The notes under the pieces were generated by a model. That model was not told the DNA's origin. It did not search any database and was given only the letters and a program-made list of their open reading frames with translations. A stretch of 64,000 bases of DNA from contig JABGYH010000006.1 of NCBI GenBank assembly GCA_018675335.1, positions 17,464 to 81,463 on the forward strand, in the 5' to 3' direction. Position 1 is the stretch's first letter. The number at the start of each line of letters is the position of its first letter. This document shows positions 1-64,000 of this stretch, piece by piece. Source of the DNA: Candidatus Woesearchaeota archaeon (GTDB lineage: Archaea; Nanobdellota; Nanobdellia; Woesearchaeales; UBA11576). The position numbers were made by a program, and so were the translations under genes.

Positions 1-229
1 TACGAGTCTATCACTACTAGTAGCTCTACTACTACGAGTCATCTCGACTGAATAAATACCCCCTTAATATTTATAAATACAAAATATTTTAATATATAAA
101 GGTTTTGGTTAAATTATTAAAAAAGAAATATGACTCGCACAATAATAAACACATAAAAAAACATAAAAAATCATTCAATTTTTGAAAACAAATACGGGAA
201 ATAACCATCTCAAACATAATTTAAAAAAA

Positions 230-2758
230 TTAATTAAATACATTATCAGTAATTACATAATCAACTCCTGAAAATATGAGATCTAGAGTAGTATTAATAT
301 TATTTGACGTATATGTGTGAATTTTAAATCCTTCGTTTTTCAAAATTTTAATAAGTTCAGGATTTAAATTTAAATAATTAAAATCAAATCCCAAAATTCC
401 CAAATTCTTAAGCTGTTTAAGTTTAAACTTATTTAAGTCAAATCTTATATTTTCATTCCAATAAATAAGTTTTATATCTGAATTTAATTCATGAACTTTC
501 AATAAATAATCAAGATTAGTAGATTCTAAAAATATTTTATCAGAAAGCCCATTAATTTCAATTAAGTGTACTAATTTTTTTAAAAAAGTAAGAGGTTGAC
601 AACCAAAATCTTTCAAATCTAAATGATAATTAAGTTTCCTACCCATTTTAATAAATACTTCCTCAAGAAGAGGAATTGACTGATTAGAAATAGTTCCATC
701 AAGATTTTTTATTTTAATTTTTTTCAAATTACTCAAATTCAAATCACAAACATTTCCAGCACTATTTGTCTTATCTTGTAATAAATAATCATGAAATAAA
801 ATTATAGTTCCATCCTGTAAAGAAGTAATATCAATTTCAACATTAATAAATCCACGCTCAAATGCTTTTTCTATTGCAAGTAACGAATTTTCGGGATACA
901 ATGATAATAAACCCCTATGACCAAACAATTTATTTAATAATAACAAATTTTTAAATCGTTTACAAAGATTAGTTTTTAAAAATAAATTTATATTTGATTT
1001 TTTTACCAATACAGGGTTAGATTCTGAAGGATCTTGACGCAAATCAAAAACTAATTCGAGTTTATTTTCAAAACTATAAACTTTTTTAATAGTGTTGTTT
1101 TGATTTATCACCATAAATCCCCCTCCATAAGGTTGCATCAAAACTTGACAAGACTCATATTGATCACTAAACATACTATGATTTTTTTTAATTAAAAAAG
1201 AAAATGAATTAGAAAAATAATTATCACTTAATAAACTTAAAATTGTTGGAATAATATCTAATTGACTATATTTATCAGTTATAATCCTATTTTTAAAAAA
1301 AGTTTCATTTTTTGATTTTGGAGGAACTAATAAAAAACTTGTAACAAACGAATCTTCATAAAAAGAAATTTCATTACTATAAATATTGTGTCGCCCAATA
1401 GGAAATGAATGATCTCCAAATATCATTAAATAACTATTATTTTCATATCTCATAAATCGTTTTTTAAAAACATTCAAATGATTATCTTGAACGACTAACG
1501 AATTAATATATTCTTCATACTTATTTTGTGCAGGATTGAATTTATAAACTGAAGAATATTCAGCTATATTCTTAAACGGGTAATGATGTTCATCTAAAGC
1601 CACATAAACAAATAATTTTTGACCTTCAATATAATTTTGTTCCAAATAATCAAATAATTTATCATATACTACATCATCCGGATATCCCCACTCAGTATTT
1701 TTTTCTTGCCCAGTTAAAAATTTGTCAAACAAAACATAATCAAACCCTATTTTTTTCATAAAAATTCCCGTTTTTTGAAAATTTAAATCATCTGCACTAA
1801 AAAAATAAGTAGTATAACCTGCATCCTTCAATATTTGAGGCAAACAAATTTTATTAAATTCAGATAATCTATCAACATAAAATGCGGCATTATTACTATA
1901 AATTCCACAAAGTATATTTTCTTGAGCACGTAACGTTTGAATACTATTGCTATAAAATTGAGGAAAAAATACTCCTTCTTTTGAAATATTAGTCATAACA
2001 GGAACATAATTTCCCACATATGTTTTATCAAACATGGTAACATTAGGCATGATATCCAACCCGTTAAGAGATTCTAATTGCACAAAAAAAATATGTTCAT
2101 TATGTTTTTGAGAAAAATTAAAATTACCAAAAACCTCCAAGTAATTTAAATTATATAATTCTTCTTTATTGGCTAAATTTTGCAAATAATCTCTACTAGA
2201 AACCACCAAAGGAACTGGGAAAAAAAAGATTGAACTTATTAAATTTACAAAAATTAAAAAAACAAATAAAATTATAATTAAATTTTTCTTTTTAAATATC
2301 TGAATCAAATATTTTTCTTTTAACAAATTTTTAATAAGTTTAATTCCTGATCGAAAAGTAAAATAAATTAAAAAAAATAATCCTAAAATAAAAATAATCA
2401 AATATGAAGTACCAACAGTATTTTTTAATGTTAACAGTGAATAAAAACCACTATCAAAAACAAAAGATAAGTCAATTAAATTCCCCGTATATAAATAATA
2501 AAAAAGAAATAATATTGACAGTACCCAATATGACAAATATAATCCCCATAAAAAAAAAGTTAAAAATTTAAATTTAGTTCCAAACAACAAACAACTTAGT
2601 AAAATAAATATAAATAAAAAAAGATGAAACAAAGTTGATAAAAATATATCTAAAATTATAAATTCCAACATATTTTGTATTAGTGGTAAAAAAACAAACA
2701 ATATAATTAACGGAAATAACTCCCCCCAATTATGTTTTAACATTTGCATAAATTTCAT
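230..2758 (-). CDS. Membrane-anchored LtaS-like (sulfatase/alkaline-phosphatase superfamily) phosphoglycerol-transferase domain fused to a C-terminal glycerophosphodiester phosphodiesterase (GDPD) domain
   Basis: About 185 aa of N-terminal TM helices. Then an LtaS-like core with 'FFVQLESLNG' (the metal-binding Glu motif of LtaS 'IQLESF') and the 'FGDHSFP' Asp/His metal motif. C-terminal 'FGHRGLLSLYPENSLLAIEKAFERGFINVEIDITSLQDGTIILFHD' is a canonical GDPD HRG...PEN...E.D...HD signature. Confidence 0.6.
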   Translation of the reverse strand: MKFMQMLKHNWGELFPLIILFVFLPLIQNMLEFIILDIFLSTLFHLFLFIFILLSCLLFGTKFKFLTFFLWGLYLSYWVLSILFLFYYLYTGNLIDLSFVFDSGFYSLLTLKNTVGTSYLIIFILGLFFLIYFTFRSGIKLIKNLLKEKYLIQIFKKKNLIIILFVFLIFVNLISSIFFFPVPLVVSSRDYLQNLANKEELYNLNYLEVFGNFNFSQKHNEHIFFVQLESLNGLDIMPNVTMFDKTYVGNYVPVMTNISKEGVFFPQFYSNSIQTLRAQENILCGIYSNNAAFYVDRLSEFNKICLPQILKDAGYTTYFFSADDLNFQKTGIFMKKIGFDYVLFDKFLTGQEKNTEWGYPDDVVYDKLFDYLEQNYIEGQKLFVYVALDEHHYPFKNIAEYSSVYKFNPAQNKYEEYINSLVVQDNHLNVFKKRFMRYENNSYLMIFGDHSFPIGRHNIYSNEISFYEDSFVTSFLLVPPKSKNETFFKNRIITDKYSQLDIIPTILSLLSDNYFSNSFSFLIKKNHSMFSDQYESCQVLMQPYGGGFMVINQNNTIKKVYSFENKLELVFDLRQDPSESNPVLVKKSNINLFLKTNLCKRFKNLLLLNKLFGHRGLLSLYPENSLLAIEKAFERGFINVEIDITSLQDGTIILFHDYLLQDKTNSAGNVCDLNLSNLKKIKIKNLDGTISNQSIPLLEEVFIKMGRKLNYHLDLKDFGCQPLTFLKKLVHLIEINGLSDKIFLESTNLDYLLKVHELNSDIKLIYWNENIRFDLNKFKLKQLKNLGILGFDFNYLNLNPELIKILKNEGFKIHTYTSNNINTTLDLIFSGVDYVITDNVFN

Positions 2759-5028
2759 TTTTTAATCAATTCACCAAGTTTTTTTCTAAAAATAAATACC
2801 AAAATAAACGAAAATAAACTAAAAAAAAACAATCCAATTCTTAATGCTCTTAATTTATATTCAAAATAAACTTTGTAAACTCCTGGAGTGTCAACTTTTA
2901 CAGACATAAAACTTGGACTAATTTCGTAAATTTCAGATTCAGTTCCATTAACATACGCGCGCCATTCAGGATGCGCACTAACTTTTAACATAATAAAACA
3001 ACTAGAATCAGTTACATTAACTAAAGTTTCATAATATCCTCGCCTAACAACTTCAGTTCCACCAATAACAGATCCACAATTTTTAGGAACTGATTTAAAT
3101 GTTTGAAAAAAATGGAGTGCATCTACTGTTGTTAATTCATGTGTTTTTAAATTTTTAACATCAATATTAAAACTATTATCAGTTATAACAACTCGTTTTC
3201 TATCCTCACTTAACAATGATTGATAATTTTTCATCAAAACAGATCGTTCAGGGGGAATAATTAAAAAGTTCAAATCAATATGTTCAGTTATACTAGTTAA
3301 TTCATTCAACAAACGAGGTTTTAAAATTAGGATATGTTCATTAGTCGAAGGAAGTACACTAAAATACCACATAAGAAAAATAGGCCTGGAATCACCTAAA
3401 GAAGAATCAATCGCAATAGAACTTTGAACTAAATCAAAATAAGAAGAAGACGTTTTATTAAAAATAACATAGTTTTTATTTTTAAAATAAAAATCAGTCA
3501 AATTAGTTCTATTAGAATTTGAAATAAAATAGCCTAAATTAAATAAATTATACAGATCAGTTTTATTTGAGAATGAAATAAATGGTTTATTCACATAAAA
3601 AATACTCAAAGAATCATGTCCTCCTATTCCACCACTAAAAAAAGACGGTTTATTAGAATAAATTGGAATGCTATTAGGAATCATAGAATATGAACTAAAA
3701 TTTTCAAAAATTACTCGAGAATTAGGCATTAAATTTAACTCATTCATGATTTGATTAAGATCCGGTTCAGACCCCACATCATGAAAAGTAACAACGTTTC
3801 CCACATAATTAGCAGATGTATCTATAACAACAGGTGCCAAAAAAAAAACACAAACTAATAATACAATCAATAAATTAATTTGTTCATACCGGTGAAGCCT
3901 AAATTTAGAAGAAATCAAATCAATCAAAAAACCAAATGCGACTCCGATAAGAATTATTGAAAAAAAATGAAGCAAACTAATAAACCTAAATAATGGAATT
4001 GCACTAACACCAGGAATAAAATTAATTAAATTTCCAAATAATGCACGACCAATTAAAAAAAAGAAAGATAAACAAAACCCTGCCAAAATAAATTTATGTC
4101 TATCTTCTTGACGAAAATGAAAAGAAATCAAAATTCCCAAAACAGCAAAAAAAGTTAAAAAAGGCAATCTCCCAAAATCTAAAAAATTACCTGAAAAAAA
4201 ATGAAAAAATGATGAAACCCCATAACCATCAATACGATCAAAAGATTTATGTGAAAATTTACCATCATTCATATAATCCCCATAAAAATATATTGGAATC
4301 AAAAGAAATGCCACAAAACAGAAAGTACAAAAAGCTAAAAAAAGAATTTTCTTTAATTTTAGTTTATTAAATTTCAAAAAAAGAGCAGGCACAGCAGTTA
4401 AAGCAGCCATAAACCCAGATAAAAAATGGGTTAAAAAAGTAAGAGATAAAAAAACAGATACTTTAAAAAAAGTAATTTCATTTTTACAATTTTTAATAAA
4501 AAAAAATCGGTAAATAAACGCAATTGTAAGTGGAAAAAAAATTAACACCATCACTTGAGAGTATATACCATATTTAAAAAAAGCTACAATCTCTAATCCA
4601 AATCCCTGATAAGAAGAAAGCATTGTTGAGACCAATGCACTAAATAATGAACTAATTTGAGAAAATTCCATCAACCTCATACTTTTATAAATAACTAAAG
4701 GGAATAACCCAAAAGATAAAAAGATCGATAACTTAAATAAAAATAACAAATCTAAATGAGTGAATACATATATTAAACCAATAAAAAAATAAGATAATGG
4801 TGCATAAAAATTAAACAAAGGAAACCCCAAATTATAATCTGGACTCCACCAATTAAGAGTATGAGTTTGAATTAAATCTACCGTATTAATAACTAAATTA
4901 AAATGACTTACTCCATCGCCCCCCGGAGGAAGCCCTCGCTGCAATAAAGGAGATAAAAAAAATAAATTAAAAAAAATAATAATTCCTAAAATAATATACA
5001 GCGATGTTTTGTGTAATTCTTTCATCAA
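2755..5028 (-). CDS. Large polytopic membrane protein with C-terminal extracytoplasmic domain; GT-C-like glycosyltransferase candidate (YfhO/ArnT/PMT-like architecture). Not AglB: no WWDYG motif
   Basis: At least 12 predicted TM helices across the first ~400 aa, then a ~350 aa soluble domain. Its start overlaps the stop of the LtaS-GDPD gene by 4 nt, indicating an operon. Assignment is by architecture only. Confidence 0.35.
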   Translation of the reverse strand: MMKELHKTSLYIILGIIIFFNLFFLSPLLQRGLPPGGDGVSHFNLVINTVDLIQTHTLNWWSPDYNLGFPLFNFYAPLSYFFIGLIYVFTHLDLLFLFKLSIFLSFGLFPLVIYKSMRLMEFSQISSLFSALVSTMLSSYQGFGLEIVAFFKYGIYSQVMVLIFFPLTIAFIYRFFFIKNCKNEITFFKVSVFLSLTFLTHFLSGFMAALTAVPALFLKFNKLKLKKILFLAFCTFCFVAFLLIPIYFYGDYMNDGKFSHKSFDRIDGYGVSSFFHFFSGNFLDFGRLPFLTFFAVLGILISFHFRQEDRHKFILAGFCLSFFFLIGRALFGNLINFIPGVSAIPLFRFISLLHFFSIILIGVAFGFLIDLISSKFRLHRYEQINLLIVLLVCVFFLAPVVIDTSANYVGNVVTFHDVGSEPDLNQIMNELNLMPNSRVIFENFSSYSMIPNSIPIYSNKPSFFSGGIGGHDSLSIFYVNKPFISFSNKTDLYNLFNLGYFISNSNRTNLTDFYFKNKNYVIFNKTSSSYFDLVQSSIAIDSSLGDSRPIFLMWYFSVLPSTNEHILILKPRLLNELTSITEHIDLNFLIIPPERSVLMKNYQSLLSEDRKRVVITDNSFNIDVKNLKTHELTTVDALHFFQTFKSVPKNCGSVIGGTEVVRRGYYETLVNVTDSSCFIMLKVSAHPEWRAYVNGTESEIYEISPSFMSVKVDTPGVYKVYFEYKLRALRIGLFFFSLFSFILVFIFRKKLGELIKK

Positions 5029-5098
5029 AAATTTAAAAATAAAAGATATTTAAATAGTTTTAGAATCATTTAAATAGGAAAACAAGTATATCCAAATT

Positions 5099-5812
5099 AT
5101 GAAAATATCCATAGTAATTCCCGCATATAATGAAGAAAAAAGAATAGGAAATTCATTAAAAAAAATAATCAAATTTTGCAATAAAAATTTGACAGATTAT
5201 GAATTAATCATAGTGAATGACTTCTCAAAAGACAATACATTAGAAATAATAAACAAAAACAAAAACAAAAAAACAAAAGTTCTAAAAAATAAAAAAAATA
5301 AAGGAAAAGGTTATACTGTGAAAAGAGGTATTTTAAATGCAAAATACCCTCTAGTCCTATTTTCAGATAGTGATCTTGCAACACCTATTGAAGAAATTTT
5401 AAAAATGCTCAAATACATCCCAAAATATGATATTATTATTGCATCCAGAAACCTAAAAAAGTCCGATGTAAGAGTCAAACAATCTTGGTATCGTCAAATA
5501 ATGGGTAAAACATTTCCAATTATTGTTAATATGCTAGCAGTTCCAGGAATTCGTGATACTCAATGTGGATTTAAATTATTCAAAACAGATCTAGCAAAAA
5601 AAATTGTATCAAAGCAAACAATTAATAGATGGGCTTTTGATGTAGAATTATTATTTATCGCAAGAAAAATGAATCTAAAAATAAAAGAAGTCCCAATTAT
5701 TTGGATCGATAAAGAAGGAAGCACAATAACCAACCCCCTCCGAGACGCAACAAAAATGCTAAAAGATGTTATAAAAATCCAATTAAATAATTTCAAAGGA
5801 AAATATGATTAA
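5099..5812 (+). CDS. GT2 family polyprenyl-phosphate sugar synthase (Dpm1/GtrB/CsbB-like)
   Basis: 'ISIVIPAYNEE...IVNDFSKDNT...FSDSDLATP...TQCGFKLF' gives GT2 DxD/DAD-type motifs. Length 237 aa. Confidence 0.7.
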   Translation: MKISIVIPAYNEEKRIGNSLKKIIKFCNKNLTDYELIIVNDFSKDNTLEIINKNKNKKTKVLKNKKNKGKGYTVKRGILNAKYPLVLFSDSDLATPIEEILKMLKYIPKYDIIIASRNLKKSDVRVKQSWYRQIMGKTFPIIVNMLAVPGIRDTQCGFKLFKTDLAKKIVSKQTINRWAFDVELLFIARKMNLKIKEVPIIWIDKEGSTITNPLRDATKMLKDVIKIQLNNFKGKYD

Positions 5813-6522
5813 AAAAATTTAAAAATAAAATAATTCCATAAATTATACAAATAAAGATAATATTCTTTAAAATTTGCTTTACTTTTTCCTTTAACGCGAT
5901 CAGTAAAAGTTATTGGTACTTCTTTAACGATTTTCCAATTTGATTTAACCAACAGCTCTAAACAAATTTTAAATCCTTTTGCATTAAATCGTTTTCCTTC
6001 TATACATTTTTTTTTAATTAAAAAAAAACCAGACATGGGATCCTTCGCTTTAGTAAATGGACGAGATAAAAATGTTGCTCCTTTTGAAACAATTCTTCGA
6101 AATAAAGGCCACCCAACAATTTTACCTCCCTTAACATACCTGCTTCCAATAACAAAATCAGGAAATCGCTTATCATATCCAACAGGAGTAATAATTGCAT
6201 TATAAAGTTGAGGAATTAATTGGGGAGGATGACTCATATCAGCATCCATAACGCCTAAAATTTCTCCTTTTGCACAATCAAATCCTGCTAATACTGCAGA
6301 ACTTAAACCAGTTTTAGCAGTTCTACTTAACAAATGAAGTTTAGAAAATTTATTTTTAAGTTTTTTAACCATTTCACTCGTTCCATCAGGAGAATTATCA
6401 TCAACAACAATAATCTCCGCAGAAATTTTATATTGACTAAATAATTCAAACAAATTTTTAATTAAAATAGAAATATTTTCTTTTTCATTATAAGTTGGAA
6501 TTATTAAACTAAGAACTACCAT
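5809..6522 (-). CDS. GT2 family dolichyl-phosphate hexose synthase (Dpm1-like), paralog of the convergent neighbour
   Basis: 'LSLIIPTYNEKENI...IVVDDNSPDGT...GVMDADMSHPP'. Exactly 237 aa. Converges on the previous GT2 with overlapping stop codons. Confidence 0.7.
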   Translation of the reverse strand: MVVLSLIIPTYNEKENISILIKNLFELFSQYKISAEIIVVDDNSPDGTSEMVKKLKNKFSKLHLLSRTAKTGLSSAVLAGFDCAKGEILGVMDADMSHPPQLIPQLYNAIITPVGYDKRFPDFVIGSRYVKGGKIVGWPLFRRIVSKGATFLSRPFTKAKDPMSGFFLIKKKCIEGKRFNAKGFKICLELLVKSNWKIVKEVPITFTDRVKGKSKANFKEYYLYLYNLWNYFIFKFF

Positions 6523-8422
6523 TGTTTACTCCTCGCATCTTTTGTTTTGTTAATAAAATAAGTTTATAAACTGATTGATCGGGTTTCATTTGTAACGCAA
6601 AATTAAATGCAAATAATGCCTCCTCATATTCACCTAAATAAAAATTAGCAATTCCTAAGTTATTCCACGACTCAAATGAAGAATTATCTAATTTAATTGC
6701 TTGATGAAAAAAATATTTAGCTGAGTTATAATCACCCATTTTCAATTTGTTTATTCCTAAAAATGATTTAGAATTAGAAAAATCTCTTTTAAGAACTAAA
6801 TATACAGGATCTTTTGATTCATTATGACTTATCAAATAATTAGCACTATAATATTCATAATCTAAATCAACATTCAAAGTAGACAAATTATTAATTTGAA
6901 AAATAATGCCCCTAATAGAATAAGTTTTATTTTCAACAGATAAATTATTAAAAGTGGAAAACAAAACATAATTAGTATCTAATTTAGCAATTAAATTATT
7001 AAATATATCATCAACACTCAAATAGTTTTCATTTGATAAAATAATATTAAATTTAGATTCAAGTTGTTTTAAATAAACCTTTGATCCAAACATATTTATA
7101 TGAATGATCTCAGTATTAACAAATTTATTATCAACATACTTTAAATACCAAAAAATGGGCAAAGTTACATCACTATCGGTAAACAAAACATTTTTTTCAG
7201 ACGTAATACTATAAATAGTATTATCAACATCTAATCCATACCAATAAGGCAAATAATTATCAGATTCATTATTAATTTGAAAATTACTATAAAATTGAAA
7301 ACATATCAAACAAAAAACAATTAAAAAAATAAAACCTTTAATTAATTTATTTAACTTATAATTTAATAAAAAATAAAAGCCATAAAGTATAATAAATAAA
7401 ACAAAAAAATAAGAGCTTAAAAAAAATATATCAATTCCTTTAATTTCAGTACCTATTTTATAAGTTATATTAAATAACAAATTAACTAAAAGAACTAATA
7501 AAAAAAAAATTCCTAATTTTATATCTTTTCTTTTAAAAAATAAATAAAAAACACCTAAAAAAATAAATAAACTTAACAAACCAAATTGAAAAAACAAATC
7601 ATTTACAAAAAAGGATATATAAGACGAAACTTGAGAATAATCTGCAGACCCCATCAACGGCCTAAATTGTTTTGCAGTTACATGATCTAAAAAATTACTA
7701 AATAATTCTGGATTACCCCAATCCATTTCAGGATTCATTGAAGATCTAATTGACAAATATAAATAGGGAGTAAGGCCAATAAGAAAAATTAAAAAACAAA
7801 TAATAATTATTTTAATATTAAACATTTTTTTATTTATTTTTAAATTAAAAATATTAAATCCTTGTTTTTTAATAAATATAAAATATAAAAATCCAGGAGC
7901 AAACAAAACATAAGTAAGATGATTTGTTAAACAAAGACCGTAGGTAAAACAAAAAAAATATAACCATTTATTATCTCCTAATTTTTCAAATTTTAACAAA
8001 AAATAAAAAGATACACTCAATAAAAAAATACCTAAAGTATGAACCTCGGCAATCACTGCTTGACTCCAAAATGTTTTAGAAAAAGAAAAAAGAAAAACTG
8101 CTAATAACGAAATTAATTTATTTTTAGATAAAATTAAAGCAGATAAAAATATGAAAATAGCAGCTAAACTTCCAAAAAATGCAGACATTAAATTAATCCT
8201 AAATCCCTGAGTTCCTAAAGGAATATAAGAAAACACATGCCCTAACATAGTATGCAAAGGATATCCTGTTGGGTGCGCTATTCCCAAAGTTATTGCAGCA
8301 GTTGAAAGTTCAACTGAATCTTCCCATTCAATAATTGGATTTAAAGTAATAAAATAAATTGAAAAGGTTAAAAAAAAAACAAATACAACCATAAAATAAG
8401 TATTTAAATATTTATTAACCAT
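6509..8422 (-). CDS. DUF2723/TMEM260-like GT-C membrane glycosyltransferase candidate with C-terminal TPR repeats
   Basis: N-terminal 'LGIAHPTGYPLHTMLGHVF' resembles the DUF2723 signature. About 11 TM helices. C-terminal 'YNSAKYFFHQAIKLDNSSFESWNNLGIANFYLGEYEEALFAFNFALQMKP' is TPR-like. Overlaps the upstream GT2 by 14 nt. Confidence 0.45.
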   Translation of the reverse strand: MVNKYLNTYFMVVFVFFLTFSIYFITLNPIIEWEDSVELSTAAITLGIAHPTGYPLHTMLGHVFSYIPLGTQGFRINLMSAFFGSLAAIFIFLSALILSKNKLISLLAVFLFSFSKTFWSQAVIAEVHTLGIFLLSVSFYFLLKFEKLGDNKWLYFFCFTYGLCLTNHLTYVLFAPGFLYFIFIKKQGFNIFNLKINKKMFNIKIIIICFLIFLIGLTPYLYLSIRSSMNPEMDWGNPELFSNFLDHVTAKQFRPLMGSADYSQVSSYISFFVNDLFFQFGLLSLFIFLGVFYLFFKRKDIKLGIFFLLVLLVNLLFNITYKIGTEIKGIDIFFLSSYFFVLFIILYGFYFLLNYKLNKLIKGFIFLIVFCLICFQFYSNFQINNESDNYLPYWYGLDVDNTIYSITSEKNVLFTDSDVTLPIFWYLKYVDNKFVNTEIIHINMFGSKVYLKQLESKFNIILSNENYLSVDDIFNNLIAKLDTNYVLFSTFNNLSVENKTYSIRGIIFQINNLSTLNVDLDYEYYSANYLISHNESKDPVYLVLKRDFSNSKSFLGINKLKMGDYNSAKYFFHQAIKLDNSSFESWNNLGIANFYLGEYEEALFAFNFALQMKPDQSVYKLILLTKQKMRGVNNGSS

Positions 8423-8508
8423 TTAGTTATTCAATATTAAACATTTTAAAAAGATTTAGGTAATATAATAATTATGTCTCATAACAATCAAGTAAAATAT
8501 TATAACTT

Positions 8509-9468
8509 CTAGTTATTATTTTTGTTCTTTCTAAAATATTTTGTTAACAAAAAGTAAAATACTAAGAAATATACAACAAACAGAATCCACCCAATATTAT
8601 TATGAAACAAATTTATTGCAAATTGCCTATCTATTTCAATTGCAACAATAGTTAATAAAAAAATTCTAAAAGAAGTAAGAACAAAATCACCAATTAATGC
8701 CAATCCAAATGCAGTAAATAGCTTCCAATCTTTTTTCAATTTGTCATCATATAAAAGAACTACAAGAAACAAAAATAGAAATAAAGAACTTGACTCAATA
8801 CCTGAACAATCTTTGCTTATTCCTGCTAGAAATCCTTTAGCAACTAATCCCATTCCTTGCTCATAAGGAACTACTGTCGCAATATTACCATAAACTAAAT
8901 TCAACATCCCTGCAGTTAAATTTGCAACCAAACTTGAAAAATAAACCCAATTTAAGTTCAAAAATTCTTTAATAGCAACATATATGACAATAAGAAGAAT
9001 TAGAGAAATAAATGTTTTTTTGTATTTAAAAAAAACTTTTTTGAAATAATTCAACCCAAAAATTGCGCAAAAAAAAGTAATTGTACCCAACCCATATAAA
9101 ACGGAAGATACATAAAAAATAGTCCATGCAAAATCATAATTACTTTTTGGATGAATAAAATACCTAAGTACAAAAAAAAGGAAAAATAAAATAAGCGAAC
9201 TTACTGAAAAAACAATTAGTTGAAATAAATCAGTTTTGGGTTTTAATTTCATTAATTCTTCTTCATTTAAAATAAAAAAAAGAACTAATAACACAAAAAA
9301 AAGAATATGTAATCTATGAAGAATTATATTAAATCCAATAACTAACTCAAATATATTCGCTAAAAAACTAAATAATAAAGGAAGTAACATAAAAACAGAA
9401 GTAAAAAAAATAAAATAATTAATTCTAAAAAAATTATATTTAGACAAATTCATTTTATTTCCTTTCAA
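8509..9468 (-). CDS. Exosortase/archaeosortase family transpeptidase (ArtA-like)
   Basis: About 8 TM helices over 319 aa. 'AGISKDCSGIESSS' matches the exosortase active-site CSG(I/L)xS motif. A downstream conserved Arg lies in 'LTSFRIFLL'. Overlaps the upstream secreted-protein gene by 14 nt. Confidence 0.55.
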   Translation of the reverse strand: MKGNKMNLSKYNFFRINYFIFFTSVFMLLPLLFSFLANIFELVIGFNIILHRLHILFFVLLVLFFILNEEELMKLKPKTDLFQLIVFSVSSLILFFLFFVLRYFIHPKSNYDFAWTIFYVSSVLYGLGTITFFCAIFGLNYFKKVFFKYKKTFISLILLIVIYVAIKEFLNLNWVYFSSLVANLTAGMLNLVYGNIATVVPYEQGMGLVAKGFLAGISKDCSGIESSSLFLFLFLVVLLYDDKLKKDWKLFTAFGLALIGDFVLTSFRIFLLTIVAIEIDRQFAINLFHNNIGWILFVVYFLVFYFLLTKYFRKNKNNN

Positions 9469-9871
9469 AAATTATTATGATTTTTCCAGAATAATAACCA
9501 TCTTCAATACCAATTGGAGGAAATACTCTAAAAAACAAAGGAAATTTTTCCAAAGGTTCTAAACTAAAAGAATTATTACGAGGAATAACTAAATCAGGAT
9601 AATCACCAACTGCATAAATTTTCACATTTACAGGCACATCATGCGAGTTTGTTACAAATACTTTCCGTTCAGAACTAGATCCTCCAGGAACCATCCCAAA
9701 ATGAATAGCGTCTGGATCAACATTAATTCCTACAATCGAACCATTAACTTTAAAATCGTATAACATAGTGCTTTTTTCAACAACTTTATAACTAGAATAC
9801 GCTAAAGAAGTTATACCAATACTAAATAATAAAACTAAAAAAAATAAAATAAAAAGAGTCATTTTTTTCAT
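9455..9871 (-). CDS. Small secreted protein (signal peptide plus ~110 aa beta-rich domain), co-operonic with the archaeosortase
   Basis: N-terminal 'MKKMTLFILFFLVLLFSIGITSLAYSS' signal peptide. Only a 4 nt gap to the upstream gene. Confidence 0.4.
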   Translation of the reverse strand: MKKMTLFILFFLVLLFSIGITSLAYSSYKVVEKSTMLYDFKVNGSIVGINVDPDAIHFGMVPGGSSSERKVFVTNSHDVPVNVKIYAVGDYPDLVIPRNNSFSLEPLEKFPLFFRVFPPIGIEDGYYSGKIIIIFERK

Positions 9872-9875
9872 AATA

Positions 9876-11069
9876 TCACCACTGTGTTTGTTGTTTTTTT
9901 TTCCTCTTTTTCAAAACAATTAATACTAAAATATTAAGTAATACAAGGACAGTTACAGCACCTATCAACATCCAATTAGTATCCCCATCAAAAGTTGAAG
10001 GTTTTTTCTCATCTTGACTTTTTTGAAACTCTTCTTGACTCAGAACAGTCACATTACCCTTATAATTAGAACTGCTCCCATCATAAAACAAAGTTATTCT
10101 TAAATCTTTATTTCCTGATGTTAAGCTTTGAGAATCTAAGTACGTAGACAATGTTCCCATTCCCATTTTATCTAATTTAATTGTAGGTGTCTGAGTAATA
10201 AGGTCATCAATAAATATTTTAGCATATATATTAACATTATTATTCCAATTACTCTTAACACGAACATCAAATGGAGCTATAATACCTGCAATTAATCTAG
10301 TAGTGTGACTCATAACACCTATATTTTTTGTTCCTACAAAAAAAGAATCGCTAAGATTTTCTTCAGGTTGACCATCATAATTAATAATTGCAGTTGCAGT
10401 ATATTTACCAGGGGGAAACCCAGTAGAATCAAAGTCTGCTTCCAAAAAAATCTGTTCAAAATAACCTACTGAAAGCTCATTTGTATAAAGCGTAGTAATA
10501 GAATTTTGTTGATCATCAAATACATTTATTGTTGCACTTATTTTATCAATTAAATTTGTTCCTAAATTTTGAACTGAAATTTGCATTTTTGCAATATCAT
10601 TCTCATTTAAATTAGGCGCATTTAATTCAGAATTAATTTTATACCCTTCATAAGGCATATTAATTATTATTTTTCCCCTCGCACTACCAATTGAACCCGT
10701 TCCTCCACTATTTAAACTAGATGTTGGCACTTCAGTTACCGTAACAAAATTAGTTATTTGTCCTTGTTCAATTAAAGTTTCAGGAAGGTTTACATGAACT
10801 TTAAAATTAAGTATCGCAGGATTTTTAATATTTTTTATATATTTAGGTTCAACAGTTATATACTCCGATAATTTACCAGACACAGTTATGTCATAATCCA
10901 GCACTAAAGGAGGCCTGTTTGCTTTTATACTATAAGTATACGTTTTTTTATCACCTGGTTTAAAATTAATTAATTTTCCAGGTCCTCCAACCGAGCCAAT
11001 ACCAATAGCTAAAATAGAATTAGTAAACATAATTAATATTACTATATATAACACAAATTTTAATTTCAT
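9876..11069 (-). CDS. Secreted surface protein with C-terminal TM helix plus poly-basic tail; candidate archaeosortase substrate
   Basis: N-terminal signal peptide 'MKLKFVLYIVILIMFTNSILAIG'. C-terminus 'NWMLIGAVTVLVLLNILVLIVLKKRKKKQQTQW' is a tripartite-like sorting signal (motif, TM, Lys/Arg cluster). No PGF motif. Confidence 0.45.
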   Translation of the reverse strand: MKLKFVLYIVILIMFTNSILAIGIGSVGGPGKLINFKPGDKKTYTYSIKANRPPLVLDYDITVSGKLSEYITVEPKYIKNIKNPAILNFKVHVNLPETLIEQGQITNFVTVTEVPTSSLNSGGTGSIGSARGKIIINMPYEGYKINSELNAPNLNENDIAKMQISVQNLGTNLIDKISATINVFDDQQNSITTLYTNELSVGYFEQIFLEADFDSTGFPPGKYTATAIINYDGQPEENLSDSFFVGTKNIGVMSHTTRLIAGIIAPFDVRVKSNWNNNVNIYAKIFIDDLITQTPTIKLDKMGMGTLSTYLDSQSLTSGNKDLRITLFYDGSSSNYKGNVTVLSQEEFQKSQDEKKPSTFDGDTNWMLIGAVTVLVLLNILVLIVLKKRKKKQQTQW

Positions 11070-11099
11070 TTTATAATAAATCCCCCTTTACAATAAAAG

Positions 11100-11118
11100 A
11101 AAAAAAAAAAAAAAAAAA
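11100..11118 (-). terminator. Oligo-T tract (T19 on the coding strand) 2 nt after the stop of the upstream surface-protein gene: archaeal-type intrinsic terminator
   Basis: 19 consecutive A on the + strand at 11100-11118, directly downstream of the TAA stop at 11120-11122 of the minus-strand gene. Confidence 0.5.
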
Positions 11119-11119
11119 C

Positions 11120-11797
11120 TTAGTCTGGATCCGCATCACAAGGAGTTTCAGAACATTCTGCTACAAAAGTCCAAGTTGCTGTCTGTCCACCTTTGTTTGC
11201 TCCTTTTGGAATTTTAACATATGATGATACACTTGTATCTTCTGCTACATCCAAGTCAGTACAAACTACTTGTGAACTTCCAGTAATTTCAGCATACGTT
11301 GGTATATCCCCATCAGCACACTCATTAACATAACTTCCTCCAGCTAAATTTGAAGCATACTTAAATGATGGCGCTACATCATTACACTGATCACAAATAA
11401 ATGATGTACTAACTAAACTTGAAGTAAAGTTAATTGACAAGTCAAAACTTCCATCATTGTGAATTTGAACTGCATCTGTAGGACAAACTAAATCAGGGAA
11501 TAAAGCATCGTTAGTTTCAGTTCCATTTCCAGACCAACACTCATAATATGTTGAATCATCACTACCATTTAATGTTGCACTACCAAACGCGATAGCAGAA
11601 TCAATAAATTCGAAACTTGAATACGCTGTAATGTTCAATGTAACTTCTCCATCTTGAGTTGTGTTTGTTCCGGACGCAAATCCAGTCACAACTGTAACTT
11701 TACCTAATTTATTCATACTTAATACTACGCCCCCTAAACTAACAACGATTGCTGCTACTAATAGGATAGCTAATGTTTTGTTTGAAACTTCTTCCAT
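11120..11797 (-). CDS. Cys-rich secreted/surface protein with N-terminal signal anchor; compositionally atypical (GC-rich)
   Basis: N-terminus 'MEEVSNKTLAILLVAAIVVSLGGVVLS'. About 10 Cys residues. Strong SD 'GAGGAGGT' upstream. Codon usage and GC are clearly above the window average. Confidence 0.45.
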   Translation of the reverse strand: MEEVSNKTLAILLVAAIVVSLGGVVLSMNKLGKVTVVTGFASGTNTTQDGEVTLNITAYSSFEFIDSAIAFGSATLNGSDDSTYYECWSGNGTETNDALFPDLVCPTDAVQIHNDGSFDLSINFTSSLVSTSFICDQCNDVAPSFKYASNLAGGSYVNECADGDIPTYAEITGSSQVVCTDLDVAEDTSVSSYVKIPKGANKGGQTATWTFVAECSETPCDADPD

Positions 11798-11817
11798 ATT
11801 ATATCAAACCTCCTCTT

Positions 11818-12147
11818 TTATTCTGTAGGATTTTCAGTTCCTTCAACTGCTTCTGGTTCTACTGGTGCAGGTTCTAAAACCGCTTCAGCTTCTACAGGTT
11901 GTTCTGCTGGTAATATCTCTAAACTTACTTCTGCATCTTTAGGCTCTACTGGTGCAGGCTCTGGCGCAGGTTGAATTATTTCTAATGAAACCTTTGCATC
12001 ACCTTTATCAGACGGACCTACGATATTAACATCAGTAGGTGCCTTACTAGCCATCTCTAATACTGTCACTGTACCAACAACTGAAACAACAAGTGTAAGA
12101 ACCAGCAAAATCAAAATAGTTTTTTTCGAAACGTCATCTTTTGCCAT
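11818..12147 (-). CDS. Small Pro/Glu/Ala/Val-rich repeat surface protein with N-terminal TM, paralogous N-terminus to the neighbour
   Basis: 'MAKDDVSKKTILILLVLTLVVSVVG' resembles the neighbour's 'EEVSNKTLAILLVAAIVVSLGG'. Internal repeat 'DAKVSLEIIQPAPEPAPVEP' / 'DAEVSLEILPAEQPVEAEA'. Perfect SD 'AAAGGAGGTAAGTAAT ATG'. GC-rich. Confidence 0.4.
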   Translation of the reverse strand: MAKDDVSKKTILILLVLTLVVSVVGTVTVLEMASKAPTDVNIVGPSDKGDAKVSLEIIQPAPEPAPVEPKDAEVSLEILPAEQPVEAEAVLEPAPVEPEAVEGTENPTE

Positions 12148-12415
12148 ATTACTTACCTCCTTTTAAGAAACTTTGTTTTTAAAAAAACTCCATTTCTTCA
12201 CCTTAAAAATTAAATTATTGTACTGAATACAAAAAATTATATTTAAAGCTTTCTATTTTTTGGCCTTTTTTCCATACCAGGACCCAAATAACGCCACTGA
12301 AACGACCAAGAAGTAGTAAACATAAAAAACAACTAAAAAACCAATAAATTTCACTACTTAATCATAGTTAAATAACCAAAAGATATTTAAATGATTAAAT
12401 TCTTTACCAACTAAA

Positions 12416-12937
12416 ATGTGGGCCGACTTACTACATAAAATTTGTATTTTCTTAATAATTATAATTTTAATAACATTAGGTTGGACTGCAAATGATATCA
12501 TCAGTGAAAGCCTAGAAATAAAATATGAAAAACCATTCGCATTTTCAATTAAAGAAATAACTAAAAGTACAGAAATTAGTTCTCCCTCAAATCACATTAA
12601 AGAAAACCAAATTCATGTTTACCAAGATTTAATCATTTTAGATATAAAAAACGCTAGTTGGGGTAGTTTTACAGATACTAATAGCATGGATCCATTCTTA
12701 GATCAAGGCTCAAATAGCATCGAAATCAAACCAACAAAACAATCACAAATTCAAGTAGGAGATATTATTTCTTATGAAAACTCTAAAAAAGAAATCATAA
12801 TTCACAGAGTAATAGAAAAAGGACTTGATTCAGAAGGTACTTATTATATACTTAAAGGAGATAATAATCAAGGTAAAGATCATCAAAAAGTACGGTTCAA
12901 TCAAATCAAAGGAATTTTAGTTGGAATAATTTACTAA
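12416..12937 (+). CDS. Signal peptidase I (S26B, Sec11-like archaeal type)
   Basis: N-terminal TM. 'TNSMDPFL' (Ser box), 'IIHRVIE' (His box) and 'LKGDNNQ' (GDNN box). Confidence 0.6.
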   Translation: MWADLLHKICIFLIIIILITLGWTANDIISESLEIKYEKPFAFSIKEITKSTEISSPSNHIKENQIHVYQDLIILDIKNASWGSFTDTNSMDPFLDQGSNSIEIKPTKQSQIQVGDIISYENSKKEIIIHRVIEKGLDSEGTYYILKGDNNQGKDHQKVRFNQIKGILVGIIY

Positions 12938-12947
12938 TCAAACCAAA

Positions 12948-13799
12948 ATGGTTTTTCAAGAAGAAGCTAAATATTTAAGAGAATGCCAAACAAGGGTCAT
13001 AATCCCTGTTCCAACTAGGTCAGGAATTGAAAAATTTCTATTTCACCAAGATAAAAATTCTCAAACAGGACAAGAATCTCACATTAAATCAATTGGGGGA
13101 ATAGTTGACTTAGGTGATTTAAGCATTACTGAAAGATTATCTTTAGAAGTTTCTCAAGAATTAGGTGCAGAATTAGTTTATGTTGAACCATTTTATGTTG
13201 CAATTGATTCAAGAACAGATTCTACAACTGGCTCAACAGTTCATTCAGTTATTCATTATTATTGGGGAAAATTAAAAAGAACGCCCCCTGAAGGAATCAT
13301 AACTCCTGATAAAACATTAATTACTCCCTCAGGTGCAAAAATACATCTCCCTAACATAACTCCTGATGAAAATGGAGATATCACACACAGAATTAAACAT
13401 TTAACAAGGGATGATGTTCAAACAATGTGTTATGATGGCACTCGAAGAGCAGTAGATCAATTAAATGATTTAAGTTTAAATGAACGCGCAAAATCTAGAG
13501 ACTATACTCTTTCACAAGAATATGTTAGTTTAGTTCAACAAATGACTGGTAAAAAAATTTCTCAAAAATGCCAACTTATTCTCAGACCATATAAAAAGCA
13601 TGCAATCAAAGGATTAAAAGAAGCTCAATTATTAATTATGACTGATTTATTTTGGCACAATACAAGACTTACTTGGAATAGAAGAAAACATGCTAGTTTA
13701 AAAAAACAAGTGAAAACTTATGCGCGATCTAAAAAATTCAAAACAGAGATTCAAAAACTATTTGAAGGAGGCCAATTATACTTAAAATATTTTCAATAA
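12948..13799 (+). CDS. Hypothetical protein
   Basis: 283 aa ORF with no motif I can assign. Coding-like composition. Confidence 0.3.
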   Translation: MVFQEEAKYLRECQTRVIIPVPTRSGIEKFLFHQDKNSQTGQESHIKSIGGIVDLGDLSITERLSLEVSQELGAELVYVEPFYVAIDSRTDSTTGSTVHSVIHYYWGKLKRTPPEGIITPDKTLITPSGAKIHLPNITPDENGDITHRIKHLTRDDVQTMCYDGTRRAVDQLNDLSLNERAKSRDYTLSQEYVSLVQQMTGKKISQKCQLILRPYKKHAIKGLKEAQLLIMTDLFWHNTRLTWNRRKHASLKKQVKTYARSKKFKTEIQKLFEGGQLYLKYFQ

Positions 13800-13928
13800 T
13801 AAAAAATAATCTAACATATTATACTCCCATCATATAGTGCACTCTCAATCATAAGTAACCAAATCCACATATAAAAAAAATTATTTCTTCAACAAATTAT
13901 TTAAACACTTAGTTCTTATTCTTAATTT

Positions 13929-14849
13929 ATGACCCAAAATATACCCTACCATGTTCTTGCAGATCCAGAAAAAATAAAAAAAATCGAACAAGCAGGAAAA
14001 ATTGCAGCAGAAGCATTACAATATGGCAAATCACTCATAAAACCAGGAGTTTTACTACTAGATGTTGCAACCAAAGTAGAAAAAAAAATATTTGATATGG
14101 GTGGAAAGCTAGCATTCCCAGTTAACATCTCACTAAATCAAACCGCAGCACATTACACTCCCATCCCTCAAGATAAATCAGTTTTTACTGATGAAATTAT
14201 TAAATTAGATGTTGGAGCACACGTTGATGGATTTATTGGAGACAATGCACTTACAGTTGACTTATCAAATCAACATTCTGATTTAGTTAAAGCTTCACGC
14301 GATGCACTTAATGCAGCAATTAAAACAATTCGAGTCGGAGTAACATTAGGTGAAATTGGAAAAGCAATACAAGAAACAATTGAAAGTTCAGGATTTAAAC
14401 CAATTAAAAATCTTAGCGGTCATGGACTCGGAGAATACGAACAACATAGCGGAATTAGCATTCCAAATTACAATACAGGAGATACAACTGAATTAAATGA
14501 AGGGCAACACATCGCAATTGAACCTTTTGCCACAAATGGAATAGGACTCATTGTTGAAAAAGGAAATCCATTCATTTATTCCCAAGTAATCAAAAAACCA
14601 GTTAGAAGTCAAATAACCCGCGAAGTTCTTAAATTAATTGAATCATACAAAGGACTACCTTTCGCAACTAGATGGATCACAGATAAATATCCTTTGTTCA
14701 AAGCAAATTTTGCAATAAGAGAATTAACACAAATTAATTTAATTAGGGGTTACGCACCATTAGTTGAAAAACGAGATGGACTCGTTAGTCAAGCAGAACA
14801 TAGTCTTATCGTCGGAGATAAACCTAAAATTACAACAAAAATAGATTAA
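13929..14849 (+). CDS. map: Methionine aminopeptidase, type 2 (archaeal/eukaryotic-type)
   Basis: 'AHYTPIP', 'DVGAHVDGFIGDNALT' and 'GHGLGEYEQHSG' metal-ligand motifs. About 300 aa, typical of archaeal MetAP2. Confidence 0.9.
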   Translation: MTQNIPYHVLADPEKIKKIEQAGKIAAEALQYGKSLIKPGVLLLDVATKVEKKIFDMGGKLAFPVNISLNQTAAHYTPIPQDKSVFTDEIIKLDVGAHVDGFIGDNALTVDLSNQHSDLVKASRDALNAAIKTIRVGVTLGEIGKAIQETIESSGFKPIKNLSGHGLGEYEQHSGISIPNYNTGDTTELNEGQHIAIEPFATNGIGLIVEKGNPFIYSQVIKKPVRSQITREVLKLIESYKGLPFATRWITDKYPLFKANFAIRELTQINLIRGYAPLVEKRDGLVSQAEHSLIVGDKPKITTKID

Positions 14850-14865
14850 ATAACCAAAACACAAC

Positions 14866-14935
14866 TAAGTGTTGCCTTGGCAATCCAGCATAAAAAAGTT
14901 CGATTCATGCAGAACTTTTTATTGTTTATGTGACA
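14866..14935. terminator. Candidate bidirectional terminator region between convergent map and hisS (two short hairpins plus T-tracts)
   Basis: Hairpin TTGCC-tt-GGCAA at 14872-14883. GCAT...ATGC stem at 14888-14910, followed by TTTTTATTGTTT. Confidence 0.3.
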
Positions 14936-15008
14936 CACAGTATCAAAAAAAATGCCGCAACACTTCACCTAAACACCCAATTTAATAACAAAAAAAAGAA
15001 AAAAAACT

Positions 15009-16325
15009 TTATTTAAGTTTTTCACAAACTTCTTTTATACTAAGTAAACTTTCTTCACCCGAACTCATATCTCTTAATTTTACTTTATCTTGATCAAGTT
15101 CATCTTGACCTACAAAGATCACAAAAGGAATATTAAATGAGTTTGCATAATTTAAATTTTTTGATATGCTTCTATTCACTAAATCAATATCACAATTTAT
15201 TCCTGAGTCTCTTAATTTTTCAGCAATCTTATTTGATTCAGTAAATGTTTTAATTGGAATAACATATGCTTTCACAGTTGTTTTTTTCAGTTCTATTTTT
15301 TTTGAGAGTTTCATTACTTCAACAATAGGTTCAAGTCCAAAACTTATCCCAACTGCAGGAAATTCTTTTTTAGATTCAAGATAATCTCCAATCATATTAT
15401 CATATCTCCCCCCAGCAGACAATGATGAAGTAAATTTAATTTTCTTACCATTTTCATCCTCAAAGTCTTGATTTTTTAAAACTACTTCAAACACCGTTCC
15501 AGTATAATAACTCAATCCCCTTGCAAGTGAAGGTCTAAATACGACATCATCACCACTAACATAGGTAAATAATTCAATTAATTTATTAAGCGCTAGTTTT
15601 GTTTCTTCTTTTTGTGCTACTAATTTAATTTTATCAATTTTTTCTTTATTTGTGCCTGATACTGTCAATAAATCTAATAATTCAGAAATCTTTGATGCGT
15701 CAAGCGAACTACTAATGTTTAAAATTGCTTCTTTTACGGCTATTATTCCAATTTTTTTTAGTTTATCAATTTCAAGAATTACGTCAACCAACAAATCATC
15801 AGAAATCTCAAATTCTCGAAGTATTGCTTCCAATAAATCTCTGCTATTAATTTCGATTTTCACTTCCAAATCTAATTGTTTGAACACTTTTTGAGCTATT
15901 TGAACGCATTGAGCATCAGAACTAATGGATTTAGCTCCAACAATATCTACATCACATTGCCAAAATTCTCTATATCTTCCAAGTTTAATAGGTCCATCTC
16001 GAAATACTCTTCCAATTTGATATCGTTTGAACGGCATTTTCATTGTTGGATTCATGCCCACAAATCGAGAAAATGGAACAGTTAAGTCATATCTTAAGCC
16101 TAATTCTCTATCTCCTTGGTCTTTAAATTGAAATGTTTCCTTAAGAATTTCTGATCCTCCAGCATATTTTGCAGCTAAAATATCCATTCTTTCAATTAAT
16201 GGCGTTTCAATAGGTACAAATCCATATAATTCAAAAACAGTTTTGAGTTTTTCAACAATTTCCTGTCTAGGTATTTTTTCTTCAGGTACAAAATCTCTTA
16301 CTCCGCGAGCATTCATTAAATTCAT
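15009..16325 (-). CDS. hisS: Histidyl-tRNA synthetase
   Basis: 'ARGVRDFVPEE', 'GLRYDLTVPFSRF' and 'FKRYQIGRVFRDGP..GRYREFWQCDVDIVG' class II HisRS motifs. The hydrophobic 26 aa N-terminal extension in the ORF track is probably spurious. Start is taken at 'MNLMNARG', which has a GGTGA RBS. Confidence 0.9.
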   Translation of the reverse strand: MNLMNARGVRDFVPEEKIPRQEIVEKLKTVFELYGFVPIETPLIERMDILAAKYAGGSEILKETFQFKDQGDRELGLRYDLTVPFSRFVGMNPTMKMPFKRYQIGRVFRDGPIKLGRYREFWQCDVDIVGAKSISSDAQCVQIAQKVFKQLDLEVKIEINSRDLLEAILREFEISDDLLVDVILEIDKLKKIGIIAVKEAILNISSSLDASKISELLDLLTVSGTNKEKIDKIKLVAQKEETKLALNKLIELFTYVSGDDVVFRPSLARGLSYYTGTVFEVVLKNQDFEDENGKKIKFTSSLSAGGRYDNMIGDYLESKKEFPAVGISFGLEPIVEVMKLSKKIELKKTTVKAYVIPIKTFTESNKIAEKLRDSGINCDIDLVNRSISKNLNYANSFNIPFVIFVGQDELDQDKVKLRDMSSGEESLLSIKEVCEKLK

Positions 16326-16532
16326 AATTATCACCATAATTAAACATTTTTCAATAATTAAACATTTTAAAGTAAATATCAAAAACATTAAAATTAAAAA
16401 CAAAAAAATATTAAAAAAAACATTAAAAAAACATTAAAAGGAAGATGATTTCTTTTCTTTTAAATAATTTATGAAATAAAACCCCTAAAACCCAAAATTA
16501 ACTCTAAAGTATTTTAACCATAAAATTTATAA

Positions 16533-17840
16533 ATGCCAGCACCATTATTGAATTGTGGTGCTTTCATGAAGAACCGTTCTAACAATGACCTTAGCGTACA
16601 TGCTATGTTGCAGTCTCAACTTCAAGTAGATCCAAATCAATTTTATTCACTCATGCTAGAACAACAACCTCAATTTGTAGTTCGCGAACTTATCAAAAGT
16701 GGACTGAAATTAACTCCTGACAACATCAAAAAATTTCTTGTTTTTTCTGCATTCGGAATTCATCGAATCGATTTTATCAAAAATATCCAATTACAATCTG
16801 ATTATAAAGAAAGAATAATTCGAGTAAATGGCAGCTCAATTGATACAAATGATGCATTTGAATATTTATTTAAAGAAGTGGATCTAAGTCTTACAGGAGT
16901 AAGCGAAGAATTATTAAAAAAATGCAGATATGGCTGTTCAAAAATTTTTAAATATGCACACGACAAACATTTAGAAACAGGAAAAAAAAGACAAGGTGCA
17001 AATTTTTATTTTATCCACGTTATTCGCGCGTGGGAATTGCTCGATAGCAAATTAATTAACATTTCTCAAAATAAAACAGAATTAATCAGAAATACTATTT
17101 TTCTTCATGATGTTGTAGAAGAAATGCAAAGCTATCGTGAAAAACAATTTAGCAATTTACTTTTAACTAAAATGAGTAGTAAAGTACATTCTGTTCCAAA
17201 TTCAGATGTTACTAATTTAATTAGTTCAAAAATTATTTCTAAACAAGAACAAAAATTAACAACTGAAATTATGTCTGATGAAACATTAAAAACATTATAT
17301 GAAGAAATTCTTAATCCCCCTGAATATCAAGAAATTATGGAACTTATGAATACTCCTTTAATCGCAAAACAAGTTGTATCCTTTGTATGGGCAGTAACTA
17401 AACAAGCAGAAAGCATAGATGCTTCATTAAATAGGCTTGTTGACGTTTCAAAAAAGATGTTTATTGAACATAACGAAAATTATGATGTTCCAGTCCTAGT
17501 AAAGTTAGGAGATTCTTTAGATAACACATCAACACTTCCTGAAAGTGGAGCTTCAGCACAACTTAATCGGTTCAAAAAAAATCTTTATTTTTTAAAAGCA
17601 CTTGATGAAAATTTAATTATACCTCATAAAATTCAAAATGAAAATATTATTAGACTACGCCAAGACTTAATTGAATGTAGCACAGAATCCATTAAACGAC
17701 TTTTTGACAAATATGCAATAGAAAAAGATTGTAATCGCAAAACATATACCAATGTCGAAAAAAGAGATTATGCAGTCATTCTAAAAAAACTCACATTCTA
17801 TAATAATCAATTTAAAATATTAAATAAAAGAAAATTCTAA
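16533..17840 (+). CDS. Hypothetical protein with possible RelA/SpoT-type HD (HD_4) metal-dependent phosphohydrolase motif
   Basis: 'FIHVIRAWELLDS...TIFLHDVVEE' fits the H...(30 aa)...HD spacing of HD domains. The rest is unassigned. Confidence 0.3.
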   Translation: MPAPLLNCGAFMKNRSNNDLSVHAMLQSQLQVDPNQFYSLMLEQQPQFVVRELIKSGLKLTPDNIKKFLVFSAFGIHRIDFIKNIQLQSDYKERIIRVNGSSIDTNDAFEYLFKEVDLSLTGVSEELLKKCRYGCSKIFKYAHDKHLETGKKRQGANFYFIHVIRAWELLDSKLINISQNKTELIRNTIFLHDVVEEMQSYREKQFSNLLLTKMSSKVHSVPNSDVTNLISSKIISKQEQKLTTEIMSDETLKTLYEEILNPPEYQEIMELMNTPLIAKQVVSFVWAVTKQAESIDASLNRLVDVSKKMFIEHNENYDVPVLVKLGDSLDNTSTLPESGASAQLNRFKKNLYFLKALDENLIIPHKIQNENIIRLRQDLIECSTESIKRLFDKYAIEKDCNRKTYTNVEKRDYAVILKKLTFYNNQFKILNKRKF

Positions 17841-17883
17841 AAACTCACTAAATTAATAAAAATCAACTAACAAATATAAATTA

Positions 17884-18564
17884 CTAATTTGACTTTTCTT
17901 TCTTATTTTTTTTCATTTTATATCTTCCACGAAGTTCTACTTGATCGAGTCTCTTAATAACTTCGCATCCAATATCATAATGCTCAGAATAGCTTTCAAG
18001 CAAAAACTCATATGCTTTTTCAAATATTTTATAATGTTTTGATTCTAATGCTTGTTTTATTAAATGTAAATCTACTGCTCTATCTTCTATTTTATCTGAA
18101 AAAAAACTAAGTCCGAAATCAATAAAATAAATTTTATTTTCAGAATCACCCAAAATCATATTAGAAGTTGTTAAATCACCATGCATAATTCCATTTTTAT
18201 GCATTAATGCAATATTTTTTCCAATTTCGATGCTAAACTTTTCAAAATTAGTTTCAAAAACATCTCGTAACTTAGACCCTTTTACAAAACTCATCTGAAT
18301 AACCATATTTTTTTCATCAACACGTTCCAATTTAGGTCCAAGAACTCCAGTTGATCTTAATTTGTCCATAACTTTGGCTTCTCTTTTTGTTCTAAATTTT
18401 CGAAGTTTTAAATCAAGATCGAAATGTCTAAATTTTTTTTCAAATCTATATTTAAACACATATTCTTTAGACTCATCAACATAAATTATAGCTTCAGCAC
18501 CTTGAGCTATAGGTTCTCCTAATAAAGACCCATCAAAAGGTTCATTAATTAAATTTGCACTCAT
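17884..18564 (-). CDS. Bud32/PRPK-type serine/threonine kinase (KEOPS subunit)
   Basis: 'AQGAEAIIY' Gly-loop variant, 'HGDLTTSNMIL' catalytic loop and 'IDFGLS'. 226 aa, typical Bud32 size. Confidence 0.75.
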   Translation of the reverse strand: MSANLINEPFDGSLLGEPIAQGAEAIIYVDESKEYVFKYRFEKKFRHFDLDLKLRKFRTKREAKVMDKLRSTGVLGPKLERVDEKNMVIQMSFVKGSKLRDVFETNFEKFSIEIGKNIALMHKNGIMHGDLTTSNMILGDSENKIYFIDFGLSFFSDKIEDRAVDLHLIKQALESKHYKIFEKAYEFLLESYSEHYDIGCEVIKRLDQVELRGRYKMKKNKKEKSN

Positions 18565-18740
18565 AATTTTTATTTTACCCTAACTTTTTATAAGTTTTAT
18601 GGAAATCTTAGATATATATCACCCTCTCGCCCAAAATCACCACACAACTCGAATATTATATTATAGACAATCATCACATTTTAACCAAATAAAATATCTT
18701 AGATAAATTTATAAGGAAAAACACAACTCACTTTAATTCT

Positions 18741-19313
18741 ATGACTAAAGTATTTTTAATTCATGGAGCGTATGGAACTCCTACCGAAAACTGGTTTCCT
18801 TGGCTAAAAAAAGAATTAGAAAAACTTAATTGTCAAGTTTTTGTTCCTAAATTTCCAACACCACAAAACCAAACACTTCAAAATTGGTTTTTTGCATTTA
18901 ATTCTTATTTATCAAAACTTGATGAAAATTCAATTGTTATCGGACATAGTTTAGGTCCTGCATTTTTAATGAGAGTCTTAGAAACAACTAATTCAACCAC
19001 TCTTTCAAAACCCATCAAATCTGCATTTTTTATTGCACCATTTATTGATTTTTTAGATAATCCCGAATTTGACGAAATTAATAGAACGTTTATTGAAAAT
19101 AATTTTGATTGGAAAAAAATAAAATCAAATTGTAAAAAATTCGTTATTTATCATTCAGATAATGATCCTTATGTGAATTTAAAATATGCAAAATATGTTG
19201 CAACTAAACTTAATGTGGATATAAATATAATTCCTAACGCAGGACACTTCAATCAAGCTTCAGGCTATTTACAATTTACAAAACTTTTAGAAGACATTAA
19301 AAAAGAATTATAA
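18741..19313 (+). CDS. Alpha/beta hydrolase, RBBP9/YdeN family serine hydrolase
   Basis: 'VIGHSLGP' nucleophile elbow and 'YHSDNDPYV'. About 190 aa. Confidence 0.55.
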   Translation: MTKVFLIHGAYGTPTENWFPWLKKELEKLNCQVFVPKFPTPQNQTLQNWFFAFNSYLSKLDENSIVIGHSLGPAFLMRVLETTNSTTLSKPIKSAFFIAPFIDFLDNPEFDEINRTFIENNFDWKKIKSNCKKFVIYHSDNDPYVNLKYAKYVATKLNVDINIIPNAGHFNQASGYLQFTKLLEDIKKEL

Positions 19314-19342
19314 CAAATCAAAAAACGCACAAAAAAACAAAT

Positions 19343-19771
19343 TTAAAAATTTCCTGTATGCCCAAATTTTCCATCTCCCCTATCAGTTTGCTCAAGAGTT
19401 TCGGTGTCTACTAGTGTTGCGCTAACAACTGGTTGTATCAGCATTTGTGCAATTCTCATTCCGATTTCAACTTTAAAATCTTCTTTACTTAAATTATACA
19501 AAATTACTCCTATTTCTCCACGATAACTTGAATCAATTACCCCACCCATTGATTTTATTGAATATTTTGCAGCCATCCCAGATCGATCCCAAATTAAACC
19601 AACATAACCTTCAGGTATTGCAAGTTTTATTCCAGTTTTTATAATTTCTTTTTGTCCTGCAAGAATAATTTTTTCTTCGGTACTTCGAAGATCAAATCCC
19701 GCATCACCCGGACGAGCATAAACTGGACTGGGATGATCTTTAGAAAGTTTATTAATTTTAACCTCAACCAT
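19343..19771 (-). CDS. dut: dUTP diphosphatase (trimeric dUTPase)
   Basis: 'DRSGMAAKYSI', 'GVIDSSYRGEIGVILYN' and 'RIAQMLIQPV' dUTPase motifs. Start is taken at 'MVEVKINK', which has an AAGAGGT RBS. Confidence 0.8.
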   Translation of the reverse strand: MVEVKINKLSKDHPSPVYARPGDAGFDLRSTEEKIILAGQKEIIKTGIKLAIPEGYVGLIWDRSGMAAKYSIKSMGGVIDSSYRGEIGVILYNLSKEDFKVEIGMRIAQMLIQPVVSATLVDTETLEQTDRGDGKFGHTGNF

Positions 19772-19804
19772 TTTTACCTCTTTTTTTAAAAAAAAACTCA
19801 ATAA

Positions 19805-20530
19805 TTAAATGCCTCGAATTAAAACTTCATCAAAAAACTCTTTTATTGAATTTGACATTGATTCTAATTCTTCAGGAGTATAAGGACAACTTTTTTTGTA
19901 TTCTTCATTTAAAACTTTTGCATCAAAATTAAATTGTTGCAACACATATCGTTTAGATCCAGATAACCATTCACCAATCTTAATAATATCTTCTTTATTT
20001 ATGAACTCTTTAACAACTGTTGTTCTAAATTCATATGGTAGATTACTTTGACGTATTATTTCAACACTTTCAATAATTGCATCTTTTCGAAGTGTTGTAT
20101 TTACTACCAATTCATATTTTTCAATTGGTGCTTTAATATCCATTGCGATAAAATCAATCAATCTTGAGTCTATCAAGTCTTTTAACATTTCAGGATTAGT
20201 TCCATTAGTATCTAATTTTACTAAAAGCCCTAAATTCTTAATTTTTCGAATAAGCGCAGGTAATTGAGGGTATAATGTTGGCTCTCCACCAGTTATACAA
20301 ACTCCATCAACATATTTTTTGTGTTTTTCCATAATTTCCAAAAAGTCTTCTTCAGTTAAATCTGCGGCATTTGAAACTAACTCAGGCAATACTAGTTCAG
20401 GATTATGACAATAATGGCACCTAAAATTGCACCCCCCCAAAAATATTGTTGAAACAAGCTTTCCAGGGTAATCGATTAATGAAGTTTTTTGAATTCCTTT
20501 TATCATTTTTTTATCACAAAATATATTCAA
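19805..20530 (-). CDS. nrdG: Anaerobic ribonucleoside-triphosphate reductase activating protein (radical SAM)
   Basis: 'GGCNFRCHYCHNPE' CxxxCxxC radical-SAM motif. NrdG-like length. Adjacent to nrdD. Confidence 0.85.
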   Translation of the reverse strand: MNIFCDKKMIKGIQKTSLIDYPGKLVSTIFLGGCNFRCHYCHNPELVLPELVSNAADLTEEDFLEIMEKHKKYVDGVCITGGEPTLYPQLPALIRKIKNLGLLVKLDTNGTNPEMLKDLIDSRLIDFIAMDIKAPIEKYELVVNTTLRKDAIIESVEIIRQSNLPYEFRTTVVKEFINKEDIIKIGEWLSGSKRYVLQQFNFDAKVLNEEYKKSCPYTPEELESMSNSIKEFFDEVLIRGI

Positions 20531-20772
20531 AGTAGATTTGTTTTTATGTATTTCGGGTCTGTGATTTATATTTCAACAACAAACCACCCAAATCAATAAT
20601 TAAAACCACACTACAAAATAATAACGCAAACAATTTATACAAACCAAGCATATCCAAATACTAAGAATATACCTAAATCAAATAACACCCATCAAAAATA
20701 AATAAAATATAAAAAAAATAGAAAGAAAATATAAAAAAAGTTAATAGAAAAAAATTTTAAATTATTTCAAAT

Positions 20773-20985
20773 TTATTGTGTCGTAATCAAATTTGCTCTT
20801 TCGAATTGTGTTGCAGGCAAACCACGATTTCCATGTTTACTACAAACACTGCAACTCTCATCAAATTCAACACGTGCTTTAAATTCTTCTTTTTTACCCA
20901 CATTCCAATTAGCAATAGGTCTATGATATCCAACTACTCTACTGTACACTTCACATCTTCTGCCACACTTAGCCATTTTATTCAC
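20773..20985 (-). CDS. Stand-alone glycyl-radical domain peptide of class III RNR, encoded separately from the NrdD catalytic subunit
   Basis: 'KCGRRCEVYSRVVGYHRPIANWNVGKKEEFKARVEF' matches the NrdD C-terminal motif CxxC...RV(C/V)GY..RP...WN.GK..E...R. Own RBS 'AGAGGTGAATAAA ATG' before the second Met (probable start at 20976). Separated from nrdD by 190 bp of non-coding sequence. Confidence 0.6.
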   Translation of the reverse strand: MNKMAKCGRRCEVYSRVVGYHRPIANWNVGKKEEFKARVEFDESCSVCSKHGNRGLPATQFERANLITTQ

Positions 20986-21176
20986 CTCTTTTTTTTCAAC
21001 TAAACTCTTTTTTTTATCTCTGTAATTTGTCTCACATGATATATTAAATATATATCAAAAATCATTTAAAAAGTTAACTGCTTTGAAATATAACATCAAA
21101 CCAATTAAAAAATAATTAAAAAATTTTTCCGTCGATGACAACTAATAATTGTAAATAGTTATTACTTTAAAGCAGT

Positions 21177-23231
21177 CTATTCTGGACCATGTTCATTAAC
21201 AAAATTAACTCCTGCACTTTCAACACTTATTGGTGCTTGTTCCACAACTTCCGAAGCTTCACTTTCTTGCATTTCATAAGGGCAAGTTTCATGTTTGCCA
21301 GGAATATATCCATGATCAGGACATACACTAAATGTAGGAGTTATCGTAAAGTATGGCAACCTAAAATTATACGCAATTCTTTTTACTAATTGTTTACAAG
21401 TTTCCGCATCACTAACTCGCTCGCCCAGGAATGCATGAAAAACAGTTCCCCCAGTATACGCGGCTTGCAAATCATCTTGCATTTCTAATGCTTCAAAAAT
21501 ATCTCGCGTATAATCTACAGGCAATTGAGTTGAATTAGTATAATATGGTGTATCTTCTCCAGCACTAAGAATATCTGGAAATCGCTTCTTATCTGCTTTT
21601 GCCAATCTATAACTGGTACCTTCTGCAGGAGTTGCTTCTAAATTGTATAAATTTCCGGTTTCTTCTTGAAATTCAGATAATTTTGACTTCATAAAATGAA
21701 TTATTTCTTTAGCCATAATTACTCCTTCTTTACTAGCAATATTTTTACCAATAAAGTTTAACAAAGATTCATTCATCCCATTAAGACCAATTGTTGCAAA
21801 GTGATTATTAAACGTGCCTAAATATCTTTTAGTGAATGGAAATAAACCTTTATCCAAACTACTTGAAACTACTTTTCTTTTAATTTCTAAAGATTCCTTT
21901 GCCAGTTCCATAAGTCGCGCAAGTCTTTCAAAATAATCTTCTTTTGAACTTGCAAGATAACCTACTCGAGCAAGATTCATAGTAACAACGCCAATACTCC
22001 CAGTCATTTCTGCAGCACCAAAAAGTCCACCACCTTTATTTCTCAAATCTCTCAGATCCATTTGTAATCTACAACACATACTGCGCACATCACCAGGATT
22101 TAATTCAGAATTAATAAAGTTTTGAAAATAAGGAATCCCATACTTTGCAGTCATTTCAAAAAGAAGAGTTGCATTTTCACTATCCCAATCAAAATCTTCA
22201 GTTATGTTATATGTTGGAATTGGAAATGTAAATATTCTCCCACTAGCATCCCCTTCAATCATACACTCCATAAATGCTTTGTTAATCAAATCCATTTCTT
22301 TTTGGCAATCACCAAAAGTAAAATCTGCTTCTTTTCCACCAATAATTGCAGGATTATTTTTTAAGTCAGGAGGACAAACCCAATCAAGTGTTAAATTAAT
22401 AAATGGAGTTTGTGTTCCCCATCTGCTAGGTGTTGCAATATTAAATAAGAATCTCTGCATTTGTTGTTTAACTTGTTTATAAGTTAAGTTATCAACTTTA
22501 ATAAATGGTGCAAGATATGTATCAAACGAAGAAAATGCTTGTGCACCCGCCCACTCATTTTGTAACGTACCTAAGAAATTTACCATCTGACCAATAATTG
22601 TATCAAAATGTTTTGGAGGAACTGTTTGCAATTTTCCCGCAACACCACCAAATCCTTCTGCAATTAATTGTCTTAAACTCCAACCAGCACAATATCCACT
22701 AAACATGGATAAGTCATGAATATGAAAATCACCCTCAATATGTGAGTCTCGAATTTCTTTTGGATAAATATGATTCAACCAATAATTTGCAGTTATTTTT
22801 CCTGAAATATTAAGAATAAGGCCGCCAATCGAATATCCAACATTAGCATTTTCATTTACTCTCCAATCACTTCGACTCAAATATTCATTCATTGTTTCTT
22901 CAACATTAATCAAAACTTCACTATCTTCACGAGATAATCTTCGTTTTTCTCTGTACAAAATAAATGACTTTGAAACATCCGCATGACCTTCTTCAATTAG
23001 AACTTTTTCAATTAAATCTTGAATATTTTCAACTGTCGGCAGGGACCCACCTTTAAAAAAAATATTAAGAATCGCAGTAACTCTTTTTGTTAAAGCTTTT
23101 GCTAAATCATAATTATCTAGATTATTAGCCTTCATAGATTTAAAAATAGCACCAGTTATCTTTTCCTCATCAAATAGAACTAATTCACCATCTCTTTTTC
23201 TTACTCGTCGAATTTCTTTTAGATAATCCAT
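21177..23231 (-). CDS. nrdD: Anaerobic ribonucleoside-triphosphate reductase catalytic subunit (class III), C-terminally truncated relative to canonical NrdD: lacks the glycyl-radical motif
   Basis: N-terminal ATP-cone ('VRKRDGELVLFDEEKITGAIFKSM'). Long NrdD core. C-terminus has half a Zn-ribbon 'CPDHGY...CPY' then an acidic tail, with no RVxGY motif. Confidence 0.9.
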   Translation of the reverse strand: MDYLKEIRRVRKRDGELVLFDEEKITGAIFKSMKANNLDNYDLAKALTKRVTAILNIFFKGGSLPTVENIQDLIEKVLIEEGHADVSKSFILYREKRRLSREDSEVLINVEETMNEYLSRSDWRVNENANVGYSIGGLILNISGKITANYWLNHIYPKEIRDSHIEGDFHIHDLSMFSGYCAGWSLRQLIAEGFGGVAGKLQTVPPKHFDTIIGQMVNFLGTLQNEWAGAQAFSSFDTYLAPFIKVDNLTYKQVKQQMQRFLFNIATPSRWGTQTPFINLTLDWVCPPDLKNNPAIIGGKEADFTFGDCQKEMDLINKAFMECMIEGDASGRIFTFPIPTYNITEDFDWDSENATLLFEMTAKYGIPYFQNFINSELNPGDVRSMCCRLQMDLRDLRNKGGGLFGAAEMTGSIGVVTMNLARVGYLASSKEDYFERLARLMELAKESLEIKRKVVSSSLDKGLFPFTKRYLGTFNNHFATIGLNGMNESLLNFIGKNIASKEGVIMAKEIIHFMKSKLSEFQEETGNLYNLEATPAEGTSYRLAKADKKRFPDILSAGEDTPYYTNSTQLPVDYTRDIFEALEMQDDLQAAYTGGTVFHAFLGERVSDAETCKQLVKRIAYNFRLPYFTITPTFSVCPDHGYIPGKHETCPYEMQESEASEVVEQAPISVESAGVNFVNEHGPE

Positions 23232-23320
23232 ACTAACAAACCTCTTTTCATCACCTTAATTAATTTTAAATCTTTGAGCACTTAAAACTTGAGCTCAATT
23301 AACAAAAACTCGCCTTAAAT

Positions 23321-23761
23321 TCAAGAGAGTTTATTCAATTCCTTCTCAAAATCATCAATATTTGCAAACTCAAGATAAATTGATGCAAATCGCATATATC
23401 CAACTTTATCAATTTTCTTTAGTCGCTTTAAAACTGCTCGCCCGATGATTTTTGAAGCAATTTCATTCGCATCTTTTTTACGTATCTCAGATTCAATCTC
23501 CAAAGCAGCCTTTTCCAAAACTTCTGTTGAAACAGATCTTTTTTCACAAGCTGTTTGAAATCCTTTGAGTACTTTGTTGCGATCAAACTCTTCGCGAGTT
23601 CCGTCACGTTTTATTACCATTAATGTTGCAAGTTCTGCCCGTTCATAACTCGTAAATCGTCTTTCACATTTAAGACACTCCCGTCTTCTTCGAGTGTAGT
23701 CTTCATTATCTCTTTTATCAACAACTTTTGTATCTGATTGATTACAATACGGACATAACAT
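23321..23761 (-). CDS. nrdR: Transcriptional repressor NrdR (Zn-ribbon plus ATP-cone)
   Basis: 'MLCPYCNQSDTKVVDKRDNEDYTRRRRECLKCERRFTSYE' is the canonical NrdR N-terminal Zn-ribbon. An ATP-cone follows. Confidence 0.85.
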   Translation of the reverse strand: MLCPYCNQSDTKVVDKRDNEDYTRRRRECLKCERRFTSYERAELATLMVIKRDGTREEFDRNKVLKGFQTACEKRSVSTEVLEKAALEIESEIRKKDANEIASKIIGRAVLKRLKKIDKVGYMRFASIYLEFANIDDFEKELNKLS

Positions 23762-23873
23762 AATTTTTTACCAACATATTTTTTACACAAAAAAAGCTCA
23801 CAAAAATCAGCTAATTTTGAATAATTTTTAATTCTCAGCCCGCCTTAACCACTTTTATGGAAAAGACTTAAAC

Positions 23874-23921
23874 ACACAACATCTTGTGATGCCATTTTGA
23901 AGTAAACACAACATCTTGTGC
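23874..23921 (-). promoter_or_regulatory. Tandem NrdR-box-like palindromes (two 16-mers, 32 bp apart) upstream of nrdR
   Basis: 'ACACAACATCTTGTGA' at 23874-23889 and 'ACACAACATCTTGTGC' at 23906-23921. CACAA/TTGTG arms fit the ACAC...GTGT NrdR-box arms. Spacing is 32 bp, about 3 helical turns. Confidence 0.5.
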
Positions 23922-24295
23922 ATTAACCAAATAAGTAAAAATGATGATATTTAAACTTTTTTGTTTTTTAACAATAAAATTTTGTCATATATTTTAGAAA
24001 GAATATACTAGAGAAAGACACCATTTTACAATAGTTCAAAACAAAAAAAGGGCAAAATTCACTAAAAAAACCCTAAAATAAACAGAACAATAAAATAAAA
24101 TGGTAAAAGAACTTTTTAACCAAAAAAGGAGCGTAAAACAATCTTAAAAATGAATTTAATCAACCAATTTACTTATAAAAAAATACAAATAGAAACACAA
24201 AAAAAACACACACAAAAACACAAAAAAAATAAAATAAAATAAAATAACCACAACAGAAAAATATCAAAAATAAAACGCAAATTTAAACTTAGTAC

Positions 24296-24601
24296 TTATT
24301 TTAAATTTTTAGAAGTATTCAACTTATCTTTTTTTTGAATTTGTTGAATTTTATAAACTAAATCATTAAGCTCTGCAACTAATTTATCAGAATCAACCCC
24401 ATGCATTTCAGCTCCTTGTTCAAGAGTTTCAAATGCAGCACCCGCACAACCAACACAATGAAGACCATGTTCAAAAAAAACATTAATAGTTTCAGGAAAT
24501 TTGGAAATAATTTCACCAATAGTCATAGTTTTAGTTATTGCAGAATCAGATTTATTAGAATTTGTCAACTTATCTTGTTTAGATGTGTTATCATCACTCA
24601 T
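24296..24601 (-). CDS. DUF1858-type redox disulfide protein (hybrid-cluster-protein-associated domain)
   Basis: 'MTIGEIISKFPETINVFFEHGLHCVGCAGAAFETLEQGAEMHGVD' matches the DUF1858 CxGC pattern. Confidence 0.5.
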   Translation of the reverse strand: MSDDNTSKQDKLTNSNKSDSAITKTMTIGEIISKFPETINVFFEHGLHCVGCAGAAFETLEQGAEMHGVDSDKLVAELNDLVYKIQQIQKKDKLNTSKNLK

Positions 24602-24789
24602 TTTTCTTCTATTTTAATACATTGAGCACTACATTGTGCTTCACAAGCTCGACAACCAATACACTCTTTTGGTTTAACAACTTTGCTTTTATTATTTTCC
24701 ATAACAAATACGTCCATCGGACAAACATCTATACAAGTTTTACATCCAACGCATTTGGATTCATCTACAATAGGAATTGGTTGAGTCAT
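24598..24789 (-). CDS. 2x[4Fe-4S] ferredoxin
   Basis: 'CVGCKTCIDVCP' and 'CIGCRACEAQC' cluster motifs. 63 aa. Stop overlaps the downstream DUF1858 start by 4 nt. Confidence 0.75.
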   Translation of the reverse strand: MTQPIPIVDESKCVGCKTCIDVCPMDVFVMENNKSKVVKPKECIGCRACEAQCSAQCIKIEEK

Positions 24790-24834
24790 TTAATATACCT
24801 CCAGAATAAAAAAATAATATTTTGAAAAAAAAGT

Positions 24835-25695
24835 CTATTCCTCTTTTTTTTCAGGTTCAGCTTCTACGGAAACATCAGTTGTTGTTTCTGCACTAACTTC
24901 TTTAACTTCAGGAACTGCTTTAGCTTCAGTTGTTTCTTTAGCTTCAGGACTTGCTTTAGCTTCAGTTGCTTCTTTAGCTTCAGGAACTGCCTTAGGTTCT
25001 GAAACTACTTTAGTTTCAGGAGCAACTGCAGGCCTAACTGGTTTTGGCTTTGCAGGTTTTTTAGAGATAATTTTTGTTAATTTTTCTGCAAGATCTTTAG
25101 CTTTTTTAGGATCGTCTTTTAATCTAGCCATAACTCTAATTTCAGTCATTCGAATAGGATGTGTTTTTTTAAGCGTATTTCTTAATGCTTTTTGAAACTT
25201 AGTACTAACTAAATCCATAACTAATGTTCTATAGTCGAGTGTTCGTACTAAAGCAAGCACGCTTGCAACAGCCATTTTTCTTAATGCTGTTTTAACTTGA
25301 GAAGTTGTTTTTGAATTTGTAATCAGTAATGGTTTAATTCTAATAAGAACGTCATCTTTTGTTAAACAAATAAATGAAATTTCTAATTTATCTTTTTGCC
25401 TTCTTACTTTTCGTTTAATCGCAGCAGAAGTTACTTCAAACTTTTTTACTTGAGTATATGCAGTTTCACCTTTAACTTGATCAACTTCGAATACAACATT
25501 AGTATTCTGTTTTTGCATATTACCCGTTAATGTCATCAAACTGGTTTTTAAAGTTTTACCAATAATTAAACTAGGATCATTAGTTGGCGTTTCCCCAAGT
25601 AAGTACTCGTTGAACTCCTTAGAAGCTAATACTTTAAACCACTTCTTCTTTTTCCATTTATCGACTGTTTTTGTAACCTTTTTGCCTTTTGCCAT
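24835..25695 (-). CDS. rps3ae: Ribosomal protein S3Ae (eS1) with ~80 aa Lys/Ala/Glu/Pro-rich C-terminal extension
   Basis: 'MAKGKKVTKTVDKWKKKKWFKVLASKEFN' is the S3Ae N-terminus. Tail has 'PEAKEATEAKASPEAKETTEAKAVPEVKE' repeats. Confidence 0.8.
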   Translation of the reverse strand: MAKGKKVTKTVDKWKKKKWFKVLASKEFNEYLLGETPTNDPSLIIGKTLKTSLMTLTGNMQKQNTNVVFEVDQVKGETAYTQVKKFEVTSAAIKRKVRRQKDKLEISFICLTKDDVLIRIKPLLITNSKTTSQVKTALRKMAVASVLALVRTLDYRTLVMDLVSTKFQKALRNTLKKTHPIRMTEIRVMARLKDDPKKAKDLAEKLTKIISKKPAKPKPVRPAVAPETKVVSEPKAVPEAKEATEAKASPEAKETTEAKAVPEVKEVSAETTTDVSVEAEPEKKEE

Positions 25696-25826
25696 TTGAA
25701 TTGACCGAATTATCTATTTATTTATAAGGTTTTTGGAGAAGATGGGGGTATTTAAAGTTTATTGTTAAGACCCAAAAAACAACCCAAATTAGAACCATAA
25801 ACTCGAAAAATCAACTAAAAACACAA

Positions 25827-26408
25827 TCAAGTCAAACGAAGACTCGCAGAAACTCCAAATGGTTTTAGTTTAACAGAACATATTTTATCATCATATTGTT
25901 GATTAAGTTCACTTAATTCTCGCTCAAATTTAGCCTGAACTCGACCATATGCCCTATTCTTAATAATTGAATTACTTATTCTTTGTACGGGTTTTATCAA
26001 CAACTCAAAAGCAATTCCTCCCAAACCTAAATTAACTGCAACATTCGCTGAGTACTCCAAATTAGAACTTACCACATAGCTCACAACACCCCCAACAAGC
26101 GCAGTTAACCCTCCAGCAACAATCAAACCACCAATTCTAGTTAAATTACCATAATTTGATTGCGCCCCATTAACAGAATCACCATATTCAGACTTAGTCT
26201 TCATCATCAACCCAACATATGAACGAATATAATCCCCAAAAACTGCACGCAATGGGCTTTTTTGAAGATCCATACGATTTAACATATCATCAACCTGTTC
26301 ACTAAAAGAATATTCAGACCTAGACACAATATCATCCAAAGAAACTGCTTGTTTACGAAATAACGACTGATGAACTTGTCTCCTCGCAGCACTTAACGTT
26401 TTCTCCAT
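25827..26408 (-). CDS. Hypothetical protein with Gly-rich membrane segments
   Basis: 'GGLIVAGGLTALVGGVVSYVVS' and 'LGLGGIAFELLIKP'. Start uncertain; probably 'MEKTLSAARRQ'. Confidence 0.3.
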   Translation of the reverse strand: MEKTLSAARRQVHQSLFRKQAVSLDDIVSRSEYSFSEQVDDMLNRMDLQKSPLRAVFGDYIRSYVGLMMKTKSEYGDSVNGAQSNYGNLTRIGGLIVAGGLTALVGGVVSYVVSSNLEYSANVAVNLGLGGIAFELLIKPVQRISNSIIKNRAYGRVQAKFERELSELNQQYDDKICSVKLKPFGVSASLRLT

Positions 26409-26899
26409 AAAATAAGTATCCAGCAAGTAATTTATAAATATAATTATACTCCAGTAAAGACAATAACATCCAAAAAACAAAAAAATTAACCCATTTAAAA
26501 TTAAAATTTTTCATTAAAATCACGCAATATTATAAACAAACATTTTTAAACATCAAAATCAATAAAGAACCTGGGTGGAAAAATGGTTAGACCTAATCTA
26601 GAATGGGAACGGTATAGATATAGGCTACCAAAATCTGGCGCAGAAGTTGAAATTATTCGCGAAATAGTAATGAACGATGACGACTTGAATTTTATGGATT
26701 TATCTCGCAAAAATTAAAAAATAATTAAACTTCGATAACTACGACAAAAATTTACAGCAAAATTTAAGCAATTCTAACCACTTTTGGTAACAAATATAGC
26801 GTTAGCCTTAAAAAAAATAAATTCTAACCCCTTTTAACGCAAATTCCATTAAAATAGTTTAAAATCTAGTTCTACTAACTAACTATTGGGGCAAAGAAT

Positions 26900-28153
26900 A
26901 TGAATTTTATAGATAAAGCAACTCTATTAGATGGAATCAAACAAGAATTTGGATTAGTACCAGCAATAGATGAATCAATAACTGAATTTGAGAAAAGAGT
27001 ATCAGAAACAGTTTCTAAAAAACAAGATCCACTAGAACACATAGTATTAAAATCATTAAAAAGCGCAGGAGTAGTAGCCAATAGAAACACAACACATGAA
27101 GTTCAAGATTTATTATACAAATATTTAGGAATACATTCAGGACCATTAGATGCTTTTGAAACAAAACACATGCCTGACGCATTAAACATGGGTGGATTTA
27201 CAACCGAACAAGAGGATGGAAGTGCAATAATTGTTACACGAGAATTACCAGATAATTCATTCGCAATAGAAGTTAGTAGCACAATCGGACTAGCTTACGT
27301 ACTGCGAGATACTCTTCCAGAAATTTCTTTTGATCCACTCCAATCGGGAATCGGAAAAGCAATTATTTCTGCAGATTTAAGTTTTTCAGATGATCCTCTC
27401 GAAGCTAGATTAAAAAATTATTATTGCATGATTATCGACGAGCTATTCAAAAATAGTGATTTCATAATGTTCCACGAAGGAATACATGCAATTCATCTTA
27501 ACAATCATAACTACGGTCGTAGAAAAAAAACAAAAAATAAAAAACCAACCAATCCCGAATCAAAATTAAAAAGATTAGCATTAAGTTATAGATTGCCAAT
27601 AATTGGTTCAATAACCAGAGCTAAAAGATTTAATTTTACAGTAGAAACCGAAGCATTCGCATACAAAGTAGGACTAGATGTTTTTGTTACAGAAATATTA
27701 AAAACTGCCACTCAAAATCTAAAAGAAAAATTTGGAATTGAAATTCACCCCGGAGAATTAGATACTGTTGAAAAATTATTAAAACAATATAATAGTAAAT
27801 TCACTAAAGCAATTATTCGAGAAGGATACCTAAATACATTTAGAGGGTATGGTTTTGCACACAAAAATTATGGAAGTGCCTTGCTCAATGGAATGTATGG
27901 CGGAATACTTTTAGGAACTGGAGTTTTACCTCTGCAAATAGTAGGAGGATTAATGCTCATAAAAGGCGCAAATCAAACTTCCAAAATTCCTTTTGCAGCT
28001 TATTTTGAAAGAAAAATTGAAAAGTTCGTCGACACACTAGATAGATTATCAGAAGAATATGGTGGAGCCAATAAAGCATTTTATGAAACATTAGGAATGA
28101 ATTATAGCGAAATAAAAAAACTAGAAAAAACAATTCGATCATCCAAAGTTTAA
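26900..28153 (+). CDS. Hypothetical protein with HExxH motif (possible zincin-like metallopeptidase)
   Basis: 'IMFHEGIHAIH' contains HEGIH. 417 aa, otherwise unassigned. Confidence 0.3.
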   Translation: MNFIDKATLLDGIKQEFGLVPAIDESITEFEKRVSETVSKKQDPLEHIVLKSLKSAGVVANRNTTHEVQDLLYKYLGIHSGPLDAFETKHMPDALNMGGFTTEQEDGSAIIVTRELPDNSFAIEVSSTIGLAYVLRDTLPEISFDPLQSGIGKAIISADLSFSDDPLEARLKNYYCMIIDELFKNSDFIMFHEGIHAIHLNNHNYGRRKKTKNKKPTNPESKLKRLALSYRLPIIGSITRAKRFNFTVETEAFAYKVGLDVFVTEILKTATQNLKEKFGIEIHPGELDTVEKLLKQYNSKFTKAIIREGYLNTFRGYGFAHKNYGSALLNGMYGGILLGTGVLPLQIVGGLMLIKGANQTSKIPFAAYFERKIEKFVDTLDRLSEEYGGANKAFYETLGMNYSEIKKLEKTIRSSKV

Positions 28154-28233
28154 AACAAAACGTGAAAATAGTAAAAACAACAAAAAATAAAACAAAAGAA
28201 ATAAAAAAAAATAAATTAATAAAAAAATAAATT

Positions 28234-29484
28234 TTAATTTGAACTATTAGAAATCTCGCTTAATCTAAAAACCTTATCATTTGTTCTTGCTTCACGTTCA
28301 AGTAAAATTCCTACGCTTTGACCCTTAGATCCTATTTTAACAGATGTCCCATTAAATTGAATTGATTTAATTTTTTGTTCAAAAACTCCTGATTTATTTC
28401 CTTGAATCATTATAGTATCACCAATTTTCAATTCTTCAGCCAATATTTTAATTTCTGCCACTTGAATTTTTTTATAATAATTTTTAACAAATCCAATAAA
28501 CTCTTTTTTAATTGTAGATTCACTACCATAATTTTTTGTCCACTCATTTAATGGTTTACCAAGATAAAAACCAGTAGAAAATCCCCTATTATAAACAGTT
28601 TTTAATTTACCAACTAATTCTTCTTTTAATTCACCAGAATATTTTCCTTGTGAAATAGCGTCAAGCGCAGATCTATAACAACTAGTAACTAATTTAACAT
28701 ATTCAGGACTTCGACCGCGGCCCTCTATTTTCATAACATCAATAGGTCCAACTAATTTTTCTAAAAATTCAATCGCACATAAATCTTTTGGACTCATAAT
28801 ATAATCTTTTCCTAAAACTAATTCGAATTCTCGATCAATATCTTTAACCAAATATTCTCGTCTACAAGGCTGCAAACAATCTCCCCTATTCGCACTCCGA
28901 TTAAAAATATCTTGAGATAAAAAACATCTCCCACTCACAGAAACACACATCGCGCCATGAACAAAACATTCAACCTCAACATCCAAATTAGATTCAACAA
29001 TTTTTTCTTTAATTTGTTTAATCTGTTCAAAACTAAGTTCTCTTGCGAGAATAACTCTTGTCGCACCTAATTTTACAAATTGTTTTACCGATTCAAAATT
29101 ACTTATTGATGCTTGCGTTGAAACGTGAAAAGGCAATTTAAGTTCAAAACATTTACTTATAACTGAAAAATCCCAACAAATTATTGCATCAATTAAAGCA
29201 TTTTTTGCACAAAGAAGCACTTGATCTAATTTTTTCAATTCCGAATCATAAATTATCGTATTTACACAAAGATTTGCGCGAACATCATGTTCATGACAAA
29301 AACTAACAATTTTGGATAATTCACTTAATTCAAAATTATTCGCATTAACTCGCATATTCAATTCTTTAGTTCCAAAATATACTTCATCACAACCAGATTC
29401 TACTGCGGCCCGCAACATTGGCCAATTAGATACAGGACATAACAATTTAGGAATTCTAATTTTTTTAAGATTTTTTACAACCAT
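28234..29484 (-). CDS. Peptidase U32 family protein (collagenase-like/RlhA/UbiU family)
   Basis: 'GCDEVYFGTKELNMRV', 'ANLCVNTIIYDSEL' and a conserved Cys cluster 'CVSVSGRC...GDCLQPCRREY'. 416 aa. Confidence 0.75.
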   Translation of the reverse strand: MVVKNLKKIRIPKLLCPVSNWPMLRAAVESGCDEVYFGTKELNMRVNANNFELSELSKIVSFCHEHDVRANLCVNTIIYDSELKKLDQVLLCAKNALIDAIICWDFSVISKCFELKLPFHVSTQASISNFESVKQFVKLGATRVILARELSFEQIKQIKEKIVESNLDVEVECFVHGAMCVSVSGRCFLSQDIFNRSANRGDCLQPCRREYLVKDIDREFELVLGKDYIMSPKDLCAIEFLEKLVGPIDVMKIEGRGRSPEYVKLVTSCYRSALDAISQGKYSGELKEELVGKLKTVYNRGFSTGFYLGKPLNEWTKNYGSESTIKKEFIGFVKNYYKKIQVAEIKILAEELKIGDTIMIQGNKSGVFEQKIKSIQFNGTSVKIGSKGQSVGILLEREARTNDKVFRLSEISNSSN

Positions 29485-29636
29485 TCTTAATTTTCCATTT
29501 AGCCCAACTCATTTTTAAACTTTTTTAAATAAAACCTCGACCCGAACTCAAAAATCAACTAAAATAAATAAAAATCAACCAAATTTTAACAAAATTTATA
29601 TACTAAATTGTCATTTTTTATACACAATTTAGACAA

Positions 29637-30608
29637 ATGATAGAAATTAGCACAAAAATTCACAAAGAATTAGCTAAAAATTGTAGAATTTCAGTCTCAA
29701 AACTAGCTCGCGCACTCAATATAAGTCGCGACAAAGCAGAAAATGAAATTAAAAAATTAGAAAAAGAAGAAATAATAAAACAATACACAATAAATCTAAA
29801 TTATAACAAATTAGGATTTGAAACCCACACAATTCTATTAAAATTTAAAAATAGCATAATTGAAAAAGAAATAAACACCGCAGAAAAATTTCTAAAAACA
29901 ACTCAATACATAACAAAAACTCAAAAGCTCAATGGAGAATGGGATTTATTATTACACATAGTATCAAAAAATTCATCAGATTTACACCAAGCAATAAAAC
30001 AAATAAAACAAAATATACCCTTAACTAAATTTAAACTATTAACTATAGTATCCGAATACGAATCAAATTTAGAAACAACTCCCTCAAAAACTCAAACAAA
30101 AAAAACTCAAATTGATTTAAACTTTGCTCAAAAAAAATTCGAATGCGAAAACTATGAATTAGATCAAATTGATTTAAAATTAATCAAAGCATTAAAAGAA
30201 AATTCAAGAGCAAGTATCACCCAAATTTCTAAAACCACCACTCTTAGTCCAAGAATAATAAGTTATCGAATTTCCGAATTAGAAAAAAAACAAATAATAA
30301 ATTATGAAATTAAACTTAATAAAAAACTAAATCCTCAAAAATATTTATTATTTTTTAATTCAAATACTCTTTCTCAAAATACAATTACAGCTCAAATCGC
30401 AATTTCTAAACTATTAAATTTTAACAAAATCACAAAAATTCAAAGCACGATCGGAGATTCAGAATTTATTATAGACATAACTGCAACTGAGTTCTCAGAA
30501 ATAATCAAACTTAACCAACAAATTAATCAAATCACAAATACAGAGAATCTTCAAATTCTCTTAAAATCTGAAAATAAAAATTTCATCAGAACAATCAAAT
30601 CAAAATAA
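29637..30608 (+). CDS. Tandem-duplicated Lrp/AsnC-family transcription regulator (two HTH-RAM units fused)
   Basis: Unit 1: 'KELAKNCRISVSKLARALNISRDKAENEIKKLEKEEIIKQYTINLNYNKLGFE'. Unit 2: 'IKALKENSRASITQISKTTTLSPRIISYRISELEKKQIINYEIKLN'. Confidence 0.55.
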   Translation: MIEISTKIHKELAKNCRISVSKLARALNISRDKAENEIKKLEKEEIIKQYTINLNYNKLGFETHTILLKFKNSIIEKEINTAEKFLKTTQYITKTQKLNGEWDLLLHIVSKNSSDLHQAIKQIKQNIPLTKFKLLTIVSEYESNLETTPSKTQTKKTQIDLNFAQKKFECENYELDQIDLKLIKALKENSRASITQISKTTTLSPRIISYRISELEKKQIINYEIKLNKKLNPQKYLLFFNSNTLSQNTITAQIAISKLLNFNKITKIQSTIGDSEFIIDITATEFSEIIKLNQQINQITNTENLQILLKSENKNFIRTIKSK

Positions 30609-30620
30609 TCAAGATATAAA

Positions 30621-33017
30621 ATGATAACTTTTGAAACATACGGGGCATTTTTAGGAAGTGAAGGACACGTAATGAATCTCCTAAATAGTTTCATCCCCGA
30701 AGAATACAAATTATCTTGGTTAATAATTGCATTCTGCGTAATACTAGCACTATTCGGATTTGAAATTACCAAAAAACATGGATTTTCTAGAGGAGTAATA
30801 TATTTTGTAATATCTTTATTTTTAATCAACTTTTTACTTCCATATTTTCAAGATTACATAATATATGCCTGCGCATTTGGAATTACTCTACACTTAGTAC
30901 TTAATTTTAGATATATGCGTAAAACAAATGTGATCATACATTTTATTTTTTTATGGATACTTAGCGCATCATTATTCGGCAATGTACTCGTTTTAGCAAT
31001 TAGTGCAGTAATCTTTTTTATTTTAGGTTGGATTTTAAGCAAGACTCACGGATCAAAAATGTGGGGGTCACCAAATGAACTTGCAATGATTAAACGACAT
31101 GGCTTTGATTATAATGATGCAATGATTGCTGCAAAAAAACAAATTGGAATTTTAAGAGATGCAGACGCACGAAGCCATAACTCACTCAAACCTGGATTTG
31201 AAAAAGATGTCATTAACGATACAGAAAAAGGATTTCAGAATTTAGGTCGGTTTGAACTTGATGAAATATCAACTCAAATTCACACAATGGCACTTGCTGC
31301 AAGTGGAGAAGATATTGCAAACTCAGAAGCTAGAATGATGAATGCAGAGGCGCAATTAGAAAAAAAAGAATTAGGAATTGAAGGTTCACTTGATCAAACA
31401 TCTCAATCAATAATATCCCAAGCAAAAAAAATATTAAATGCAACTTCTCGTTCTGAAGCAATCGAACTTACAAAAAATGTTTTAGTTCAAGGCATAAAAA
31501 AATTATTATCAAACTTATACGATTTAGTAGCAAATCAAGATCATATGGAAAAATATAGAGAAGATGGATTAAAAAATCTTCAAAGTGCAAATTCAGTAAT
31601 TAAAGAAAGTGCACAAAATACAAGACAATTACAACGCGAAGCAGATAAAATTAATGATAGATTAAGTAAAGTTGGCCTTAAAGAAATTTGGAAAGTCAGA
31701 CATGAAGTTAGAAAAAGATTAGCTAAATTCATATTAAATTTTATTTTGACAGTGTTTTGGGGCATAACTTTTGCACTTGGATCGATATTAAGACTCATCG
31801 GTTTGACTGAAGTTCCATTCAGACTTTTAGGGCGAGGAATAATGAGCTTAGGCAGATTAATATACATACCAGTAGTCGCATTAGTTGTTGCAATAATAGG
31901 GTTAATTGCAGCAGGAATAGGACTATATTTTTATTTATCTAGCGGCACTGGTTGGATGTCGTTTATTGGCGCAATTATTGTTTTTGGATTATTTTTATTA
32001 GTTCCTATTGGCGGAATAATTATGGGAATTTCATATCCTATGAAAATCATAAGAACTATTGGAGAGAAAATATTTAATAAAGCAAAAACTAAAGTAGCTG
32101 AAAAATCAAAACTAGCAAAACAATATGGTAAAGAATATGCTCAGATGAGAATAGAATTAACCAAAATTAACATGATGAAACATGCGTTATGGTTAGTTAA
32201 AAGAAAACAAAAAAAACTCATTCATTGGATAGAAAATAAAGCAAAAGAAATAATTACAATTGAAAAAGAATCTGAAAAATTACAACACACCTTATATGCA
32301 AATGAAAAACACTACCAGCAAGATTTGAAAAAAGCTCATGAAGCAACAACTGGATTTCAAAGATTTTATAGCTGGGTCATTTCAAAAGCAGATCAAACAC
32401 TCCCTCAAGAAATTATGAATGAAACTAATGGCCACATAAATAATATATTTACAAGCATTACTCAAATTTGTGAAAGAGCAATTGATGAAAATAAAAATAT
32501 AATTTTTCCTTTCATTAAAAATACTGCAAAGATTTTAAAGGATGCGTGGGGAATTGAAAGTGCAAAAAAATATTGTGATCGCGCAGTACAAAAATTAGAA
32601 CAAGGATATTCTCAATTAGATCAGATGTGTCTTGCAGTTGCAGGAGGAGGAAAAGCACAAAAAGTTATTAATTTTCAAGATTTTATTGCAAAAGAAGGAG
32701 AAATTAGCAATAAATTTGCAGCAAGAGCAAATAAAGGCGTGGATAATCATTTCAATCGCGCACACAAAGATGTCATGAAAGCAGTTGAAGCAACAAAAGA
32801 ACAGACTGCTTATTTAGAAAAAGAAAAACAAGGAATGGACTTACGACGCCAAACAGTATTAAACTCAATAGCGCATGTATCAGACGTATTAGTCAAACAT
32901 GAGACAAAGATCCATAAAGAGTTTACAAAAGATATGGCTAGTGCAATGAAAGGCGTTACAAAAGCAAGTCAAGGAGTTTCAAGAGCTCAAAAAATGGCTA
33001 GCGCAAGAGCAGCTTAA
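30621..33017 (+). CDS. Large membrane protein with two TM clusters separated by long coiled-coil regions; function unknown
   Basis: N-terminal TM block, then about 200 aa of coiled-coil. A second TM block at residues ~360-470. A C-terminal ~330 aa helical domain. Confidence 0.4.
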   Translation: MITFETYGAFLGSEGHVMNLLNSFIPEEYKLSWLIIAFCVILALFGFEITKKHGFSRGVIYFVISLFLINFLLPYFQDYIIYACAFGITLHLVLNFRYMRKTNVIIHFIFLWILSASLFGNVLVLAISAVIFFILGWILSKTHGSKMWGSPNELAMIKRHGFDYNDAMIAAKKQIGILRDADARSHNSLKPGFEKDVINDTEKGFQNLGRFELDEISTQIHTMALAASGEDIANSEARMMNAEAQLEKKELGIEGSLDQTSQSIISQAKKILNATSRSEAIELTKNVLVQGIKKLLSNLYDLVANQDHMEKYREDGLKNLQSANSVIKESAQNTRQLQREADKINDRLSKVGLKEIWKVRHEVRKRLAKFILNFILTVFWGITFALGSILRLIGLTEVPFRLLGRGIMSLGRLIYIPVVALVVAIIGLIAAGIGLYFYLSSGTGWMSFIGAIIVFGLFLLVPIGGIIMGISYPMKIIRTIGEKIFNKAKTKVAEKSKLAKQYGKEYAQMRIELTKINMMKHALWLVKRKQKKLIHWIENKAKEIITIEKESEKLQHTLYANEKHYQQDLKKAHEATTGFQRFYSWVISKADQTLPQEIMNETNGHINNIFTSITQICERAIDENKNIIFPFIKNTAKILKDAWGIESAKKYCDRAVQKLEQGYSQLDQMCLAVAGGGKAQKVINFQDFIAKEGEISNKFAARANKGVDNHFNRAHKDVMKAVEATKEQTAYLEKEKQGMDLRRQTVLNSIAHVSDVLVKHETKIHKEFTKDMASAMKGVTKASQGVSRAQKMASARAA

Positions 33018-33174
33018 TAAAACAAAATAATAGTGCCAAAATCATAAAAACAAAAAAATAACAACCAAATACCCAAGAAAAACAAATTAGTTACAAAAGA
33101 AAAACAAACAATTACAAAATAAGAACAAAAAAATAACAACAATAATAAAATACAAAAAACAAACAAGAATTTAA

Positions 33175-34107
33175 TTATTCTAAAAATTCTATGTCATCAA
33201 CTATTCCATCACTATCTAAATCTACACCTTCAACTACTTTTGCTAAAATTTTACGTTTGTAAATATTGCCTGCACGCACTTCTTTAAAATTTTTCAAAAA
33301 AGCGATTATTGCAGCGCGAGTTCCAGAGTATCTTTTTCCAGCAACAACCAATATTTTTTTATCATTAGCAAATGGATTATCACATTTCACAATAATTCCC
33401 GTTTCATCACTAACATATTCTTTTTTAGATATTTTTGAAAAAACTACCTTTTCTTTAAACCGAACTGGCAAATAATCATTAAATTTAGCCATAGTTTTAT
33501 TGACTATTGGACCGCCAATAATTATTAAATTTTGTTTTAAATCAACTTCGCGCGTTTCAGTATCTAATTTAACATTATAACCAGGCACATAATTTAGAAA
33601 TGTTCCTAAAAATAATGCTAAATCCATCCCATAATATCCATCTCTACTCCTAGCTTTATCAGGACCATGCGGATCAGGACTTCCAACAATAATTAACGCA
33701 TCAAGTTTACCATCAACGATAAATGGTTCTAAAAAAGAATGTGCATCACTACTAATTTTAGAAAATTTTTGAGTTTCATCAAATTCTTTAAATCTCAAAA
33801 CAAATGCAGGTTCAGATAATTGATAATATCTTGCAGTAGCCCCTTGTTTATTTTCTTCAAAAACAACCTTAACAAAACCATTTTGTTCGAGCTTTCTGAT
33901 ATGATAATATATTTTCTGTTCATGCTGTTTTAATTTTTTTGCAATTTGTGCAGGATACAAAGGAGTGATCGCAATAGTTTTCATTATATCTAAAGCTAAT
34001 TGAGAGATATTTTTAGCACCTTCAATACTTATTTCCTTAACAGGAAGAGAATACAACATTTCTTTCTTTTGATTCACTAAAAACATACAACCCCCTAACA
34101 AAACCAC
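33175..34107 (-). CDS. Winged-HTH DNA-binding protein with C-terminal uncharacterised domain
   Basis: 'IAKKLKQHEQKIYYHIRKLEQNGFVKVVFEENKQGATARYYQLSEP' is a wHTH. Start may be the internal Met 'MLYSLPV'. Confidence 0.4.
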   Translation of the reverse strand: MVLLGGCMFLVNQKKEMLYSLPVKEISIEGAKNISQLALDIMKTIAITPLYPAQIAKKLKQHEQKIYYHIRKLEQNGFVKVVFEENKQGATARYYQLSEPAFVLRFKEFDETQKFSKISSDAHSFLEPFIVDGKLDALIIVGSPDPHGPDKARSRDGYYGMDLALFLGTFLNYVPGYNVKLDTETREVDLKQNLIIIGGPIVNKTMAKFNDYLPVRFKEKVVFSKISKKEYVSDETGIIVKCDNPFANDKKILVVAGKRYSGTRAAIIAFLKNFKEVRAGNIYKRKILAKVVEGVDLDSDGIVDDIEFLE

Positions 34108-34200
34108 TAAAAATATTTTTTTAGCAATACAAAGACTATTTTAATAACACTTATATATAAAACTTTCTCAAACAAACACTTCACAAAAAAATCAACATAA

Positions 34201-34240
34201 CAAACAAAACACAACACAAACACAACACAAACACAACAAC
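34201..34240. repeat. Simple sequence repeat (CACAACACAAA)n in a divergent promoter region
   Basis: 'caaacaaaacacaacacaaacacaacacaaacacaacaac'. Confidence 0.4.
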
Positions 34241-34270
34241 AAAAAATAAAAATAACTAACGGTGATAGAA

Positions 34271-36019
34271 ATGTGCGGAATAATAGGGTATATGGGCGAA
34301 GAAGCTGCACTCCCAATAATAATAGAAGGTTTACAAAAATTAGAATATAGAGGATATGATTCTTTTGGATTTGCAATAGAAAACGATTTACATATTCAAA
34401 CTCAAAAATTTATTGGATCCATAACTGAAAATAAAAGTTTAATTTCAAACATAACTGGTAACACAGGTATAGGTCATACAAGATGGGCGACACATGGACC
34501 AGTTTGTAAAAAAAATGCACACCCACACCTAAGTTCAAATAAAAAATTTATAATTGTCCACAATGGAATAATTGAAAATTTCGAAGAAATTAAATCAAAT
34601 CTTAACAAAAAAGGATTCGAATTTTATGGAGATACAGACACAGAAGTAATAGCAAAATTAATAGAAGAAAAATATAACCAATGTCAAAATGTCAAACAAG
34701 CAATTCAACAATCATTAGATTTAATTAAAGGTGCTTATGCAATTGCAGTAGTTAATGAAATAAATCCCAACAACATTTTTTTAGCTTGTAAAGATGCACC
34801 GTTAAAATTAGGGATATCTGATACTGGAATATATTTTGCTTCAGATCCAATAGGATTTTTACGCCACACAAATCAAGTAATAACTTTAGAAGACAATGAT
34901 TTCGTCGAGATCAATAATAAAACTTACACAATAACCAATAATGGAGAAGTTATTCAACGAAATATAAATAATATAGAATGGCAACAAAAAACCGCTGAAA
35001 AAAATGATTTTAATCATTTTATGTTAAAAGAAATTCATGAACAATCAAAAAATTTAAAAAATGTTTTTCAAAATTCAAATACCACAATTAATAATATTAA
35101 ACAACTACTAAAAAACGCAAGAAGAGTTTTAATAATTGGTTGTGGAACTGCATATCATGCAGGACTTGTTCTAAAAAATAAGTTACTCTCAAAAGGAATT
35201 ATTGCAGAATCAATAATTGCATCAGAGTTTGAACAATATAAAACGCTAACAAAAGATGATGTTATTGTTACTTTTTCTCAGAGTGGCGAAACTGCAGATC
35301 TTTTAGAAGTCCTAAAAAATATTAAAAAAGAAAAAAAGTGCAAAGTAATCACAATAACTAATGTAGTGCAATCAACAATAACTAGATTTAGTGATGAAGT
35401 TATATACCTCAATCAAGGACCTGAAATTGGCGTTGCATCAACAAAAGCATACACAGGAATGATTGCAGCAATCGAATTACTAATTTGTGAAAATCCTCTT
35501 GATTTCCAAACACAAATAATCAAGCAACAAGAAATAATAGCCCAAATAATTTCAAAGCAAAAAAAACAACTCAAAATTATTAGTGAAAAATTAGTCGCCG
35601 CACAAGATATTTATCTTATTGGTAGAGGGAAAAATTTAGTTACTGCTCTTGAAGGCGCGCTAAAAATCAAAGAAATTTCTTATATTCATTCTGAAGGAAT
35701 GGCTGCAGGAGAACTTAAACATGGAACGCTTGCATTAATTGAAAAAGGAGTTCCCGTAATAGTTATAGCCCCAACAGATGAGAAATTTGCAGAAACAATT
35801 TCAAATGCACTTGAAATAAAAAGCAGAGGTGGAAAAATTATTGGAATTAGTGACAAACCAAACAATGCATTTGATGAATTCATAGAAATTCCAAAAACTA
35901 AATTTCAAGAAATAACTACAATTATTCCATTGCAAATGATTGCATACAATCTTGCGATTAAAAAAGGATTCAATCCAGATAAACCAAGAAATCTTGCAAA
36001 AAGTGTAACAGTAAAATAA
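34271..36019 (+). CDS. glmS: Glutamine--fructose-6-phosphate aminotransferase (isomerising)
   Basis: 'MCGIIGY' N-terminal Cys nucleophile plus SIS domains. Start is taken at the ATG giving Met-Cys (GGTGA RBS), not the upstream GTG of the ORF track. Confidence 0.9.
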   Translation: MCGIIGYMGEEAALPIIIEGLQKLEYRGYDSFGFAIENDLHIQTQKFIGSITENKSLISNITGNTGIGHTRWATHGPVCKKNAHPHLSSNKKFIIVHNGIIENFEEIKSNLNKKGFEFYGDTDTEVIAKLIEEKYNQCQNVKQAIQQSLDLIKGAYAIAVVNEINPNNIFLACKDAPLKLGISDTGIYFASDPIGFLRHTNQVITLEDNDFVEINNKTYTITNNGEVIQRNINNIEWQQKTAEKNDFNHFMLKEIHEQSKNLKNVFQNSNTTINNIKQLLKNARRVLIIGCGTAYHAGLVLKNKLLSKGIIAESIIASEFEQYKTLTKDDVIVTFSQSGETADLLEVLKNIKKEKKCKVITITNVVQSTITRFSDEVIYLNQGPEIGVASTKAYTGMIAAIELLICENPLDFQTQIIKQQEIIAQIISKQKKQLKIISEKLVAAQDIYLIGRGKNLVTALEGALKIKEISYIHSEGMAAGELKHGTLALIEKGVPVIVIAPTDEKFAETISNALEIKSRGGKIIGISDKPNNAFDEFIEIPKTKFQEITTIIPLQMIAYNLAIKKGFNPDKPRNLAKSVTVK

Positions 36020-36084
36020 AAACCAACTAAACAATCAATAAAAATAAAAAAGCAACATATTATTTTAAATTATTAATTTTTGTA

Positions 36085-37182
36085 TTATTTAAATTTTTTA
36101 TTATCTTCTTTTTTTAATCTTAAAACCGAAACATGTTTTTCTATTTTTTGTAACGCAATCAATACATCATCCTCAAACAATACCAAATCAAAGTTTTTAT
36201 CCTTAAAAAAATGTTCATATTTGATATCATAATAATCTTTTAATAAAATTTTCAATCCGGCAGTAATTTTATCAGGTTCATACGAAGAAATTAAAGAAAT
36301 TATTTCTAAAACTTTATTTTTACCCATTATTTTTACAAATAACTGGGAATTTTTAGTAATTTCAACAAATTCATTAATTTTATTTTTATTGTCACAATAA
36401 TCATCTAAAAATCTTTGAGCTCGTCTGTCAAGAGACGCATCAAGTCTTATTTGAACTCCAGATTTAAATAGTGCATAAAAAAAATCAGGAATTACAACTC
36501 GCCCAATACGCTTACTTTCTCCTTCAACTAAAATATAATCCACATCTTTTAATTCTTCAATTTTGTCAAGAAATATTGCTTCAAATAATTTTTGAGATCT
36601 TGGTTTAAAACCGAGTGCACCATAAACACTACTTCTATGTTGAGCAATGCCTTCTAAATCAATCATATGGAGATTAGTTTTGTTTAACAATTCAGTTTTC
36701 CCACTCAATCCCATCCCATAAATAATGATAAGTCTGGGTTTCAACTTATAAGAACTAATTTTTTTTCTTACAAAATGACGATATGCCTTAACTCCTTTTT
36801 CTAATTGAAAAACATCAAATCCATTCATTTCAAGAAATTGTACAACTGATTTTGAACGAAGACCTCCTCTCCAACAATAAATAATTATTTTTTTTTGTTT
36901 AAATTTAGAAAAAGTTAATAACAAATCATCCAATTTAGGTTCTACAAATTCAAGTCCTTTCTCAATAGCAAGATTAAGTCCACTTTTAGTAAATATTGTG
37001 CCAACTTCTGCACGTTCCAAATCATCTAAAATAGGTATGTTTATTGATCCTGGAATTCTATCTAATTCCCATTCAGAGGGACTCCTTACATCAACTAAAA
37101 CATAATCATCTTGTTTTTTAACCTCAAAAACAAAACTTGCTTTAATTGTTTTAAATTTTTTATTTATTTTAAAAAAATGCAT
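36085..37182 (-). CDS. selU: tRNA 2-selenouridine/geranyl-2-thiouridine synthase (SelU/MnmH family: rhodanese plus P-loop)
   Basis: Rhodanese active site 'IIYCWRGGLRSKS' matches the SelU CxRGGxRS motif. Walker A 'IIYGMGLSGKTELL'. Confidence 0.65.
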   Translation of the reverse strand: MHFFKINKKFKTIKASFVFEVKKQDDYVLVDVRSPSEWELDRIPGSINIPILDDLERAEVGTIFTKSGLNLAIEKGLEFVEPKLDDLLLTFSKFKQKKIIIYCWRGGLRSKSVVQFLEMNGFDVFQLEKGVKAYRHFVRKKISSYKLKPRLIIIYGMGLSGKTELLNKTNLHMIDLEGIAQHRSSVYGALGFKPRSQKLFEAIFLDKIEELKDVDYILVEGESKRIGRVVIPDFFYALFKSGVQIRLDASLDRRAQRFLDDYCDNKNKINEFVEITKNSQLFVKIMGKNKVLEIISLISSYEPDKITAGLKILLKDYYDIKYEHFFKDKNFDLVLFEDDVLIALQKIEKHVSVLRLKKEDNKKFK

Positions 37183-37210
37183 AATAAAGAAATAAACTCT
37201 TCACTCAAGA

Positions 37211-38917
37211 TTACATTTCTTCTGGCGCTTCAATAGCTAACAGATGTAATCCTTCTTTTAATATTATTTTTGTTGATTCAACTAAACGGATTCTTGCAGC
37301 AGTTAATTTTTTATCATCACTAATCACTTGACATTTATGATAAAACTCATTAAACATTTGTGACAATTGTATCAAAAACTGCGCCATCATACTAGGTTTA
37401 TGACTTTTTGCAGCATCGAGTATTACTTGAGGAAATGTGCCTAATTGTTTTACCAAATTAAATGCAGACTCTGATTCTAAAAGGGAATAATCAATATCAG
37501 TTTCAACCGCACAATCATATTTTCGCAAAATAGAACAACATCGTGCGTATGCATATTGAACATAAGGCCCAGTTTCTCCTTCAAAACTTATTGATTCTTT
37601 CGGATCATATACCATGTCTTTATGTGAATCAATTTTTAGTATAAAAAATCGCAAAGCTCCTTGAGCAATTTTTATGGCGCGAGAATTAATTTCTTCTTCA
37701 CTTAATTCTTTATGTCGCTTAACAATTTCAGTTCGAGCCATCTGTTCTAATTGATCAAGTAATTCATCTGCATCAACTACTGTTCCTTCTCGAGATTTCA
37801 TCTTACCATCAGGTAAATTAACCATCCCATATGCCATATGATACAAATTTTTTGCAAATTTAAACCCAATTTTTTCAAGAACTTCAAATAAAACTTTAAA
37901 ATGATAATTTTGTTCGGTTGCAACAACATAAATTATTTTATCCATATCATAATCTTCATATCTTGCTTTTGCAGTAGAAATATCTTGAGTTACGTAAACA
38001 GACGTTCCATCTGCTCTTAATAGTACTTTTTCACCATATCCCTCTTTGGTTAAATCAATAATAATGCAACCGTCGGAATTTTTAGTAAACAAGCCATTTT
38101 CAAACCCTTCAATCACAATCTGTTTTCCTCGCTCGTATTGATCGCTTTCAAAATATGATTTTTCTGCAACAAAATTTAATCTCGCGTAAGTTTGATTCAT
38201 TCCATCTAATGACCATTTTTTCATTTTTGCCCATAATGCTCTAACTTCCGGATCGCCAGCTTCCCATTTTCTTAGCATTTCTCTTGCTTCCTCTTCAAGT
38301 TCAGGCATTTCTTTTAATTTTTGGGAATACAAAACATAATATTTCCCAACAAAATGATCTGTTTTAACATCTGGTTCTTGATTGTTCCCAAATTTTTGAT
38401 ATGCAAGCATAGATTTACAAATATGAATTCCACGATCATTAACAATATCTACGTGAGTAACAGAATTTCCTGATTTTTTTAAAATATTAATAATACTCGC
38501 ACCCAAGAATACATTTCTTAAATGTCCCAAATGTAGAGGTTTATTGGTATTTGGTCCAGGACTCTCAACTAAAATTTTACTTGATAAATTTCCAGTACCA
38601 AAATTTTCTTTTTGATCCTGTATTTTTTTAATTAATGAATTTATAAGTTGAGTTTTATTAACGAAGAAATTTAAATATGGCCCGACATTTTTCACACTAG
38701 ATAATAATTCATTTTTTTCAAGATTAATTTTTTTAACTAATTCTTCTGAAATAGCTTGTGGTGCTTTTTTAAATTTTGCAGCCAAAGAAAAACATGGAAC
38801 TGCATAATCACCCAGTTTAGTATCAGGAGGTATTTCTATTAAACTTAATTCTACGCAAATCTCATTTTGTTTCAATATTTTCTGTATCTCTTGTTTGAAT
38901 AAGTCCATTTGAATCAC
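37211..38917 (-). CDS. argS: Arginyl-tRNA synthetase
   Basis: 'PNTNKPLHLGHLRN' HIGH motif, 'KMKSREG' KMSK-like motif and DALR anticodon-binding C-terminus. 568 aa. Confidence 0.9.
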   Translation of the reverse strand: MIQMDLFKQEIQKILKQNEICVELSLIEIPPDTKLGDYAVPCFSLAAKFKKAPQAISEELVKKINLEKNELLSSVKNVGPYLNFFVNKTQLINSLIKKIQDQKENFGTGNLSSKILVESPGPNTNKPLHLGHLRNVFLGASIINILKKSGNSVTHVDIVNDRGIHICKSMLAYQKFGNNQEPDVKTDHFVGKYYVLYSQKLKEMPELEEEAREMLRKWEAGDPEVRALWAKMKKWSLDGMNQTYARLNFVAEKSYFESDQYERGKQIVIEGFENGLFTKNSDGCIIIDLTKEGYGEKVLLRADGTSVYVTQDISTAKARYEDYDMDKIIYVVATEQNYHFKVLFEVLEKIGFKFAKNLYHMAYGMVNLPDGKMKSREGTVVDADELLDQLEQMARTEIVKRHKELSEEEINSRAIKIAQGALRFFILKIDSHKDMVYDPKESISFEGETGPYVQYAYARCCSILRKYDCAVETDIDYSLLESESAFNLVKQLGTFPQVILDAAKSHKPSMMAQFLIQLSQMFNEFYHKCQVISDDKKLTAARIRLVESTKIILKEGLHLLAIEAPEEM

Positions 38918-38950
38918 TAGTCTTAATTAAAATAAAATTAAATTTTTAAA

Positions 38951-39247
38951 TTATTGTTTTTTCTTTGTATGTTTTGGTACGTGCGCAGCAGAATGTGTTT
39001 GGTGCGCAGGATGTGTTGAATGAATTTGATGATTAGGAGATTGCATTTTATCATTTACTTGTTTTAATTCATGTTTAATTTCCACAAGTAATTGAGTAAG
39101 TTGTTTATATTCTTTAAATCTTAAATATAACAAAATTAAGTATACTCCAAAGATTCCCCCAATTAACCCACTTAGTACTTTAGTAAAAAGTCCTATAGTT
39201 CTTGTTAACGGCTCAAACATTGCACCAAAAATTCCTGATGGATCCAT
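38951..39247 (-). CDS. Small membrane protein with His-rich C-terminus
   Basis: One TM ('LIGGIFGVYLILLYL'). C-terminus 'HQIHSTHPAHQTHSAAHVPKHTKKKQ'. Confidence 0.35.
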   Translation of the reverse strand: MDPSGIFGAMFEPLTRTIGLFTKVLSGLIGGIFGVYLILLYLRFKEYKQLTQLLVEIKHELKQVNDKMQSPNHQIHSTHPAHQTHSAAHVPKHTKKKQ

Positions 39248-39471
39248 CTTATTTACCTCTTTTTTAAATTAAACAAATTTGAATCAATTATTAATAAATT
39301 ATAATATCAATCTAATAAACTAAACTAATTCTAGAGTATTTATTAAGTTTTTGCCTAAATAATCATAAATCAAACTAATTAATCGAAGGATATCAAAACT
39401 AGTGTACAAAATAATATACACCTAAAAAAAACAACCAACATTTATAAATTAAAACATTTCTTTCAAATATT

Positions 39472-40011
39472 ATGATTATAACAATAACCGGAGCACTAGG
39501 ATCTGGAAAATCCACAGTTGCAAAACTCATTGCAAAAAAACTTAATCTCAATCATTATTCTACTGGAGACTTCATGCGAGAAATTGCAACAAAAAGAAAT
39601 CTAACAATTTTAGGTTTAAATCAACAAGCAGAAACTGATAAAACTATTGACAAAGAACTTGATGATAGACAAATAAATTTGGGAAAAACAGAAGATAATT
39701 TCATTATTGATGCGCGCATCGGTTGGTTTTTCATCCCCCATTCAATAAAAATTTTCTTAGATGTTACCGATAACGAAGCTGCTAGAAGAATTTTTGAAGC
39801 AAATCGCAATGAAAAAAAATATAATACCAGCATTAACGAAACATTAGAAAACATAAAAAAAAGAAAAGAATCAGAAGTTAAAAGATTTAAAGAATTTTAT
39901 AATATCGACTATTACACTAAATCAAACTATGATTTGGTAATTGACACAACAAAAATATCCCCAGAACAAGTTGTTGAAAAAATATTAAATTTTATTAAAC
40001 AACAAAAATAA
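39472..40011 (+). CDS. cmk: Cytidylate kinase, archaeal type
   Basis: 'MIITITGALGSGKSTVAKLIAKKLNLNHYSTGDFMRE' P-loop. About 180 aa. Confidence 0.7.
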   Translation: MIITITGALGSGKSTVAKLIAKKLNLNHYSTGDFMREIATKRNLTILGLNQQAETDKTIDKELDDRQINLGKTEDNFIIDARIGWFFIPHSIKIFLDVTDNEAARRIFEANRNEKKYNTSINETLENIKKRKESEVKRFKEFYNIDYYTKSNYDLVIDTTKISPEQVVEKILNFIKQQK

Positions 40012-40069
40012 TTACAACCAACAATAACTATAAGTATGAACAACAATAAATAATTACGAACTGCAATAC

Positions 40070-41011
40070 TCATCTCCTGCGTTTTCTAGACCTTGATTTA
40101 ACTTGACTATCCCTCGATTTAACTTGACCCAATTCTCGTTTAATTATAGTATCAGCTAACTCATCAAGAGATGGACTTGTTTGAGGAATGGGTGCAAAAA
40201 CAGTTTGAACTCCCACGTCTTCTAATTGCGAAAAAATTTCTAAAGGTTTGGGTTTTATCATAGGAGGTTTATGTCTAAAATCAAATAACGTTTGAGGATA
40301 TGCTAAAACAAAATAAACCAGTTTATGTTGAGGAAATAATTCTTGTAATGGACGAAAAACTCTTTCAATTGCAGTCCCAGTAGAATGCTCATTATCCCAC
40401 GCATTAATTCTAAAACGAGCTTTTGCAGATGCCTCCCCAATTAATAAATACTTTTGATTTTCAACATGGAGATATGCAAGCCCATCAAGTTCTGTTGTTT
40501 GAACACTATATGATTCTTGCAAATAAAATTCTGCAGGACTAGAACCATTACTTCTCAAAATAACAAATGATGTTGGACCATTATGTTTTAAAATAAATTG
40601 ACCATTAGACCTACAAACATAACCTCTTCCTCTTCCTTTTTTTAATTCAGAAATTACTCCTTTTTTAATTTCAGCAGATTCAGCACCTAATTGTTGTTGC
40701 ACATTAACAACTTCACCTAATGCATATTGCATCATAATTGATAAAACCCGCTCTCCTAAAAAGCCTTTCAAATTAGATTTAAATTCATCACCGCTAATAC
40801 CATTAAGCTCTTTTTTTCTTTGCCAAAGAATTAAATCTGACCTCCCATATAATAATGCAGAAATAGGTCCCATATGCGCATAACGAGAATAACCCCCATC
40901 TAAATTGGCAATTCTCAAGTCAGGATTTAAAACAACCTGAACTCCATGATAATATTTTCGAGAACGACTATGTCTAAAAACTCCTGGCGTAAACGCATCA
41001 AATGGATCCAT
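40070..41011 (-). CDS. Hypothetical protein with Ser/Arg/Lys-rich C-terminal tail
   Basis: 313 aa ending 'QVKSRDSQVKSRSRKRRR'. No motif assigned. Confidence 0.3.
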   Translation of the reverse strand: MDPFDAFTPGVFRHSRSRKYYHGVQVVLNPDLRIANLDGGYSRYAHMGPISALLYGRSDLILWQRKKELNGISGDEFKSNLKGFLGERVLSIMMQYALGEVVNVQQQLGAESAEIKKGVISELKKGRGRGYVCRSNGQFILKHNGPTSFVILRSNGSSPAEFYLQESYSVQTTELDGLAYLHVENQKYLLIGEASAKARFRINAWDNEHSTGTAIERVFRPLQELFPQHKLVYFVLAYPQTLFDFRHKPPMIKPKPLEIFSQLEDVGVQTVFAPIPQTSPSLDELADTIIKRELGQVKSRDSQVKSRSRKRRR

Positions 41012-41190
41012 AAAAAAATTTAACTCAGAACTTTATTTAAAGGTTATTGACCACTCAATTAAACGAAAATATTTTTATTTCTAAACTGATCATAATTTCT
41101 TTCCAAAACGTTTATAAGATACCATAAATTTAATTACAATAATATTCTTATTACTAAATACTATTTAATTAAGTTTATGAGGGATTCAAT

Positions 41191-41871
41191 ATGAGTGAAA
41201 AAGTGAAAAAAGGAGATTTCGTGGAGATTGAATATACTGGAAGCATCAAAGAAGGTGGTTTAGTTTTTGACAGTACTAGTGAAGAAGAATCAAAGAATGC
41301 TGGAACTTATAATCCTAAAATGATTTATGGCCCAGTTAAAATTTGTATTGGTCAAAAACAAGTAATTCCTGGATTAGATGAAGTTTTAGATGGCGCAGAT
41401 GAAAATCAAGAATCACAAATTACAATTAAAGCAGAAAATGCATTTGGTAAAAAAGACTCTAAACTTCTTAAACTCATGCCCGCGAGTAAATTTAAGTCTC
41501 AACAAATAAATCCTATGCCCGGACTGCAATTGAACATTGATGGCATGATGGCAACTATTAGAAGTGTTAGTGGTGGCAGAGTTGTCGTAGATTTTAATCA
41601 TCCCTTATCAGGGAAGGAAGTATTTTACAAATATAAAATTCTAAAAAAAATTACAGATCCAAAAGAAAAAGTTAAAGGTTACTTAGCTTTAATTTTAAGC
41701 GCTAAAGAGAACCAAATTCAAGTTTCAATTACAGATTCAAAAGCAGAAATAACGCTTACAAAAGAAATTCCACAAGAATTTTTAACTGAACAAAAAAATA
41801 AAATTATTGAATTAATTCCAGAAATTAAAGAAATTGAGTTTAAAATTAATAAAGTAACAGAATCTAAATAA
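41191..41871 (+). CDS. FKBP-type peptidyl-prolyl cis-trans isomerase (archaeal FKBP/SlyD-like with IF insert)
   Basis: 'KKGDFVEIEYTGSIKEGGLVFDST...GLDEVLDG' is the FKBP fold signature. Confidence 0.8.
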   Translation: MSEKVKKGDFVEIEYTGSIKEGGLVFDSTSEEESKNAGTYNPKMIYGPVKICIGQKQVIPGLDEVLDGADENQESQITIKAENAFGKKDSKLLKLMPASKFKSQQINPMPGLQLNIDGMMATIRSVSGGRVVVDFNHPLSGKEVFYKYKILKKITDPKEKVKGYLALILSAKENQIQVSITDSKAEITLTKEIPQEFLTEQKNKIIELIPEIKEIEFKINKVTESK

Positions 41872-42040
41872 AAATAAATTATTTAATTAAAATTTTTTAA
41901 AATAATATTTCATTTATATATTTTTTAAATGCTTTTTTCTAGTATAAAAAGCAATTTAACAAATTTTATAAACTTCAAGAAAATCATTTTTGAATGAAAA
42001 AGAGGCAATGTATATTAACTTCCTAAAGGGGGTGGGGTAA

Positions 42041-43162
42041 GTGGATAGTTTTATTCGTGAAGTAACGCAAAGGAATCCTGAAAATTCTCAAATTAGAAAA
42101 GAATCCTCAATCAAAAATAGTGTTGATGATGAGTTAGAGGAATTTATAAAAAAACAACCTGCACGTATCAAAGTAATTGGATGCGGTGGCGGTGGAAACA
42201 ACACGATTAATCGTATGAGTGAAGTTGGTATTCATGGTGCCGAAACAATTGCGATTAACACAGATGCTCAAGATCTACTTTATACTACAGCAGATAAAAA
42301 ACTTCTTGTAGGAAAAGAAGTTACTGCAGGACTGGGTGCAGGATCTCAACCAAAACTGGGTGAAGAAGCAGCCAAAGAAAATGAATCTGAAATCAAAAAA
42401 TTAGTTTCTGGTTCAGATATGGTTTTTGTAACTTGCGGTCTTGGAGGAGGAACTGGTACAGGTTCAGCTCCCGTTATTGCAGAAATTGCAAAAAAATTAG
42501 GAATCTTAACTGTTGCAATTGTCACAATGCCATTCTCAATGGAAGGGCAACGAAGATATGAAAACGCAGTTATTGGTTTAGAAAAACTTGAAAACATTGT
42601 GGATACATTAATTGTTATTCCTAACGACAAATTAATTGAGTTAGCTCCAGACCTGCCTTTAAAAACAGCATTTAAAGTTGCAGATGAAATTCTGACAAAC
42701 GCAGTTAAAGGAATTGCAGAACTTGTTACACGAACGGGTCTTGTTAACTTAGACTTCGCAGACATTCGAGCAATCATGGGTAATGGAGGAGTTGCATTAA
42801 TTGGTGTTGGAGAATCTGATACTGAAAATAGAGCAGTAGAAGCTGTTCAAAAAGCAATTACTAATCCACTACTAGATGTTGATATTGGTGGCGCTAATGG
42901 TGCTTTGATTAACATCCAAGGCGGACCTGACATGACTCTTGATGAAGCAAGAAAGATTGTTGAAGAAATTTCTGAAAAACTTGATGAAAATGCTAAGATT
43001 ATTTGGGGAGCTCAAATTTATGACGACTTAAAAGATATTGTAAGAGCAATGCTTATTATTACAGGAGTTAAGTCAAATCAAATTTTTGGACCTGGTAGAA
43101 GTATTTCATCTAAAAAGCGTAAAGAAATTGAAAATGAATTAGGAATTGAATTTGTGGATTAA
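42041..43162 (+). CDS. ftsZ: Cell division GTPase FtsZ
   Basis: '[13 protein letters not shown]' tubulin signature and '[16 protein letters not shown]'. GTG start preceded by a 'GGGGGTGGGG' RBS. Confidence 0.9.
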
Positions 43163-43509
43163 ACCAAAACAAACCACACTCAGAATTCAAACAAAAATCT
43201 AATAATTCATTAATTTTTTTTATTTATTATCTTATTTAATTAATAAATCTAAATTTTAGTTATTAACTCTGAATTTCAAACATTTAAACACCAATTAATC
43301 AAAATTTGCTCTTTTTGATCTTAATTTGATAAAATAGGCTACAAATCCTTTTTTCTGGCCCAAACATTTAAAAACTAGATCAAAATATCTGAAAAAAAGG
43401 TTTAAAAAGGGAAAAAAATAAAAACCCTTATAAAAAAATCAGTTAATCATCATAATATAATAATAAAGATAAATATAATACTTTAAACAATTTATCATTG
43501 AGGTTTACT

Positions 43510-43695
43510 ATGGCAATTAAGGATTGGGGTCCAAAAATCAAAGAATTTTTAAAAGAGAATCGTAGAGTGCTTAAAATCACTAAAAAACCAGGTAAAGAGG
43601 AATTTAAAACCATCGTAAAGGTTTCTGGTCTTGGAATGATTCTTATTGGCCTTATTGGGTTTATCATTGTTATAGTTAAACAATTATTGTTTTAA
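43510..43695 (+). CDS. secE: Preprotein translocase subunit SecE/Sec61-gamma
   Basis: Single C-terminal TM 'GLGMILIGLIGFIIVIV' and 'EFLKENRRVLKITKKPGKEE'. Gene order secE-nusG-rplK. ATG with a GAGGT RBS is preferred over the upstream TTG. Confidence 0.75.
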   Translation: MAIKDWGPKIKEFLKENRRVLKITKKPGKEEFKTIVKVSGLGMILIGLIGFIIVIVKQLLF

Positions 43696-43705
43696 GGGGT
43701 ACAAA

Positions 43706-44176
43706 ATGTCTGATACTGAAATGCAAACACTAATTTTCGCTTTAAGAACTACTGCAAATCGTGAAGATCAAGTAATGGACTTCGTTTCTGCTAACTGCAG
43801 TAAGAAAAAATTAGAAGTTTACTCAATTATAAGACCTCACGGTATGAGAGGATATGTCTTTGTAGAAGCTAGAAGCAAAACTGATGCGGAACAAGCAGCA
43901 CATAACATTCCATATGCTAGAGGAATATTACCAAAAGAAATTAATTATGCTGAAATTGAACACATGCTTGAACAAGTTAAAAGAGATCTAAATATCAAAA
44001 AACATGATATTGTTGAAATTATCTCAGGACCGTTCAAACGTGAAACTGCAAAAATTACAAGAATTGATGAGTCTAAAGAAGAAGTAGTAGTAGAACTTAT
44101 TGAAGCAGCAGTTCCAATTCCAATTACTCTTAAAACTGATGCAATTAAAGTTATCAGAAGAGAGTCAGATGAATAA
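43706..44176 (+). CDS. nusG: Transcription elongation factor Spt5/NusG
   Basis: NGN domain plus KOW ('DIVEIISGPFKRETAKITRID'). Confidence 0.85.
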   Translation: MSDTEMQTLIFALRTTANREDQVMDFVSANCSKKKLEVYSIIRPHGMRGYVFVEARSKTDAEQAAHNIPYARGILPKEINYAEIEHMLEQVKRDLNIKKHDIVEIISGPFKRETAKITRIDESKEEVVVELIEAAVPIPITLKTDAIKVIRRESDE

Positions 44177-44206
44177 AATATAGATCATAAATAATGAGGA
44201 TAGAAA

Positions 44207-44923
44207 ATGGCTAAAGAGACTGTAGAAATTTTAATTGAAGGTGGTAAAGCTACAGCTGCTCCTCCACTAGGACCAGCTTTGGGACCTATGGGTGTTAATA
44301 TTGGGCAAGTTGTTGCAGACATTAACAAAAAGACAGCTAGCTTTAAAGGAATGCAAGTTCCAGTAAAAGTTAATATTGATAAAGATACTAAAGAGTACAC
44401 AATCACAATTGGTACTCCTCCAGCGTCCGCACTTGTTAAACAAGAATGTGGAATTAAAAAAGCAGCATCCAATCCTAAAGTTGAGCAAGTTGCAGATCTT
44501 AGAATTGAACAGGTCATTAAAATTGCTAAAATGAAAGAAGATGCACTTCTTGGAAAAGATCTTAAAGAAAAAATGAAAGAAATTCTTGGTACTTGTCGTA
44601 GTATGGGAGTTTATGTTGAAGGAGTTAGAGCTCAAGAAGCAATTGAATTAGTTAATAGTGGAAAATTTGATAAAGAAATCAAAGAAGAAAAAACTGATTT
44701 AAGTGTTGAAGAACAAAAAGAGTACGAAGAAGAACAAAAACAACTTCAAGACGACATTAAAAACAAGCGTGCTGAATATACACTTAAAGCTAAAAATATT
44801 TTAGCAACTATGAAAGGTAAATCTAATAAGGAAATTGAAGCTAAAATGAAAGAATCATTAATTCCTGACCCTATAATTAAGGAAAATTTACCTGACGAAG
44901 ATGCTAAAGCTAAGAAAAAATAA
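44207..44923 (+). CDS. rplK: Ribosomal protein L11 (uL11) with ~80 aa charged C-terminal extension
   Basis: 'PPLGPALGPMGVNIGQVV'. Extension 'EEQKEYEEEQKQLQDD...DEDAKAKKK'. Confidence 0.9.
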   Translation: MAKETVEILIEGGKATAAPPLGPALGPMGVNIGQVVADINKKTASFKGMQVPVKVNIDKDTKEYTITIGTPPASALVKQECGIKKAASNPKVEQVADLRIEQVIKIAKMKEDALLGKDLKEKMKEILGTCRSMGVYVEGVRAQEAIELVNSGKFDKEIKEEKTDLSVEEQKEYEEEQKQLQDDIKNKRAEYTLKAKNILATMKGKSNKEIEAKMKESLIPDPIIKENLPDEDAKAKKK

Positions 44924-45185
44924 TTAGCAAATATTTATGCTAATTAAAAATTTTTTAAATTAAAATTTTTTCATTATTTCTTATTTTTTTATTATAATAA
45001 CTTAATTCTAAAAAAAAACTCACTTATCTAAAATTTATTAGTTTACACTAGATTAGATGCTAACATCATCAGTAATACAATTAATCAACTTTGTTAATCA
45101 AACAAATTTGCATCAATACAAATATAATAATTAGAAATAACTTGAAAACAAAATAAATAAACTAAAATAAATATTGCTTGATAGT

Positions 45186-45308
45186 TTAATAATTGTATTC
45201 ATCGCTTTCTTTAAGATCAGTACCACATTCAGCACAGTACGCATCCACATCTGAAACATCAATACCGCAAAAGGGACATTCTTTTGGATCCTCTTTTTGT
45301 GTTGGCAT
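45186..45308 (-). CDS. Unlisted small zinc-ribbon protein (40 aa)
   Basis: Hand translation of the minus strand gives 'MPTQKEDPKECPFCGIDVSDVDAYCAECGTDLKESDEYNY': two CxxC knuckles. Absent from the ORF track because of its length. Confidence 0.4.
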   Translation of the reverse strand: MPTQKEDPKECPFCGIDVSDVDAYCAECGTDLKESDEYNY

Positions 45309-45529
45309 TTTTAAATTAACCTCTATTTTTCAAATAATATCTGATATTTAATTATTTTTTATTAATAAATCAAATTCAGTTGAATAACCAAAATACTAGA
45401 CTTCTATGTTTTTAAAAGTTTGTATTGTTTTAAAAACAAAACTCAATATTTAATGATACAAAAACATACTAACTTGAAACAACTCATTATCTATAGAATA
45501 TGAGTATTTATGCTTTTATCGCACTAATT

Positions 45530-46300
45530 TTACCTTTTAGGCTTAGCCCCATCTGAACTCATAGACTCAGATTCTAAAGAATCAACATCCACAGATTCAG
45601 TTTTGGCTTTTGCTTTCTCTTTAAGTTCTTTGAATTTTTGCTTACTCTTTTTGAATAGTTCAGATCCGAGTGACTTTCCTTCTTCTTCTAATACTTCTTT
45701 AGCAGTTATAATTTGTTTTCTAACAACTTCGCTCCATTCTTGTAAAACTAAATCAACATTAGAAATTTTACCTCCCCAACCATCTAAAAATACCATATCA
45801 ACTAAACGATATTTACCTGGTTTTTTTGCGTGTACTCCTTCACCCGAATATCCTATTGTTAGAATAACTTGAGGTCGTGCATATTTGGGAATATTCAAAA
45901 GTTTGGTTATTTTATCTTCATCAAAAGCCCCAACCCATGCAGTTGAAAGTCCTTGATCAGTTGCTGCAACAATCATATTTTCTGATGCTGCCGCAATATT
46001 TTGTATTGAATATAATTTTTCTCCACGTATACCATAAAATCTTTCTGATTTTTTAGGTTCCGCACAAATAATAATATGAACTGGTGCTTCTTCCATCCAA
46101 AATTGTTTCATGCAAGCTTCAGCAACCGCTCTTCTTTTTTGTTTATTAGTAACTACAATAAATTTCCAATCTTGCAAATTTCCTGCAGACGGAGCCATAG
46201 AACCTGCCAATAAAATATTACCAACTTTTTCCCATTCAATTGGAGAATTAAGATATTTTCTACAAGTACGTCTCTTTTCTATTGCTTCAAATGTTTCCAT
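45530..46300 (-). CDS. Nitroreductase-family (NADH/FMN) oxidoreductase with charged C-terminal tail
   Basis: 'IEKRRTCRKYLNSPIEWEKVGNILLAGSMAPSAGNLQDWKFIVV' is the nitroreductase fold signature. About 60 aa Lys/Glu/Ser tail. Confidence 0.75.
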   Translation of the reverse strand: METFEAIEKRRTCRKYLNSPIEWEKVGNILLAGSMAPSAGNLQDWKFIVVTNKQKRRAVAEACMKQFWMEEAPVHIIICAEPKKSERFYGIRGEKLYSIQNIAAASENMIVAATDQGLSTAWVGAFDEDKITKLLNIPKYARPQVILTIGYSGEGVHAKKPGKYRLVDMVFLDGWGGKISNVDLVLQEWSEVVRKQIITAKEVLEEEGKSLGSELFKKSKQKFKELKEKAKAKTESVDVDSLESESMSSDGAKPKR

Positions 46301-46521
46301 TATATTAAATCAGGATTATTTTGTTTATAAATGTTTTTAAAAAGATTATAGAAAATATTACTCAATTGTAAAAATTGTAAATAAACTAACCCCTCCTCCA
46401 ACATTTACAACTAATTTAATTTACAACTAATTTAAATTGCCAATTTCATCAACTAGATTAATATCAACCAAATTAATATCTAAAAAGATATTTAAATAAC
46501 TCTGATTTATCACTTTTTATT

Positions 46522-48324
46522 ATGGATTATTCAGAGCTTGCAAATCTTTATGAAAAAGTAGAACAAACTAGCAAAAGATTAGAGAAAACTTTTCTAGTCT
46601 CAAAACTATTAAAACACACAAATATTGACGAACTTGCAATGATTCTGTTACTTATTCAAGGGAAAATTTTTCCTCCCTGGGATGAACGAAAATTAGGAAT
46701 ATCAACAAAATTAGTTATCAAATCAATTAACAAAAGCACAGGAATTCCAAGTAACGAAATTGAAAATCAATGGAGAATACTTGGAGATTTAGGAAAGACT
46801 GCCGCAGAATTAGTAGAACACAAAAAACAAGTTACGCTTTTCCAACAAAAAAATACAGTAAAAAAAGTTTTTGATAACTTAAGAAAACTTCCAACTCTTG
46901 AAGGTTCAGGTTCTGTTGATAGAAAAATTGGTTTAATTTCTGAACTTCTTACAAGTGCAAGTCCAAAAGAAGCAACATTCATAGTTAGAAATGTTTTAGA
47001 AGATCTTAGAGTGGGAATTGGTGAAGGAGTACTACGCGATGCAATTACTTGGACTTATTTTGAAAACGAAATTAAAGCAAATTATGATCCAGAAACAAAA
47101 GCAATTACTCCTGATAATCGAGAAGAATATAACAAATATGTGGGCGCAGTCCAAGAAGCATTTGATATTACTAATGATTTTAGTAAGGTTGCAAAGATTG
47201 CAAAAGAACAAGGAATCGAGGGATTAAAAAATATTCAGTTAATACCAAAAAATCCAATTAAAGTAATGTTATATCAAAAAGCTAAAGATATTGAAGATGC
47301 ATTTGAACGTGTTGGAAGACCTGCAGCAATTGAATTTAAGTATGATGGATTCAGAATGCAAATTCATAAATCACTTTCGTCAGATACAACTGAGAGTAAA
47401 ATCACAATTTTTACAAGAAGACTTGAAGATGTAACTCCTCAATTTCCTGAAGTTAAAGAATATGTAAAAGAAAATATTACTGCAGATCAATTTATTATTG
47501 ATTGTGAAGCAGTTGGTTTTAATTCAGATATTTCAACTCAAAATCCAGAAAAAATAGAATATTTACCATTTCAAAAAGTGTCTCAAAGAATTAAAAGAAA
47601 ATATGACATTCAAAAAATGGCAAAAGAGTTTCCAATAGAACTAAACATTTTCGATATCATAAGCTATGACGGAGCTAACTTAACTAAAGAACATTTTACT
47701 AAACGTAGAGAAATTCTTGAAAAAATAACTAACCAAATACCTAAAAAAATTGTTCTTTCAAAAAAGATCATAACTGATAATAATCAAGTTGCTCAAGAGT
47801 TTTATGATAGTGCGCTAAAACAAGGTCAAGAAGGAGTAATGTTCAAAAATTTAGATGGAATATACAAACCAGGTAGTAGAGTTGGTTTTGGAGTTAAAGT
47901 AAAACCAGTAATGGAAAGTCTTGATTTAGTAATTGTGGGTGCCGAGTGGGGAACTGGAAAACGTAGTGGCTGGCTTACAAGTTTTACTCTTGCATGCATT
48001 GATCCTGATACTGGAGACTTTTTAGAAATGGGTAAAGTTGGAACTGGAATTAAAGAATTAAAAGAAGAAGGAATAAGTTTTAATGAAATAACTGAACTTC
48101 TAAAACCTCACATCATTCAAGAGAAAGGAAGAGATGTTAAAATAAAACCAGTTGTGATAATCGAAGTAAATTATGAAGAAATCCAAAAGAGTATTAATTA
48201 TAATTCTGGATTTGCATTGCGATTTCCAAGATTTACAAGACTTCGAGATGAAAGAGGAGCAAATGAAATAAGTTCAATAGAAGACATTGAAGAATTATTT
48301 CACTCTCAGCGAAGTAGAGGATAA
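46522..48324 (+). CDS. lig: ATP-dependent DNA ligase (archaeal/eukaryotic type)
   Basis: 'EFKYDGFRMQIH' adenylation Lys motif I. DBD, adenylation and OB domains present. 600 aa. Confidence 0.9.
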   Translation: MDYSELANLYEKVEQTSKRLEKTFLVSKLLKHTNIDELAMILLLIQGKIFPPWDERKLGISTKLVIKSINKSTGIPSNEIENQWRILGDLGKTAAELVEHKKQVTLFQQKNTVKKVFDNLRKLPTLEGSGSVDRKIGLISELLTSASPKEATFIVRNVLEDLRVGIGEGVLRDAITWTYFENEIKANYDPETKAITPDNREEYNKYVGAVQEAFDITNDFSKVAKIAKEQGIEGLKNIQLIPKNPIKVMLYQKAKDIEDAFERVGRPAAIEFKYDGFRMQIHKSLSSDTTESKITIFTRRLEDVTPQFPEVKEYVKENITADQFIIDCEAVGFNSDISTQNPEKIEYLPFQKVSQRIKRKYDIQKMAKEFPIELNIFDIISYDGANLTKEHFTKRREILEKITNQIPKKIVLSKKIITDNNQVAQEFYDSALKQGQEGVMFKNLDGIYKPGSRVGFGVKVKPVMESLDLVIVGAEWGTGKRSGWLTSFTLACIDPDTGDFLEMGKVGTGIKELKEEGISFNEITELLKPHIIQEKGRDVKIKPVVIIEVNYEEIQKSINYNSGFALRFPRFTRLRDERGANEISSIEDIEELFHSQRSRG

Positions 48325-48478
48325 AAAAATATAATTCTTAATAAAATAAACACAATAATTAAAATAATAAAAACAAAAATATAAAAAAAATATGGTAAAA
48401 ACGAATAATAAATATAATAAAAAAAATAATGATATCCTGCTAAAAGATTTTAAACAAACTTAAAAATGAGGTGTTGAG

Positions 48479-49075
48479 ATGATAAATAAAATAAAAGGTG
48501 TATTCGAAGTTGAAAAAAAACTTGATGAAATAACAAAAAAAGTAGAAGAACATACAAATACGGTTGAGTCTCATTCTAAATCAACTACTGATTTGATTAA
48601 TGAAATACAAAAATTAAAATCAGAAATTACAGAATTAAAAGATGAGCATAAAACAACTAATGATGAAATGAAACAGTCCCTAACACAAATAAATGAAACT
48701 AATGAAAATATGAAAAAAGAGTTATATGATCTTAAACTCATCAAGGGACAAATCAAAACAAATTTAGTTCAAGAATTAACTCAAACATTTAGATCAGATT
48801 TACAAGAAAGAACGCAAAAAATTGACGTCGAAATAAAAAATTATCAAGATGCAAAAGAAGAATTACAAAAAGTCTTATCACAAATTAATTCAGTTAACTC
48901 AGATATTACTAAGTTTACAAATATTTCAAAAAAAATTAGTGAAACTGATTTTAATTTAACTAATTACACAAAAGAAATTGTCAAAACTGATCAAGAAAAG
49001 CTTAGATTAATGTCAGAAATTGATAAACTTAAAACTTTATTATCTAAAGAACGCAGAAACAGACCAAGACATTAA
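48479..49075 (+). CDS. Coiled-coil protein, unknown function
   Basis: 198 aa almost entirely predicted coiled coil. Basic end 'KERRNRPRH'. Confidence 0.35.
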   Translation: MINKIKGVFEVEKKLDEITKKVEEHTNTVESHSKSTTDLINEIQKLKSEITELKDEHKTTNDEMKQSLTQINETNENMKKELYDLKLIKGQIKTNLVQELTQTFRSDLQERTQKIDVEIKNYQDAKEELQKVLSQINSVNSDITKFTNISKKISETDFNLTNYTKEIVKTDQEKLRLMSEIDKLKTLLSKERRNRPRH

Positions 49076-49108
49076 TATATGCATACACATATACAATACT
49101 AAATTTTT

Positions 49109-49906
49109 TTACTTTTTATTTAATCGTATTCTAGTTTTTTTTCTAACCAACTCAACACCCAAAAATCCTTTTTTAAAAAATAGCAGGAAACTAATCACAA
49201 TTAAAATTAATAACACAATAATTCCAAAAATAAACAAATATTCAATAACTCCTAAATTAAAACTAGCTCCAAATTTATTTGAAAGATTATCCGAATCAAA
49301 ATAAACAGATAAATTTTCTGCATCTAAATCAGATTCAACCATCAACAAATTATCAAAAACTTCTTCTGATACTAAAAAACTAGTGTTAATTAAACTGAAA
49401 TTATTACCCTTAACATCCGCATCGCCAACAGTAATGCCCTCAAAAACATTATCACTTGCAATTTGAACTCCCTCACTCACAACAATTTTTACTTTAACTC
49501 CTAAACTTGGAATTAAACCAACCAATTGTTGGGTAGAACTAGGTTTAATAATTAAAACACTTTCATATAATCCAAATTTCAAATCTGTTGGAATTGTGCA
49601 AGTTATCAAAACTTTTTGAGTACTATTTGCTTCAATAATTCCTTTTCGTGGAAAAAAATCATAACAATCAAAACCAGTAACAAGTATTTCATAACTTAAT
49701 TCAAACTCATTAGAATTAATCAAGACTATTTCTCGACCATAAGTTCTATTAATTACACTTTCTTCAAAAAATAATTTATTTGGACTTACGCCAATACTCA
49801 TCGCAAAAACAAAACTACTATTTAATAAAATTAAAACAAAAAAAGCCAACCAAAAAATAAATAAAAAATTAAAAAATTTTAAAATTTTATAACCCAACAA
49901 ATTCAT
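49109..49906 (-). CDS. Surface protein with N-terminal and C-terminal TM helices
   Basis: N-terminal 'FLFIFWLAFFVLILL'. C-terminal 'IEYLFIFGIIVLLILIVISFLLFF' plus 'KKGFLGVELVRKKTRIR'. Overlaps the upstream LTD gene by 4 nt. Confidence 0.35.
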   Translation of the reverse strand: MNLLGYKILKFFNFLFIFWLAFFVLILLNSSFVFAMSIGVSPNKLFFEESVINRTYGREIVLINSNEFELSYEILVTGFDCYDFFPRKGIIEANSTQKVLITCTIPTDLKFGLYESVLIIKPSSTQQLVGLIPSLGVKVKIVVSEGVQIASDNVFEGITVGDADVKGNNFSLINTSFLVSEEVFDNLLMVESDLDAENLSVYFDSDNLSNKFGASFNLGVIEYLFIFGIIVLLILIVISFLLFFKKGFLGVELVRKKTRIRLNKK

Positions 49907-51441
49907 TCTGAAACTCCTACCACCAATGCAGTTCCTTGATATGTCCCACTCATTGCTTGACTTGGCACAAATAATCTAAAACTCAATGGTATAAATTGAT
50001 TGAGCCCACACTCTAAAATTTTTGAAGAAACAACAAAAGAATCAAGCGTTCCATCAATACCTAAATTAAAATCATTTCCAAGCACGAATTCTAAATTTTT
50101 TGAAGAAATTTCAGTTATAATACTTCCATCACCATCCAAATCAGAATCAATATCAGAACCACCATCCGAACCACCATCTGATTCACTACCTGAATTAATT
50201 GTTAAATTAGTTCCAATCAAACCAACACTTAAATTAGTATTGCCTATATTTTGAATGGTGGGATTATTAGTTTCAAAATTTGAGTCTCCAAGTATTTCAA
50301 CATAGGTTCCAAGTATTGCTTGTTCAAATAATAAATAATTAACATCCAAACTTAATGCAGACAAAGATAATATTTCAATTGAATAATTAACATAATTAAC
50401 TGAATAATTATCTTCACAAAAAATGCTCAAATTATATGTTCCTTCCGACAAGTAATAGTCCAAATTAAATTCTCCGCCAGCAACAAATGAAGAAGAATTC
50501 AACTCTTCTAAAAAAATCAATTCAGAATAAATATTTAATTTCTCATTTTCAACAAAACACGAGTCCACATCCAAAAAACCATTCAAATCAGTAACGGTTA
50601 AATTCAAACCTATTACTTTTTCTCCCCCTGGATTAAGAAGTATTTCAGCATTTTCAATTAATTCTTCATAATCAAACAAAATTAAATTAGACAATATTGG
50701 TTCTGAATTTAATATTTCCAATTCAATTTCAATTTCAACACTAGAATTATATAATGAAGAATTTGAAGAATTTGAAGGAATTATGGGTTCAGTTAGATTA
50801 GTTGAGTTAGATTGATTAAAAAAGAAACTAGAGTTTAACAAATTCGGATAACTACCAAAAAAGTCTGCAGAATTATTATTTGAATCATTAAATAAACTAG
50901 TTCTTTGTAAACTAAATCCCTCCGAAACACCAATGGAAGAATTCCCCTCAAAAAGCCCTTCACCAATTTCAGTTTCAAGACCCCAACCAACAGAATCAAT
51001 AATTATCCCATCTAAAACTAGAGCAACCCCTGCATCAGAGTTAGAAAGAGTAAATGATTCTTCATAATTAGAAGTTGACCAGGAAATATTATCTTTATTT
51101 TCATCCCAGCCTAAATCAGTTAAAAGTAAAAATTGATTTGGCAACAATAACAAATCCACATCTGAATTATCAAATACTAAATCTTCATTTGAACTTTCTG
51201 TTTTAATAACATATCCTGACAAATTCACAACTTCGTTGGTTGGATTAAATAATTCTATTGCCTCGCCGCCAGTCTCTGAACTTATCGGGTTGTAGTATAC
51301 TTCACTAATAACAATGTAATCTAACGCGGCAAAGGCGATAGGGGTAAGAGAAGAGGCAATAAAGAAAAATAGAATTAGAGTAACAAATTTTTTTATTAGT
51401 TTGGTTAGCAACACATCAAACATTTTTTTCACCTCAAACAA
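49903..51441 (-). CDS. Secreted Lamin-Tail-Domain (LTD) protein with Asn/Ser-rich linker and beta-rich C-terminal domains
   Basis: Signal peptide, then 'DYIVISEVYYNPISSETGGEAIELFNPTNEVVNLSGYVIKTE' as a canonical LTD motif. A 'GSESDGGSDGGSDIDSDLDGDGS' acidic repeat. Confidence 0.5.
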   Translation of the reverse strand: MFEVKKMFDVLLTKLIKKFVTLILFFFIASSLTPIAFAALDYIVISEVYYNPISSETGGEAIELFNPTNEVVNLSGYVIKTESSNEDLVFDNSDVDLLLLPNQFLLLTDLGWDENKDNISWSTSNYEESFTLSNSDAGVALVLDGIIIDSVGWGLETEIGEGLFEGNSSIGVSEGFSLQRTSLFNDSNNNSADFFGSYPNLLNSSFFFNQSNSTNLTEPIIPSNSSNSSLYNSSVEIEIELEILNSEPILSNLILFDYEELIENAEILLNPGGEKVIGLNLTVTDLNGFLDVDSCFVENEKLNIYSELIFLEELNSSSFVAGGEFNLDYYLSEGTYNLSIFCEDNYSVNYVNYSIEILSLSALSLDVNYLLFEQAILGTYVEILGDSNFETNNPTIQNIGNTNLSVGLIGTNLTINSGSESDGGSDGGSDIDSDLDGDGSIITEISSKNLEFVLGNDFNLGIDGTLDSFVVSSKILECGLNQFIPLSFRLFVPSQAMSGTYQGTALVVGVSE

Positions 51442-51856
51442 ATTTTAATTTTTTAATTTTCACTTATTAAATTTGTATTAACTCTTCCCCCGCGACAAAA
51501 AGAGACATATGTTTAGTAGTCATACGTCTTAAAATAGTTTCAGTAGAAAAATCCAGAAAAAATATTAAACAAACCGAAAAATATTCAAATAACAATTAGC
51601 TAAATCACCCCATCTAACTTAGTCTTTAAAAAAAATTCAATTTAATAATATAATTATAATACTAATCCTATAAATTTTCAAAAAATATCTAAAAAATATA
51701 ATGTCAAAAACTATGCATTTTATATATCACCTCTTTTTTCCACAGTGAGCTTCCAAAGAGAAAACAAAAATAAAAAAAATAAATTTAACCTGAATCTAGA
51801 CGAGAAAAAAATAATAAATCATCAAAAAGTCTAAGATTTCATGGAGGGCGAAGAAA

Positions 51857-52168
51857 ATGAATCCATTTACAAAATATATAGCATTACCTGCAGCAGCAAT
51901 TGCATTAGCCGCTACAGCTTATTTAACACAAGAAAGAACTGCAATGGCGCATGCACCAAAAAACCCAACTGCAACATATCAAGCAAAAGGTCCTGAATAT
52001 AAAAATTCACAAGAAATTAGTTTTGGACCAACCTTAGTAACTAGAACTGGCTTAATCCCCCTTCAAGAATCAATTCATTTTGAACCAACATTAGTAACTC
52101 GAAATGGATTAGTTGAAATTACAGAAGCAGAAGTTGCAAAAATCGAAGCGAGTAGTAGAGATATTTAA
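51857..52168 (+). CDS. Small secreted protein with internal repeat
   Basis: Signal peptide 'MNPFTKYIALPAAAIALAATAYL'. Repeat 'GPTLVTRTGLIPLQE' / 'EPTLVTRNGLVEITE'. RBS GGAGGG. Confidence 0.35.
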   Translation: MNPFTKYIALPAAAIALAATAYLTQERTAMAHAPKNPTATYQAKGPEYKNSQEISFGPTLVTRTGLIPLQESIHFEPTLVTRNGLVEITEAEVAKIEASSRDI

Positions 52169-52260
52169 ATTTTAAATTTATTTAATTTTTTAAAATATTA
52201 AATAATTTTTTATTTTTTTTAAATTTTTCTAAATTAACTAAACTCTAACAAAAAATAAAT

Positions 52261-52407
52261 GCCCCTGCCGGGAAAATCGACAAACAACCAATTCTAGTTA
52301 TTATATTTTCGAACCCGGGTTACAAGATGTTTACAAAATAAATCAAACAAACATTTAATTCATATTGCCGCAATCTCGCGTCCTATCCAGGCTAGACTAC
52401 AGGGGCA
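52261..52407 (-). tRNA. tRNA, probably tRNA-Arg(GCG), apparently with two introns (canonical 37/38 intron ~39 nt; second ~34 nt intron in or just 3' of the T-loop)
   Basis: Hand-folded minus strand. Acceptor GCCCCUG/CAGGGGC (7/7). D-stem GUCU/GGAC with AGCCUGGAUA loop. Anticodon stem CGAGA/UCUUG with loop UUGCGG. T-stem CCGGG/CCCGG (5/5) with UUCGAAA, interrupted by an insert before the 3' T-stem strand. Discriminator A. No encoded CCA. Confidence 0.45.
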
Positions 52408-52608
52408 ATTTTATTAATTATCAAATCAAATAAATTAATTATTTAAAAACCTTCTCCCCTGCATTAAACAAATTAAAATAGCCAAAATCTAAAAAAAATA
52501 ACTCATTTAAGCAAAATATTCAAAATAATCACTAAAAAAGTAAAAAATTCTCCAATTAATCATATAACCCCCTAAACCATACCTCTAACTTGTTTGGAGG
52601 GCAAAAAA

Positions 52609-52863
52609 ATGGCAAAAAACCTAGAAAAAAAAGTAGAAGAAACTGTCACCTCAAGAGGAAGCACACGTTATCCAGATGATGACCGAAGAGTTCCAGATGC
52701 AGAACCATTTGAAGCAATAACATACACAGGACCTAGTTATCCTGACGACGATAGAAGAACGCCCAACAGAACTGTGTTTAAACAAGGAGCACATATTTAC
52801 TCAGAGGGAAATTGGTATAGCTCAGGAGAAGAATACTGCGGACCTAAATACCCCGATGACTAA
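52609..52863 (+). CDS. Small protein with YPDDDRR repeats
   Basis: 'STRYPDDDRRVPD', 'PSYPDDDRRTPN' and C-terminal 'KYPDD'. GGAGGG RBS 8 nt upstream of the ATG (the ORF track used an upstream TTG). Confidence 0.3.
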   Translation: MAKNLEKKVEETVTSRGSTRYPDDDRRVPDAEPFEAITYTGPSYPDDDRRTPNRTVFKQGAHIYSEGNWYSSGEEYCGPKYPDD

Positions 52864-52926
52864 CAAAATATAACAACTACAAATAAAGAACCAGGCATAA
52901 AGAAAACAATACTAAAAAATTATTTT

Positions 52927-53595
52927 TTATTTCTTTATAGCAATAGTACTAGGACTTCTTCTACCAACGCAAGGACCATCAATTACTTCAAAACCAACAG
53001 TTTTTAATCCTTTGCGAACAGCACTAGCGCAACTATAAGTCATTAATCGTCCGCCTTTTTTTAATACGCGATACACTTGAGAAAAAACTTCTTCAGTCCA
53101 AAGTTCGGGACATTTTTTTGGCGAAAACGGATCAAAATATACTAAATCAAAACTATTTTTTTCTAAATCAATAATACTTTTACAAGCATCATCAACAATT
53201 AATTTTATTTTGCAATTTTCAAATGTAACAACTCGTTCTCGATCAGAAAGAGTTACCAATTTTTTAAAAAATGAATAGCACTTAAAATTACTTTCAACAT
53301 TTAAAATTTCATTTAAAATTTTTTCATCATTTTCAAGTCCAACAATCTCAATTTTTGCACCTTTAAAATAATCTATTGCACATGCAGAATTATAACCTAA
53401 ACCAAAACAAAAGTCAAGAATTTTAACTTCAGAAAATCCCTCAAGTTTTGATGGTTCAACAAACTTTTTTAACGCTTCTTCTTCTGCACCAGTATTACTA
53501 TGATATGTTTCATCATACTCAGAATTATGAAAAGTTATTGACCCATCATTTGTTTTTATTTTTTTAAGATCCATTTTATAATCAAATATATTCAA
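52927..53595 (-). CDS. MnmC2-like (DUF752) SAM-dependent methyltransferase, stand-alone
   Basis: 'VYFDPFSPKKCPELWTEEVF' matches the MnmC methyltransferase-domain DxFxPxxNPxLW motif. Gly-rich 'LDFCFGLGYN' SAM loop. Confidence 0.55.
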   Translation of the reverse strand: MNIFDYKMDLKKIKTNDGSITFHNSEYDETYHSNTGAEEEALKKFVEPSKLEGFSEVKILDFCFGLGYNSACAIDYFKGAKIEIVGLENDEKILNEILNVESNFKCYSFFKKLVTLSDRERVVTFENCKIKLIVDDACKSIIDLEKNSFDLVYFDPFSPKKCPELWTEEVFSQVYRVLKKGGRLMTYSCASAVRKGLKTVGFEVIDGPCVGRRSPSTIAIKK

Positions 53596-53601
53596 ACTAT
53601 T

Positions 53602-54543
53602 CTATTCTTTTCTAATTTTTGCAATAAAAAATCCTTCAGTATCATTATCTTGAGGCCATATTCTTAAACATTTTTTAACTTCATCACTGTAAACTGCACC
53701 TTCAAATTCAACAATTGCAGGAGATCGATTAATATCTAACTCAATTTCTTCAACGCGAGCATTGTCAAACTTTTTAAGTAAAAAATCTACGACCTCCTCA
53801 TTTTCTTCAGGTTCAAGCGTACACGTACTATAAACTAAAACTCCTCCTGGTTTTAAAATATTAAAACCATGTTCCATTAACTCTTTTTGAATTTTTGATA
53901 TTTTTTGTATTGTTTTAGGATTCCAGGTAATAACAGGTGACGCACTTTTTCTAATTGTGCCTGATGCAGAACAAGGTGCATCAATTAAAACTTTATCAAA
54001 TTCTAAATTAGGAATTTTTTGTCCTTTCATATTTGTTATTGAATAATTTGTAAGCCCACATCTTTGAACATTAAGTCCTAACGCCATAATTCTTTGCCAA
54101 GTTAATTCATTTGCAACTATGAATCCTTTATTTCTCATCTGACATCCTATTTGGGTAGTTTTTGATCCTGGTGCAGCACACATATCAAGTACTAACTCGC
54201 CTGGTTTTGGATCAAGTACTACAGGAGGAATCATCGACGCTGCTTCTTGAATATAAACATAACCTAAAGTGTGTTCGAGTAAATTTCCCAAATCAGTTCT
54301 TTCCCCATAAACCCAAAAACCCTCTTTACAAAAGGGAATTGGTTCTAATTTAAAATTTTTTTCAAGTCTCTCTTTAATTTCAGCAACTGATTTTTTTAGA
54401 GTATTAACTCTTAATGACTTTCGCAAATATGAACAACTATATTTTTTAAAAACTTCTATATCAGTTAATTTAGAATACCGTTCTATCATTTTTGGTTTCC
54501 ATTCAAGTTTTGCAATGTTTGGATTTTCTACTAATTCTACCAT
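53602..54543 (-). CDS. NOL1/NOP2/Sun (NSun) family RNA cytosine-C5 methyltransferase
   Basis: 'VLDMCAAPGSKTTQ' motif I, 'DAPCSASGTIRK' motif IV catalytic Cys and 'STCTLEPEENEEVV' motif VI Cys. Confidence 0.8.
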   Translation of the reverse strand: MVELVENPNIAKLEWKPKMIERYSKLTDIEVFKKYSCSYLRKSLRVNTLKKSVAEIKERLEKNFKLEPIPFCKEGFWVYGERTDLGNLLEHTLGYVYIQEAASMIPPVVLDPKPGELVLDMCAAPGSKTTQIGCQMRNKGFIVANELTWQRIMALGLNVQRCGLTNYSITNMKGQKIPNLEFDKVLIDAPCSASGTIRKSASPVITWNPKTIQKISKIQKELMEHGFNILKPGGVLVYSTCTLEPEENEEVVDFLLKKFDNARVEEIELDINRSPAIVEFEGAVYSDEVKKCLRIWPQDNDTEGFFIAKIRKE

Positions 54544-54549
54544 TTTTAT

Positions 54550-55443
54550 TTACTCTACATTTAATTTAATCATTTTACGAGTCAAAAAATAAAAAAGTTC
54601 ATTTTCATATTCTCGAGCAACGTATTCGAATCCTAGTCGATTAAACATTCTTTGAAAGCCTCCCCTTCGTTTAACTTTCATATTTTGATTTTTTAGCGTT
54701 TTTGTTGAAAAACTTATTACTAATTTAGCACAATTCAAATTATTAATTATTTGCTCTGCTTGTTTTTTATCAATTAAATCAAATGTTTTCCAGATTAGTA
54801 CCAAATCATACTTTTGTTTAAATAATTTATGACTCACAGAATCAAAATCAGATATGTCTAAAACATGAGCCTGACCTTTAAATTTTTTATTCTTTGAAGA
54901 AAATACATCAAAAAAATCATTTAAATTTGAAACATCAGTTTTATTTAATTCACAAGCAGAATAATCTAAACTTTTAACTCCACAATCAAAATAAAAAATA
55001 GAAGATAATGGATTATATCCACTCGCAAGATCCAATAATTTAATATCAGATTTAGAAACAAAATCAACTAACTCAGAAATTAAAGAATCATAAAATTTAA
55101 TTCGTTCTTTTGTTGATAAATGTAATTTCATTAAATCTTTAACGGAGGAGTTAGTGAAATCAAAAGACAATAATTGTTCTGAAAAATTTGTCTTAAAAAA
55201 TGCAGGAACAAAAAACTGACCATAAATTCGATTTAAATCATTTCTAACCAACTTAACAATTTGTTTGAATAATTTAGATTTACTAATTTTATCAATATTT
55301 GCAGATTCGATAAACTGAATTAATTTTTTATCTGAATTAATTACTAACTTAACTTTTTCAAGGACAATAGAATCATCTAATTTTGATAATTGTTTTTTCT
55401 TTTTGATTTCAACTACAATTAAATTTAAAATTTCAAAGTTCAT
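54550..55443 (-). CDS. Hypothetical protein, possible Rossmann-fold methyltransferase
   Basis: Weak motif-I-like 'KLLDLASGYNPLS'. Otherwise unassigned. Confidence 0.25.
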   Translation of the reverse strand: MNFEILNLIVVEIKKKKQLSKLDDSIVLEKVKLVINSDKKLIQFIESANIDKISKSKLFKQIVKLVRNDLNRIYGQFFVPAFFKTNFSEQLLSFDFTNSSVKDLMKLHLSTKERIKFYDSLISELVDFVSKSDIKLLDLASGYNPLSSIFYFDCGVKSLDYSACELNKTDVSNLNDFFDVFSSKNKKFKGQAHVLDISDFDSVSHKLFKQKYDLVLIWKTFDLIDKKQAEQIINNLNCAKLVISFSTKTLKNQNMKVKRRGGFQRMFNRLGFEYVAREYENELFYFLTRKMIKLNVE

Positions 55444-57165
55444 TTAAATCACAATTTTTTTAACCATATAAGGTCCTTCTTTTTTATATCCTATTTTTCG
55501 ATAGTATTCACGAACACCAATTCCCGAAATTACCACAAGTTTATGTCTGCCTTCTTTAAGTGCAATCTCTTCTGCTTTATTCATAAGCTTCTTGCCAAGA
55601 CCTTTATGTTGTGATTCTTTTTTAGTGGAATCACCAACTGCAACAGCAGATCCATAAACATGAAGTTCTCGAATGAGCGCAGAATCAAGAGTTATTTCTT
55701 TTCTCATACTTTTTTGAGGAATTCTTAATCTACAAAATCCAGAAATAACATCATGTGTTACATCTTCAATTGAAATAAAATATTCTTTACCACCGTTAGC
55801 TACATATTCTCTAACAACAAGTTGTAATTTATCAATTTGTTTTGCACGTCCAACTTCTCGGCAACGAATACACTTACATTTTATTTTTTTGTTCGCACAG
55901 TACTCATGAACATATTGTCTTAAATTAGATTTATCAACTCCTCCAACAGATCTGTTAGGAGGTATATCTCTTTGAACTCTCATAACTCGACAATACTCAG
56001 GAATGTATCGTTTAAATTCACCTATTAATTCAATTGCTTGATCAGTATTTATTGGTTTAAACTTTTTTTGTTTCATTAAATTTTCAAGTTTCGTACCTGG
56101 CATCACCATACAAGGATATATTTTTATCATATCAGGCTTAAAATCTTCTGAATCAAATAATTGTTTAAATCCATTTAAATCTTTTATACTGCTTGACCCT
56201 GGAAGTCCAATCATATAATGAAAATTTAATTTAAATCCTAAGTCACGTAATTCTTGTATTGATTTAATCGAATCAGAAACACTATGTCCCCTATTCATTT
56301 TTTCTAAGACATCATCATATACTGATTGTATCCCTATTTCAACTCTTGTTGCACCCAATTCTAACATTTGATTTCCATACTCTAATGTGCCATAATCAGG
56401 TCTAGTTTCAATAGTGAGTCCCACACACCTTATTTTTGTTTTTTCATTTCTTTTTTGTTCGGTTTTAAGTTCAACTGTTCGAGCCAATTGCAATTTATTA
56501 ATTTTAAAATGAATTTTCTTTAATCGATCAGAAGACCCTACATCTCCTGGAAGTTCAAAAAACTCTTTAAATTTTTCAAGTTTTAATTCTCCCCCTCTAA
56601 AAAACATACTTGAAAAATCATTCATTGCTTGAAAGCAGGAAGTAATAAATTCTTTTTGATATTTTTTTGAAACAGATATAAATGTTCCACCCATCACAAT
56701 TAGTTCAACTTTGTCAGGAACATGTCCTTGAACAATATATTGTTCTAATCGATTAAATACTTGAATGTATGAATTAAATCCACCACGAACTCCCCTCATC
56801 GTTGCAGGTTCATGCCCAGTATAACTTTGAGGAACATCTCCAAAAATTGAGTCTACACCTCCCGGACAAATAGAACACTTCCCATGGGGACATTTATGCG
56901 GTTTAGACATCACTGCAACCACTGCAACTCCGCTTATTGTTCTTGTAGGTTTTGATTGAATAAATTTTTTTATTTTATTTAATTTAGAACGAGGAGTGTT
57001 AAGTATAACTTCAATATCAGTAGGTATTTTTTTCTTTTTATATTTTTGACAAAGTTTTATTTTTAATTTAGCGATTTTATCTTTAGATAAGCTTCCTTTT
57101 CCTATTTCTTCCACTAATTCTGCATAATACTGTAAGTCTTTATCCATACGTCTTAAAAACGCCAT
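55444..57165 (-). CDS. elp3: Elongator protein 3 homologue (radical SAM plus GNAT; tRNA U34 cm5 modification)
   Basis: Radical-SAM/Fe-S Cys cluster 'KPHKCPHGKCSICPGG'. C-terminal GNAT 'SQHKGLGKKLMNKAEEIA'. 573 aa. Confidence 0.85.
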   Translation of the reverse strand: MAFLRRMDKDLQYYAELVEEIGKGSLSKDKIAKLKIKLCQKYKKKKIPTDIEVILNTPRSKLNKIKKFIQSKPTRTISGVAVVAVMSKPHKCPHGKCSICPGGVDSIFGDVPQSYTGHEPATMRGVRGGFNSYIQVFNRLEQYIVQGHVPDKVELIVMGGTFISVSKKYQKEFITSCFQAMNDFSSMFFRGGELKLEKFKEFFELPGDVGSSDRLKKIHFKINKLQLARTVELKTEQKRNEKTKIRCVGLTIETRPDYGTLEYGNQMLELGATRVEIGIQSVYDDVLEKMNRGHSVSDSIKSIQELRDLGFKLNFHYMIGLPGSSSIKDLNGFKQLFDSEDFKPDMIKIYPCMVMPGTKLENLMKQKKFKPINTDQAIELIGEFKRYIPEYCRVMRVQRDIPPNRSVGGVDKSNLRQYVHEYCANKKIKCKCIRCREVGRAKQIDKLQLVVREYVANGGKEYFISIEDVTHDVISGFCRLRIPQKSMRKEITLDSALIRELHVYGSAVAVGDSTKKESQHKGLGKKLMNKAEEIALKEGRHKLVVISGIGVREYYRKIGYKKEGPYMVKKIVI

Positions 57166-57313
57166 CTAATTTATAAGCTTTTCTTGCTTAAAAAGTCAAT
57201 AATACTACAAAAATATAAGAGAAAAAAACATAAAAAAAAATTAATATGTATTACTCACCACATATAACTCACAATATAACACGCATAATATACTGCACAC
57301 CACACTCAATAAA

Positions 57314-59986
57314 TTAAACTTCGGATCGGCCACTTAATTTCCAAATAAATTTAATTAATTCGCCGAATATGAATACGCTCGAAGTAACTCCCACAATAAT
57401 TACCCAATCAAAAACACCTAAACTTACTGTTTTAAATAAAGCACTTAATGGAGTATAAATTACAACTAGTTGCAATACAATTGATATTACAACAGCATAA
57501 ATTAATTTCATATTTGAAAAGATTCCAACCTTGAACAAAGATGATTCTTCTGCTTTTGAGTTAAATACATTCCACATCTGAAACATCATAAGCGCACAAA
57601 AAGCAACAGTTCTAGCATAATCCATCCCATACTTAAAATTATAATAAGTAAACAATGCTAATGTTCCAACCATCATTATAAGTCCCACAAAAACCATGAA
57701 TACTGCTCGAGGTTTATCAATAATTCCTGACTCAACTTTTCTTGGTTTTCTTTTCATAATATCTGGACTTGGAGGATCAACACCTAAAGCTAACGCAGGC
57801 AATCCATCAGTTGTTAAATTAACCCATAAAATTTGAAGAGCAATTAATGGTAAAGGAAGCCCTAATAATATTGCAACAAATATTGTTAACACTTCACCAA
57901 GATTACAAGATAATAAATATTCAACAAATTTACGAATATTATCAAATATATTTCTTCCTTCTTCAACCGCACTTACAATCGATGTAAAATTATCATCCAA
58001 AAGAATCATCTCACTTGCTTCTTTTGCAACATCAGTCCCACTTATGCCCATAGCAATTCCTATATCTGCTTTTTTAAGAGCGGGAGCATCATTTACTCCA
58101 TCCCCAGTCATTGCAACAATATGTCCTTTCTTTTGTAATGCTTCTACAATCTGTAATTTATGTTCCGGATTAACTCGAGCATATATTGAAATTTCATCTA
58201 CTTGTTTTAATAATTCTTCAGAACTCATATCATTTAATTCTGAACCCATTATTGCTTTACCTTCTATTCCTAAAGCTTTTCCAATTGCAACTGCAGTCTT
58301 CAAATAATCTCCAGTAATCATCACAACTTTAATTCCCGCAGTTCTACATTTGGCAATAGATTCTTTTACTTCTTTTCTTGGAGGATCAATCATACATTGC
58401 ATCCCAACAAAAACAAGATCTTTTTCATAATCTTCTTTTTTTGTATTATCAGTTATTTCTTTAAATGCAAATCCCAAAACTCTTAATGCTTGTGAAGAAA
58501 ATTCATCATTTTTTAAAAGTAATTTCTTTTTCATCTCTCGAGTAATTCTTTGTCTTTTTTCACCAATCCAAATATACTCACAATTATCAAGTATTACATC
58601 AACCGCTCCTTTGACATAAACTACTTTGCCATTATCAGTTTTATGAACTGTAGTCATTCGTTTTCGCTCACTTGAAAAGCCTACTTCATCAACACGAGGA
58701 TATTTTTTATTTAATTCAGAATAATCAAGTCCTGCTTTTAACGCTGCGGTTAATAAACAACCTTCTGTGGGATCACCCATACATTCCCATTTTTCTCGAT
58801 TTAATTTTGCATCATTATTTTGTGCACCTATTTTTAAAATAAGTTTTAATTTTTCTGAAGCTATACTAAATTCACCTTCAGGCTGATATCCATCACCCGA
58901 AACAGAAATTTCGCGATCATCATAAAATATTTTTTTTACAGTCATTTGATTATGTGTCAAAGTTCCTGTCTTATCACTACAAATTACAGTTGTGGCTCCT
59001 AGCGTTTCTACACTTGGAAGATGTCTCATTAAAGCGTTTCGTTTTAACATTCTTTGAACGCCTAATGCCAAAGCGATTGTGACTACTGCAGGTAATCCTT
59101 CAGGTATTGCTGCTACTGCAAGAGATATTGCTGCAAGTAACATTTCAACTGCACCTTCACCTTTCAAAAAACCAGTAATGAATGTGATTATTGCAATTAC
59201 CACAACTAAAATACCGAGTGTTTTTCCAAGCTTTTGTAATTTTAACTGAAGAGGTGTAAGATTTTTTTCTGCATGTTGAATTAAATGTGCGATATGTCCA
59301 ATTTCAGTTCGCATTCCAGTTTCACAAACTATTGCTTTTCCACGACCATTAGTAATTACAGTTCCAGAAAAAATCATATTTTTTCGATCACCAATAGTAA
59401 CTTCTTTATCAATTACAAATATTTTTTTAGTCACAGGAACTGATTCTCCAGTAAGTGCTGCTTCTTCAATATTCAAATCAACTGCCTCTATTAATCTACA
59501 ATCTGCAGGCACTTTTTCTCCTGTTTCAAGAATTAATATGTCTCCAGGAACGAGTTCTTTTGCATCAATTTTCACATGATGGCCATCCCTAAAAACTGTC
59601 GCTCTTAAACTAGACATCTTTTTTAATGCTTCAATTGATTTTTCCGCTTTAAATTCTTGTACAAATCCTAAAACAGTATTTAACAATAAAATTATTGCAA
59701 TTACAACTGCATCCACTACTTCAGAAACTAACAATGAAATTATTACTGCTCCAATGAGTATCCAAACAATAGGTGAATTAAATTGAGATAATAAAATATG
59801 CACCCAATTTTCTTTTGATCCTTCTTCAAGTTCATTTGTTCCAAATTCATCTAACCTATTGGTTGCATCTTTAGATGATATTCCTTTTGGAGAACTAGTC
59901 AATTTTAAAAAAACTTCCTGTAAAGGTAATTTATACCAATCAGTTTTAGGCGTTGAATTTTGTTTGGATTTTGTTTTCGGAGACAT
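57314..59986 (-). CDS. P-type ATPase, type IIA Ca2+-transporting (SERCA/PMR1-like)
   Basis: 'CSDKTGTLT' phosphorylation motif, 'MITGDYLKTAVAIG' and 'TGDGVNDAPALKKADIGIAMG'. 10 TM helices. 890 aa. Confidence 0.9.
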   Translation of the reverse strand: MSPKTKSKQNSTPKTDWYKLPLQEVFLKLTSSPKGISSKDATNRLDEFGTNELEEGSKENWVHILLSQFNSPIVWILIGAVIISLLVSEVVDAVVIAIILLLNTVLGFVQEFKAEKSIEALKKMSSLRATVFRDGHHVKIDAKELVPGDILILETGEKVPADCRLIEAVDLNIEEAALTGESVPVTKKIFVIDKEVTIGDRKNMIFSGTVITNGRGKAIVCETGMRTEIGHIAHLIQHAEKNLTPLQLKLQKLGKTLGILVVVIAIITFITGFLKGEGAVEMLLAAISLAVAAIPEGLPAVVTIALALGVQRMLKRNALMRHLPSVETLGATTVICSDKTGTLTHNQMTVKKIFYDDREISVSGDGYQPEGEFSIASEKLKLILKIGAQNNDAKLNREKWECMGDPTEGCLLTAALKAGLDYSELNKKYPRVDEVGFSSERKRMTTVHKTDNGKVVYVKGAVDVILDNCEYIWIGEKRQRITREMKKKLLLKNDEFSSQALRVLGFAFKEITDNTKKEDYEKDLVFVGMQCMIDPPRKEVKESIAKCRTAGIKVVMITGDYLKTAVAIGKALGIEGKAIMGSELNDMSSEELLKQVDEISIYARVNPEHKLQIVEALQKKGHIVAMTGDGVNDAPALKKADIGIAMGISGTDVAKEASEMILLDDNFTSIVSAVEEGRNIFDNIRKFVEYLLSCNLGEVLTIFVAILLGLPLPLIALQILWVNLTTDGLPALALGVDPPSPDIMKRKPRKVESGIIDKPRAVFMVFVGLIMMVGTLALFTYYNFKYGMDYARTVAFCALMMFQMWNVFNSKAEESSLFKVGIFSNMKLIYAVVISIVLQLVVIYTPLSALFKTVSLGVFDWVIIVGVTSSVFIFGELIKFIWKLSGRSEV

Positions 59987-60145
59987 TTTAATTTCCTCAG
60001 ATAATTTTAAAAAATAAAATCAATAAAAAAAGTCAATAAATAAAATAAATAACTAAAATCAATAAAAAACGCGATAAAAAAAACGCACAAATATTAAAAA
60101 AAAATAATAGTAATAAAAATAATAATAAAAAGAAAAATTTAAAAA

Positions 60146-61789
60146 TTAGACAATTAATTTTTCTACTTGTTTTTCTTCCAAATGATTTACCCAATCATTA
60201 ATTAAAGAATACCTAACCAGTCTACTCATTAACGATTCACCAATATCTCTCCTTTCATAAAGCATGTTTATTGAATTATCATCTTCTTCTTCAACTACTT
60301 CATATACTGCAACTTTAAAAATAAATCTTGCAGATTCTTTATACAATTGAGAATGTGACATTAATTCGTAAAGTCCTTTTTTGAATGGAACTTCAAAATT
60401 AATTAATCTTGGTAAACCAACTGCCTGTCTAAAAAAAGATCCCTGAAAAATAACATCAGCATCTGATTTTAAATCTAAATAATTAGTTTTTGGATCATCT
60501 AACTTAAGAAGTAATTGTTCTAATTCAGAATCAAATTTATATGGCACATAACGAGCATCCACTCTTTGACGTAAATAAACCAATCTTTCTTCAAGTGTGC
60601 TGCTGCCATCATCAAACGTTTTATTATTATCCACTGTATTTTTAATTGATCTATAATTTAAAACCATTTGTTCCCTTAAATTCATTAATTGTACTCCCCT
60701 AACAGAATATTTAACTAATTGTAATTGTTGTTCACCAATTTGTCTGAAGAATCTATCTTGCACAATATCTTTAAAGCCTACATCATGATCCAGAGATTGT
60801 TGTAAGTCATTTTCCATATCAATTCTAAGGTTGCCCTCCATTCGATATAATTCCTGATACACAACTAAATCTTTTACTTCTTTTGCTTCTTGATCAAGTG
60901 CATCTTCTAAAGATTCTAAACCATCAATATTTTGTTCTAATTGTTCAATATATAAGTCATTTTGTAAATTAGAAAAGTGTATTGCAAAAAAAGAATAAAC
61001 TGAAATAAGTACTACTGCAAAAATAACTGTATACACAATTGAATGTGATAAACTTTTTGTAGCATCTTTAAATGGATGTTTTGGATCAAAAAAGTAAACA
61101 TAATAATATTTACTGAAGAAAAAATACAAAAATACTGCCGGCAATAAATACCAAACAATCACACTAATAAATCCCATAAAATTTGCTGAAGGAATTAATG
61201 CAATTAAAAACAATAGTATTAACGCAAGTGCTAATGCCAGGGTATGCGAGTATATCATTCTCCACGATATCTCAACTAAATCATATTTTTTATCATGTTT
61301 AAAATATATTAAAACTGAAGTTATAAATGACACTAAAAATAATGCAAATACCACCCAACTCCAAATATCATTAAATATTAACAGAGTTATTATTAATGGC
61401 AAAAATAATACTGAAATTATCATCACACAATCATACGTCCTATGCCCATGAAAATGAAGTCCATGAACAATCAATAGCACAGCAGATAATGAAATAAAAT
61501 AACCAATCAGTGCTGGCGAAAAGAAAATTAATGATAGAGCAAATAATGAAAGCATAAAAATTATAATATGCATTCTTTCTTCGCCAAAACTTCTAGTAAA
61601 ATATTGATCAAAACTTTTTTTAGCTTTTTCCTGATTAGAATTTTCAGGAGCACTTACGCGAATCTCAGTTTTTCTTGCTCTTCCTTTTGGCTTCACAGGT
61701 TTTTTCAAAGATTTTTGTTTAGAACTTGCTTGTTTAGTAGCAGTTTTTGATTTTACTTTGGTAGATTTTTTTTTGACTTTGGATTTCAT
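60146..61789 (-). CDS. Polytopic membrane protein with Lys-rich N-terminal tail and C-terminal soluble domain
   Basis: N-terminal 'MKSKVKKKSTKVKSKTATKQASSKQKSLKKPVKPKGRARK'. About 8 TM helices, then a ~290 aa soluble domain. Confidence 0.35.
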   Translation of the reverse strand: MKSKVKKKSTKVKSKTATKQASSKQKSLKKPVKPKGRARKTEIRVSAPENSNQEKAKKSFDQYFTRSFGEERMHIIIFMLSLFALSLIFFSPALIGYFISLSAVLLIVHGLHFHGHRTYDCVMIISVLFLPLIITLLIFNDIWSWVVFALFLVSFITSVLIYFKHDKKYDLVEISWRMIYSHTLALALALILLFLIALIPSANFMGFISVIVWYLLPAVFLYFFFSKYYYVYFFDPKHPFKDATKSLSHSIVYTVIFAVVLISVYSFFAIHFSNLQNDLYIEQLEQNIDGLESLEDALDQEAKEVKDLVVYQELYRMEGNLRIDMENDLQQSLDHDVGFKDIVQDRFFRQIGEQQLQLVKYSVRGVQLMNLREQMVLNYRSIKNTVDNNKTFDDGSSTLEERLVYLRQRVDARYVPYKFDSELEQLLLKLDDPKTNYLDLKSDADVIFQGSFFRQAVGLPRLINFEVPFKKGLYELMSHSQLYKESARFIFKVAVYEVVEEEDDNSINMLYERRDIGESLMSRLVRYSLINDWVNHLEEKQVEKLIV

Positions 61790-61867
61790 TTTTTAAACCT
61801 CTTTTTCAATGAATAATTTTAATAAATAAACAAAATACTTCAATAAATTAATTAAATAAAATTTTAT

Positions 61868-63175
61868 TTAATCACCTAAATCTATTGTTTCACCTAAGCT
61901 CGGAGCACAAACATCATATTCTTTTACTTTAGCCCATTCTAAAATCTCATTTAACGCCTCAGGATCACCATGCATTAAGATAAGTTTTTTTGGATTAATA
62001 TTTCTTATCAAATCTTTTATTTCTGCTTGATCAGAATGTGCTGAAAAATCAAATTTATCTAATTGACAATTAACTTTTTTTCTGTGCCCATCAATATATA
62101 CGCAACCTTCTTCCATCAGTAATCTACCATTAGTAGCTTCTGCTTGATAACCCGTTAGAAGTATTGAATCTCGATTATTTTTATACGTTTCTTTCAAATA
62201 AGAAAGTATTGCACCACCAGTAAGCATTCCTGACGTTGTTACAATTATTGATTGACGTCTAAGAACTTTTTTTCTCATCTTACCATCAACTTTTATTGCT
62301 TTATTAAACATTTTTTGTAATTTTTTTGAATCTTTTAATGTTTCAGGACACGCAAGCATTATTTCTGTTGCTTTTTTAGCCATACCATCTAAATATATGT
62401 TTATTCCCATTTTATCATAATCAGAAACATTTTCAGCAAGCATCAATAAAATTTCTTGTGCACGTCCAACTGCAAAAACAGGAATTAATACATTCCCTCC
62501 TCGAGCTAAAGTAGTAGATATTACTTTCAAAAATCTATTAACTTCAGTTCTTCTAGGAGAATGAATTCTATTACCATATGTTGTTTCAGTTATTAATACA
62601 TCAACATCACTTAAATCCCTCTTAACATCAACACTCGGAGGATTTAGTAAACAAGTTTCACTTGCTTTTATGTCCCCCGTATAAAAAATTTTTTTATATT
62701 TTGAATGACTTGTTTCAACTAAAATAGACGTACTTCCAGGAATATGCCCTGCATCATAAAAAGTAAAATCCAAATCACCAATAGTTCCTTCTTCTCTTAA
62801 TTTTACTCGACGCATAAAATCAAGTGCTTTGTAAATATCATTTTTTTCATAACCTAAATCTTGAAATGATAATTTCCCTACTTTAAATGAGTCTGTTAAT
62901 AATAATCTACAAATATTTTTTGTAACTTTAGTGCAAAAAATTGGACAATTAAGTCCATTGTGATCCAAATAAGGTAACGCCCCACTATGATCTACGTGTG
63001 CGTGAGATAAAAAAACTGCATCAATCTGATCAAGATTATTCAAGTTTATCGGATATGCAGTTCCTTCAGGTTCAATCATGATTCCACTATCAAATAAAAC
63101 TTTTGTTCGACCAGTGTCTAGTTCTACACAACTTCGCCCTACTTCTCTCGCACCACCATGGAATGTTAATTTCAT
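61868..63175 (-). CDS. Metallo-beta-lactamase/beta-CASP ribonuclease (aCPSF2-like, KH-less)
   Basis: 'VFLSHAHVDHSGALP' MBL motif 2, 'DAGHIPGS' and C-terminal 'HGD' beta-CASP motif C. 435 aa. Confidence 0.75.
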   Translation of the reverse strand: MKLTFHGGAREVGRSCVELDTGRTKVLFDSGIMIEPEGTAYPINLNNLDQIDAVFLSHAHVDHSGALPYLDHNGLNCPIFCTKVTKNICRLLLTDSFKVGKLSFQDLGYEKNDIYKALDFMRRVKLREEGTIGDLDFTFYDAGHIPGSTSILVETSHSKYKKIFYTGDIKASETCLLNPPSVDVKRDLSDVDVLITETTYGNRIHSPRRTEVNRFLKVISTTLARGGNVLIPVFAVGRAQEILLMLAENVSDYDKMGINIYLDGMAKKATEIMLACPETLKDSKKLQKMFNKAIKVDGKMRKKVLRRQSIIVTTSGMLTGGAILSYLKETYKNNRDSILLTGYQAEATNGRLLMEEGCVYIDGHRKKVNCQLDKFDFSAHSDQAEIKDLIRNINPKKLILMHGDPEALNEILEWAKVKEYDVCAPSLGETIDLGD

Positions 63176-63178
63176 TTT

Positions 63179-64000
63179 TTATTCACCATTTAATTGTTTT
63201 CTAATTTCTTGAGCATATAATGTCCTATTTATTTCAGCTTTTGAAACTTTTCCACCAAATAAATTCATAAGTTTAGTTCTAAATCTTGGATCATCATATC
63301 GATTTCCAGTTAAACTTGCAGCCAATTTTAAGTATTGAACTGAAGAATTAGCATTAGGTAATGCCGTCGAAACAGGTGCTGTATGAGCTAATGATTCCAA
63401 AACTTTTAAATCATCAGGAATTACTGCAAGTATAGGAACTTCAGTTGATTTTTCAATTTCTGATAAATTTAATTCAAAGTTTTTTCTTCGATGTTTATTT
63501 ACGATTAATCCACTAATGGGAGTTTTTTTATCTTTTGCAATTTGTATTGCTTTCATAGTACAACTCAAAGTTGGATAATCAGGAGAAGTTACAACCAATA
63601 TCTCATCAGCAGCCATTATCGCAGATAATGTTTCTTCATTCATTGCAGGCGAAGAATCAACTATAATAAAATCATACTGACTTTTCAAATCAATTATTCT
63701 ATTTCTTAATTTATACGGATTTATTCGTTTATCTTTTAATGATGCAGTTAAAATATGCATGCCTGACGAATGTGCAACTAATGCTTGAGAAACAGGAACT
63801 TCATCTGCTAAAACTTCATTAAGAGTATATTCTGGGTCAACAATACCTACATGAAGTCCTAAATTAGGCGCAGAAAAATTTGCATCAACAACTAAAACAT
63901 TTTGTCCAAAATGTTGACTAAGTGCTGCCCCAAGATTCAAAGTAGTAGTGGTTTTTCCAACTCCCCCTTTTACAGATATTACACTAATAATCTTTCCTTG
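63179..64000 (-). CDS. MinD/ParA/Mrp-family P-loop ATPase (N-terminus lies beyond the window end)
   Basis: The window-end nucleotides, reverse-translated, give a 'VSVKGGVGKTTT' deviant Walker A. This continues into 'LNLGAALSQHFGQNVLVVDANF'. Confidence 0.7.
   Translation of the reverse strand, partial: QGKIISVISVKGGVGKTTTTLNLGAALSQHFGQNVLVVDANFSAPNLGLHVGIVDPEYTLNEVLADEVPVSQALVAHSSGMHILTASLKDKRINPYKLRNRIIDLKSQYDFIIVDSSPAMNEETLSAIMAADEILVVTSPDYPTLSCTMKAIQIAKDKKTPISGLIVNKHRRKNFELNLSEIEKSTEVPILAVIPDDLKVLESLAHTAPVSTALPNANSSVQYLKLAASLTGNRYDDPRFRTKLMNLFGGKVSKAEINRTLYAQEIRKQLNGE

Follow-up and report, generated by a model that had tools for sequence, protein, structure and literature searches.

The window analysed here is a 64,000 nt stretch of DNA from a Candidatus Woesearchaeota archaeon, and an ORF check near its start returned the coordinates and strands of all five ORFs given in a preliminary description of the locus. 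The minus strand carries the gene for a polytopic membrane protein of 757 aa (2755..5028), the first in a two-gene unit, along with the gene for an 842 aa LtaS-like/GDPD fusion protein (230..2758; Pfam Sulfatase and GDPD), and the two ORFs overlap by 4 nt as stated earlier. A divergent intergenic region of 70 bp (5029..5098), which presumably holds both divergent promoters, separates the 757 aa gene from GT2a on the plus strand (5099..5812), coding for a soluble GT-A glycosyltransferase of 237 aa and of the polyprenyl-phosphate-sugar-synthase type. On the minus strand lies GT2b (5809..6522), also of 237 aa, a homologue of Dol-P-Man synthase (DPMS) comprising the catalytic domain only, and its gene overlaps by 14 nt that of a 637 aa TMEM260-like GT-C O-mannosyltransferase homologue with C-terminal TPR (6509..8422, minus strand). 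Both 237 aa proteins match PF00535, as expected for the GT2 enzymes they had been proposed to be, and the DUF2723-TPR assignment of the 637 aa protein was reproduced by PF11028 (now TMEM260-like; E 5e-32) and TPR matches. Immediately upstream of the TMEM260-like gene we found an archaeosortase-family gene (8509..9468, minus strand; PF09721, TIGR04178 exo_archaeo), which belongs to the context of the second module below and lies outside the fusion module.

We read the locus as two extracytoplasmic glycosylation modules, module 1 with GT2a, the 757 aa protein and the fusion protein, and module 2 with GT2b and the TMEM260-like protein. The three enzyme classes had been described as clustered in one system; their functional linkage is borne out by its recurrence in Patescibacteria, but the five genes do not form a single system. 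No flippase gene was found near the locus, which is a point against the explanation we prefer below.

The fusion protein and its two catalytic domains

The fusion protein starts with a membrane domain (residues 1-190; 2189..2758, minus strand), in which a hydropathy scan gave about five TM helices, continues with an LtaS/LtaP-like alkaline-phosphatase-fold domain (residues 205-605; 944..2146, minus strand; Pfam, profile against PDB) and ends, after a linker of 8-10 aa, in a GDPD domain (residues 612-842; 233..925, minus strand). Pfam matched PF00884 Sulfatase at residues 223-510 (E 3e-28) and PF03009 GDPD at residues 614-840 (E 1e-28). By the positive-inside rule the topology is N-in, C-out, with K-rich loops at 61-66 and 136-154, and both catalytic domains sit outside the membrane. 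The N-terminal TM region is also kept in unfused relatives. The gene model deposited at NCBI is only 606 aa, as it begins only at Met237 inside the ORF, leaving out both the TM domain and the QLES motif. An assembly artefact as the origin of the fusion was ruled out by an identical 842 aa product on three contigs from several repositories (P0175), along with a 42%-identical orthologue (L020) in another, archaeal-labelled MAG, which is collinear across the fusion junction. A 99%-identical fragment (P0032) spans residues 75-248.

The motifs quoted in the preliminary description (QLES, GDH, HRG, PEN and HD) are all present and align with catalytic positions. In the LtaS-like domain the metal ligands and nucleophile are E229 (QLES), T275, D449/H450 (GDH) and H392, with Thr275 as nucleophile within SIQTLRAQE. 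A family profile run against PDB aligned the full domain with LtaP (3e-31), VP1736 (2e-27) and LtaS structures (~2e-21), in agreement with the proposed LtaS grouping. True sulfatases matched at 1e-15 or weaker and over the C-terminal half only, and the C/S-x-P-x-R sulfatase motif is absent from the domain; an arylsulfatase identity was therefore rejected. The best NCBIfam matches of this half were OpgB models (2.6e-10 and 1.5e-8), far under their equivalog cutoffs. The statement that LtaS-type domains are unusual in archaea needs revision, as LtaS-like proteins were found in other DPANN-type archaeal MAGs (L017, L018 and L020).

The H347/W354/R356 residues of LtaS, which bind the glycerol, are replaced throughout the family (S, Q, T317). 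A role as poly-GroP synthase is hence doubtful, and from the sequence an enzyme that transfers one phospho-headgroup, as LtaP/GacH/OpgB do, seems likelier than a poly-GroP teichoic acid synthase. The replacement also counts against the explanation we prefer below, and the head group could differ from GroP.

The GDPD domain is canonical with its catalytic motifs intact, as previously claimed (H614-R615, P-E623-N, E641-x-D643, H656-D657 and D714-x-K716), and is 49% identical to that of L020. Its nearest solved relatives are the GlpQ teichoicases of B. subtilis and S. aureus (5t91, 2e-16; 2oog, 7e-16). GlpQ-type GDPDs are specific for sn-Gro-3-P, and the sn-Gro-1-P product of Firmicute LtaS-type enzymes is not a substrate (PMC7086022). 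Hence, if the Firmicute stereochemistry holds, the GDPD domain would not act on the LtaS-type product, a further point against the preferred explanation.

Glycosyltransferase partners and distribution of the fusion

The 757 aa protein begins with TM1 and an outer loop carrying G-G-D38-G-V-S-H42, followed by about ten more TM helices up to residue 410 as judged by hydropathy, and ends with an extracytoplasmic domain of about 315 aa and a C-terminal TM helix. It gave no family match above threshold in Pfam or NCBIfam, and no other homologues were found. Its C-terminal fragment matched PF09586 YfhO (E 4e-6; 25.8 bits against a cutoff of 28.5; profile 765-833/835) and NCBIfam PgfM1 (E 1e-5, below cutoff; profile 874-952/955). 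The earlier label of GT-C-like is thus backed by the topology and by these sub-threshold matches at the C-terminal end, but not by any family above threshold, and we consider the protein probably a very divergent YfhO/PgfM1-type GT-C.

These findings bear on the main idea of the preliminary description, a true LTA-like system, in which the LtaS-like domain would polymerise GroP from a phosphatidylglycerol-type lipid onto an anchor in the membrane. The chain would be glycosylated by GT2a together with the 757 aa protein, in the manner of CsbB/YfhO of Bacillus and Staphylococcus, and the GDPD would limit its length. The five TM helices and LtaS fold with complete metal and nucleophile residues, the YfhO/PgfM1-type signal and the adjoining CsbB-type GT2 all speak for it, and LTA is indeed glycosylated by CsbB/GtcA/YfhO in B. 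subtilis and S. aureus (PMC8035078, PMC5836110). However, the replaced residues are those that hold the glycerol of GroP and the growing chain, LtaP, a primase, and VP1736 are closer among the solved structures than the polymerising LtaS, and a fused GroP-diesterase would work against a polymerase. Further, a glycolipid-anchor synthase was not found at the locus, and LTA in archaea or Patescibacteria is unreported in the literature searched. We regard an LTA-like system as quite unlikely.

Among solved structures GT2a matched Dol-P-Man synthase (5mlz, 1e-16) and GtrB (7e-14), and its best NCBIfam matches were PgfS and a haloarchaeal Dol-P-hexose transferase. In Patescibacteria an LtaS-like gene, with or without GDPD, is flanked on one side by a new GT-C-fold gene without Pfam assignment and on the other by a GT2. 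L004 and L008 have overlapping genes in the order GT-C, fusion, GT2; L011 and L009 share this order but their LtaS-like gene is unfused, and L007 has a GT87 GT-C next to it. GT2a is 36-40% identical over its full length to the GT2s of these modules (E 5e-42 to 5e-47), hence we take it as the conserved partner of the fusion protein; GT2b is weakly similar to them. The Patescibacteria partner family A1/A2 is of GT-C fold according to its AF2 model (pLDDT 90), for which Foldseek matched only STT3, PglB, AglB, DPY19, AftA and ALG9, and homology between this family and the 757 aa protein was not detectable, which again speaks against the preferred explanation. Some A1 GT-C and GT2 pairs occur without an LtaS-like gene, suggesting that the LtaS-like enzyme is an accessory of the glycosylation system, which parallels GacH with GacI/GacL (10.1101/337519; PMC8035078).

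In module 2, residues 4-230 of GT2b matched the DPMS of P. furiosus (5mlz; E 4e-54), and residues 14-393 of the 637 aa protein matched the structure of human TMEM260 (9rql; 5e-26). The two appear from these matches to be a separate and self-sufficient Dol-P-Man/protein O-mannosylation pair, which may be co-transcribed with the archaeosortase and surface proteins. One could also read the whole region as a protein-glycosylation island, where a PgfS/PgfM1-like protein O-glycosylation pair, made up of GT2a and the 757 aa protein, stands beside the DPMS/TMEM260 pair, the targets are archaeosortase-processed surface proteins, and the fusion protein modifies membrane lipids or another target independently, being co-transcribed only because all are envelope functions. 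The best NCBIfam matches fit this (PgfS for both GT2s, PgfM1 for the 757 aa C-terminus), as do the TMEM260 and DPMS homologues, archaeosortase and putative surface proteins directly adjoining, and the L020 fusion gene, which is surrounded by genes for five membrane proteins with TPR and by a TMEM260-like gene whose product is 51% identical to that in the window. Yet the PgfS and PgfM1 scores are far under the NCBIfam cutoffs, the 757 aa gene overlaps the fusion gene, and several Patescibacteria have the LtaS-like gene between GT-C and GT2, so we find such an island clearly improbable.

The preliminary description did not recognise the fusion, which is rare rather than unique, occurs in other lineages and carries the JGI label 'glycerophosphoryl diester phosphodiesterase'. 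Besides L020, six of the 150 best family representatives have it. Their positions in an NJ tree, their types of domain and the identities of the single domains separate three fusion lineages (the window with L020, Binatia P0123, and a clade of Patescibacteria whose PLC-like domain is divergent), and from these sequences the fusion seems to have arisen at least three times. The repeated formation suggests a common pathway for the two activities; the catalytic residues of both domains are kept in all eight fusion proteins examined. In P0108 a module-type GT2 is fused to an LtaS-like protein. The nearest unfused relatives of the LtaS-like half in the window (L001-L003 and L018) had no glycosyltransferase neighbours and occupy housekeeping contexts, and within 6 kb of the L020 gene there was no homologue of GT2a or of the 757 aa protein, which counts against our preferred explanation.

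DPANN and CPR organisms are in general said to be without lipid synthesis, and both outer domains might instead be hydrolases by which a symbiont obtains what it cannot make. They would harvest phosphate, lipid cores or glycerol-3-phosphate from teichoic acids, glycerophosphodiesters or phospholipids of the host or the environment. The LtaS-like domain would then be a phospholipase-C-like enzyme or phosphodiesterase, the GDPD a GlpQ-like one, and the glycosyltransferase neighbours unrelated envelope genes. Such scavenging agrees with a glycerol-binding pocket unlike that of LtaS, the housekeeping contexts of unfused close relatives and the relation of the GDPD to secreted GlpQ teichoicases, which serve under phosphate limitation (PMC7086022; PMC9208761, citing Jorge 2018 and Myers 2016). 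It is at odds with the tight recurrent linkage to GT-C and GT2, overlapping genes and the GT2-LtaS-like fusion included, and with the conserved five-TM domain typical of transferases. Further, GroP released by LtaS-type hydrolysis is a monoester and no GDPD substrate, hence the two domains would not be a sequential catabolic pathway. We consider scavenging unlikely.

Proposed function and comparison with known systems

We suggest, at a probability of roughly 0.45, that module 1 serves glycosylation outside the cytoplasm, with a phospho-headgroup transferase resembling GacH/LtaP that carries its own trimming phosphodiesterase. GT2a, a homologue of polyprenyl-phosphate-sugar synthases, would make a dolichyl- or polyprenyl-phosphate sugar at the cytoplasmic face, and after flipping the putative YfhO/PgfM1-like GT-C of 757 aa would move the sugar to an outer-face acceptor, which could be a glycolipid, a glycan or a surface protein. 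The LtaS/LtaP-like domain, for which fold, topology and catalytic residues are established, would be anchored in the membrane through its five TM helices. Using Thr275 and bound metal, it may remove the phospho-alcohol head group of a membrane phospholipid, with glycerol-phosphate the likeliest, and put one or a few such units on the glycoconjugate, like LtaP, GacH and OpgB. The fused GDPD, on the same side of the membrane, might cleave glycerophosphodiester bonds and thereby trim, edit or recycle the decoration, on the model of WhyD and the GlpQ teichoicases acting on teichoic acids. The occurrence of the same gene set in a tiny archaeon of symbiotic type and in ultra-small bacteria points to an uncharacterised surface decoration with sugar and probably glycerol-phosphate.

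LtaS and LtaP of Firmicutes share with the fusion protein the five N-terminal TM helices and the extracellular sulfatase-fold domain, whereas the GroP-binding H347/W354/R356 are not conserved and a GDPD is fused here. Module 1 resembles CsbB-GtcA-YfhO in its CsbB-type GT2 and in the YfhO-type C-terminus of the 757 aa protein, but there is no GtcA/GtrA flippase near the fusion gene, and CsbB/GtrB have C-terminal TM helices that are missing from GT2a. Phosphoglycerol transferase I (OpgB, MdoB), moving GroP from phosphatidylglycerol to periplasmic glucans, and the uncharacterised Vibrio protein VP1736 (PDB 3lxq) are likewise membrane-anchored alkaline-phosphatase-fold enzymes. VP1736 also lacks the His/Trp/Arg triad of LtaS, while OpgB has neither a GDPD domain nor linkage to GT-C/GT2 genes. 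The TMEM260/DPMS system has homologues of both members in module 2, with overlapping genes, but the Pyrococcus enzyme has a C-terminal TM domain that GT2b is without, and the genes here are co-transcribed with an archaeosortase.

WhyD of S. pneumoniae, a membrane-anchored extracellular GDPD tailoring a surface polymer, is a precedent with its extracytoplasmic GlpQ/GDPD domain on a polytopic membrane domain (PMC9208761). The substrate of WhyD and the GlpQ teichoicases is a glycerol- or ribitol-phosphate surface polymer; WhyD is purely hydrolytic, its membrane domain is a 7-TM transporter-like module and not an LtaS-type enzyme, and no GDPD fused to a synthase-type domain is described in the literature searched. 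GacH/SccH with GacI-GacL, for the side-chain and GroP decoration of the streptococcal group A and serotype c carbohydrates, differs in that GacH has 11 TM helices against five, lacks a GDPD domain and retains the glycerol-binding His/Arg lost in the fusion's family, that GacL is PMT_2-type and not YfhO-like, and that the host here is an archaeon without rhamnan or peptidoglycan. GacH nevertheless shares its Mn ligands and Thr nucleophile with the fusion protein, and the enzyme classes are clustered alike, as the GacI/GacL/GacH set comprises a GT-A polyprenyl-P-sugar synthase, a GT-C and a membrane-anchored LtaS-fold enzyme adding single GroP units to the glycan extracellularly (10.1101/337519; PMC8035078).

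Architecture of the fusion protein

The five reading frames of the preliminary description were confirmed at 230-2758(-), 2755-5028(-), 5099-5812(+), 5809-6522(-) and 6509-8422(-). The window has a GC content of 23-32%, is identical in sequence to contigs deposited as Candidatus Woesearchaeota archaeon and carries genes that fit an archaeal source (ATP-dependent DNA ligase with N-terminal domain, ELP3, archaeosortase and anaerobic RNR); no RNA genes were found in it with Rfam. Two large ORFs elsewhere, 30621-33017(+) of 798 aa and 60146-61789(-) of 547 aa, remained without a Pfam match at a threshold of E 1e-5, the former also at 1e-3.

The first frame (230-2758) encodes an 842 aa fusion of a membrane-anchored LtaS/LtaP-like domain to a GDPD domain. 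Between its gene and that of the 757 aa protein (2755-5028) there is an overlap of 4 nt. The stop codon of the fusion gene is directly followed by seven T residues, beyond which lie a TATA-like box and the start of another gene; together these features argue that the two genes form a two-gene unit. The NCBI record MBT7903008.1 (606 aa) begins at the internal Met237, so that neither the five TM helices nor the QLES metal-ligand motif is part of it; the full 842 aa model is present in JGI, ENA and Logan, and the N-terminal region is conserved among relatives. An artefactual fusion or a frameshift was ruled out, as the same 842 aa product occurs in other repositories and an orthologue in L020, a metagenome-assembled genome, is collinear with it.

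A hydropathy scan of the fusion gave about five hydrophobic segments, all within residues 12-188 and none later, and the K/R-rich loops at 61-66 and 136-154 indicate an N-in/C-out orientation, so that both catalytic domains should lie outside the membrane. LtaS has five TM helices (10.1101/337519). Pfam assigns residues 223-510 to Sulfatase (3e-28), but a family profile of 31 members compared with the PDB matched LtaP (2.9e-31), VP1736 (1.6e-27) and the LtaS structures of B. subtilis and S. aureus (2e-21) and L. monocytogenes (1e-20) over the whole domain, while the best true sulfatase (3e-15) was matched in the C-terminal half only. The nucleophile position is Thr275, in 'SIQTLRAQE', and the C/S-x-P-x-R formylglycine motif is absent there (S-I-Q-T275-L-R-A). 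Residues E229, T275, D449 and H450 align with E255, T300, D475 and H476 of S. aureus LtaS, the Mn ligands and nucleophile according to the GacH paper (10.1101/337519), and E229, T275 and D449 are invariant across the 31 members. The profile match and the missing CxPxR rule out an arylsulfatase, and the LtaS-type assignment made earlier is borne out.

The residues that hold the glycerol of GroP in LtaS (H347, W354 and R356) are not kept; the window protein has S, Q and an invariant T317, and in the profile alignment 'mHGDYKTFWNR' of 2w5q faces the family sequence 'fraddLeFant'. These positions are likewise replaced in VP1736. Judged by its alignments, the family appears LtaS-like in fold, topology and chemistry, with a different head-group pocket, and for this reason it should not be taken for granted that it polymerises GroP. 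A true LTA-like polymer system would suit the aligned nucleophile and metal ligands, but given the altered pocket we consider it quite improbable.

The GDPD match (PF03009) covers residues 614-840 (1e-28, 101.4 bits against a cutoff of 23.6) and spans profile positions 1-242 of 244. Its catalytic residues H614-R615, P-E623-N, E641-x-D643 and H656-D657 align with those of B. subtilis GlpQ (5t91) and are identical in L020; the later E-x-K reads D714-x-K716. The best solved relatives are the GlpQ proteins of B. subtilis (5t91, 2e-16) and S. aureus (2oog), both sn-glycerol-3-phosphate-specific exo-teichoicases (PMC7086022), and we read the domain, from these residues, as a canonical GDPD. Also among the best solved relatives are 9euf, 9eul and 9f49, chains of 832-848 aa named 'GP-PDE domain-containing protein / ORF58' with a C-terminal GDPD.

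Recurrence of the fusion

An exhaustive phmmer search with the fusion over 1.84 billion representatives gave 286 matches below 1e-30. The majority of the best 150 representatives are about 590-620 aa long and end exactly at 'CKRFK' of the window protein, so it seems that the GDPD domain was appended to the latter through a linker of only about 8-10 residues. Sulfatase and GDPD occur together in six of these 150 (P0138, P0140, P0142, P0171, P0173 and P0123), and scanning genomes revealed an orthologue of 841 aa in L020, which is labelled Methanosarcinales as deposited; hence the combination, not recognised in the preliminary description, is carried by other lineages as well. Identity between the L020 orthologue and the window protein amounts to 42% overall, 45% for the catalytic domain and 49% for the GDPD, and the two remain collinear across the junction. 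The L020 gene is surrounded (L020 1-14424) by five tandem paralogues of 575-663 aa that are 37-56% identical, each with an N-terminal membrane domain carrying an 'FVWDD' motif and C-terminal TPR repeats, and the same stretch holds a TMEM260-like gene and a divergent membrane protein of 499 aa that lacks a Pfam match and carries 'GPDGYYHIK' after TM1.

The GDPD is canonical in P0123 (Binatia) and in the window/L020 pair, whereas the five Patescibacteria fusions have a divergent PLC-like domain (H-x-G-G, T-N-S, E-x-D, H) that can hardly be aligned with the GDPD of the window protein. The fusions occupy three separate places in an NJ tree based on the catalytic domain, and the nearest neighbours of the window protein are unfused. 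We conclude that the fusion has arisen at least three times, and on Rosetta-stone reasoning such repeated independent fusion suggests that both activities belong to one process. No separate GDPD gene was found beside the unfused clade members in three loci (L009-L011), which have a GT2 or the contig end instead. Two low-GC MAGs labelled 'uncultured archaeon' (L017 and L018) also hold unfused members, one of them among genes for FEN1, FtsZ and MetRS; LtaS-like proteins are thus sparse in DPANN-type archaea, not absent. The family shows other fusions too: P0108 (876 aa) joins an N-terminal GT2, nearest the module GT2 of the Patescibacteria locus L004 (E 8e-42), to TM + Sulfatase, and P0058 (811 aa) has a C-terminal lectin-like Laminin_G_3 domain.

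Glycosyltransferase modules in the window and in Patescibacteria

Both GT2 proteins of the window match PF00535 and resemble DPMS, GtrB and ArnC, but their relationships differ. The first (GT2a, 5099-5812(+)) shares 36-40% identity along its whole length with the module GT2s of the relatives' loci L008, L009 and L011 (E 5e-42 to 5e-47), to which the second (GT2b, 5809-6522(-)) is weakly similar (about 1e-13). The latter matches P. furiosus DPMS (5mlz) at E 3.7e-54, with residues 4-230 aligned to 25-245, and its gene overlaps that of the 637 aa TMEM260-like/TPR protein (6509-8422(-)), which matches PF11028 with 111.5 bits (cutoff 24.2) and the human TMEM260 structure 9rql at E 4.9e-26 over residues 14-393. 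A single pathway of all five genes was therefore rejected, and the locus is best read, from these similarities, as two modules. Of the one clustered system proposed earlier, the group of GT2a, 757 aa protein and fusion stands as module 1; GT2b, a putative Dol-P-Man synthase, and the TMEM260-like protein, a putative O-mannosyltransferase, would form a separate module 2 downstream of an archaeosortase and putative surface proteins.

The archaeosortase-family gene and, co-directional with it, the genes of four small or medium proteins that have no Pfam match occupy 8509-12147(-); one of these proteins, of 397 aa (9876-11069), ends in a hydrophobic helix and a KKRKKK tail, typical of C-terminal sorting signals of the sortase type. 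These proteins may be substrates of the adjacent O-mannosylation pair. The locus might also be read as a protein-glycosylation island beside an unrelated lipid-modifying enzyme, a reading that suits module 2; as GT2 genes accompany the LtaS-like gene in Patescibacteria too, we consider it improbable.

In the Patescibacteria loci L004 and L008 a Pfam-less membrane protein of 541-562 aa overlaps the fusion start and a GT2 of 241-248 aa follows the fusion. The same type of upstream protein precedes the fusion in L006, where a methyltransferase follows; L007 has a GT2 and a methyltransferase before the fusion and an overlapping GT87 GT-C after it. The L004/L008 order is kept around an unfused LtaS-like gene in L011 and rearranged in L009. 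Directly upstream of the GT-C/LtaS-like module, two Patescibacteria contigs carry 6-8 T4SS_pilin (PF18895) genes in tandem (L006 170-4200 and L026 3389-5868).

The upstream partner proteins (about 530-560 aa; L004 2-1627, L006 4542-6230 and L008 2947-4581) form one family with 43% identity and at least 472 members, all in Patescibacteria, without a Pfam or PDB sequence match and with an invariant D31-x-D33-x-G-x-H37 after TM1. An AF2 model from 52 sequences reached pLDDT 90 and pTM 0.91, and Foldseek against the PDB returned only GT-C enzymes (STT3, DPY19, PglB, AglB, AftA and ALG9), with STT3 at 5e-7 and a best TM-score of 0.65 for a yeast OST entry. Judging by this model the family is effectively an undescribed GT-C family outside Pfam. 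A GT2 of 246 aa usually comes after its members. Two members picked independently of the fusion are each directly followed by such a GT2, one (L025) lies near a GtrA-type flippase gene, and both lack an LtaS-like gene. The core of the module would then be a classical GT-A + GT-C transmembrane glycosylation system (PMC8035078), and since GT-C + GT2 pairs exist without it, the LtaS-like enzyme appears to be an inserted accessory.

The 757 aa gene holds the GT-C position in module 1 and is a near-orphan by sequence. A word-indexed search returned only the protein itself; PDB sequences gave nothing at E up to 10, the full length gave nothing useful in Pfam and NCBIfam and no PF09586 match, and no homologues were found in genome and metagenome contig scans, nor paralogues in the window or the fetched relative loci. 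Its layout agrees with that of a large GT-C, as TM1 is followed by an outer loop of 45 residues that contains D38/H42, some ten further TM helices, an outer domain of about 315 residues and a C-terminal TM. Residues 640-757 alone match Pfam YfhO (PF09586; E 4e-6, 25.8 bits against a cutoff of 28.5, positions 765-833 of 835) and NCBIfam PgfM1, a YfhO-type GT-C (E 1e-5, last 80 positions of the model). As these matches are collinear and from different libraries, a divergent YfhO-type enzyme, below the family gathering score, is the most likely identity; the GT-C-like character assigned earlier is thus favoured by topology and C-terminus, but falls short of the PF09586 gathering score. A single-sequence AF2 model had pLDDT 39 and no significant Foldseek match. 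The Patescibacteria partner family showed no relation by BLASTP or by hhalign with 3 and then 52 sequences. A 'D-x3-H' after TM1 is common to the 757 aa protein, the partner family and the L020 neighbour, in alignments that are not significant, and this is at most a hint of a relationship to the GT-C family (alignment A2).

A tentative model and its known counterparts

We suggest, with a probability of roughly 0.45, that the products of module 1 act in sequence. GT2a would charge polyprenyl phosphate with a sugar, the YfhO-like 757 aa protein would pass the sugar to an acceptor on the outer face, the LtaS/LtaP-like domain would add a phospho-alcohol, probably GroP, from a membrane phospholipid, and the tethered GDPD would trim or recycle this decoration. 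The model builds on the domain identities, topology, intact catalytic residues, recurrent fusion and recurrent synteny; its donor, acceptor, sugar, step order and GDPD role we infer. Repeated independent fusion of LtaS-type with GDPD/PLC-type domains suggests a coupling between the attachment of a phospho-alcohol decoration and its removal, a transferase-phosphodiesterase coupling that we did not find described in the Firmicute teichoic-acid literature searched.

Several observations speak against the model. The glycerol pocket of LtaS is not conserved in the family, and no GtrA-like or Wzx-like flippase lies nearby among the ORFs scanned between 230 and 20530 of the window. A stereochemical mismatch is also expected between the sn-Gro-1-P product of an LtaS-type enzyme and the sn-Gro-3-P-specific GlpQ-type hydrolase (PMC7086022). 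Further, the closest unfused relatives have no glycosyltransferase neighbours, and L020 has none within 6 kb. The neighbourhoods of the unfused relatives would agree with a scavenging hydrolase pair, which is unlikely in view of the synteny in Patescibacteria.

A wider reading, to which we give a low chance, is that this DPANN archaeon and many Patescibacteria build a GroP-containing surface glycoconjugate, either a teichoic-acid-like polymer or GroP-capped glycans, with the head group of scavenged host phospholipid as donor, that the built-in glycerophosphodiesterase sets the level of decoration, and that it was probably acquired as a module which ultra-small bacteria and ultra-small archaea share. 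If archaeal analogues of phosphatidylglycerol have a head-group glycerol of mirror-image configuration, as in halophile lipids, the product would be sn-Gro-3-P and hence a natural substrate of the fused GlpQ-like domain. If the GroP reading were true, Archaea would show teichoic-acid-type chemistry for the first time, and a glycerol-phosphate decoration would suggest scavenged host lipids as head-group donors. Surface contact with hosts is vital to DPANN archaea and Patescibacteria, and to our knowledge almost nothing is known of their envelope chemistry. A testable three-gene module common to both (GT2, GT-C-type protein and LtaS-like/GDPD enzyme) is of interest, as is the large Patescibacteria GT-C-fold family brought to light here.

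Neither the fusion nor the Patescibacteria module turned up in the literature searched. New are the fusion, its presence in an archaeon and the fact that DPANN and Patescibacteria have it in common; every component is of a known kind, namely an LtaS-fold phosphotransferase, a GDPD and a GT-A/GT-C glycosylation system. GacH in the streptococcal GAC cluster is likewise an accessory inserted into glycosylation genes (10.1101/337519), and a known case of an extracellular GlpQ domain that is anchored in the membrane and acts in tailoring a surface polymer is WhyD of S. pneumoniae (PMC9208761).

Follow-up and report, generated by a model that had tools for sequence, protein, structure and literature searches.

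An unclassified archaeosortase-family protein encoded next to a candidate surface-protein substrate in a woesearchaeal archaeon

Introduction

To our knowledge, archaeosortase biology is known by experiment only in haloarchaea. ArtA of Haloferax volcanii, the enzyme of the PGF-CTERM system, sets the precedent for an enzyme that cleaves its target and anchors it to lipid (PMC6098224, PMC9263693), and its residues Cys173, Arg214, and Arg253 are critical (PMC9263693). The criteria of Haft for new sorting signals require a signature of at least 3 nearly invariant residues (10.1101/2023.06.07.544157, section 5). We found no papers on archaeosortases of DPANN archaea. As these archaea spend their lives attached to host cells, surface proteins and their anchoring are central to their lifestyle. 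Here, we analyze a locus from a tiny, uncultured DPANN archaeon (Candidatus Woesearchaeota) that encodes an unclassified member of a known family of polytopic membrane cysteine peptidases. The locus lies in a window of 64 kb, by which we mean the whole stretch of DNA that was analyzed. A preliminary description had proposed that the enzyme gene forms a tight operon with the genes of 2 secreted proteins, one of them a likely dedicated substrate with what may be a new type of C-terminal sorting signal.

Results

HMM searches matched the 319 aa ORF (Table 1) to TIGR04178 over residues 217–311 (48.1 bits, cutoff 23) and to PF09721 (35.6 bits, cutoff 25.7), and the expected active-site motif was present as D-C221-S-G-I-E-S226, which bears out the exosortase/archaeosortase assignment of the preliminary description. 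The only other family matches were to weakly scoring exosortase subfamily models, which argues against a transporter. None of the Art subfamily models (ArtA to ArtE) matched the protein at E <= 1, and the sole subfamily model that detected it, TIGR04162 (exosortase E), did so with 31.6 bits, far under its 150-bit cutoff. A deep search for relatives yielded 1512 cluster representatives. Cys221, Arg268, and His289, which all lie within the TIGR04178 match, are invariant in 79 relatives of 21% to 58% identity, and this wider family shows weak matches to ArtC or ArtE (ArtC in 57 of the 79 members). A Kyte-Doolittle hydropathy scan indicated approximately 8 to 9 transmembrane (TM) segments, in keeping with the 8 helices first claimed. 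Altogether, the 319 aa ORF is firmly placed in the exosortase/archaeosortase family and outside the named Art and Xrt subfamilies, and Cys221, Arg268, and His289 are candidate catalytic residues.

Table 1. Features of the analyzed window around the sortase gene.
Feature	Position	Strand	Basis or remark
Glycan/envelope-modification block, downstream of the sortase gene	230..8422	mixed	family matches
842 aa protein, Sulfatase/LtaS-like and GDPD domains	230-2758
757 aa polytopic membrane protein	2755-5028
GT2 gene	5099-5812	+
GT2 gene	5809-6522	-
TMEM260/PMT-like glycosyltransferase with TPR repeats	6509-8422
Archaeosortase/exosortase-family protein	8509..9468	-	TIGR04178, PF09721, invariant C/R/H, hydropathy
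138 aa protein, single beta-sandwich, secreted or anchored at its N-terminus	9455..9871	-	hydropathy, weak HMM matches, hhalign
397 aa type I membrane surface protein, candidate sortase substrate	9876..11069	-	AF2 model, hydropathy, homologue alignment
C-terminal tail of the 397 aa protein, residues 358-397	9879..9998	-	STFDGDTNW, TM helix MLIGAVTVLVLLNILVLIVL, KKRKKKQQTQW
19-T run	11100..11118	-	between 225 aa gene stop and 397 aa gene start; sequence read
225 aa protein, strongly conserved N-terminal TM segment	11120..11797	-	linked to sortase and 397 family in three lineages
109 aa protein, N-terminus paralogous to that of the 225 aa protein	11818..12147	-	linked in the same three lineages as the 225 aa protein
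Archaeal type I signal peptidase, divergently transcribed	12416..12937	+	TIGR02228, 55.8 bits (cutoff 51.85)

With the TTG at 9468 as its start codon, the sortase is 319 aa long; with the ATG at 9453, it is 314 aa long. Public pipelines, which already assign the gene to the archaeosortase/exosortase family, call the 314 aa version. GAAAGG lies 8 nt 5' of this ATG, which is the more likely start. The 397, 138, and 319 aa ORFs were all found on the minus strand where they had been described, and the 4-nt gap between the first 2 genes was read as claimed (TGA of the 397 aa gene, tatt, ATG of the 138 aa gene). The tight packing also stood, with one correction: the 14-nt overlap between the sortase and 138 aa genes exists only with the TTG start, and the ATG at 9453 is instead placed 1 nt past the TAA of the 138 aa gene. 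Under either start, the 3 genes are tightly packed. The 19-T run upstream of the 397 aa gene is likely an archaeal terminator separating 2 transcription units, and a T-rich run occupies the equivalent place in a second species (locus L001). Together with a separate AAGGGGGA ribosome-binding-like site just 5' of the 397 aa gene, this is consistent with a three-gene transcription unit, and judging from the sequence, the sortase gene appears to be co-transcribed with the 397 and 138 aa genes.

The 397 aa protein begins with a hydrophobic signal peptide, followed by 3 Ig-like beta-sandwich domains (residues 32–138, 145–245, and 250–343 in an AF2 model with a pLDDT of 77), a disordered linker, and a single C-terminal TM helix at approximately residues 366–386 (362–396 in the AF2 model). 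The helix is followed by the lysine-rich KKRKKK cluster of the original description, within a total of 11 residues (KKRKKKQQTQW). In the 138 aa protein, hydropathy showed a hydrophobic segment at the N-terminus and no further TM segment. The protein gave weak matches to ASH (Pfam) and choice-of-anchor D (NCBIfam) domains and aligned with the 397 family in hhalign (probability 77%, E 2e-5), and it thus appears to be a small secreted paralogue of domain 1 of this family. For the 138 aa protein, AF2 run on the single sequence gave a model (pLDDT 58) that was too low in quality for a fold search and was set aside. The only orthologue of this protein was found in the L001 species; a 153 aa protein at another locus, L006, was considered as an orthologue and rejected as an unrelated protein with a PEF-like tail. 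Within the approximately 84 kb of this genome that are visible, the 397 family has at least 2 members, the second being a 438 aa paralogue, and the 64 kb window contains no C-terminally anchored candidate other than the 397 aa protein.

As the preliminary description had noted, the 397 aa protein carries no PGF, PEF, PIP, or VPXXXP signal: no model for these signals matched it, and none of the motifs was found in the 64 kb window and approximately 20 kb of flanking sequence. We then analyzed the tails of all C-terminally anchored ORFs of the window and of 13 independent loci. Eight tails of the 397 family were aligned, and the 7 pre-TM segments outside L006 were tested against shuffled controls. 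No pre-TM residue was conserved across the 8 tails, and similarity exceeded that of the shuffled controls only for the orthologue pair formed by the window and L001 proteins; the similarity of the in-genome paralogues reached p = 0.04, uncorrected for 21 comparisons. In the orthologue pair, conservation is down to 7% in the linker and rises again from F360 as F-x-G-x-TNW (pre-TM z = 5.2), a pattern seen only in these 2 proteins. Moreover, 6 charged residues separate the conserved Phe from the helix in the 397 aa protein, whereas in known exosortase and archaeosortase systems the motifs abut the helix, and some family tails (L001, L015, and P0155) continue for 20 to 35 residues past the helix, which is unusual for cleaved sorting signals. 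Compared with Haft's list of attributes, the 397 aa protein shows numbers 1, 4, 5, and 6, and it combines a helix and a short basic cluster near the C-terminus with a signal peptide; as for the signature, no pre-TM residue is invariant in 6 members of the 397 family. Hence, of the tripartite signal initially described, the helix, the basic tail, and the signal peptide hold, and the conserved signature before the helix does not. The absence of a conserved motif before the helix, here in 8 tails with approximately 84 kb of the genome covered, had been named in advance as the outcome that would speak against a new recognition motif, and such a motif cannot be shown from these sequences.

A single curated model did recognize the tail. 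NF041738 (GG_III-CTERM, NCBIfam; cutoff 22 bits) scored 30.5 bits with the full-length 397 aa protein and 36.2 bits with the tail alone. The match depends on residue order, because it was lost when the TM residues were scrambled. Removing the pre-TM motif left a tail score of 30.4 bits and removing the lysines left 17.1 bits, so that the bulk of the score comes from the TM helix and the Lys cluster and not from a signature motif. The L001 orthologue, the 438 aa paralogue, both L015 paralogues, P0006, and P0155 did not match the model at E <= 1 or 10, and we found no publication on the model or on a cognate enzyme. Because only the window protein matches, GG_III-CTERM was rejected as a property of the 397 family. 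The tail of the window protein, which passes a curated model, is therefore not wholly undescribed, although this match is absent in its relatives.

The proposal of a dedicated substrate-sortase pair predicts that the genes stay together in other lineages, and this was found in part. Of 9 independent lineages, 3 have genes of the 397 family beside the sortase gene, with sortase identities of 100%, 58%, and 33%. The order 397-138-sortase is kept in the L001 species (58%, 39%, and 33% protein identity), and in a third lineage (L015), whose sortase is 33% identical, 2 genes of the 397 family and homologues of the 109 and 225 aa genes adjoin the sortase in a different, divergent arrangement. In the other 6 of the 9 loci, no 397-family gene was present within 5 to 8 kb, and a substrate-like neighbor is atypical for the wider sortase family. 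Part of the linkage reflects shared descent, since synteny between the window and L001 extends past the cluster to the signal peptidase, a 283 aa protein, and an M24 peptidase. By tblastn, the signal peptidase gene is syntenic in L001 and not in L015; the 225 aa protein matched no family model. At L006, the sortase gene (30% identical product) overlaps by 4 nt a gene for a small protein ending in VPEFG-TM-KKQ, which indicates that dedicated cis-encoded pairs occur in this sortase family; the L006 tail gave no score with the PEF-CTERM model. The more consistent link in the wider family is with glycan-assembly genes, both as neighbors and as fusions. In the window, L006, L012, and L017, the sortase gene is part of, or next to, an operon with glycosyltransferase or flippase genes, and fusion proteins within the family join the sortase to a Wzx-type flippase (P0019 and P0059) or to a Bac_transf sugar phosphotransferase (P0088). 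Pattern scans for sortase context returned 1 locus in genome contigs and 3 in metagenome contigs, few because the clade is rare and the search needs conserved 7- to 10-mers, and word-indexed searches for 397 homologues returned P0006 and P0155 only, both on contigs too short to provide gene context.

Discussion

The gene neighborhood makes the 397 aa protein a plausible candidate substrate of the sortase. In the reading that we favor, and to which we give about an even chance, an unclassified DPANN sortase is co-transcribed with its 397 aa substrate and a 138 aa paralogue and carries out cleavage and lipid or glycolipid anchoring. The 397 aa protein would be exported through Sec, its signal peptide would be removed by signal peptidase I, and the C-terminal helix with the Lys cluster would retain it in the membrane. 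The sortase, acting through Cys221, Arg268, and His289, would then cleave near the start of the helix, and the cleaved protein would receive a lipid or glycolipid anchor, by analogy with ArtA. The adjoining glycosyltransferase block may glycosylate the 397 aa protein or help to build the acceptor. From the locus, we infer substrate status for the 397 aa protein and for its 438 aa paralogue, and the cleavage site and the attachment partner are likewise predictions.

The strongest competing explanation, appreciably less probable than the favored one, is that the sortase is real and the 397 aa protein is permanently TM-anchored, the 2 genes being adjacent as parts of a cell-envelope gene island that also holds signal peptidase and glycosyltransferase genes, while the true substrates are encoded elsewhere in the genome. 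The missing signature across the family tails, the long and variable cytoplasmic extensions of several 397 homologues, and the scarcity of neighboring 397-family genes among sortase relatives all fit such an island, as does the shared descent visible in the window-L001 synteny. Against it, the linkage holds at 33% sortase identity despite the divergent gene arrangement of L015, the 3 genes lie within 1 to 4 nt of each other behind the T-run, and the window offers no second C-terminally anchored candidate.

A more far-reaching proposal, which we think rather unlikely, is that the woesearchaeal clade forms a separate, new archaeosortase subfamily that acts on a target family of three-Ig surface proteins. 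Recognition would depend on a degenerate juxtamembrane [S/A]-x-F...TNW or on features of the helix (a mid-helix Asn and the Lys cluster) in place of a classical three-residue motif, and the glycosyltransferase/LtaS-GDPD block would supply a glycan or glycolipid acceptor. If this were true, DPANN archaea would also use archaeosortase-type surface anchoring, and would do so through a signal class that is new.

The fusions to flippases and to the sugar phosphotransferase, and the recurrent glycosyltransferase and flippase operons, could also mean that the sortase-like protein acts mainly in the assembly of surface glycans or polysaccharides (an EpsH-type context), for example by coupling or releasing a glycan-linked product. 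We consider this improbable. The peptidase-typical Cys/Arg/His set is intact, and in bacteria, as Haft reportedly described in 2006, genuine sorting of PEP-CTERM proteins goes along with the same linkage to EPS genes, so that a glycan context is compatible with protein substrates. That the tail simply belongs to the curated GG_III-CTERM class and holds no new signal is very improbable: the order-dependent score exceeds the cutoff, but it derives mostly from the helix and the lysines, the relatives fail the model, and neither a publication nor a cognate enzyme was found.

If the sortase does process the 397 aa protein, the 2 would form a compact, testable enzyme-substrate pair for questions of target recognition and attachment. 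Among described systems, GG_III-CTERM resembles the locus in that the 397 tail scores above the curated cutoff and differs from it in that the relatives do not. Exosortase E/VPEID-CTERM (TIGR04162) and the bacterial EpsH/XrtA PEP-CTERM systems share the recurrent link to polysaccharide and glycosyltransferase genes; unlike them, the window sortase comes from an archaeal host, has no fused CAAX-type protease domain, and is not accompanied by a VPEID or PEP motif. Among the named archaeal subfamilies, ArtC/PEF-CTERM (TIGR03762) comes closest to the wider DPANN family, and the L006 relative overlaps the gene for a VPEFG-TM-KKQ product, whereas the window sortase itself is unmatched at E <= 1 and its 397 aa neighbor lacks the PEF motif.

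The likeness to ArtA/PGF-CTERM lies in a polytopic enzyme of the same superfamily with conserved Cys and Arg, in the make-up of the substrate or candidate substrate, where a signal peptide and Ig-like surface domains precede a C-terminal TM helix with a basic cluster, and in glycosylation genes relevant to substrate maturation. In contrast to ArtA, the window sortase does not match the ArtA model, and the 397 aa protein lacks the PGF motif, has a basic cluster of Lys instead of Arg, and has a charged spacer between its sole conserved Phe and the helix. The window also contains no PssA-type CDP-alcohol phosphatidyltransferase motif, and its host is a DPANN archaeon known here from sequence, whereas the archaeosortases described in the reviews that we consulted are from Euryarchaeota. 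Compared with the dedicated one-enzyme/one-target systems of Haft (10.1101/2023.06.07.544157), the linkage recurs in only 3 of 9 lineages, the genome holds at least 2 members of the target family, and the signature of at least 3 residues is not seen; as in those systems, the genes for the enzyme and its candidate target are consecutive or nearby, and the arrangement recurs in other lineages.

Gene layout and transcription unit

The three minus-strand ORFs lie exactly where the preliminary description had placed them (see table), and the TGA of the 397 aa gene is followed, as it stated, by 4 nt and then by the ATG of the 138 aa gene. The 14-nt overlap that it gave for the sortase and 138 aa genes exists if the TTG start is used, but not with the ATG at 9453, which lies 1 nt past the stop codon of the 138 aa gene, is preceded by GAAAGG and is the start in public gene calls (giving 314 aa). 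A T-run and a AAGGGGGA element separate the 225 aa gene from the 397 aa gene. The T-run is directly 3' of the 225 aa stop codon, and another likewise follows the 220 aa stop in the related locus L001 (about 6210-6232); the G+C of the window is 24-32%, and NCBI lists the proteins under Candidatus Woesearchaeota. These long T-runs are probably archaeal intrinsic terminators, by which the five genes of the cluster would be divided between two transcription units. The tight gene packing, together with the T-run ahead of the 397 aa gene, therefore makes a three-gene unit of the 397 aa, 138 aa and sortase genes plausible.

Coordinates of the features discussed (window positions unless a locus is named)
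Feature	Position	Strand	Remarks
842 aa membrane protein	230-2758	minus	Sulfatase/LtaS-like (phosphoglycerol transferase-like) and glycerophosphodiester phosphodiesterase domains
Sortase gene	8509-9468	minus	319 aa ORF
138 aa gene	9455-9871	minus	ORF
397 aa gene (p397)	9876-11069	minus	ORF
19-T run	11100-11118		Between the 225 aa gene (upstream) and the 397 aa gene
225 aa and 109 aa genes	11120-11797 and 11818-12147	minus	Counterparts: L001 5278-6201, L015 4841-5762
438 aa paralogue of p397 (p438)	L018 (flanking DNA of the contig) 19596-20912	same as cluster	hhalign probability 99.8%
137 aa secreted protein	L006 7591-8004		Ends in VPEFGVFVGMLTLMACVGVFFFVKKQ (VPEFGVFVG...KKQ); overlaps sortase gene by 4 nt

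The 225 aa and 109 aa proteins had no family match. Their N-termini are near-identical in three lineages (M-x-[ED]-[ED]-[VI]-S-[NK]-K-T-L...LLV...S-[LV]-[GV]-G), and a strand-like G-[KE]-V-[STK]-L-x-[IV] occurs twice in the small protein and once in the larger one. They and the 397 family make up a trio travelling with the sortase, and a role as pilin-like or donor-strand-type fibre subunits is conceivable.

The sortase belongs to the exosortase/archaeosortase family

The assignment to the archaeosortase family was borne out by both the TIGR04178 exosortase/archaeosortase signature (48.1 bits, cutoff 23) and Pfam PF09721 (35.6 bits, cutoff 25.7), and in public pipelines the gene already carries an archaeosortase/exosortase family label. 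The remaining matches were weak ones to exosortase models only (XrtE, 31.6 bits vs a cutoff of 150). A transporter, the identity named beforehand as refuting the assignment, found no counterpart in the NCBIfam and Pfam model searches, and a hydropathy scan detected 8-9 TM segments, in agreement with the eight helices described. An exhaustive profile search with a threshold of E <= 0.001 retrieved 1512 cluster representatives, of which 111 also reached E <= 1e-30; most were 300-330 aa long. When 79 of these relatives (21-58% identity to the query) were aligned, Cys221, Arg268, His289 and one Phe were the sole invariant positions; the Cys/Arg/His set is the defining feature of the family. All 79 passed the generic signature model only, with weak matches to ArtC (57) and XrtE (73), none at subfamily level, and the window's sortase matched none of the Art subfamily models. 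It represents an unclassified clade within a known family.

Surface proteins linked to the sortase

Hydropathy and sequence agree with the description of p397 as a secreted protein: an N-terminal hydrophobic signal and a single C-terminal TM helix, followed by KKRKKK. Its AlphaFold2 model (pLDDT 77, built from a three-sequence alignment) contains three beta-sandwich domains (32-138, 145-245 and 250-343), followed by a linker modelled as disordered (351-365) and by a helix (362-396). Foldseek returned generic tandem Ig-like, ASH and macroglobulin arrays, among them the H. volcanii S-layer glycoprotein 7ptp with a low TM-score. The 138 aa protein combines a signal or anchor sequence with a single beta-rich domain, which profile-profile comparison relates to the first domain of the 397 family (probability 77%, E 2e-5); its single-sequence structure model was discarded for poor quality.

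We compared nine independent loci bearing a sortase of the same clade or family (L001, L002, L009, L010 and L011 are one species). L001, from a second species and with a 58% identical sortase, keeps the entire arrangement (84 aa, 220 aa, 407 aa, 147 aa, sortase, divergent signal peptidase). At L015, a divergently oriented sortase gene (33-35%) adjoins homologues of the 109 aa, 225 aa and 397 aa genes, with another 397-family paralogue on its opposite side; a 138 aa homologue is absent. The sortase stands among housekeeping genes at L003 (41%), L014 (35%) and L016 (32%). At L006, the sortase (8001-8918, 30%), in turn overlapped by the 137 aa protein gene and with a PMT_2 gene preceding, looks like half of a dedicated PEF-CTERM-like pair, although the tail of the small protein did not score with the NCBIfam PEF-CTERM model. 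With a 397-family gene beside the sortase in 3/9 lineages, the linkage is therefore real but partial. The proposed pairing of one substrate with one sortase fits the gene order kept in L001, but is too simple for the window genome because it also encodes p438, on the same contig about 10 kb past window position 1, with the tail SSDEKKEKSMF-FISILVITVLVSVLINIFIIRYF-MKKRKNDDYYEGRF.

The main alternative takes p397 for an ordinary surface protein anchored by its TM helix, with its adjacency to the sortase reflecting an envelope gene island. We regard it as possible, if rather unlikely.

Glycan context

In the window, the genes after the sortase encode a TMEM260/PMT-like glycosyltransferase, two GT2 proteins, a large polytopic protein and the 842 aa Sulfatase(LtaS-like)+GDPD fusion, which closes this glycosylation block and could be tied to a surface modification or anchor of the glycerophosphate type. 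Sortase-family members fused to Wzx-type flippases (P0019, P0059) or to a Bac_transf sugar phosphotransferase (P0088), and sortase genes within GT2/GT4/flippase operons at L012 (34%) and L017 (30%), represent an EPS-like linkage in what look like archaeal (DPANN-type) genomes. A tie of the sortase to glycan assembly recurs at least as often as its tie to the 397 family. We consider a glycan-centred role for the sortase improbable.

Large proteins with no family annotation are conserved as a block in L001 (9443-17155) and L018 (12717-19535): 937/486 aa (common YWFG...GYGYY C-terminal domain), 437/457 aa and 2031/1331 aa. Because this block directly follows the sortase in L001, and the glycosylation block intervenes in the window genome, an insertion or deletion of the latter is suggested.

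The p397 tail and comparison with known sorting systems

The p397 tail consists of STFDGDTNW, MLIGAVTVLVLLNILVLIVL and KKRKKKQQTQW. Of the sorting-signal attributes that Haft sets out in bioRxiv 10.1101/2023.06.07.544157, it shows the expected position, the helix, the basic cluster and the signal peptide, and lacks the three nearly invariant signature residues. As to multiplicity and regular neighbourhood, two family members (p397 and p438) were seen in the roughly 84 kb of this genome covered, and a 397-family gene adjoined the sortase in 3/9 lineages. p397 and its orthologue are 38% identical overall; identity drops to 7% in the linker and reaches 56% over the nine residues ahead of the TM helix, 45% within the helix and 67% across the basic cluster, yet 104/389 nine-residue windows are conserved at least as well as the pre-TM window. 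Across six family members, no residue ahead of the helix is invariant, and inside it just one Leu is; the proposed new recognition motif is not supported by these tails. When pre-TM segments were aligned locally and compared with 2000 shuffles (21 comparisons), two pairs reached significance: the orthologues (z = 5.2), and P0155, a distant homologue, with L015-422 (z = 4.8). DEKK-x-x-S-x-F is common to p397 and p438 (p = 0.04 before correction for 21 comparisons).

p397 also passed the curated NCBIfam model NF041738 GG_III-CTERM (30.5 bits vs a cutoff of 22; isolated tail, 36.2), which no paper found in the literature mentions. This match depends on residue order, because it was lost both with two scrambled versions of the TM helix and with a helix of poly-Leu; the score dropped by only 6 bits without the pre-TM motif and by 19 bits without the lysines. 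The second-species orthologue, the distant homologues P0006 and P0155, the two L015 paralogues and p438 had no match, and GG_III-CTERM was therefore rejected as a property of the 397 family. That the p397 tail simply falls into this existing class is, despite its own score, very improbable.

Altogether, the first observation is confirmed and its interpretation partly supported. The most likely reading, which we hold with about even confidence, is that a DPANN archaeosortase processes the adjacent p397, and probably also p438, in an ArtA-like manner inside a surface-glycosylation island. The reviews that we consulted place archaeosortases in Euryarchaeota, and our literature search found no paper on DPANN archaeosortases. 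A Phe near the helix in 4/7 of the 397-family tails compared (STF, SMF, AMF, SGF) resembles PGF/PEF without forming a signature. In ArtA, Cys173, Arg214 and Arg253 are experimentally critical (PMC9263693).

Follow-up and report, generated by a model that had tools for sequence, protein, structure and literature searches.

A two-gene anaerobic ribonucleotide reductase in a woesearchaeal genome, with the predicted glycyl-radical loop on a separate small protein

The 64-kb stretch of Candidatus Woesearchaeota DNA analysed here (hereafter the window) very probably encodes a functional class III ribonucleotide reductase (RNR) made up of two obligate chains, with the radical module supplied in trans. 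Its NrdD is divided between a 684-aa large chain and a 67-aa small chain, and the same two-gene layout recurs in many phyla with differing breakpoints. The genes form an operon on the minus strand, with nrdR upstream, followed by large nrdD, small nrdD, nrdG and then dut. The features of this region are as follows.

24598-24789, minus strand: 2x[4Fe-4S] ferredoxin
24296-24601, minus strand: DUF1858 CxxC redox-disulfide protein
23906-23920 and 23874-23888, minus strand: two exact 15-nt NrdR-box-like palindromes (CACAAGATGTTGTGT) upstream of nrdR
23321-23761, minus strand: nrdR (146 aa), Zn-ribbon and ATP-cone repressor (PF22811, PF03477)
21177-23231, minus strand: nrdD large subunit (684 aa), with ATP-cone, alpha/beta barrel core and three of four Zn ligands
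22938-23207, minus strand: ATP-cone of the large subunit, residues 9-98 (Pfam)
21279-21323, minus strand: incomplete Zn ribbon C637-x2-H640-x9-C650-P651, in which the fourth ligand of fused relatives (CPxC) is missing
21180-21275, minus strand: acidic tail of 32 aa at the C-terminus (residues 653-684), which lacks conservation and is predicted to be disordered
20977-21176, minus strand: non-coding spacer from large to small ORF
21118-21123 and 21107-21112, in the spacer: T6 runs, putative terminator
21037-21057, in the spacer: TATA-like AT-rich palindrome, putative promoter
20773-20976, minus strand: nrdD small subunit (67 aa plus stop)
19805-20530, minus strand: nrdG, radical-SAM activase (TIGR02495 NrdG2, 220 bits, cut-off 131)
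19343-19801, minus strand: dut (dUTPase; Pfam), last gene of the cluster, in the same order as in the related locus L001

The nrdR gene occupies the same operon position in L001 and three further loci (L003, L171 and L172), and nrdG lies downstream of the nrdD genes, as an earlier reading made from the sequence alone had stated. The pair of genes for the DUF1858 protein and the ferredoxin is also kept beside the operon in L001.

The large chain is a class III RNR NrdD core that scores above curated family thresholds. Its residues 127-652 match positions 1-526 of the 562-position Pfam NRDD profile (PF13597; 593 bits, cut-off 26.2), and it matches NF006126 over model positions 3-659 of 684 (1092 bits, cut-off 548) as well as TIGR02487 (492 bits, cut-off 326); the NF006126 alignment extends a few positions into the non-conserved tail. 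The sequence-only reading had described an NrdD with ATP-cone and core that lacks the RVxGY glycyl-radical motif, and the profile matches agree: the motif is absent from the entire 684-aa chain. An invariant C386-C387 pair in RSMCCRLQ, a stretch where the phmmer alignment to P. copri NrdD is gappy, fits the 'double-cysteine' class of finger loop known from T. maritima-like NrdDs and is a candidate for the thiyl-radical cysteine. The chain ends in ...SVC637PDH640GYIPGKHETC650PY, then the 32-aa tail, just the half Zn ribbon (C637, H640 and C650 only) and acidic terminus that had been recognized earlier. Among 50 large subunits, C637, H640, C650 and P651 are invariant, and the tails of relatives vary from ~10 to 125 aa with unlike sequences. 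In an AF2 model of the large chain alone (mean pLDDT 82.7), the half-ribbon reached 62-67 and residues 655-682 fell below 50.

The missing motif is found, as the same reading had proposed, on a separate ORF of 67-70 aa. This ORF would encode 70 aa if started at GTG (20773-20985), and the true start is likely the ATG at 20976, for a 67-aa product whose first residues are MAKCGRRCEVYSRVVGY. The ribosome-binding site claimed for it corresponds to the Shine-Dalgarno sequence AGAGGTGA (20982-20989), which lies 5 nt 5' of the ATG and contains the GTG. The small chain matches NRDD profile positions 526-562, RVVGY included, and NF006126 positions 646-683, and together the two chains rebuild the NrdD profile without loss or overlap. 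PF13597 is its sole Pfam match, with no match to PF01228 (Gly_radical, the PFL C-terminus), and among NCBIfam models it matches only those for NrdD. Its elements are Cys4, Cys8, Gly16 in RVVGY (codon 20929-20931), an RPxxxWNxGKxxEF motif and a C-terminal tail; C4, C8 and G16, along with other residues, are invariant in 17 small-chain homologues. Gly16 is probably the radical glycine, and Cys4 the putative fourth Zn ligand.

The break here falls between the third and fourth Zn ligands: the large chain carries Cys637, His640 and Cys650, the small chain Cys4. Fused relatives read CPxHGY...CPxCG..CEVYSRVVGY, and the four ligand positions of the split chains align with their CPxHGY...CPxC; a Cys/His/Cys/Cys Zn site has been documented in T. 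maritima NrdD. One close homologue (P0140) is a natural fusion that carries a 30-aa linker at exactly this site. Its AF2 model is that of a normal NrdD (best PDB match P. copri NrdD, E = 6e-33), with pLDDT of 84-91 in the Zn ribbon and radical domain and 52-56 in the linker, which suggests that the NrdD structure tolerates a break at this position. Foldseek and sequence searches matched the solved NrdDs 8p23, 4coi, 9d3x and 1h7a. In P. copri NrdD the radical domain has been described as a mobile rigid body, and the Zn domain of NrdD is thought to contact NrdG.

Measured to the GTG the spacer is 190 nt long, and measured to the ATG it is 200 nt. Positions 20986-21176 (20% G+C) contain stops in every frame (6, 8 and 2), bearing out the earlier view that the 190-bp gap is non-coding in all three, and the spacer has no match in Rfam, even at E <= 10. 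These properties bear on the possibility that the two ORFs are joined by read-through, frameshifting, an RNA intron or protein trans-splicing, which we consider extremely improbable. Phage nrdD genes with introns or inteins provide a precedent, and in two related loci (L001 and L011) the small ORF is in frame with the large one, only a single TAA and 21 nt apart. Recoding is nevertheless opposed by the stops in the window's spacer, and splicing by the lack of an Rfam intron or other family there at that threshold. Among 52 split loci, moreover, all three relative frames are represented, at spacings between -26 and +252 nt, and every small ORF opens with a start codon of its own (ATG in 51, TTG in one), mostly preceded by a Shine-Dalgarno-like motif. 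Because the large-chain tails are not conserved and the small protein has just 2-5 residues ahead of its first Cys, there is also no room for the halves of a split intein. As far as sequence evidence goes, it shows two separately translated ORFs.

The sequence-only reading had itself raised an indel or assembly error, and the source is indeed an AT-rich metagenome-assembled genome with homopolymer runs near the junction. Independent assemblies contradict such an artefact: a Logan assembly of SRR3724309 reproduces the junction without a difference over 700 nt, an ENA assembly of another sample does so over the available 381 nt, and the small protein is present on eight contigs in total. An insertion of 200 nt is, besides, unlike an indel-type error. 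Both ORFs are under purifying selection (dN/dS against L001: small ORF 0.136, large core 0.109), contrary to what a pseudogene would show, and the arrangement is kept both in cultured bacteria and in relatives that share 60-83% identity. We regard an artefact or pseudogene as effectively refuted.

The split architecture is widespread. Of the 120 closest large-subunit clusters, 71 lack the radical domain, as does the large chain in 51 of 80 GTDB species-representative loci, and a small ORF with the Gly motif lies directly downstream in 49 of these 51. Cultured Kangiella, Duganella and Rugamonas have the split, and RefSeq holds the small protein in Marinobacter and Alcaligenes as well. A search of other genomes for this layout, as had been advised, returned separate small homologues in the thousands (648 and 3678 clusters at 90% identity, for two breakpoint types), so the prospect of homologues that are always fused, with this locus an isolated pseudogene, is clearly contradicted. 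These homologues span 42-200 aa, and the best 150 matches of an exhaustive HMMER scan are all 48-200 aa long.

Several breakpoint types occur, and the other junctions that were checked also read large, small, nrdG. In several of the other types all four Zn ligands remain on the large chain, which means that a composite Zn site is no general requirement for association. Split and fused forms are interleaved on the tree, where ~20 changes between them are needed; the split form dominates several large clades, and one Treponema locus carries two small genes in tandem. The novelty claimed for the split stands in that we found no publication in the literature describing a two-gene NrdD with a separate radical domain. 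It does not extend to the locus as a one-off, since split operons are already in public databases, labelled 'anaerobic ribonucleoside-triphosphate reductase' or 'hypothetical protein'.

Phages provide a further line of evidence. In 55 of 80 viral loci the small gene stands alone, that is, without an NrdD core or NrdG within 6 kb, on contigs that are mostly fragments, such that a large subunit may sit elsewhere in the genome. These lone genes occur in many phage lineages, code for 45-110 aa and sit in replication modules (for example exonuclease VIII, Sak4, small gene, SSB, RusA, helicase, primase). Together with the ~20 split/fused changes and the tandem Treponema genes, they suggest that the radical module works in trans.

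Small genes standing away from any nrdD in phage-like contexts could also be expected if the small protein were a GrcA-like spare for another, full-length NrdD encoded elsewhere, the large ORF being inactive or serving some other role. For the operon studied here we judge this very unlikely. The large ORF retains its core residues under selection as strong as in relatives, the order nrdR, large, small, nrdG is conserved, in 49 of 51 split loci a large gene devoid of a radical domain is immediately followed by the small gene, and no second glycyl-radical motif exists elsewhere in the 64-kb window.

A different question is whether a real split need have any function. RNR genes are frequent targets of inteins and homing endonucleases, and the two genes could have arisen by neutral fission, for instance where a homing endonuclease, intein or other mobile element entered at a permissive surface site and later decayed, leaving a small chain that is bound permanently with neither exchange nor repair. 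We take this explanation seriously, while holding it to be less than probable. No trace of an endonuclease was detected in the window's spacer, though inteins do occur in close homologues (P0127, P0141, P0171 and P0211) and a LAGLIDADG gene adjoins the operon in L172; there is also precedent in phage Aeh1, whose nrdA is split by mobE, and in further phage RNR genes that are split too. The non-conserved, disordered large-chain tails fit neutral fission, as does frequent interconversion of split and fused forms, expected if the two are roughly equivalent. Dominance of the split form in several large clades and tandem small genes within one genome fit it poorly, and the lone phage genes are hard to explain unless the module loads onto a pre-existing large chain.

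We favour a functional two-chain enzyme, in which the large chain would contribute the ATP-cone, catalytic barrel and Cys637/His640/Cys650, and the small chain the fourth Zn ligand Cys4, the Gly16 radical loop and the C-terminal tail. In solved structures, the C-terminal tail of NrdD lies on the barrel surface. Assembly would rely on a Zn site shared between the chains and on the Gly loop entering the barrel; NrdG would install the radical on the small chain, whether free or bound, and catalysis would afterwards proceed as in single-chain NrdD. The NrdR-box-like palindromes, spaced 32 nt apart and with no further exact copies in the window, may serve as the operator, given their likeness to the published NrdR-box consensus. 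Conceivably, the DUF1858 protein and ferredoxin act as an electron-donor pair for the RNR.

Oxygen cuts glycyl-radical enzymes at the radical glycine. More speculatively, such damage would here destroy only the 67-residue chain, replaceable from a pool, and expression of the two chains could be uncoupled; phages with the small gene alone might re-arm a host large subunit by exchange. Exchange or repair of the radical module is plausible, and the many phages with a lone small gene give the best indirect support to cheap repair after oxygen cleavage. Our confidence is evenly divided on a broader proposal, that stand-alone glycyl-radical proteins of the NrdD type make up a large and so far undescribed class of exchangeable subunits. 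Many archaea and bacteria would use them as the obligate radical subunit of a two-chain class III RNR, at times with the Zn site completed in trans and at times with a thioredoxin-like domain attached, and the lone phage genes would be minimal auxiliary metabolic genes that re-arm the host large subunit.

Glycyl-radical enzymes are textbook single-chain radical carriers, and to our knowledge PFL with GrcA is the only known trans-acting radical module. Our data indicate that class III RNR routinely occurs with its radical domain on a separate protein of 5-20 kDa. Surveys that demand one NrdD chain will miscall split enzymes as truncated and small ORFs as fragments or hypothetical proteins. The split NrdD offers a natural system for studying activase access to the Gly, docking and release of the radical domain, dATP inhibition via domain mobility, and repair of oxygen damage by subunit exchange. 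The phage-borne minigenes would rank among the smallest known auxiliary metabolic genes.

The enzyme shares with single-chain NrdD/NrdG systems (phage T4, E. coli, T. maritima, P. copri and S. thermophilus) the same core, ATP-cone and RVxGY loop, a T. maritima-like Cys/His/Cys/Cys pattern, an adjacent NrdG2-type activase and presumed NrdR control; it differs in that the Zn ribbon is cut and the Gly loop and C-terminal tail are a separate 67-aa product. The likeness to GrcA/YfiD drawn in the sequence-only reading is partial. E. coli GrcA/YfiD and phage T4 Y06I (vs.6) are likewise small stand-alone glycyl-radical loop proteins with phage-encoded versions; they presumably receive their radical from the cognate activase and dock in trans with a large barrel. 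However, the protein described here is homologous to the C-terminus of NrdD (PF13597) rather than PFL (PF01228), and its partner, the large chain, lacks a radical domain, making the small protein obligate and not a spare. A June 2026 review notes spare parts for formate lyases only and poses as an open question whether other glycyl-radical enzymes have them; exchange in the NrdD family, if true, would be the first such system beyond formate lyases. Split class II NrdJa/NrdJb (Pseudomonas aeruginosa and Thermus phage YS40) and the NrdA 'genes-in-pieces' of Aeromonas phage Aeh1 also consist of two adjacent, separately translated ORFs whose products must associate, and the C-terminal piece of NrdJ bears a Zn-finger-type domain. 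The present ORFs are likewise adjacent, independently translated and conserved across species, but they encode NrdD, without the B12-dependent class II chemistry or the NrdJ break point; the RNR class and the break are different, and the pieces of NrdJ and Aeh1 NrdA keep the radical cofactor with the barrel. In benzylsuccinate synthase (alpha/beta/gamma) and 4-hydroxyphenylacetate decarboxylase, small Cys-rich metal-site chains bind a large glycyl-radical subunit, and the radical Gly is carried by that large subunit, whereas here it would be carried by the small one.

Two constrained genes of complementary content lie beside an activase gene at this locus, in an architecture that is conserved among relatives, and very probably encode a genuine two-chain class III ribonucleotide reductase (RNR) in which a separate small protein carries the radical glycine. 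The genes run in the following order:

23321-23761, minus strand, nrdR, upstream of nrdD in gene order
21177-23231, minus strand, nrdD, 684 aa (the large chain), recognized by Pfam and NCBIfam
20773-20985, minus strand, small ORF (70 aa if read from a GTG), recognized by Pfam as the NRDD C-terminal end
19805-20530, minus strand, nrdG (activase), TIGR02495 at 220 bits (cut-off 131)
19343-19801, minus strand, dut, the gene after nrdG

The two products divide one profile between them. In Pfam, residues 9-98 of the large protein form an ATP-cone and residues 127-652 align to positions 1-526 of the 562-position NRDD profile; the small ORF aligns to positions 526-562 of that profile. Similarly, the large protein scores 1092 bits (cut-off 548) on NCBIfam model NF006126 over positions 3-659 of 684, and the small protein covers positions 646-683. 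The large protein ends in SVC637PDH640GYIPGKHETC650PY and a tail of 32 acidic residues, the small protein begins MAKCGRRCEVYSRVVGYHRPIANWNVGKKEEF, and no further glycyl-radical motif occurs elsewhere within the 64-kb window. Neither NCBIfam nor PHROGs holds a dedicated family model for the small protein, whose matches are confined to the C-terminal portions of models for full-length NrdD (below cut-offs) and to phrog_4132, of unknown function.

The ATG at 20976 is almost certainly the real start of the small ORF, giving a 67-aa product, the form annotated by NCBI. A Shine-Dalgarno sequence, AGAGGTGA, lies 5 nt 5' of this ATG, and the alternative GTG falls inside it. The spacer from the large ORF to the ATG is 200 nt long; its stretch at 20986-21176 (191 nt) has 20% G+C and contains 6, 8 and 2 stops in the three frames. 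An archaeal terminator and promoter may be represented here by two T6 runs immediately 3' of the large ORF and by an AT-rich palindrome, containing a TATA-like sequence, ~60-80 nt 5' of the ATG. A sequence-only reading had described a split locus of this kind, and its description was correct in every particular, including the small ORF's own Shine-Dalgarno sequence and the non-coding gap. The window overall has 29% G+C and, at gathering thresholds, no Rfam families over its 64 kb, nor any tRNA genes. Flanking the operon are archaeal markers, namely ribosomal protein S3Ae (24835-25695) and an ORF (17884-18564) resembling a Bud32/RIO-type kinase, whose counterpart at a related locus (L174) has Pkinase and RIO1 Pfam matches.

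That reading had also named an assembly indel hiding a continuous ORF as one outcome that would overturn it. The junction proved identical in independent assemblies: the stretch spanning tail, spacer and small ORF recurs at 100% identity over 700 nt in the Logan assembly of run SRR3724309 and, identical over 381 nt, on an ENA contig from a different sample, and eight contigs contain the small protein. Compared with the closest relative, a Woesearchaeota MAG (L001), the small ORF has a dN/dS of 0.136, close to the 0.109 of the large core. This relative has the same gene order, a low-complexity large-protein tail of ~125 aa after the same CPY, and a small gene 21 nt 3' of the large gene with the same GAGGTGA. 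The small gene of a third genome (L003) starts with TTG within the final 26 nt of the large gene, in a different frame, its Shine-Dalgarno sequence being encoded within the large-protein tail. Three other explanations of the gap were rejected: an intron or ribozyme (no Rfam match at E <= 10 in a scan of 20400-21700 that included the spacer, nor at gathering thresholds across the window); a split intein (tails are unconserved, and the small protein has only 2-5 residues ahead of its first Cys); and read-through or frameshifting (the gap contains stops, and spacings and frames vary among relatives).

The split is widespread. We assembled 200 large subunits (the 120 closest 90%-identity clusters and the 80 best GTDB loci, one genome per species), a set in which radical-motif variants include TRVMGY, ARIVGY and RVVGF. 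The glycine loop was absent from 122 and present in 78, with split forms comprising 71 of the clusters and 51 of the loci. An ORF with a glycine motif lay directly downstream in 49 of these 51 split genome loci, and at one of the remaining two the contig ends 48 nt past the stop. Across 52 split loci, the distance from large stop to small start ranged from -26 to +252 nt in all three relative frames, the small ORF started with ATG in all but one (51/52), and most had a Shine-Dalgarno-like motif upstream; this variety of spacing and frame, together with the separate initiation signals, indicates two genes rather than recoding. The core interpretation, of the radical domain as a separate protein of a class III RNR, is supported, and the finding reaches considerably further than the sequence-only reading could show.

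Split forms occur in DPANN archaea, Treponema and other spirochaetes, Gammaproteobacteria (Kangiella, Permianibacter, Lysobacterales), Betaproteobacteria (Sutterella, Rugamonas, Duganella, Undibacterium, Rhodocyclaceae), gut Alphaproteobacteria, Chthoniobacter, Victivallales, Obscuribacterales, an Atopobiaceae and a Parcubacterium, and their carriers include cultured strains such as Kangiella aquimarina DSM 16071. RefSeq lists small proteins in Kangiella, Marinobacter, Duganella, Rugamonas and Alcaligenes faecalis under the labels 'anaerobic ribonucleoside-triphosphate reductase', 'oxidoreductase' or 'hypothetical protein'. Small-protein queries returned 648 clusters for the window type (42-123 aa among the best 120) and 3678 for the proteobacterial type (53-86 aa among the best 120). 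An exhaustive HMMER scan of 1.84 billion representatives gave 4978 matches at E <= 1e-3, the best 150 of which were all 48-200 aa, most of them aligned from the first residue.

The C-terminal domain of solved NrdDs comprises a structural Zn site, a buried glycine loop and a surface tail. It forms a mobile rigid body (residues 676-739) in P. copri NrdD; in the T. maritima enzyme the Zn site is Cys/His/Cys/Cys, and the domain has been proposed to contact NrdG. Alignment to the P. copri protein (...CLDCGY...CPKCG...LQRITGY) places the window's break between the third and fourth Zn ligands. C637, H640, C650 and P651 were invariant among 50 large chains, mostly split, as were C4, C8, G16 and an RP..WN.GK..EF motif among 17 small chains. 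An AlphaFold2 model of P0140, a natural fusion with a linker at the window's break, had a mean pLDDT of 84 (Zn ribbon 87-91, glycine domain 84-90, linker 52-56) and matched the NrdDs of P. copri, S. thermophilus, T. maritima and T4, the lowest E being 6e-33. When the window's large chain was modelled alone (mean pLDDT 82.7), the barrel was well folded, the half-ribbon scored lower (62-67) and the tail came out disordered (residues 655-682 below 50). Together, the two models place the break at a surface site tolerant of insertion, and the modelled half-ribbon looks incomplete without the small partner.

We distinguished at least five junction types. The first, found in the window and other DPANN (Victivallales are similar), has a large chain ending in CP[YF/x] and a variable tail and a small chain starting M-x-(K/R)-C-G-x2-C-E-V-Y-S-R, so that the cut falls within the second knuckle of the Zn ribbon. 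The proteobacterial type retains all four Zn ligands on the large chain (CPKCDxELLxKKQ...) with a small chain reading M...ERQxCEVWTRVMGYHRP, and fused relatives (L063, L076, L077) have a linker at the same place. A third type, in spirochaetes and Margulisbacteria (L018-L026, L035, L171), ends the large chain in a heptad-like charged helix; its small chain of 170-217 aa opens with a similar charged helix, which is followed by the glycine loop and by a thioredoxin-like CPxCP domain, an arrangement suggestive of a coiled-coil tether and of a reductant built into the subunit. The Treponema MAG locus L024 has two small genes in tandem after a single large gene (3053-3349 and 3469-4059), encoding 98 aa without the thioredoxin-like domain and 196 aa with it. 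The remaining types are archaeal CPKCDAEIEA... (partner 61 aa) and CPIDG... (partner 81 aa, then a separate redoxin gene).

Split and fused forms were interleaved in a rough neighbour-joining tree of 192 large subunits (~20 changes by parsimony), and the differing breakpoints are by themselves an argument for repeated fission and/or re-fusion. Fused P0140, P0154, P0192 and P0138 carry long insertions exactly at the window's break (in P0140 the order is CPV, a ~30-aa linker and VCGKTCEVFSRVVGY) and look like re-fusions or precursors. Inteins or LAGLIDADG domains occur inside seven close NrdD homologues (P0127, P0141, P0171, P0201, P0211, P0216, P0235), and a free-standing LAGLIDADG gene lies directly 3' of nrdG in one split operon (L172, 5830-6663). 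Mobile elements were possibly involved in the fissions. Such inteins and the LAGLIDADG gene make mobile-element insertion plausible as a route to neutral fission of nrdD, which explains the cellular data as well as a benefit from exchange of the small chain does; it explains the phage genes described next less well.

Several of the first small homologues we found had no adjacent nrdD and lay in phage-like contexts (Bro-N, RusA, DUF669, AAA_24, HNH, VRR-NUC). Searching IMG/VR with an alignment of small proteins retrieved 478 relatives, and the best 80 of these loci (L091-L170) comprised 55 stand-alone ORFs, mostly of 42-110 aa, 23 full-length nrdD genes and 2 unclassed. No NrdD core or NrdG matched within 6 kb of the 55 stand-alone viral ORFs. 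Phage or prophage contigs with such a minigene include L119, L095, L107 and L159, as well as L004-L010, and the minigene often sits within a replication/recombination module: the L119 gene (5983-6165) lies between a Sak4-like annealing protein and SSB, in the order exonuclease VIII, Sak4, small gene, SSB, RusA, helicase, primase, and a Victivallaceae MAG contig (L007) has a similar context (AAA_24, DUF669, RusA, helicase). The unusual SRVCGY variant is shared by 15 phage proteins and by the small subunits of Victivallales cells, themselves carriers of a split nrdD, and a few phage proteins (L159, L163, L166) have a complete CxxC...CxxC ribbon. One 266-kb scaffold (L004/L005), perhaps a mobile element or a phage of very large size, has a 44-aa small glycyl-radical gene (5001-5135) after a strong hairpin terminator and a 1190-aa protein with no recorded Pfam match, near genes with YAcAr, DUF4326 and patatin domains. 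The simplest reading is that these phages supply the radical module alone and use the host's large chain and activase. With the caveat that most viral contigs are incomplete, the minigenes are the strongest evidence so far for a module that acts in trans and can be exchanged there, and they may be the first proteins for an RNR that resemble spare parts.

We infer that a composite Zn site joins the two chains in one assembly, with the glycine loop inserted beside the putative finger-loop cysteines (invariant C386-C387). NrdG would then take hydrogen from Gly16, and reduction would proceed as in single-chain enzymes. Since oxygen cleaves glycyl-radical proteins at the radical glycine, damage might cost 67 residues rather than ~750, and exchange of the small chain could conceivably restore activity. 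Whether such exchange or repair is the selective rationale of the split is close to evenly balanced, leaning slightly against.

As a lead only, the probable double-cysteine finger loop suggests that the reductant is a thiol or a redoxin and not formate. Redoxin genes and domains in relatives point the same way, and so do two proteins encoded just upstream of nrdR (24296-24789, minus strand): a 'redox disulfide' protein of the DUF1858 CxxC kind and a 2x[4Fe-4S] ferredoxin of 63 aa. This pair, also present in L001 (1336-1816), could donate electrons to this double-cysteine-type reductase, by analogy with the ferredoxin/redoxin system that reportedly serves Methanosarcina NrdD. Two exact copies of the palindrome CACAAGATGTTGTGT (23874-23888 and 23906-23920, minus strand, spaced 32 nt) lie ~110-160 nt upstream of nrdR, with no further exact copies in the window and no NrdR box before the small ORF. 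The pair resembles tandem NrdR boxes, and this Woesearchaeota genome thus appears to have a bacterial-type NrdR regulon. Eight close NrdD homologues (P0137, P0138, P0139, P0158, P0163, P0166, P0174, P0225) have an NrdR-type Zn ribbon (PF22811) fused N-terminal to the ATP-cone and NrdD core.

Split RNRs are known from class II (NrdJa/NrdJb) and phage class I, as are phage nrdD genes interrupted by introns or inteins. A June 2026 review recognizes spare-part proteins for formate lyases alone and treats their occurrence among other glycyl-radical enzymes as undetermined. In the full-text literature covered, outside which many subscription papers lie, we found descriptions neither of a class III RNR whose radical domain has a gene of its own nor of NrdD-type stand-alone radical proteins; the sequences of split NrdD have long been in databases. 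On the criteria that gave a clear answer, the present system qualifies as a class III RNR, save that its radical loop lies off the catalytic chain. The comparison with GrcA/YfiD drawn in the sequence-only reading holds in part: the small protein lies outside that family, because it is homologous to NrdD rather than to pyruvate formate-lyase (PFL) and its partner has no radical domain of its own, but a small glycine-loop protein that would act in trans is what it shares, by analogy, with PFL and its GrcA/YfiD or T4 Y06I.

Follow-up and report, generated by a model that had tools for sequence, protein, structure and literature searches.

A conserved pair of NrdR boxes beside the TATA box of an archaeal nrdR-nrdD locus: a putative operator in Woesearchaeota

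Genes of the nrdR-nrdD locus

The stretch of DNA analyzed in this work, referred to below as the window, comprises 64,000 nt of a Candidatus Woesearchaeota archaeon (assembly GCA_018675335.1, contig JABGYH010000006.1, positions 17,464-81,463 of the forward strand) and has a GC content of 29%. It codes for ribosomal protein S3Ae, ELP3 and a eukaryote-type ATP-dependent DNA ligase, and one of its proteins and MBT7903027.1, from a Candidatus Woesearchaeota MAG, are 100% identical; the host is thus recognized as an archaeon. The minus strand carries, in the direction of transcription, nrdR (23321-23761), a large nrdD ORF (21177-23231), a small ORF which supplies the glycyl-radical domain of NrdD (20773-20976), the activase gene nrdG (19805-20530) and the dUTPase gene dut (19343-19801). 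Upstream of nrdR lies an intergenic region of 534 bp (23762-24295; 23% GC), which is long for a small genome. Upstream of the nrdR promoter, its sense strand contains TTTTGTG and TAAAA repeats of low complexity. No convincing ORF was found within 23762-24295, and a scan of the whole window at Rfam gathering thresholds returned no RNA family, so that the long intergenic region is devoid of a known riboswitch or intron. A 10-mer, AAATGGTRTC, occurs a single time in the window (24017-24026, minus strand), approximately 62 nt upstream of the nrdR TATA box, and is kept at the equivalent place in two syntenic relatives, L162 (1897-1906) and L166 (121-130), while its surroundings have diverged among the three lineages.

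The product of the first gene, 146 amino acids in length, is NrdR by every sequence test, in agreement with the preliminary description of this DNA, in which it was called a textbook NrdR. Both of its domains are recognized by Pfam, i.e., the Zn-ribbon (Zn_ribbon_NrdR, PF22811, E=8.4e-15) and the ATP-cone (PF03477, E=6e-19), and the NrdR equivalog of NCBIfam, TIGR00244, is matched over its entire length (positions 1-147 of 147) with a score of 176.3 bits (cutoff, 124.65). The cysteines of the Zn-ribbon are arranged as C3-x2-C6 and C29-x2-C32. Full-length alignment to NrdRs of known structure gave E=5e-35 for the E. coli protein, the best match among the solved structures, and E=3e-31 for that of S. 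coelicolor, and the lysine and glutamate of the ATP-cone are conserved in this alignment. Cryo-EM of the S. coelicolor protein has shown that D15 and R17 read the bases and that the RRRR motif grips the backbone (PMC9110341); these residues are all kept in the archaeal protein (...KVVD15KR17DNEDYTRRRRECLKC...).

The gene next to nrdR codes for an NrdD with an ATP-cone, as had also been proposed, and Pfam and NCBIfam matches support this assignment. Its ORF of 684 codons comprises the ATP-cone and the catalytic barrel, lacks the glycyl-radical tail, and terminates in ...HETCPY, an acidic tail and a stop codon. Some 200 nt with stops in all frames separate it from the tail ORF, which is located in another frame, is preceded by a Shine-Dalgarno sequence of its own (GAGGTGA), and codes for the glycyl-radical domain in 67 amino acids (MAKCGRRCEVYSRVVGY...; MAKCGRRCEVYSRVVGYHRP...; MAKCG...EVYSRVVGY). 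In the window, in L162 (2637-5219) and in L166 (865-3105), the usual CPxCG zinc motif is interrupted by the break, the spacers of the latter two being 18-21 nt in length, and the zinc site would therefore have to assemble from both chains. A separate tail ORF also occurs in loci L011, L020, L037 and L047, where the large ORF keeps CPKC and is broken just after it, and probably in L017.

A protein search revealed 26 clusters of stand-alone tails of 40-72 amino acids, 24 of which begin with MAKCG, and such tails occur both in DPANN archaea and in bacterial-looking contigs. Among the latter, contigs L167-L170 contain a split nrdD with an NrdR box pair, at a spacing of 31-32 bp, just upstream of nrdD (2658-2705, 2568-2615, 2833-2879 and 289-335, respectively); no adjacent nrdR was found within these 10-kb loci. 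A split intein or an intron was rejected as the origin of the arrangement, as neither intein end residues nor an Rfam intron were found, and the individual Shine-Dalgarno sequence and conserved start of each ORF also oppose it. In the bacterial locus L066 (~6640-6910), an intact nrdD is accompanied by a downstream small ORF, which combines a CxxC...CxxC zinc ribbon with a second glycyl-radical motif (...TEVYSRVVGYIRPVAQWNGGK...) and may encode a spare-part protein of a class III reductase. According to a 2026 review (PMC13450708), formate lyases are the only enzymes for which spare-part glycyl-radical proteins are known. No description of the split-nrdD arrangement was found in the literature searched.

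The presence of a Shine-Dalgarno sequence and the lack of a conserved promoter in the spacer between nrdR and nrdD suggest that the two genes are co-transcribed, probably together with the tail ORF. A potential internal promoter of nrdD, TTTAAAAT, located 41 nt upstream of this gene, was discarded, since it is not conserved in L162 and L166, which have only the Shine-Dalgarno sequence there. The spacer of 266 nt from the tail ORF to nrdG (20507-20772, minus strand) is T-rich and contains several oligo-T runs followed by TATA-like elements; hence, the transcript may end in this spacer, and nrdG and dut may form a separate unit with a promoter of their own. A similar AT-rich spacer, 140 nt in length, precedes nrdG in L162. 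The preliminary description had placed dut together with nrdR in one regulon. Both dut and nrdG do follow nrdD, yet in view of the T-rich spacer their membership of the NrdR regulon is uncertain.

The NrdR box pair and its conservation

The site recognized by NrdR consists of two partially palindromic boxes of 16 bp, in which C4, A6, A8, T9, T11 and G13 are highly conserved, separated by a linker of 15-16 bp (PMC13584703; PMC9110341) or, alternatively, of 25-26 bp. Two near-identical 16-mers upstream of nrdR had been noted previously and their spacing likened to that of bacterial box pairs, and both observations hold. The proximal box occupies positions 23874-23889 (ACACAACATCTTGTGA on the plus strand, TCACAAGATGTTGTGT in the minus-strand sense orientation) and the distal box, the first in the direction of transcription, positions 23906-23921 (ACACAACATCTTGTGC on the plus strand, GCACAAGATGTTGTGT in the sense orientation). 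Their first 15 nt are identical, they are 32 bp apart from start to start, and the linker between them (23890-23905) measures 16 bp, within the canonical range of 15-16 bp (PMC13584703). All six conserved positions are present in both boxes, and the distal box matches the consensus at 13 of its 16 positions. The remainder of each 32-bp unit is unrelated in sequence, and the pair is thus not a recent tandem duplication. The boxes extend over 113-160 nt upstream of nrdR-nrdD, and their distance from the ATG (128-160 nt) exceeds that in most relatives (20-92 nt). The inner non-consensus bases do not differ between the boxes of a given genome, with two copies of CAAGATGTTG in the window and two of CAACATATTG in L162, and the two boxes (23874-23921 in the window; 2002-2049 in L162) appear to change together.

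A check of motif frequency, recommended in the preliminary description, gave results in the 64-kb window that depended on the pattern employed. No further copy of the 16-mer with up to 3 mismatches exists in the window, and the weighted box-pair score reaches 38 of a maximum of 44 at nrdR. The next best pair in the window, at position 35349 with a score of 33, lies inside the glmS coding region and is thus regarded as a chance occurrence. In contrast, the loose regular expression published for box pairs in a recent bacterial survey (PMC13584703) gives 12 matches in the window, where chance would account for 7.3, and was dropped as a criterion, being non-discriminating in AT-rich DNA. In first-order Markov simulations of the window, 7 of 100 runs contained two relaxed boxes at the correct spacing, and boxes as good as those observed arose at a mean of 1.4 per 64 kb. 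The full 16-mer criterion alone singles out the site upstream of nrdR within the window.

The distribution of the pair was surveyed by a scan for NrdR in one genome per GTDB species, in which the DPANN loci, labelled Woesearchaeota, Pacearchaeota, Nanoarchaeota and Micrarchaeota, showed 50-62% identity. A box pair with a score of at least 35, located within 300 nt upstream of nrdR and spaced 30-33 bp from start to start, was present in 16 of the 26 archaeal-labelled loci and in none of 686 control windows taken from the same loci. Together with the six key positions in both boxes, these counts argue for the earlier suggestion that the pair represents tandem operators upstream of an archaeal nrdR-nrdD operon. 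Pairs at a spacing of 31-32 bp, with linkers of 15-16 bp, recur upstream of nrdR in many DPANN genomes, and in at least 10 archaeal loci a reductase gene directly follows nrdR. The pooled archaeal boxes read aCACAAyATrTTGTGt, with C4 in 40 of 40 boxes and A6, T11 and G13 in 39 each. By sequence this archaeal logo is indistinguishable from the bacterial one, though the comparison is circular, in that the loci were selected by that logo and the score was built from the very consensus which is then recovered.

A metagenome search with NrdR returned nothing above 59% identity and allowed no fine-scale footprinting by that route. Closer syntenic relatives, L162-L166, were reached by means of the nrdD tail protein. 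L162-L165 represent another Woesearchaeota MAG, whose NrdR is 66% identical to that of the window, and L166 a third lineage (55%). The window, L162-L165 and L166 share the order S3Ae, ferredoxin, DUF1858, intergenic region, nrdR, nrdD, tail, nrdG and dut. A three-way alignment of the upstream DNA of the window, L162 and L166 shows that the TATA block, both boxes and the 16-bp linker are conserved, whereas the leader and the DNA further upstream diverge in sequence and in length; the block AAAAAGTTTAAATATCATCATTTTT around the TATA box is identical in L162. Four loci of the survey (L001, L017, L025 and L032) are titled 'uncultured Methanosarcinales archaeon', and their context is DPANN-like and AT-rich, with NrdRs that fall among Woesearchaeota sequences; the bacterial-labelled L004 and L066 likewise fall among archaeal NrdRs in a neighbour-joining tree. 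Either the taxonomic assignment of these MAGs may be unreliable, or the genes may have been transferred.

The core promoter and the predicted transcription start

An archaeal TATA box, TTTAAATA in the sense orientation (23948-23955, minus strand), lies 26 nt upstream of the distal box and is preceded by the purine-rich AAAAAG (23956-23961, minus strand), a BRE-like element and putative BRE. The interval to which the preliminary description had assigned the operators (23762-23930) covers both boxes but stops short of these promoter elements (23948-23961). The TATA box follows AAAAG or AAAGG in the window and in L009, L012, L014 and L162. Across the archaeal loci the position of the boxes is fixed relative to this element: in 14 of 19 loci, the distal box is preceded at 9-26 nt by a TATA-like sequence, compared to a background of 2.2% (P ~5e-20). 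The gap between the two measures 24-26 nt in L012, L014, L020, L036, L037, L047 and L162, 16-19 nt in six other loci, and 9-10 nt in two.

The distance from the TATA box to the start of transcription can be calibrated within the same genome. In many first genes of the window, TTTAAATA or TTTATAAA starts 30-31 nt upstream of the ATG, among others in those at 5099 (plus strand), 39472 (plus), 46522 (plus) and 38917 (minus), and in the ORFs 40070-41011 (minus) and 45530-46300 (minus). These first genes are without a Shine-Dalgarno sequence, while the operon-internal nrdD, tail ORF and dut have one of the GAGGT type. Leaderless mRNAs thus seem to be the rule in this genome. On the basis of the distance observed in the leaderless genes, the start of the nrdR transcript is predicted at 23924 (± ~3 nt), an A which follows a T and lies 31 nt from the TATA box, counted from the first base of the latter. 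The distal box would consequently extend from approximately +4 to +19 and the proximal box from approximately +36 to +51, and the mRNA would carry a 5' leader of approximately 163 nt, the rest of which (23762-23873) is poorly conserved. Such a leader would be unusual, most genes of this genome being leaderless. A leaderless promoter for nrdR itself was considered and rejected, in that the sequence in question, TAAAAAAT, starts 24 nt upstream of the ATG as opposed to the expected 30-31 nt. Scans for consensus sigma-70 promoters and intrinsic terminators yielded chance-level matches and are irrelevant for an archaeon.

Proposed regulation, alternatives and implications

The arrangement can be compared with several known systems. 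It resembles the nrdRJ operon of S. coelicolor (PDB 7P3F; PMC9110341), an autoregulated operon in which nrdR is first and is co-transcribed with a reductase gene, and in which two partial palindromes of 16 bp, with a linker of 15-16 bp, overlap the start region, which in the archaeon is predicted. The S. coelicolor NrdR binds its two boxes as a tetramer, and the two proteins have in common the Zn-ribbon, the ATP-cone, D15, R17 and RRRR. In contrast, nrdRJ codes for a class II reductase and is served by sigma-70 -35/-10 elements, whereas the Woesearchaeota operon combines a class III nrdD with BRE/TATA; its boxes, identified by sequence, lie wholly past the TATA box, and the predicted 163-nt leader comes after them. 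The E. coli nrdDG boxes (PMC12176259; PDB 9FVR and related) likewise serve an anaerobic reductase with an ATP-cone and conform to the same box logo, yet nrdR is unlinked to nrdDG in E. coli, and the boxes overlap bacterial promoter elements. In Halobacteria, operons of the type nrdR-nrdB-nrdA or nrdR-nrdA-nrdB (Lundin et al. 2010, PMC3019208) similarly place NrdR first in an archaeal RNR operon, albeit with class I reductases, as opposed to the class III enzyme in a member of the DPANN archaea, the Woesearchaeota. Operator positions relative to archaeal promoters were not described for the haloarchaeal operons in the literature examined.

Taken together, it is probable that the two 16-mers are the operator of the NrdR encoded immediately downstream, which would repress nrdR and the class III reductase by blocking the polymerase. 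We infer that an NrdR tetramer loaded with ATP and dATP would place two pairs of Zn-ribbons on the two boxes, three helical turns apart, and bend the DNA. Since the distal box would begin approximately 3 nt past the predicted start and the proximal box approximately 36 nt into the transcribed region, the bound repressor would fill the space that RNA polymerase needs once TBP and TFB are positioned on BRE/TATA, and either the recruitment of the polymerase or its escape from the promoter would be blocked. High dATP would thereby lead to repression of nrdR itself and of the class III ribonucleotide reductase presumed to be co-transcribed with it.

In archaea, repressors typically have their operators over or past the start site, a position that signifies occlusion of the polymerase; MDR1, LrpA and Phr, for example, bind in this manner and block RNA polymerase recruitment. 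The operator of the Woesearchaeota locus, past BRE/TATA and over the predicted start, is placed similarly, and occlusion of the polymerase rather than of TBP/TFB would be expected. Unlike NrdR, these proteins have unrelated folds and effectors, whereas NrdR is a Zn-ribbon protein that bends DNA at sites 32 bp apart and senses ATP/dATP.

The same observations can be accommodated in a wider and rather unlikely scenario, in which an old DPANN NrdR regulon, derived from one early acquisition or from exchange with CPR bacteria, had its operator re-engineered for eukaryote-like transcription and gained hairpin control at the RNA level. The fixation of the boxes just after the TATA box would then have served to block recruitment of the polymerase and would have forced the exceptional long leader, within which the transcribed boxes would form a hairpin as a second layer of control.

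[quoted passage not shown] The predicted leader (23759-23926, minus strand) indeed folds at -40.7 kcal/mol (z = -3.69), with none of 200 shuffled sequences as good; its main helix pairs the two boxes, and a T7 run is located 33-39 nt upstream of the nrdR ATG. However, two copies of a palindrome yield a box-box fold automatically. Moreover, positions 7 and 10 are non-complementary both in the window (G/G) and in L162 (C/A), without compensatory change, and the feature that is conserved is the NrdR logo, in an element which co-occurs with nrdR.

The boxes could also be an inactive relic of a bacterial nrdR-nrdD cassette, acquired horizontally and functionless on an archaeal promoter. The predominantly bacterial occurrence of NrdR, the arrival of the haloarchaeal nrdR operons by transfer (PMC3019208), and the presence of CPR bacteria among the closest NrdR relatives are in line with such an origin. 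Its probability is very low nonetheless, since the boxes have been retained in DPANN lineages with NrdRs of only 50-66% identity and completely diverged flanking sequences, their position is tied to the archaeal TATA box and not to -35/-10 elements, and all DNA-contact residues are kept in the protein.

Little credence is likewise given to the notion that NrdR binds the boxes but activates transcription, or acts only as a roadblock to elongation without preventing recruitment of the polymerase. The start site is a prediction, the proximal box would lie well inside the transcribed region, and the gap of down to 9-10 nt in some relatives implies a different geometry; still, NrdR is a repressor in all bacteria studied. 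Finally, a chance repeat in AT-rich intergenic DNA, or a site for a regulator other than NrdR, is scarcely credible, as the surplus of loose matches and the low-complexity, GC-poor surroundings weigh little against an exact 15-mer repeated at canonical spacing, with 6 of 6 key positions twice, nothing comparable elsewhere in the window, and conservation of the pair at the orthologous position.

The occurrence of NrdR in archaea has been viewed differently over the years. According to early work, as cited in bioRxiv 2025.03.28.645925, NrdR was absent from archaea; haloarchaeal nrdR-nrdAB operons were then described as acquired from bacteria by transfer (PMC3019208), NrdR was termed 'rare in archaea' (PMC9110341), 'a few archaeal RNRs' were reported to be under its control (PMC12051234), and it is now reported for 22% of archaeal genomes (PMC13584703). 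The view of NrdR as essentially a bacterial regulator, from which the preliminary description set out, is therefore out of date, given the haloarchaeal operons and the figure of 22%, and the novelty originally attached to the locus was overstated. The literature search, which did not extend to the 2026 MMBR review of NrdR (PMC13602944), did not find NrdR in connection with DPANN or, in a relevant manner, with archaeal TATA promoters, and it found no experimental study of NrdR in any archaeon. The only novelty, and a modest one, is that the operator keeps a conserved position with respect to the archaeal core promoter.

As to the history of the locus, horizontal acquisition of the whole regulon and an ancestral archaeal regulon had both been put forward, and the tree that was built favours neither. 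The nearest relatives of the window's NrdR are from DPANN archaea, with CPR bacteria almost as close. In neighbour-joining bootstraps, monophyly of the archaeal NrdRs was recovered in 0 of 100 replicates and a group of archaea and CPR in 17 of 100. The archaeal grouping of the first neighbour-joining tree was dropped on these grounds, and no claim is made in favour of either origin.

The locus leaves established knowledge of NrdR unchanged, and the archaeal occurrence of the regulator had already been published. In most bacteria NrdR is the master switch of dNTP supply, and its structure has been studied in detail, the experiments so far having all been conducted on bacterial promoters. The present locus and its relatives offer a conserved archaeal pair of promoter and operator, with two canonical boxes located 9-26 nt past a TATA box. 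It may thus provide a template for how a Zn-ribbon/ATP-cone repressor would interfere with the pre-initiation complex of TBP, TFB and RNA polymerase. It would also imply that DPANN archaea, in spite of their tiny genomes, keep tight control over dNTP synthesis, with ATP-cones on both the repressor and the enzyme.
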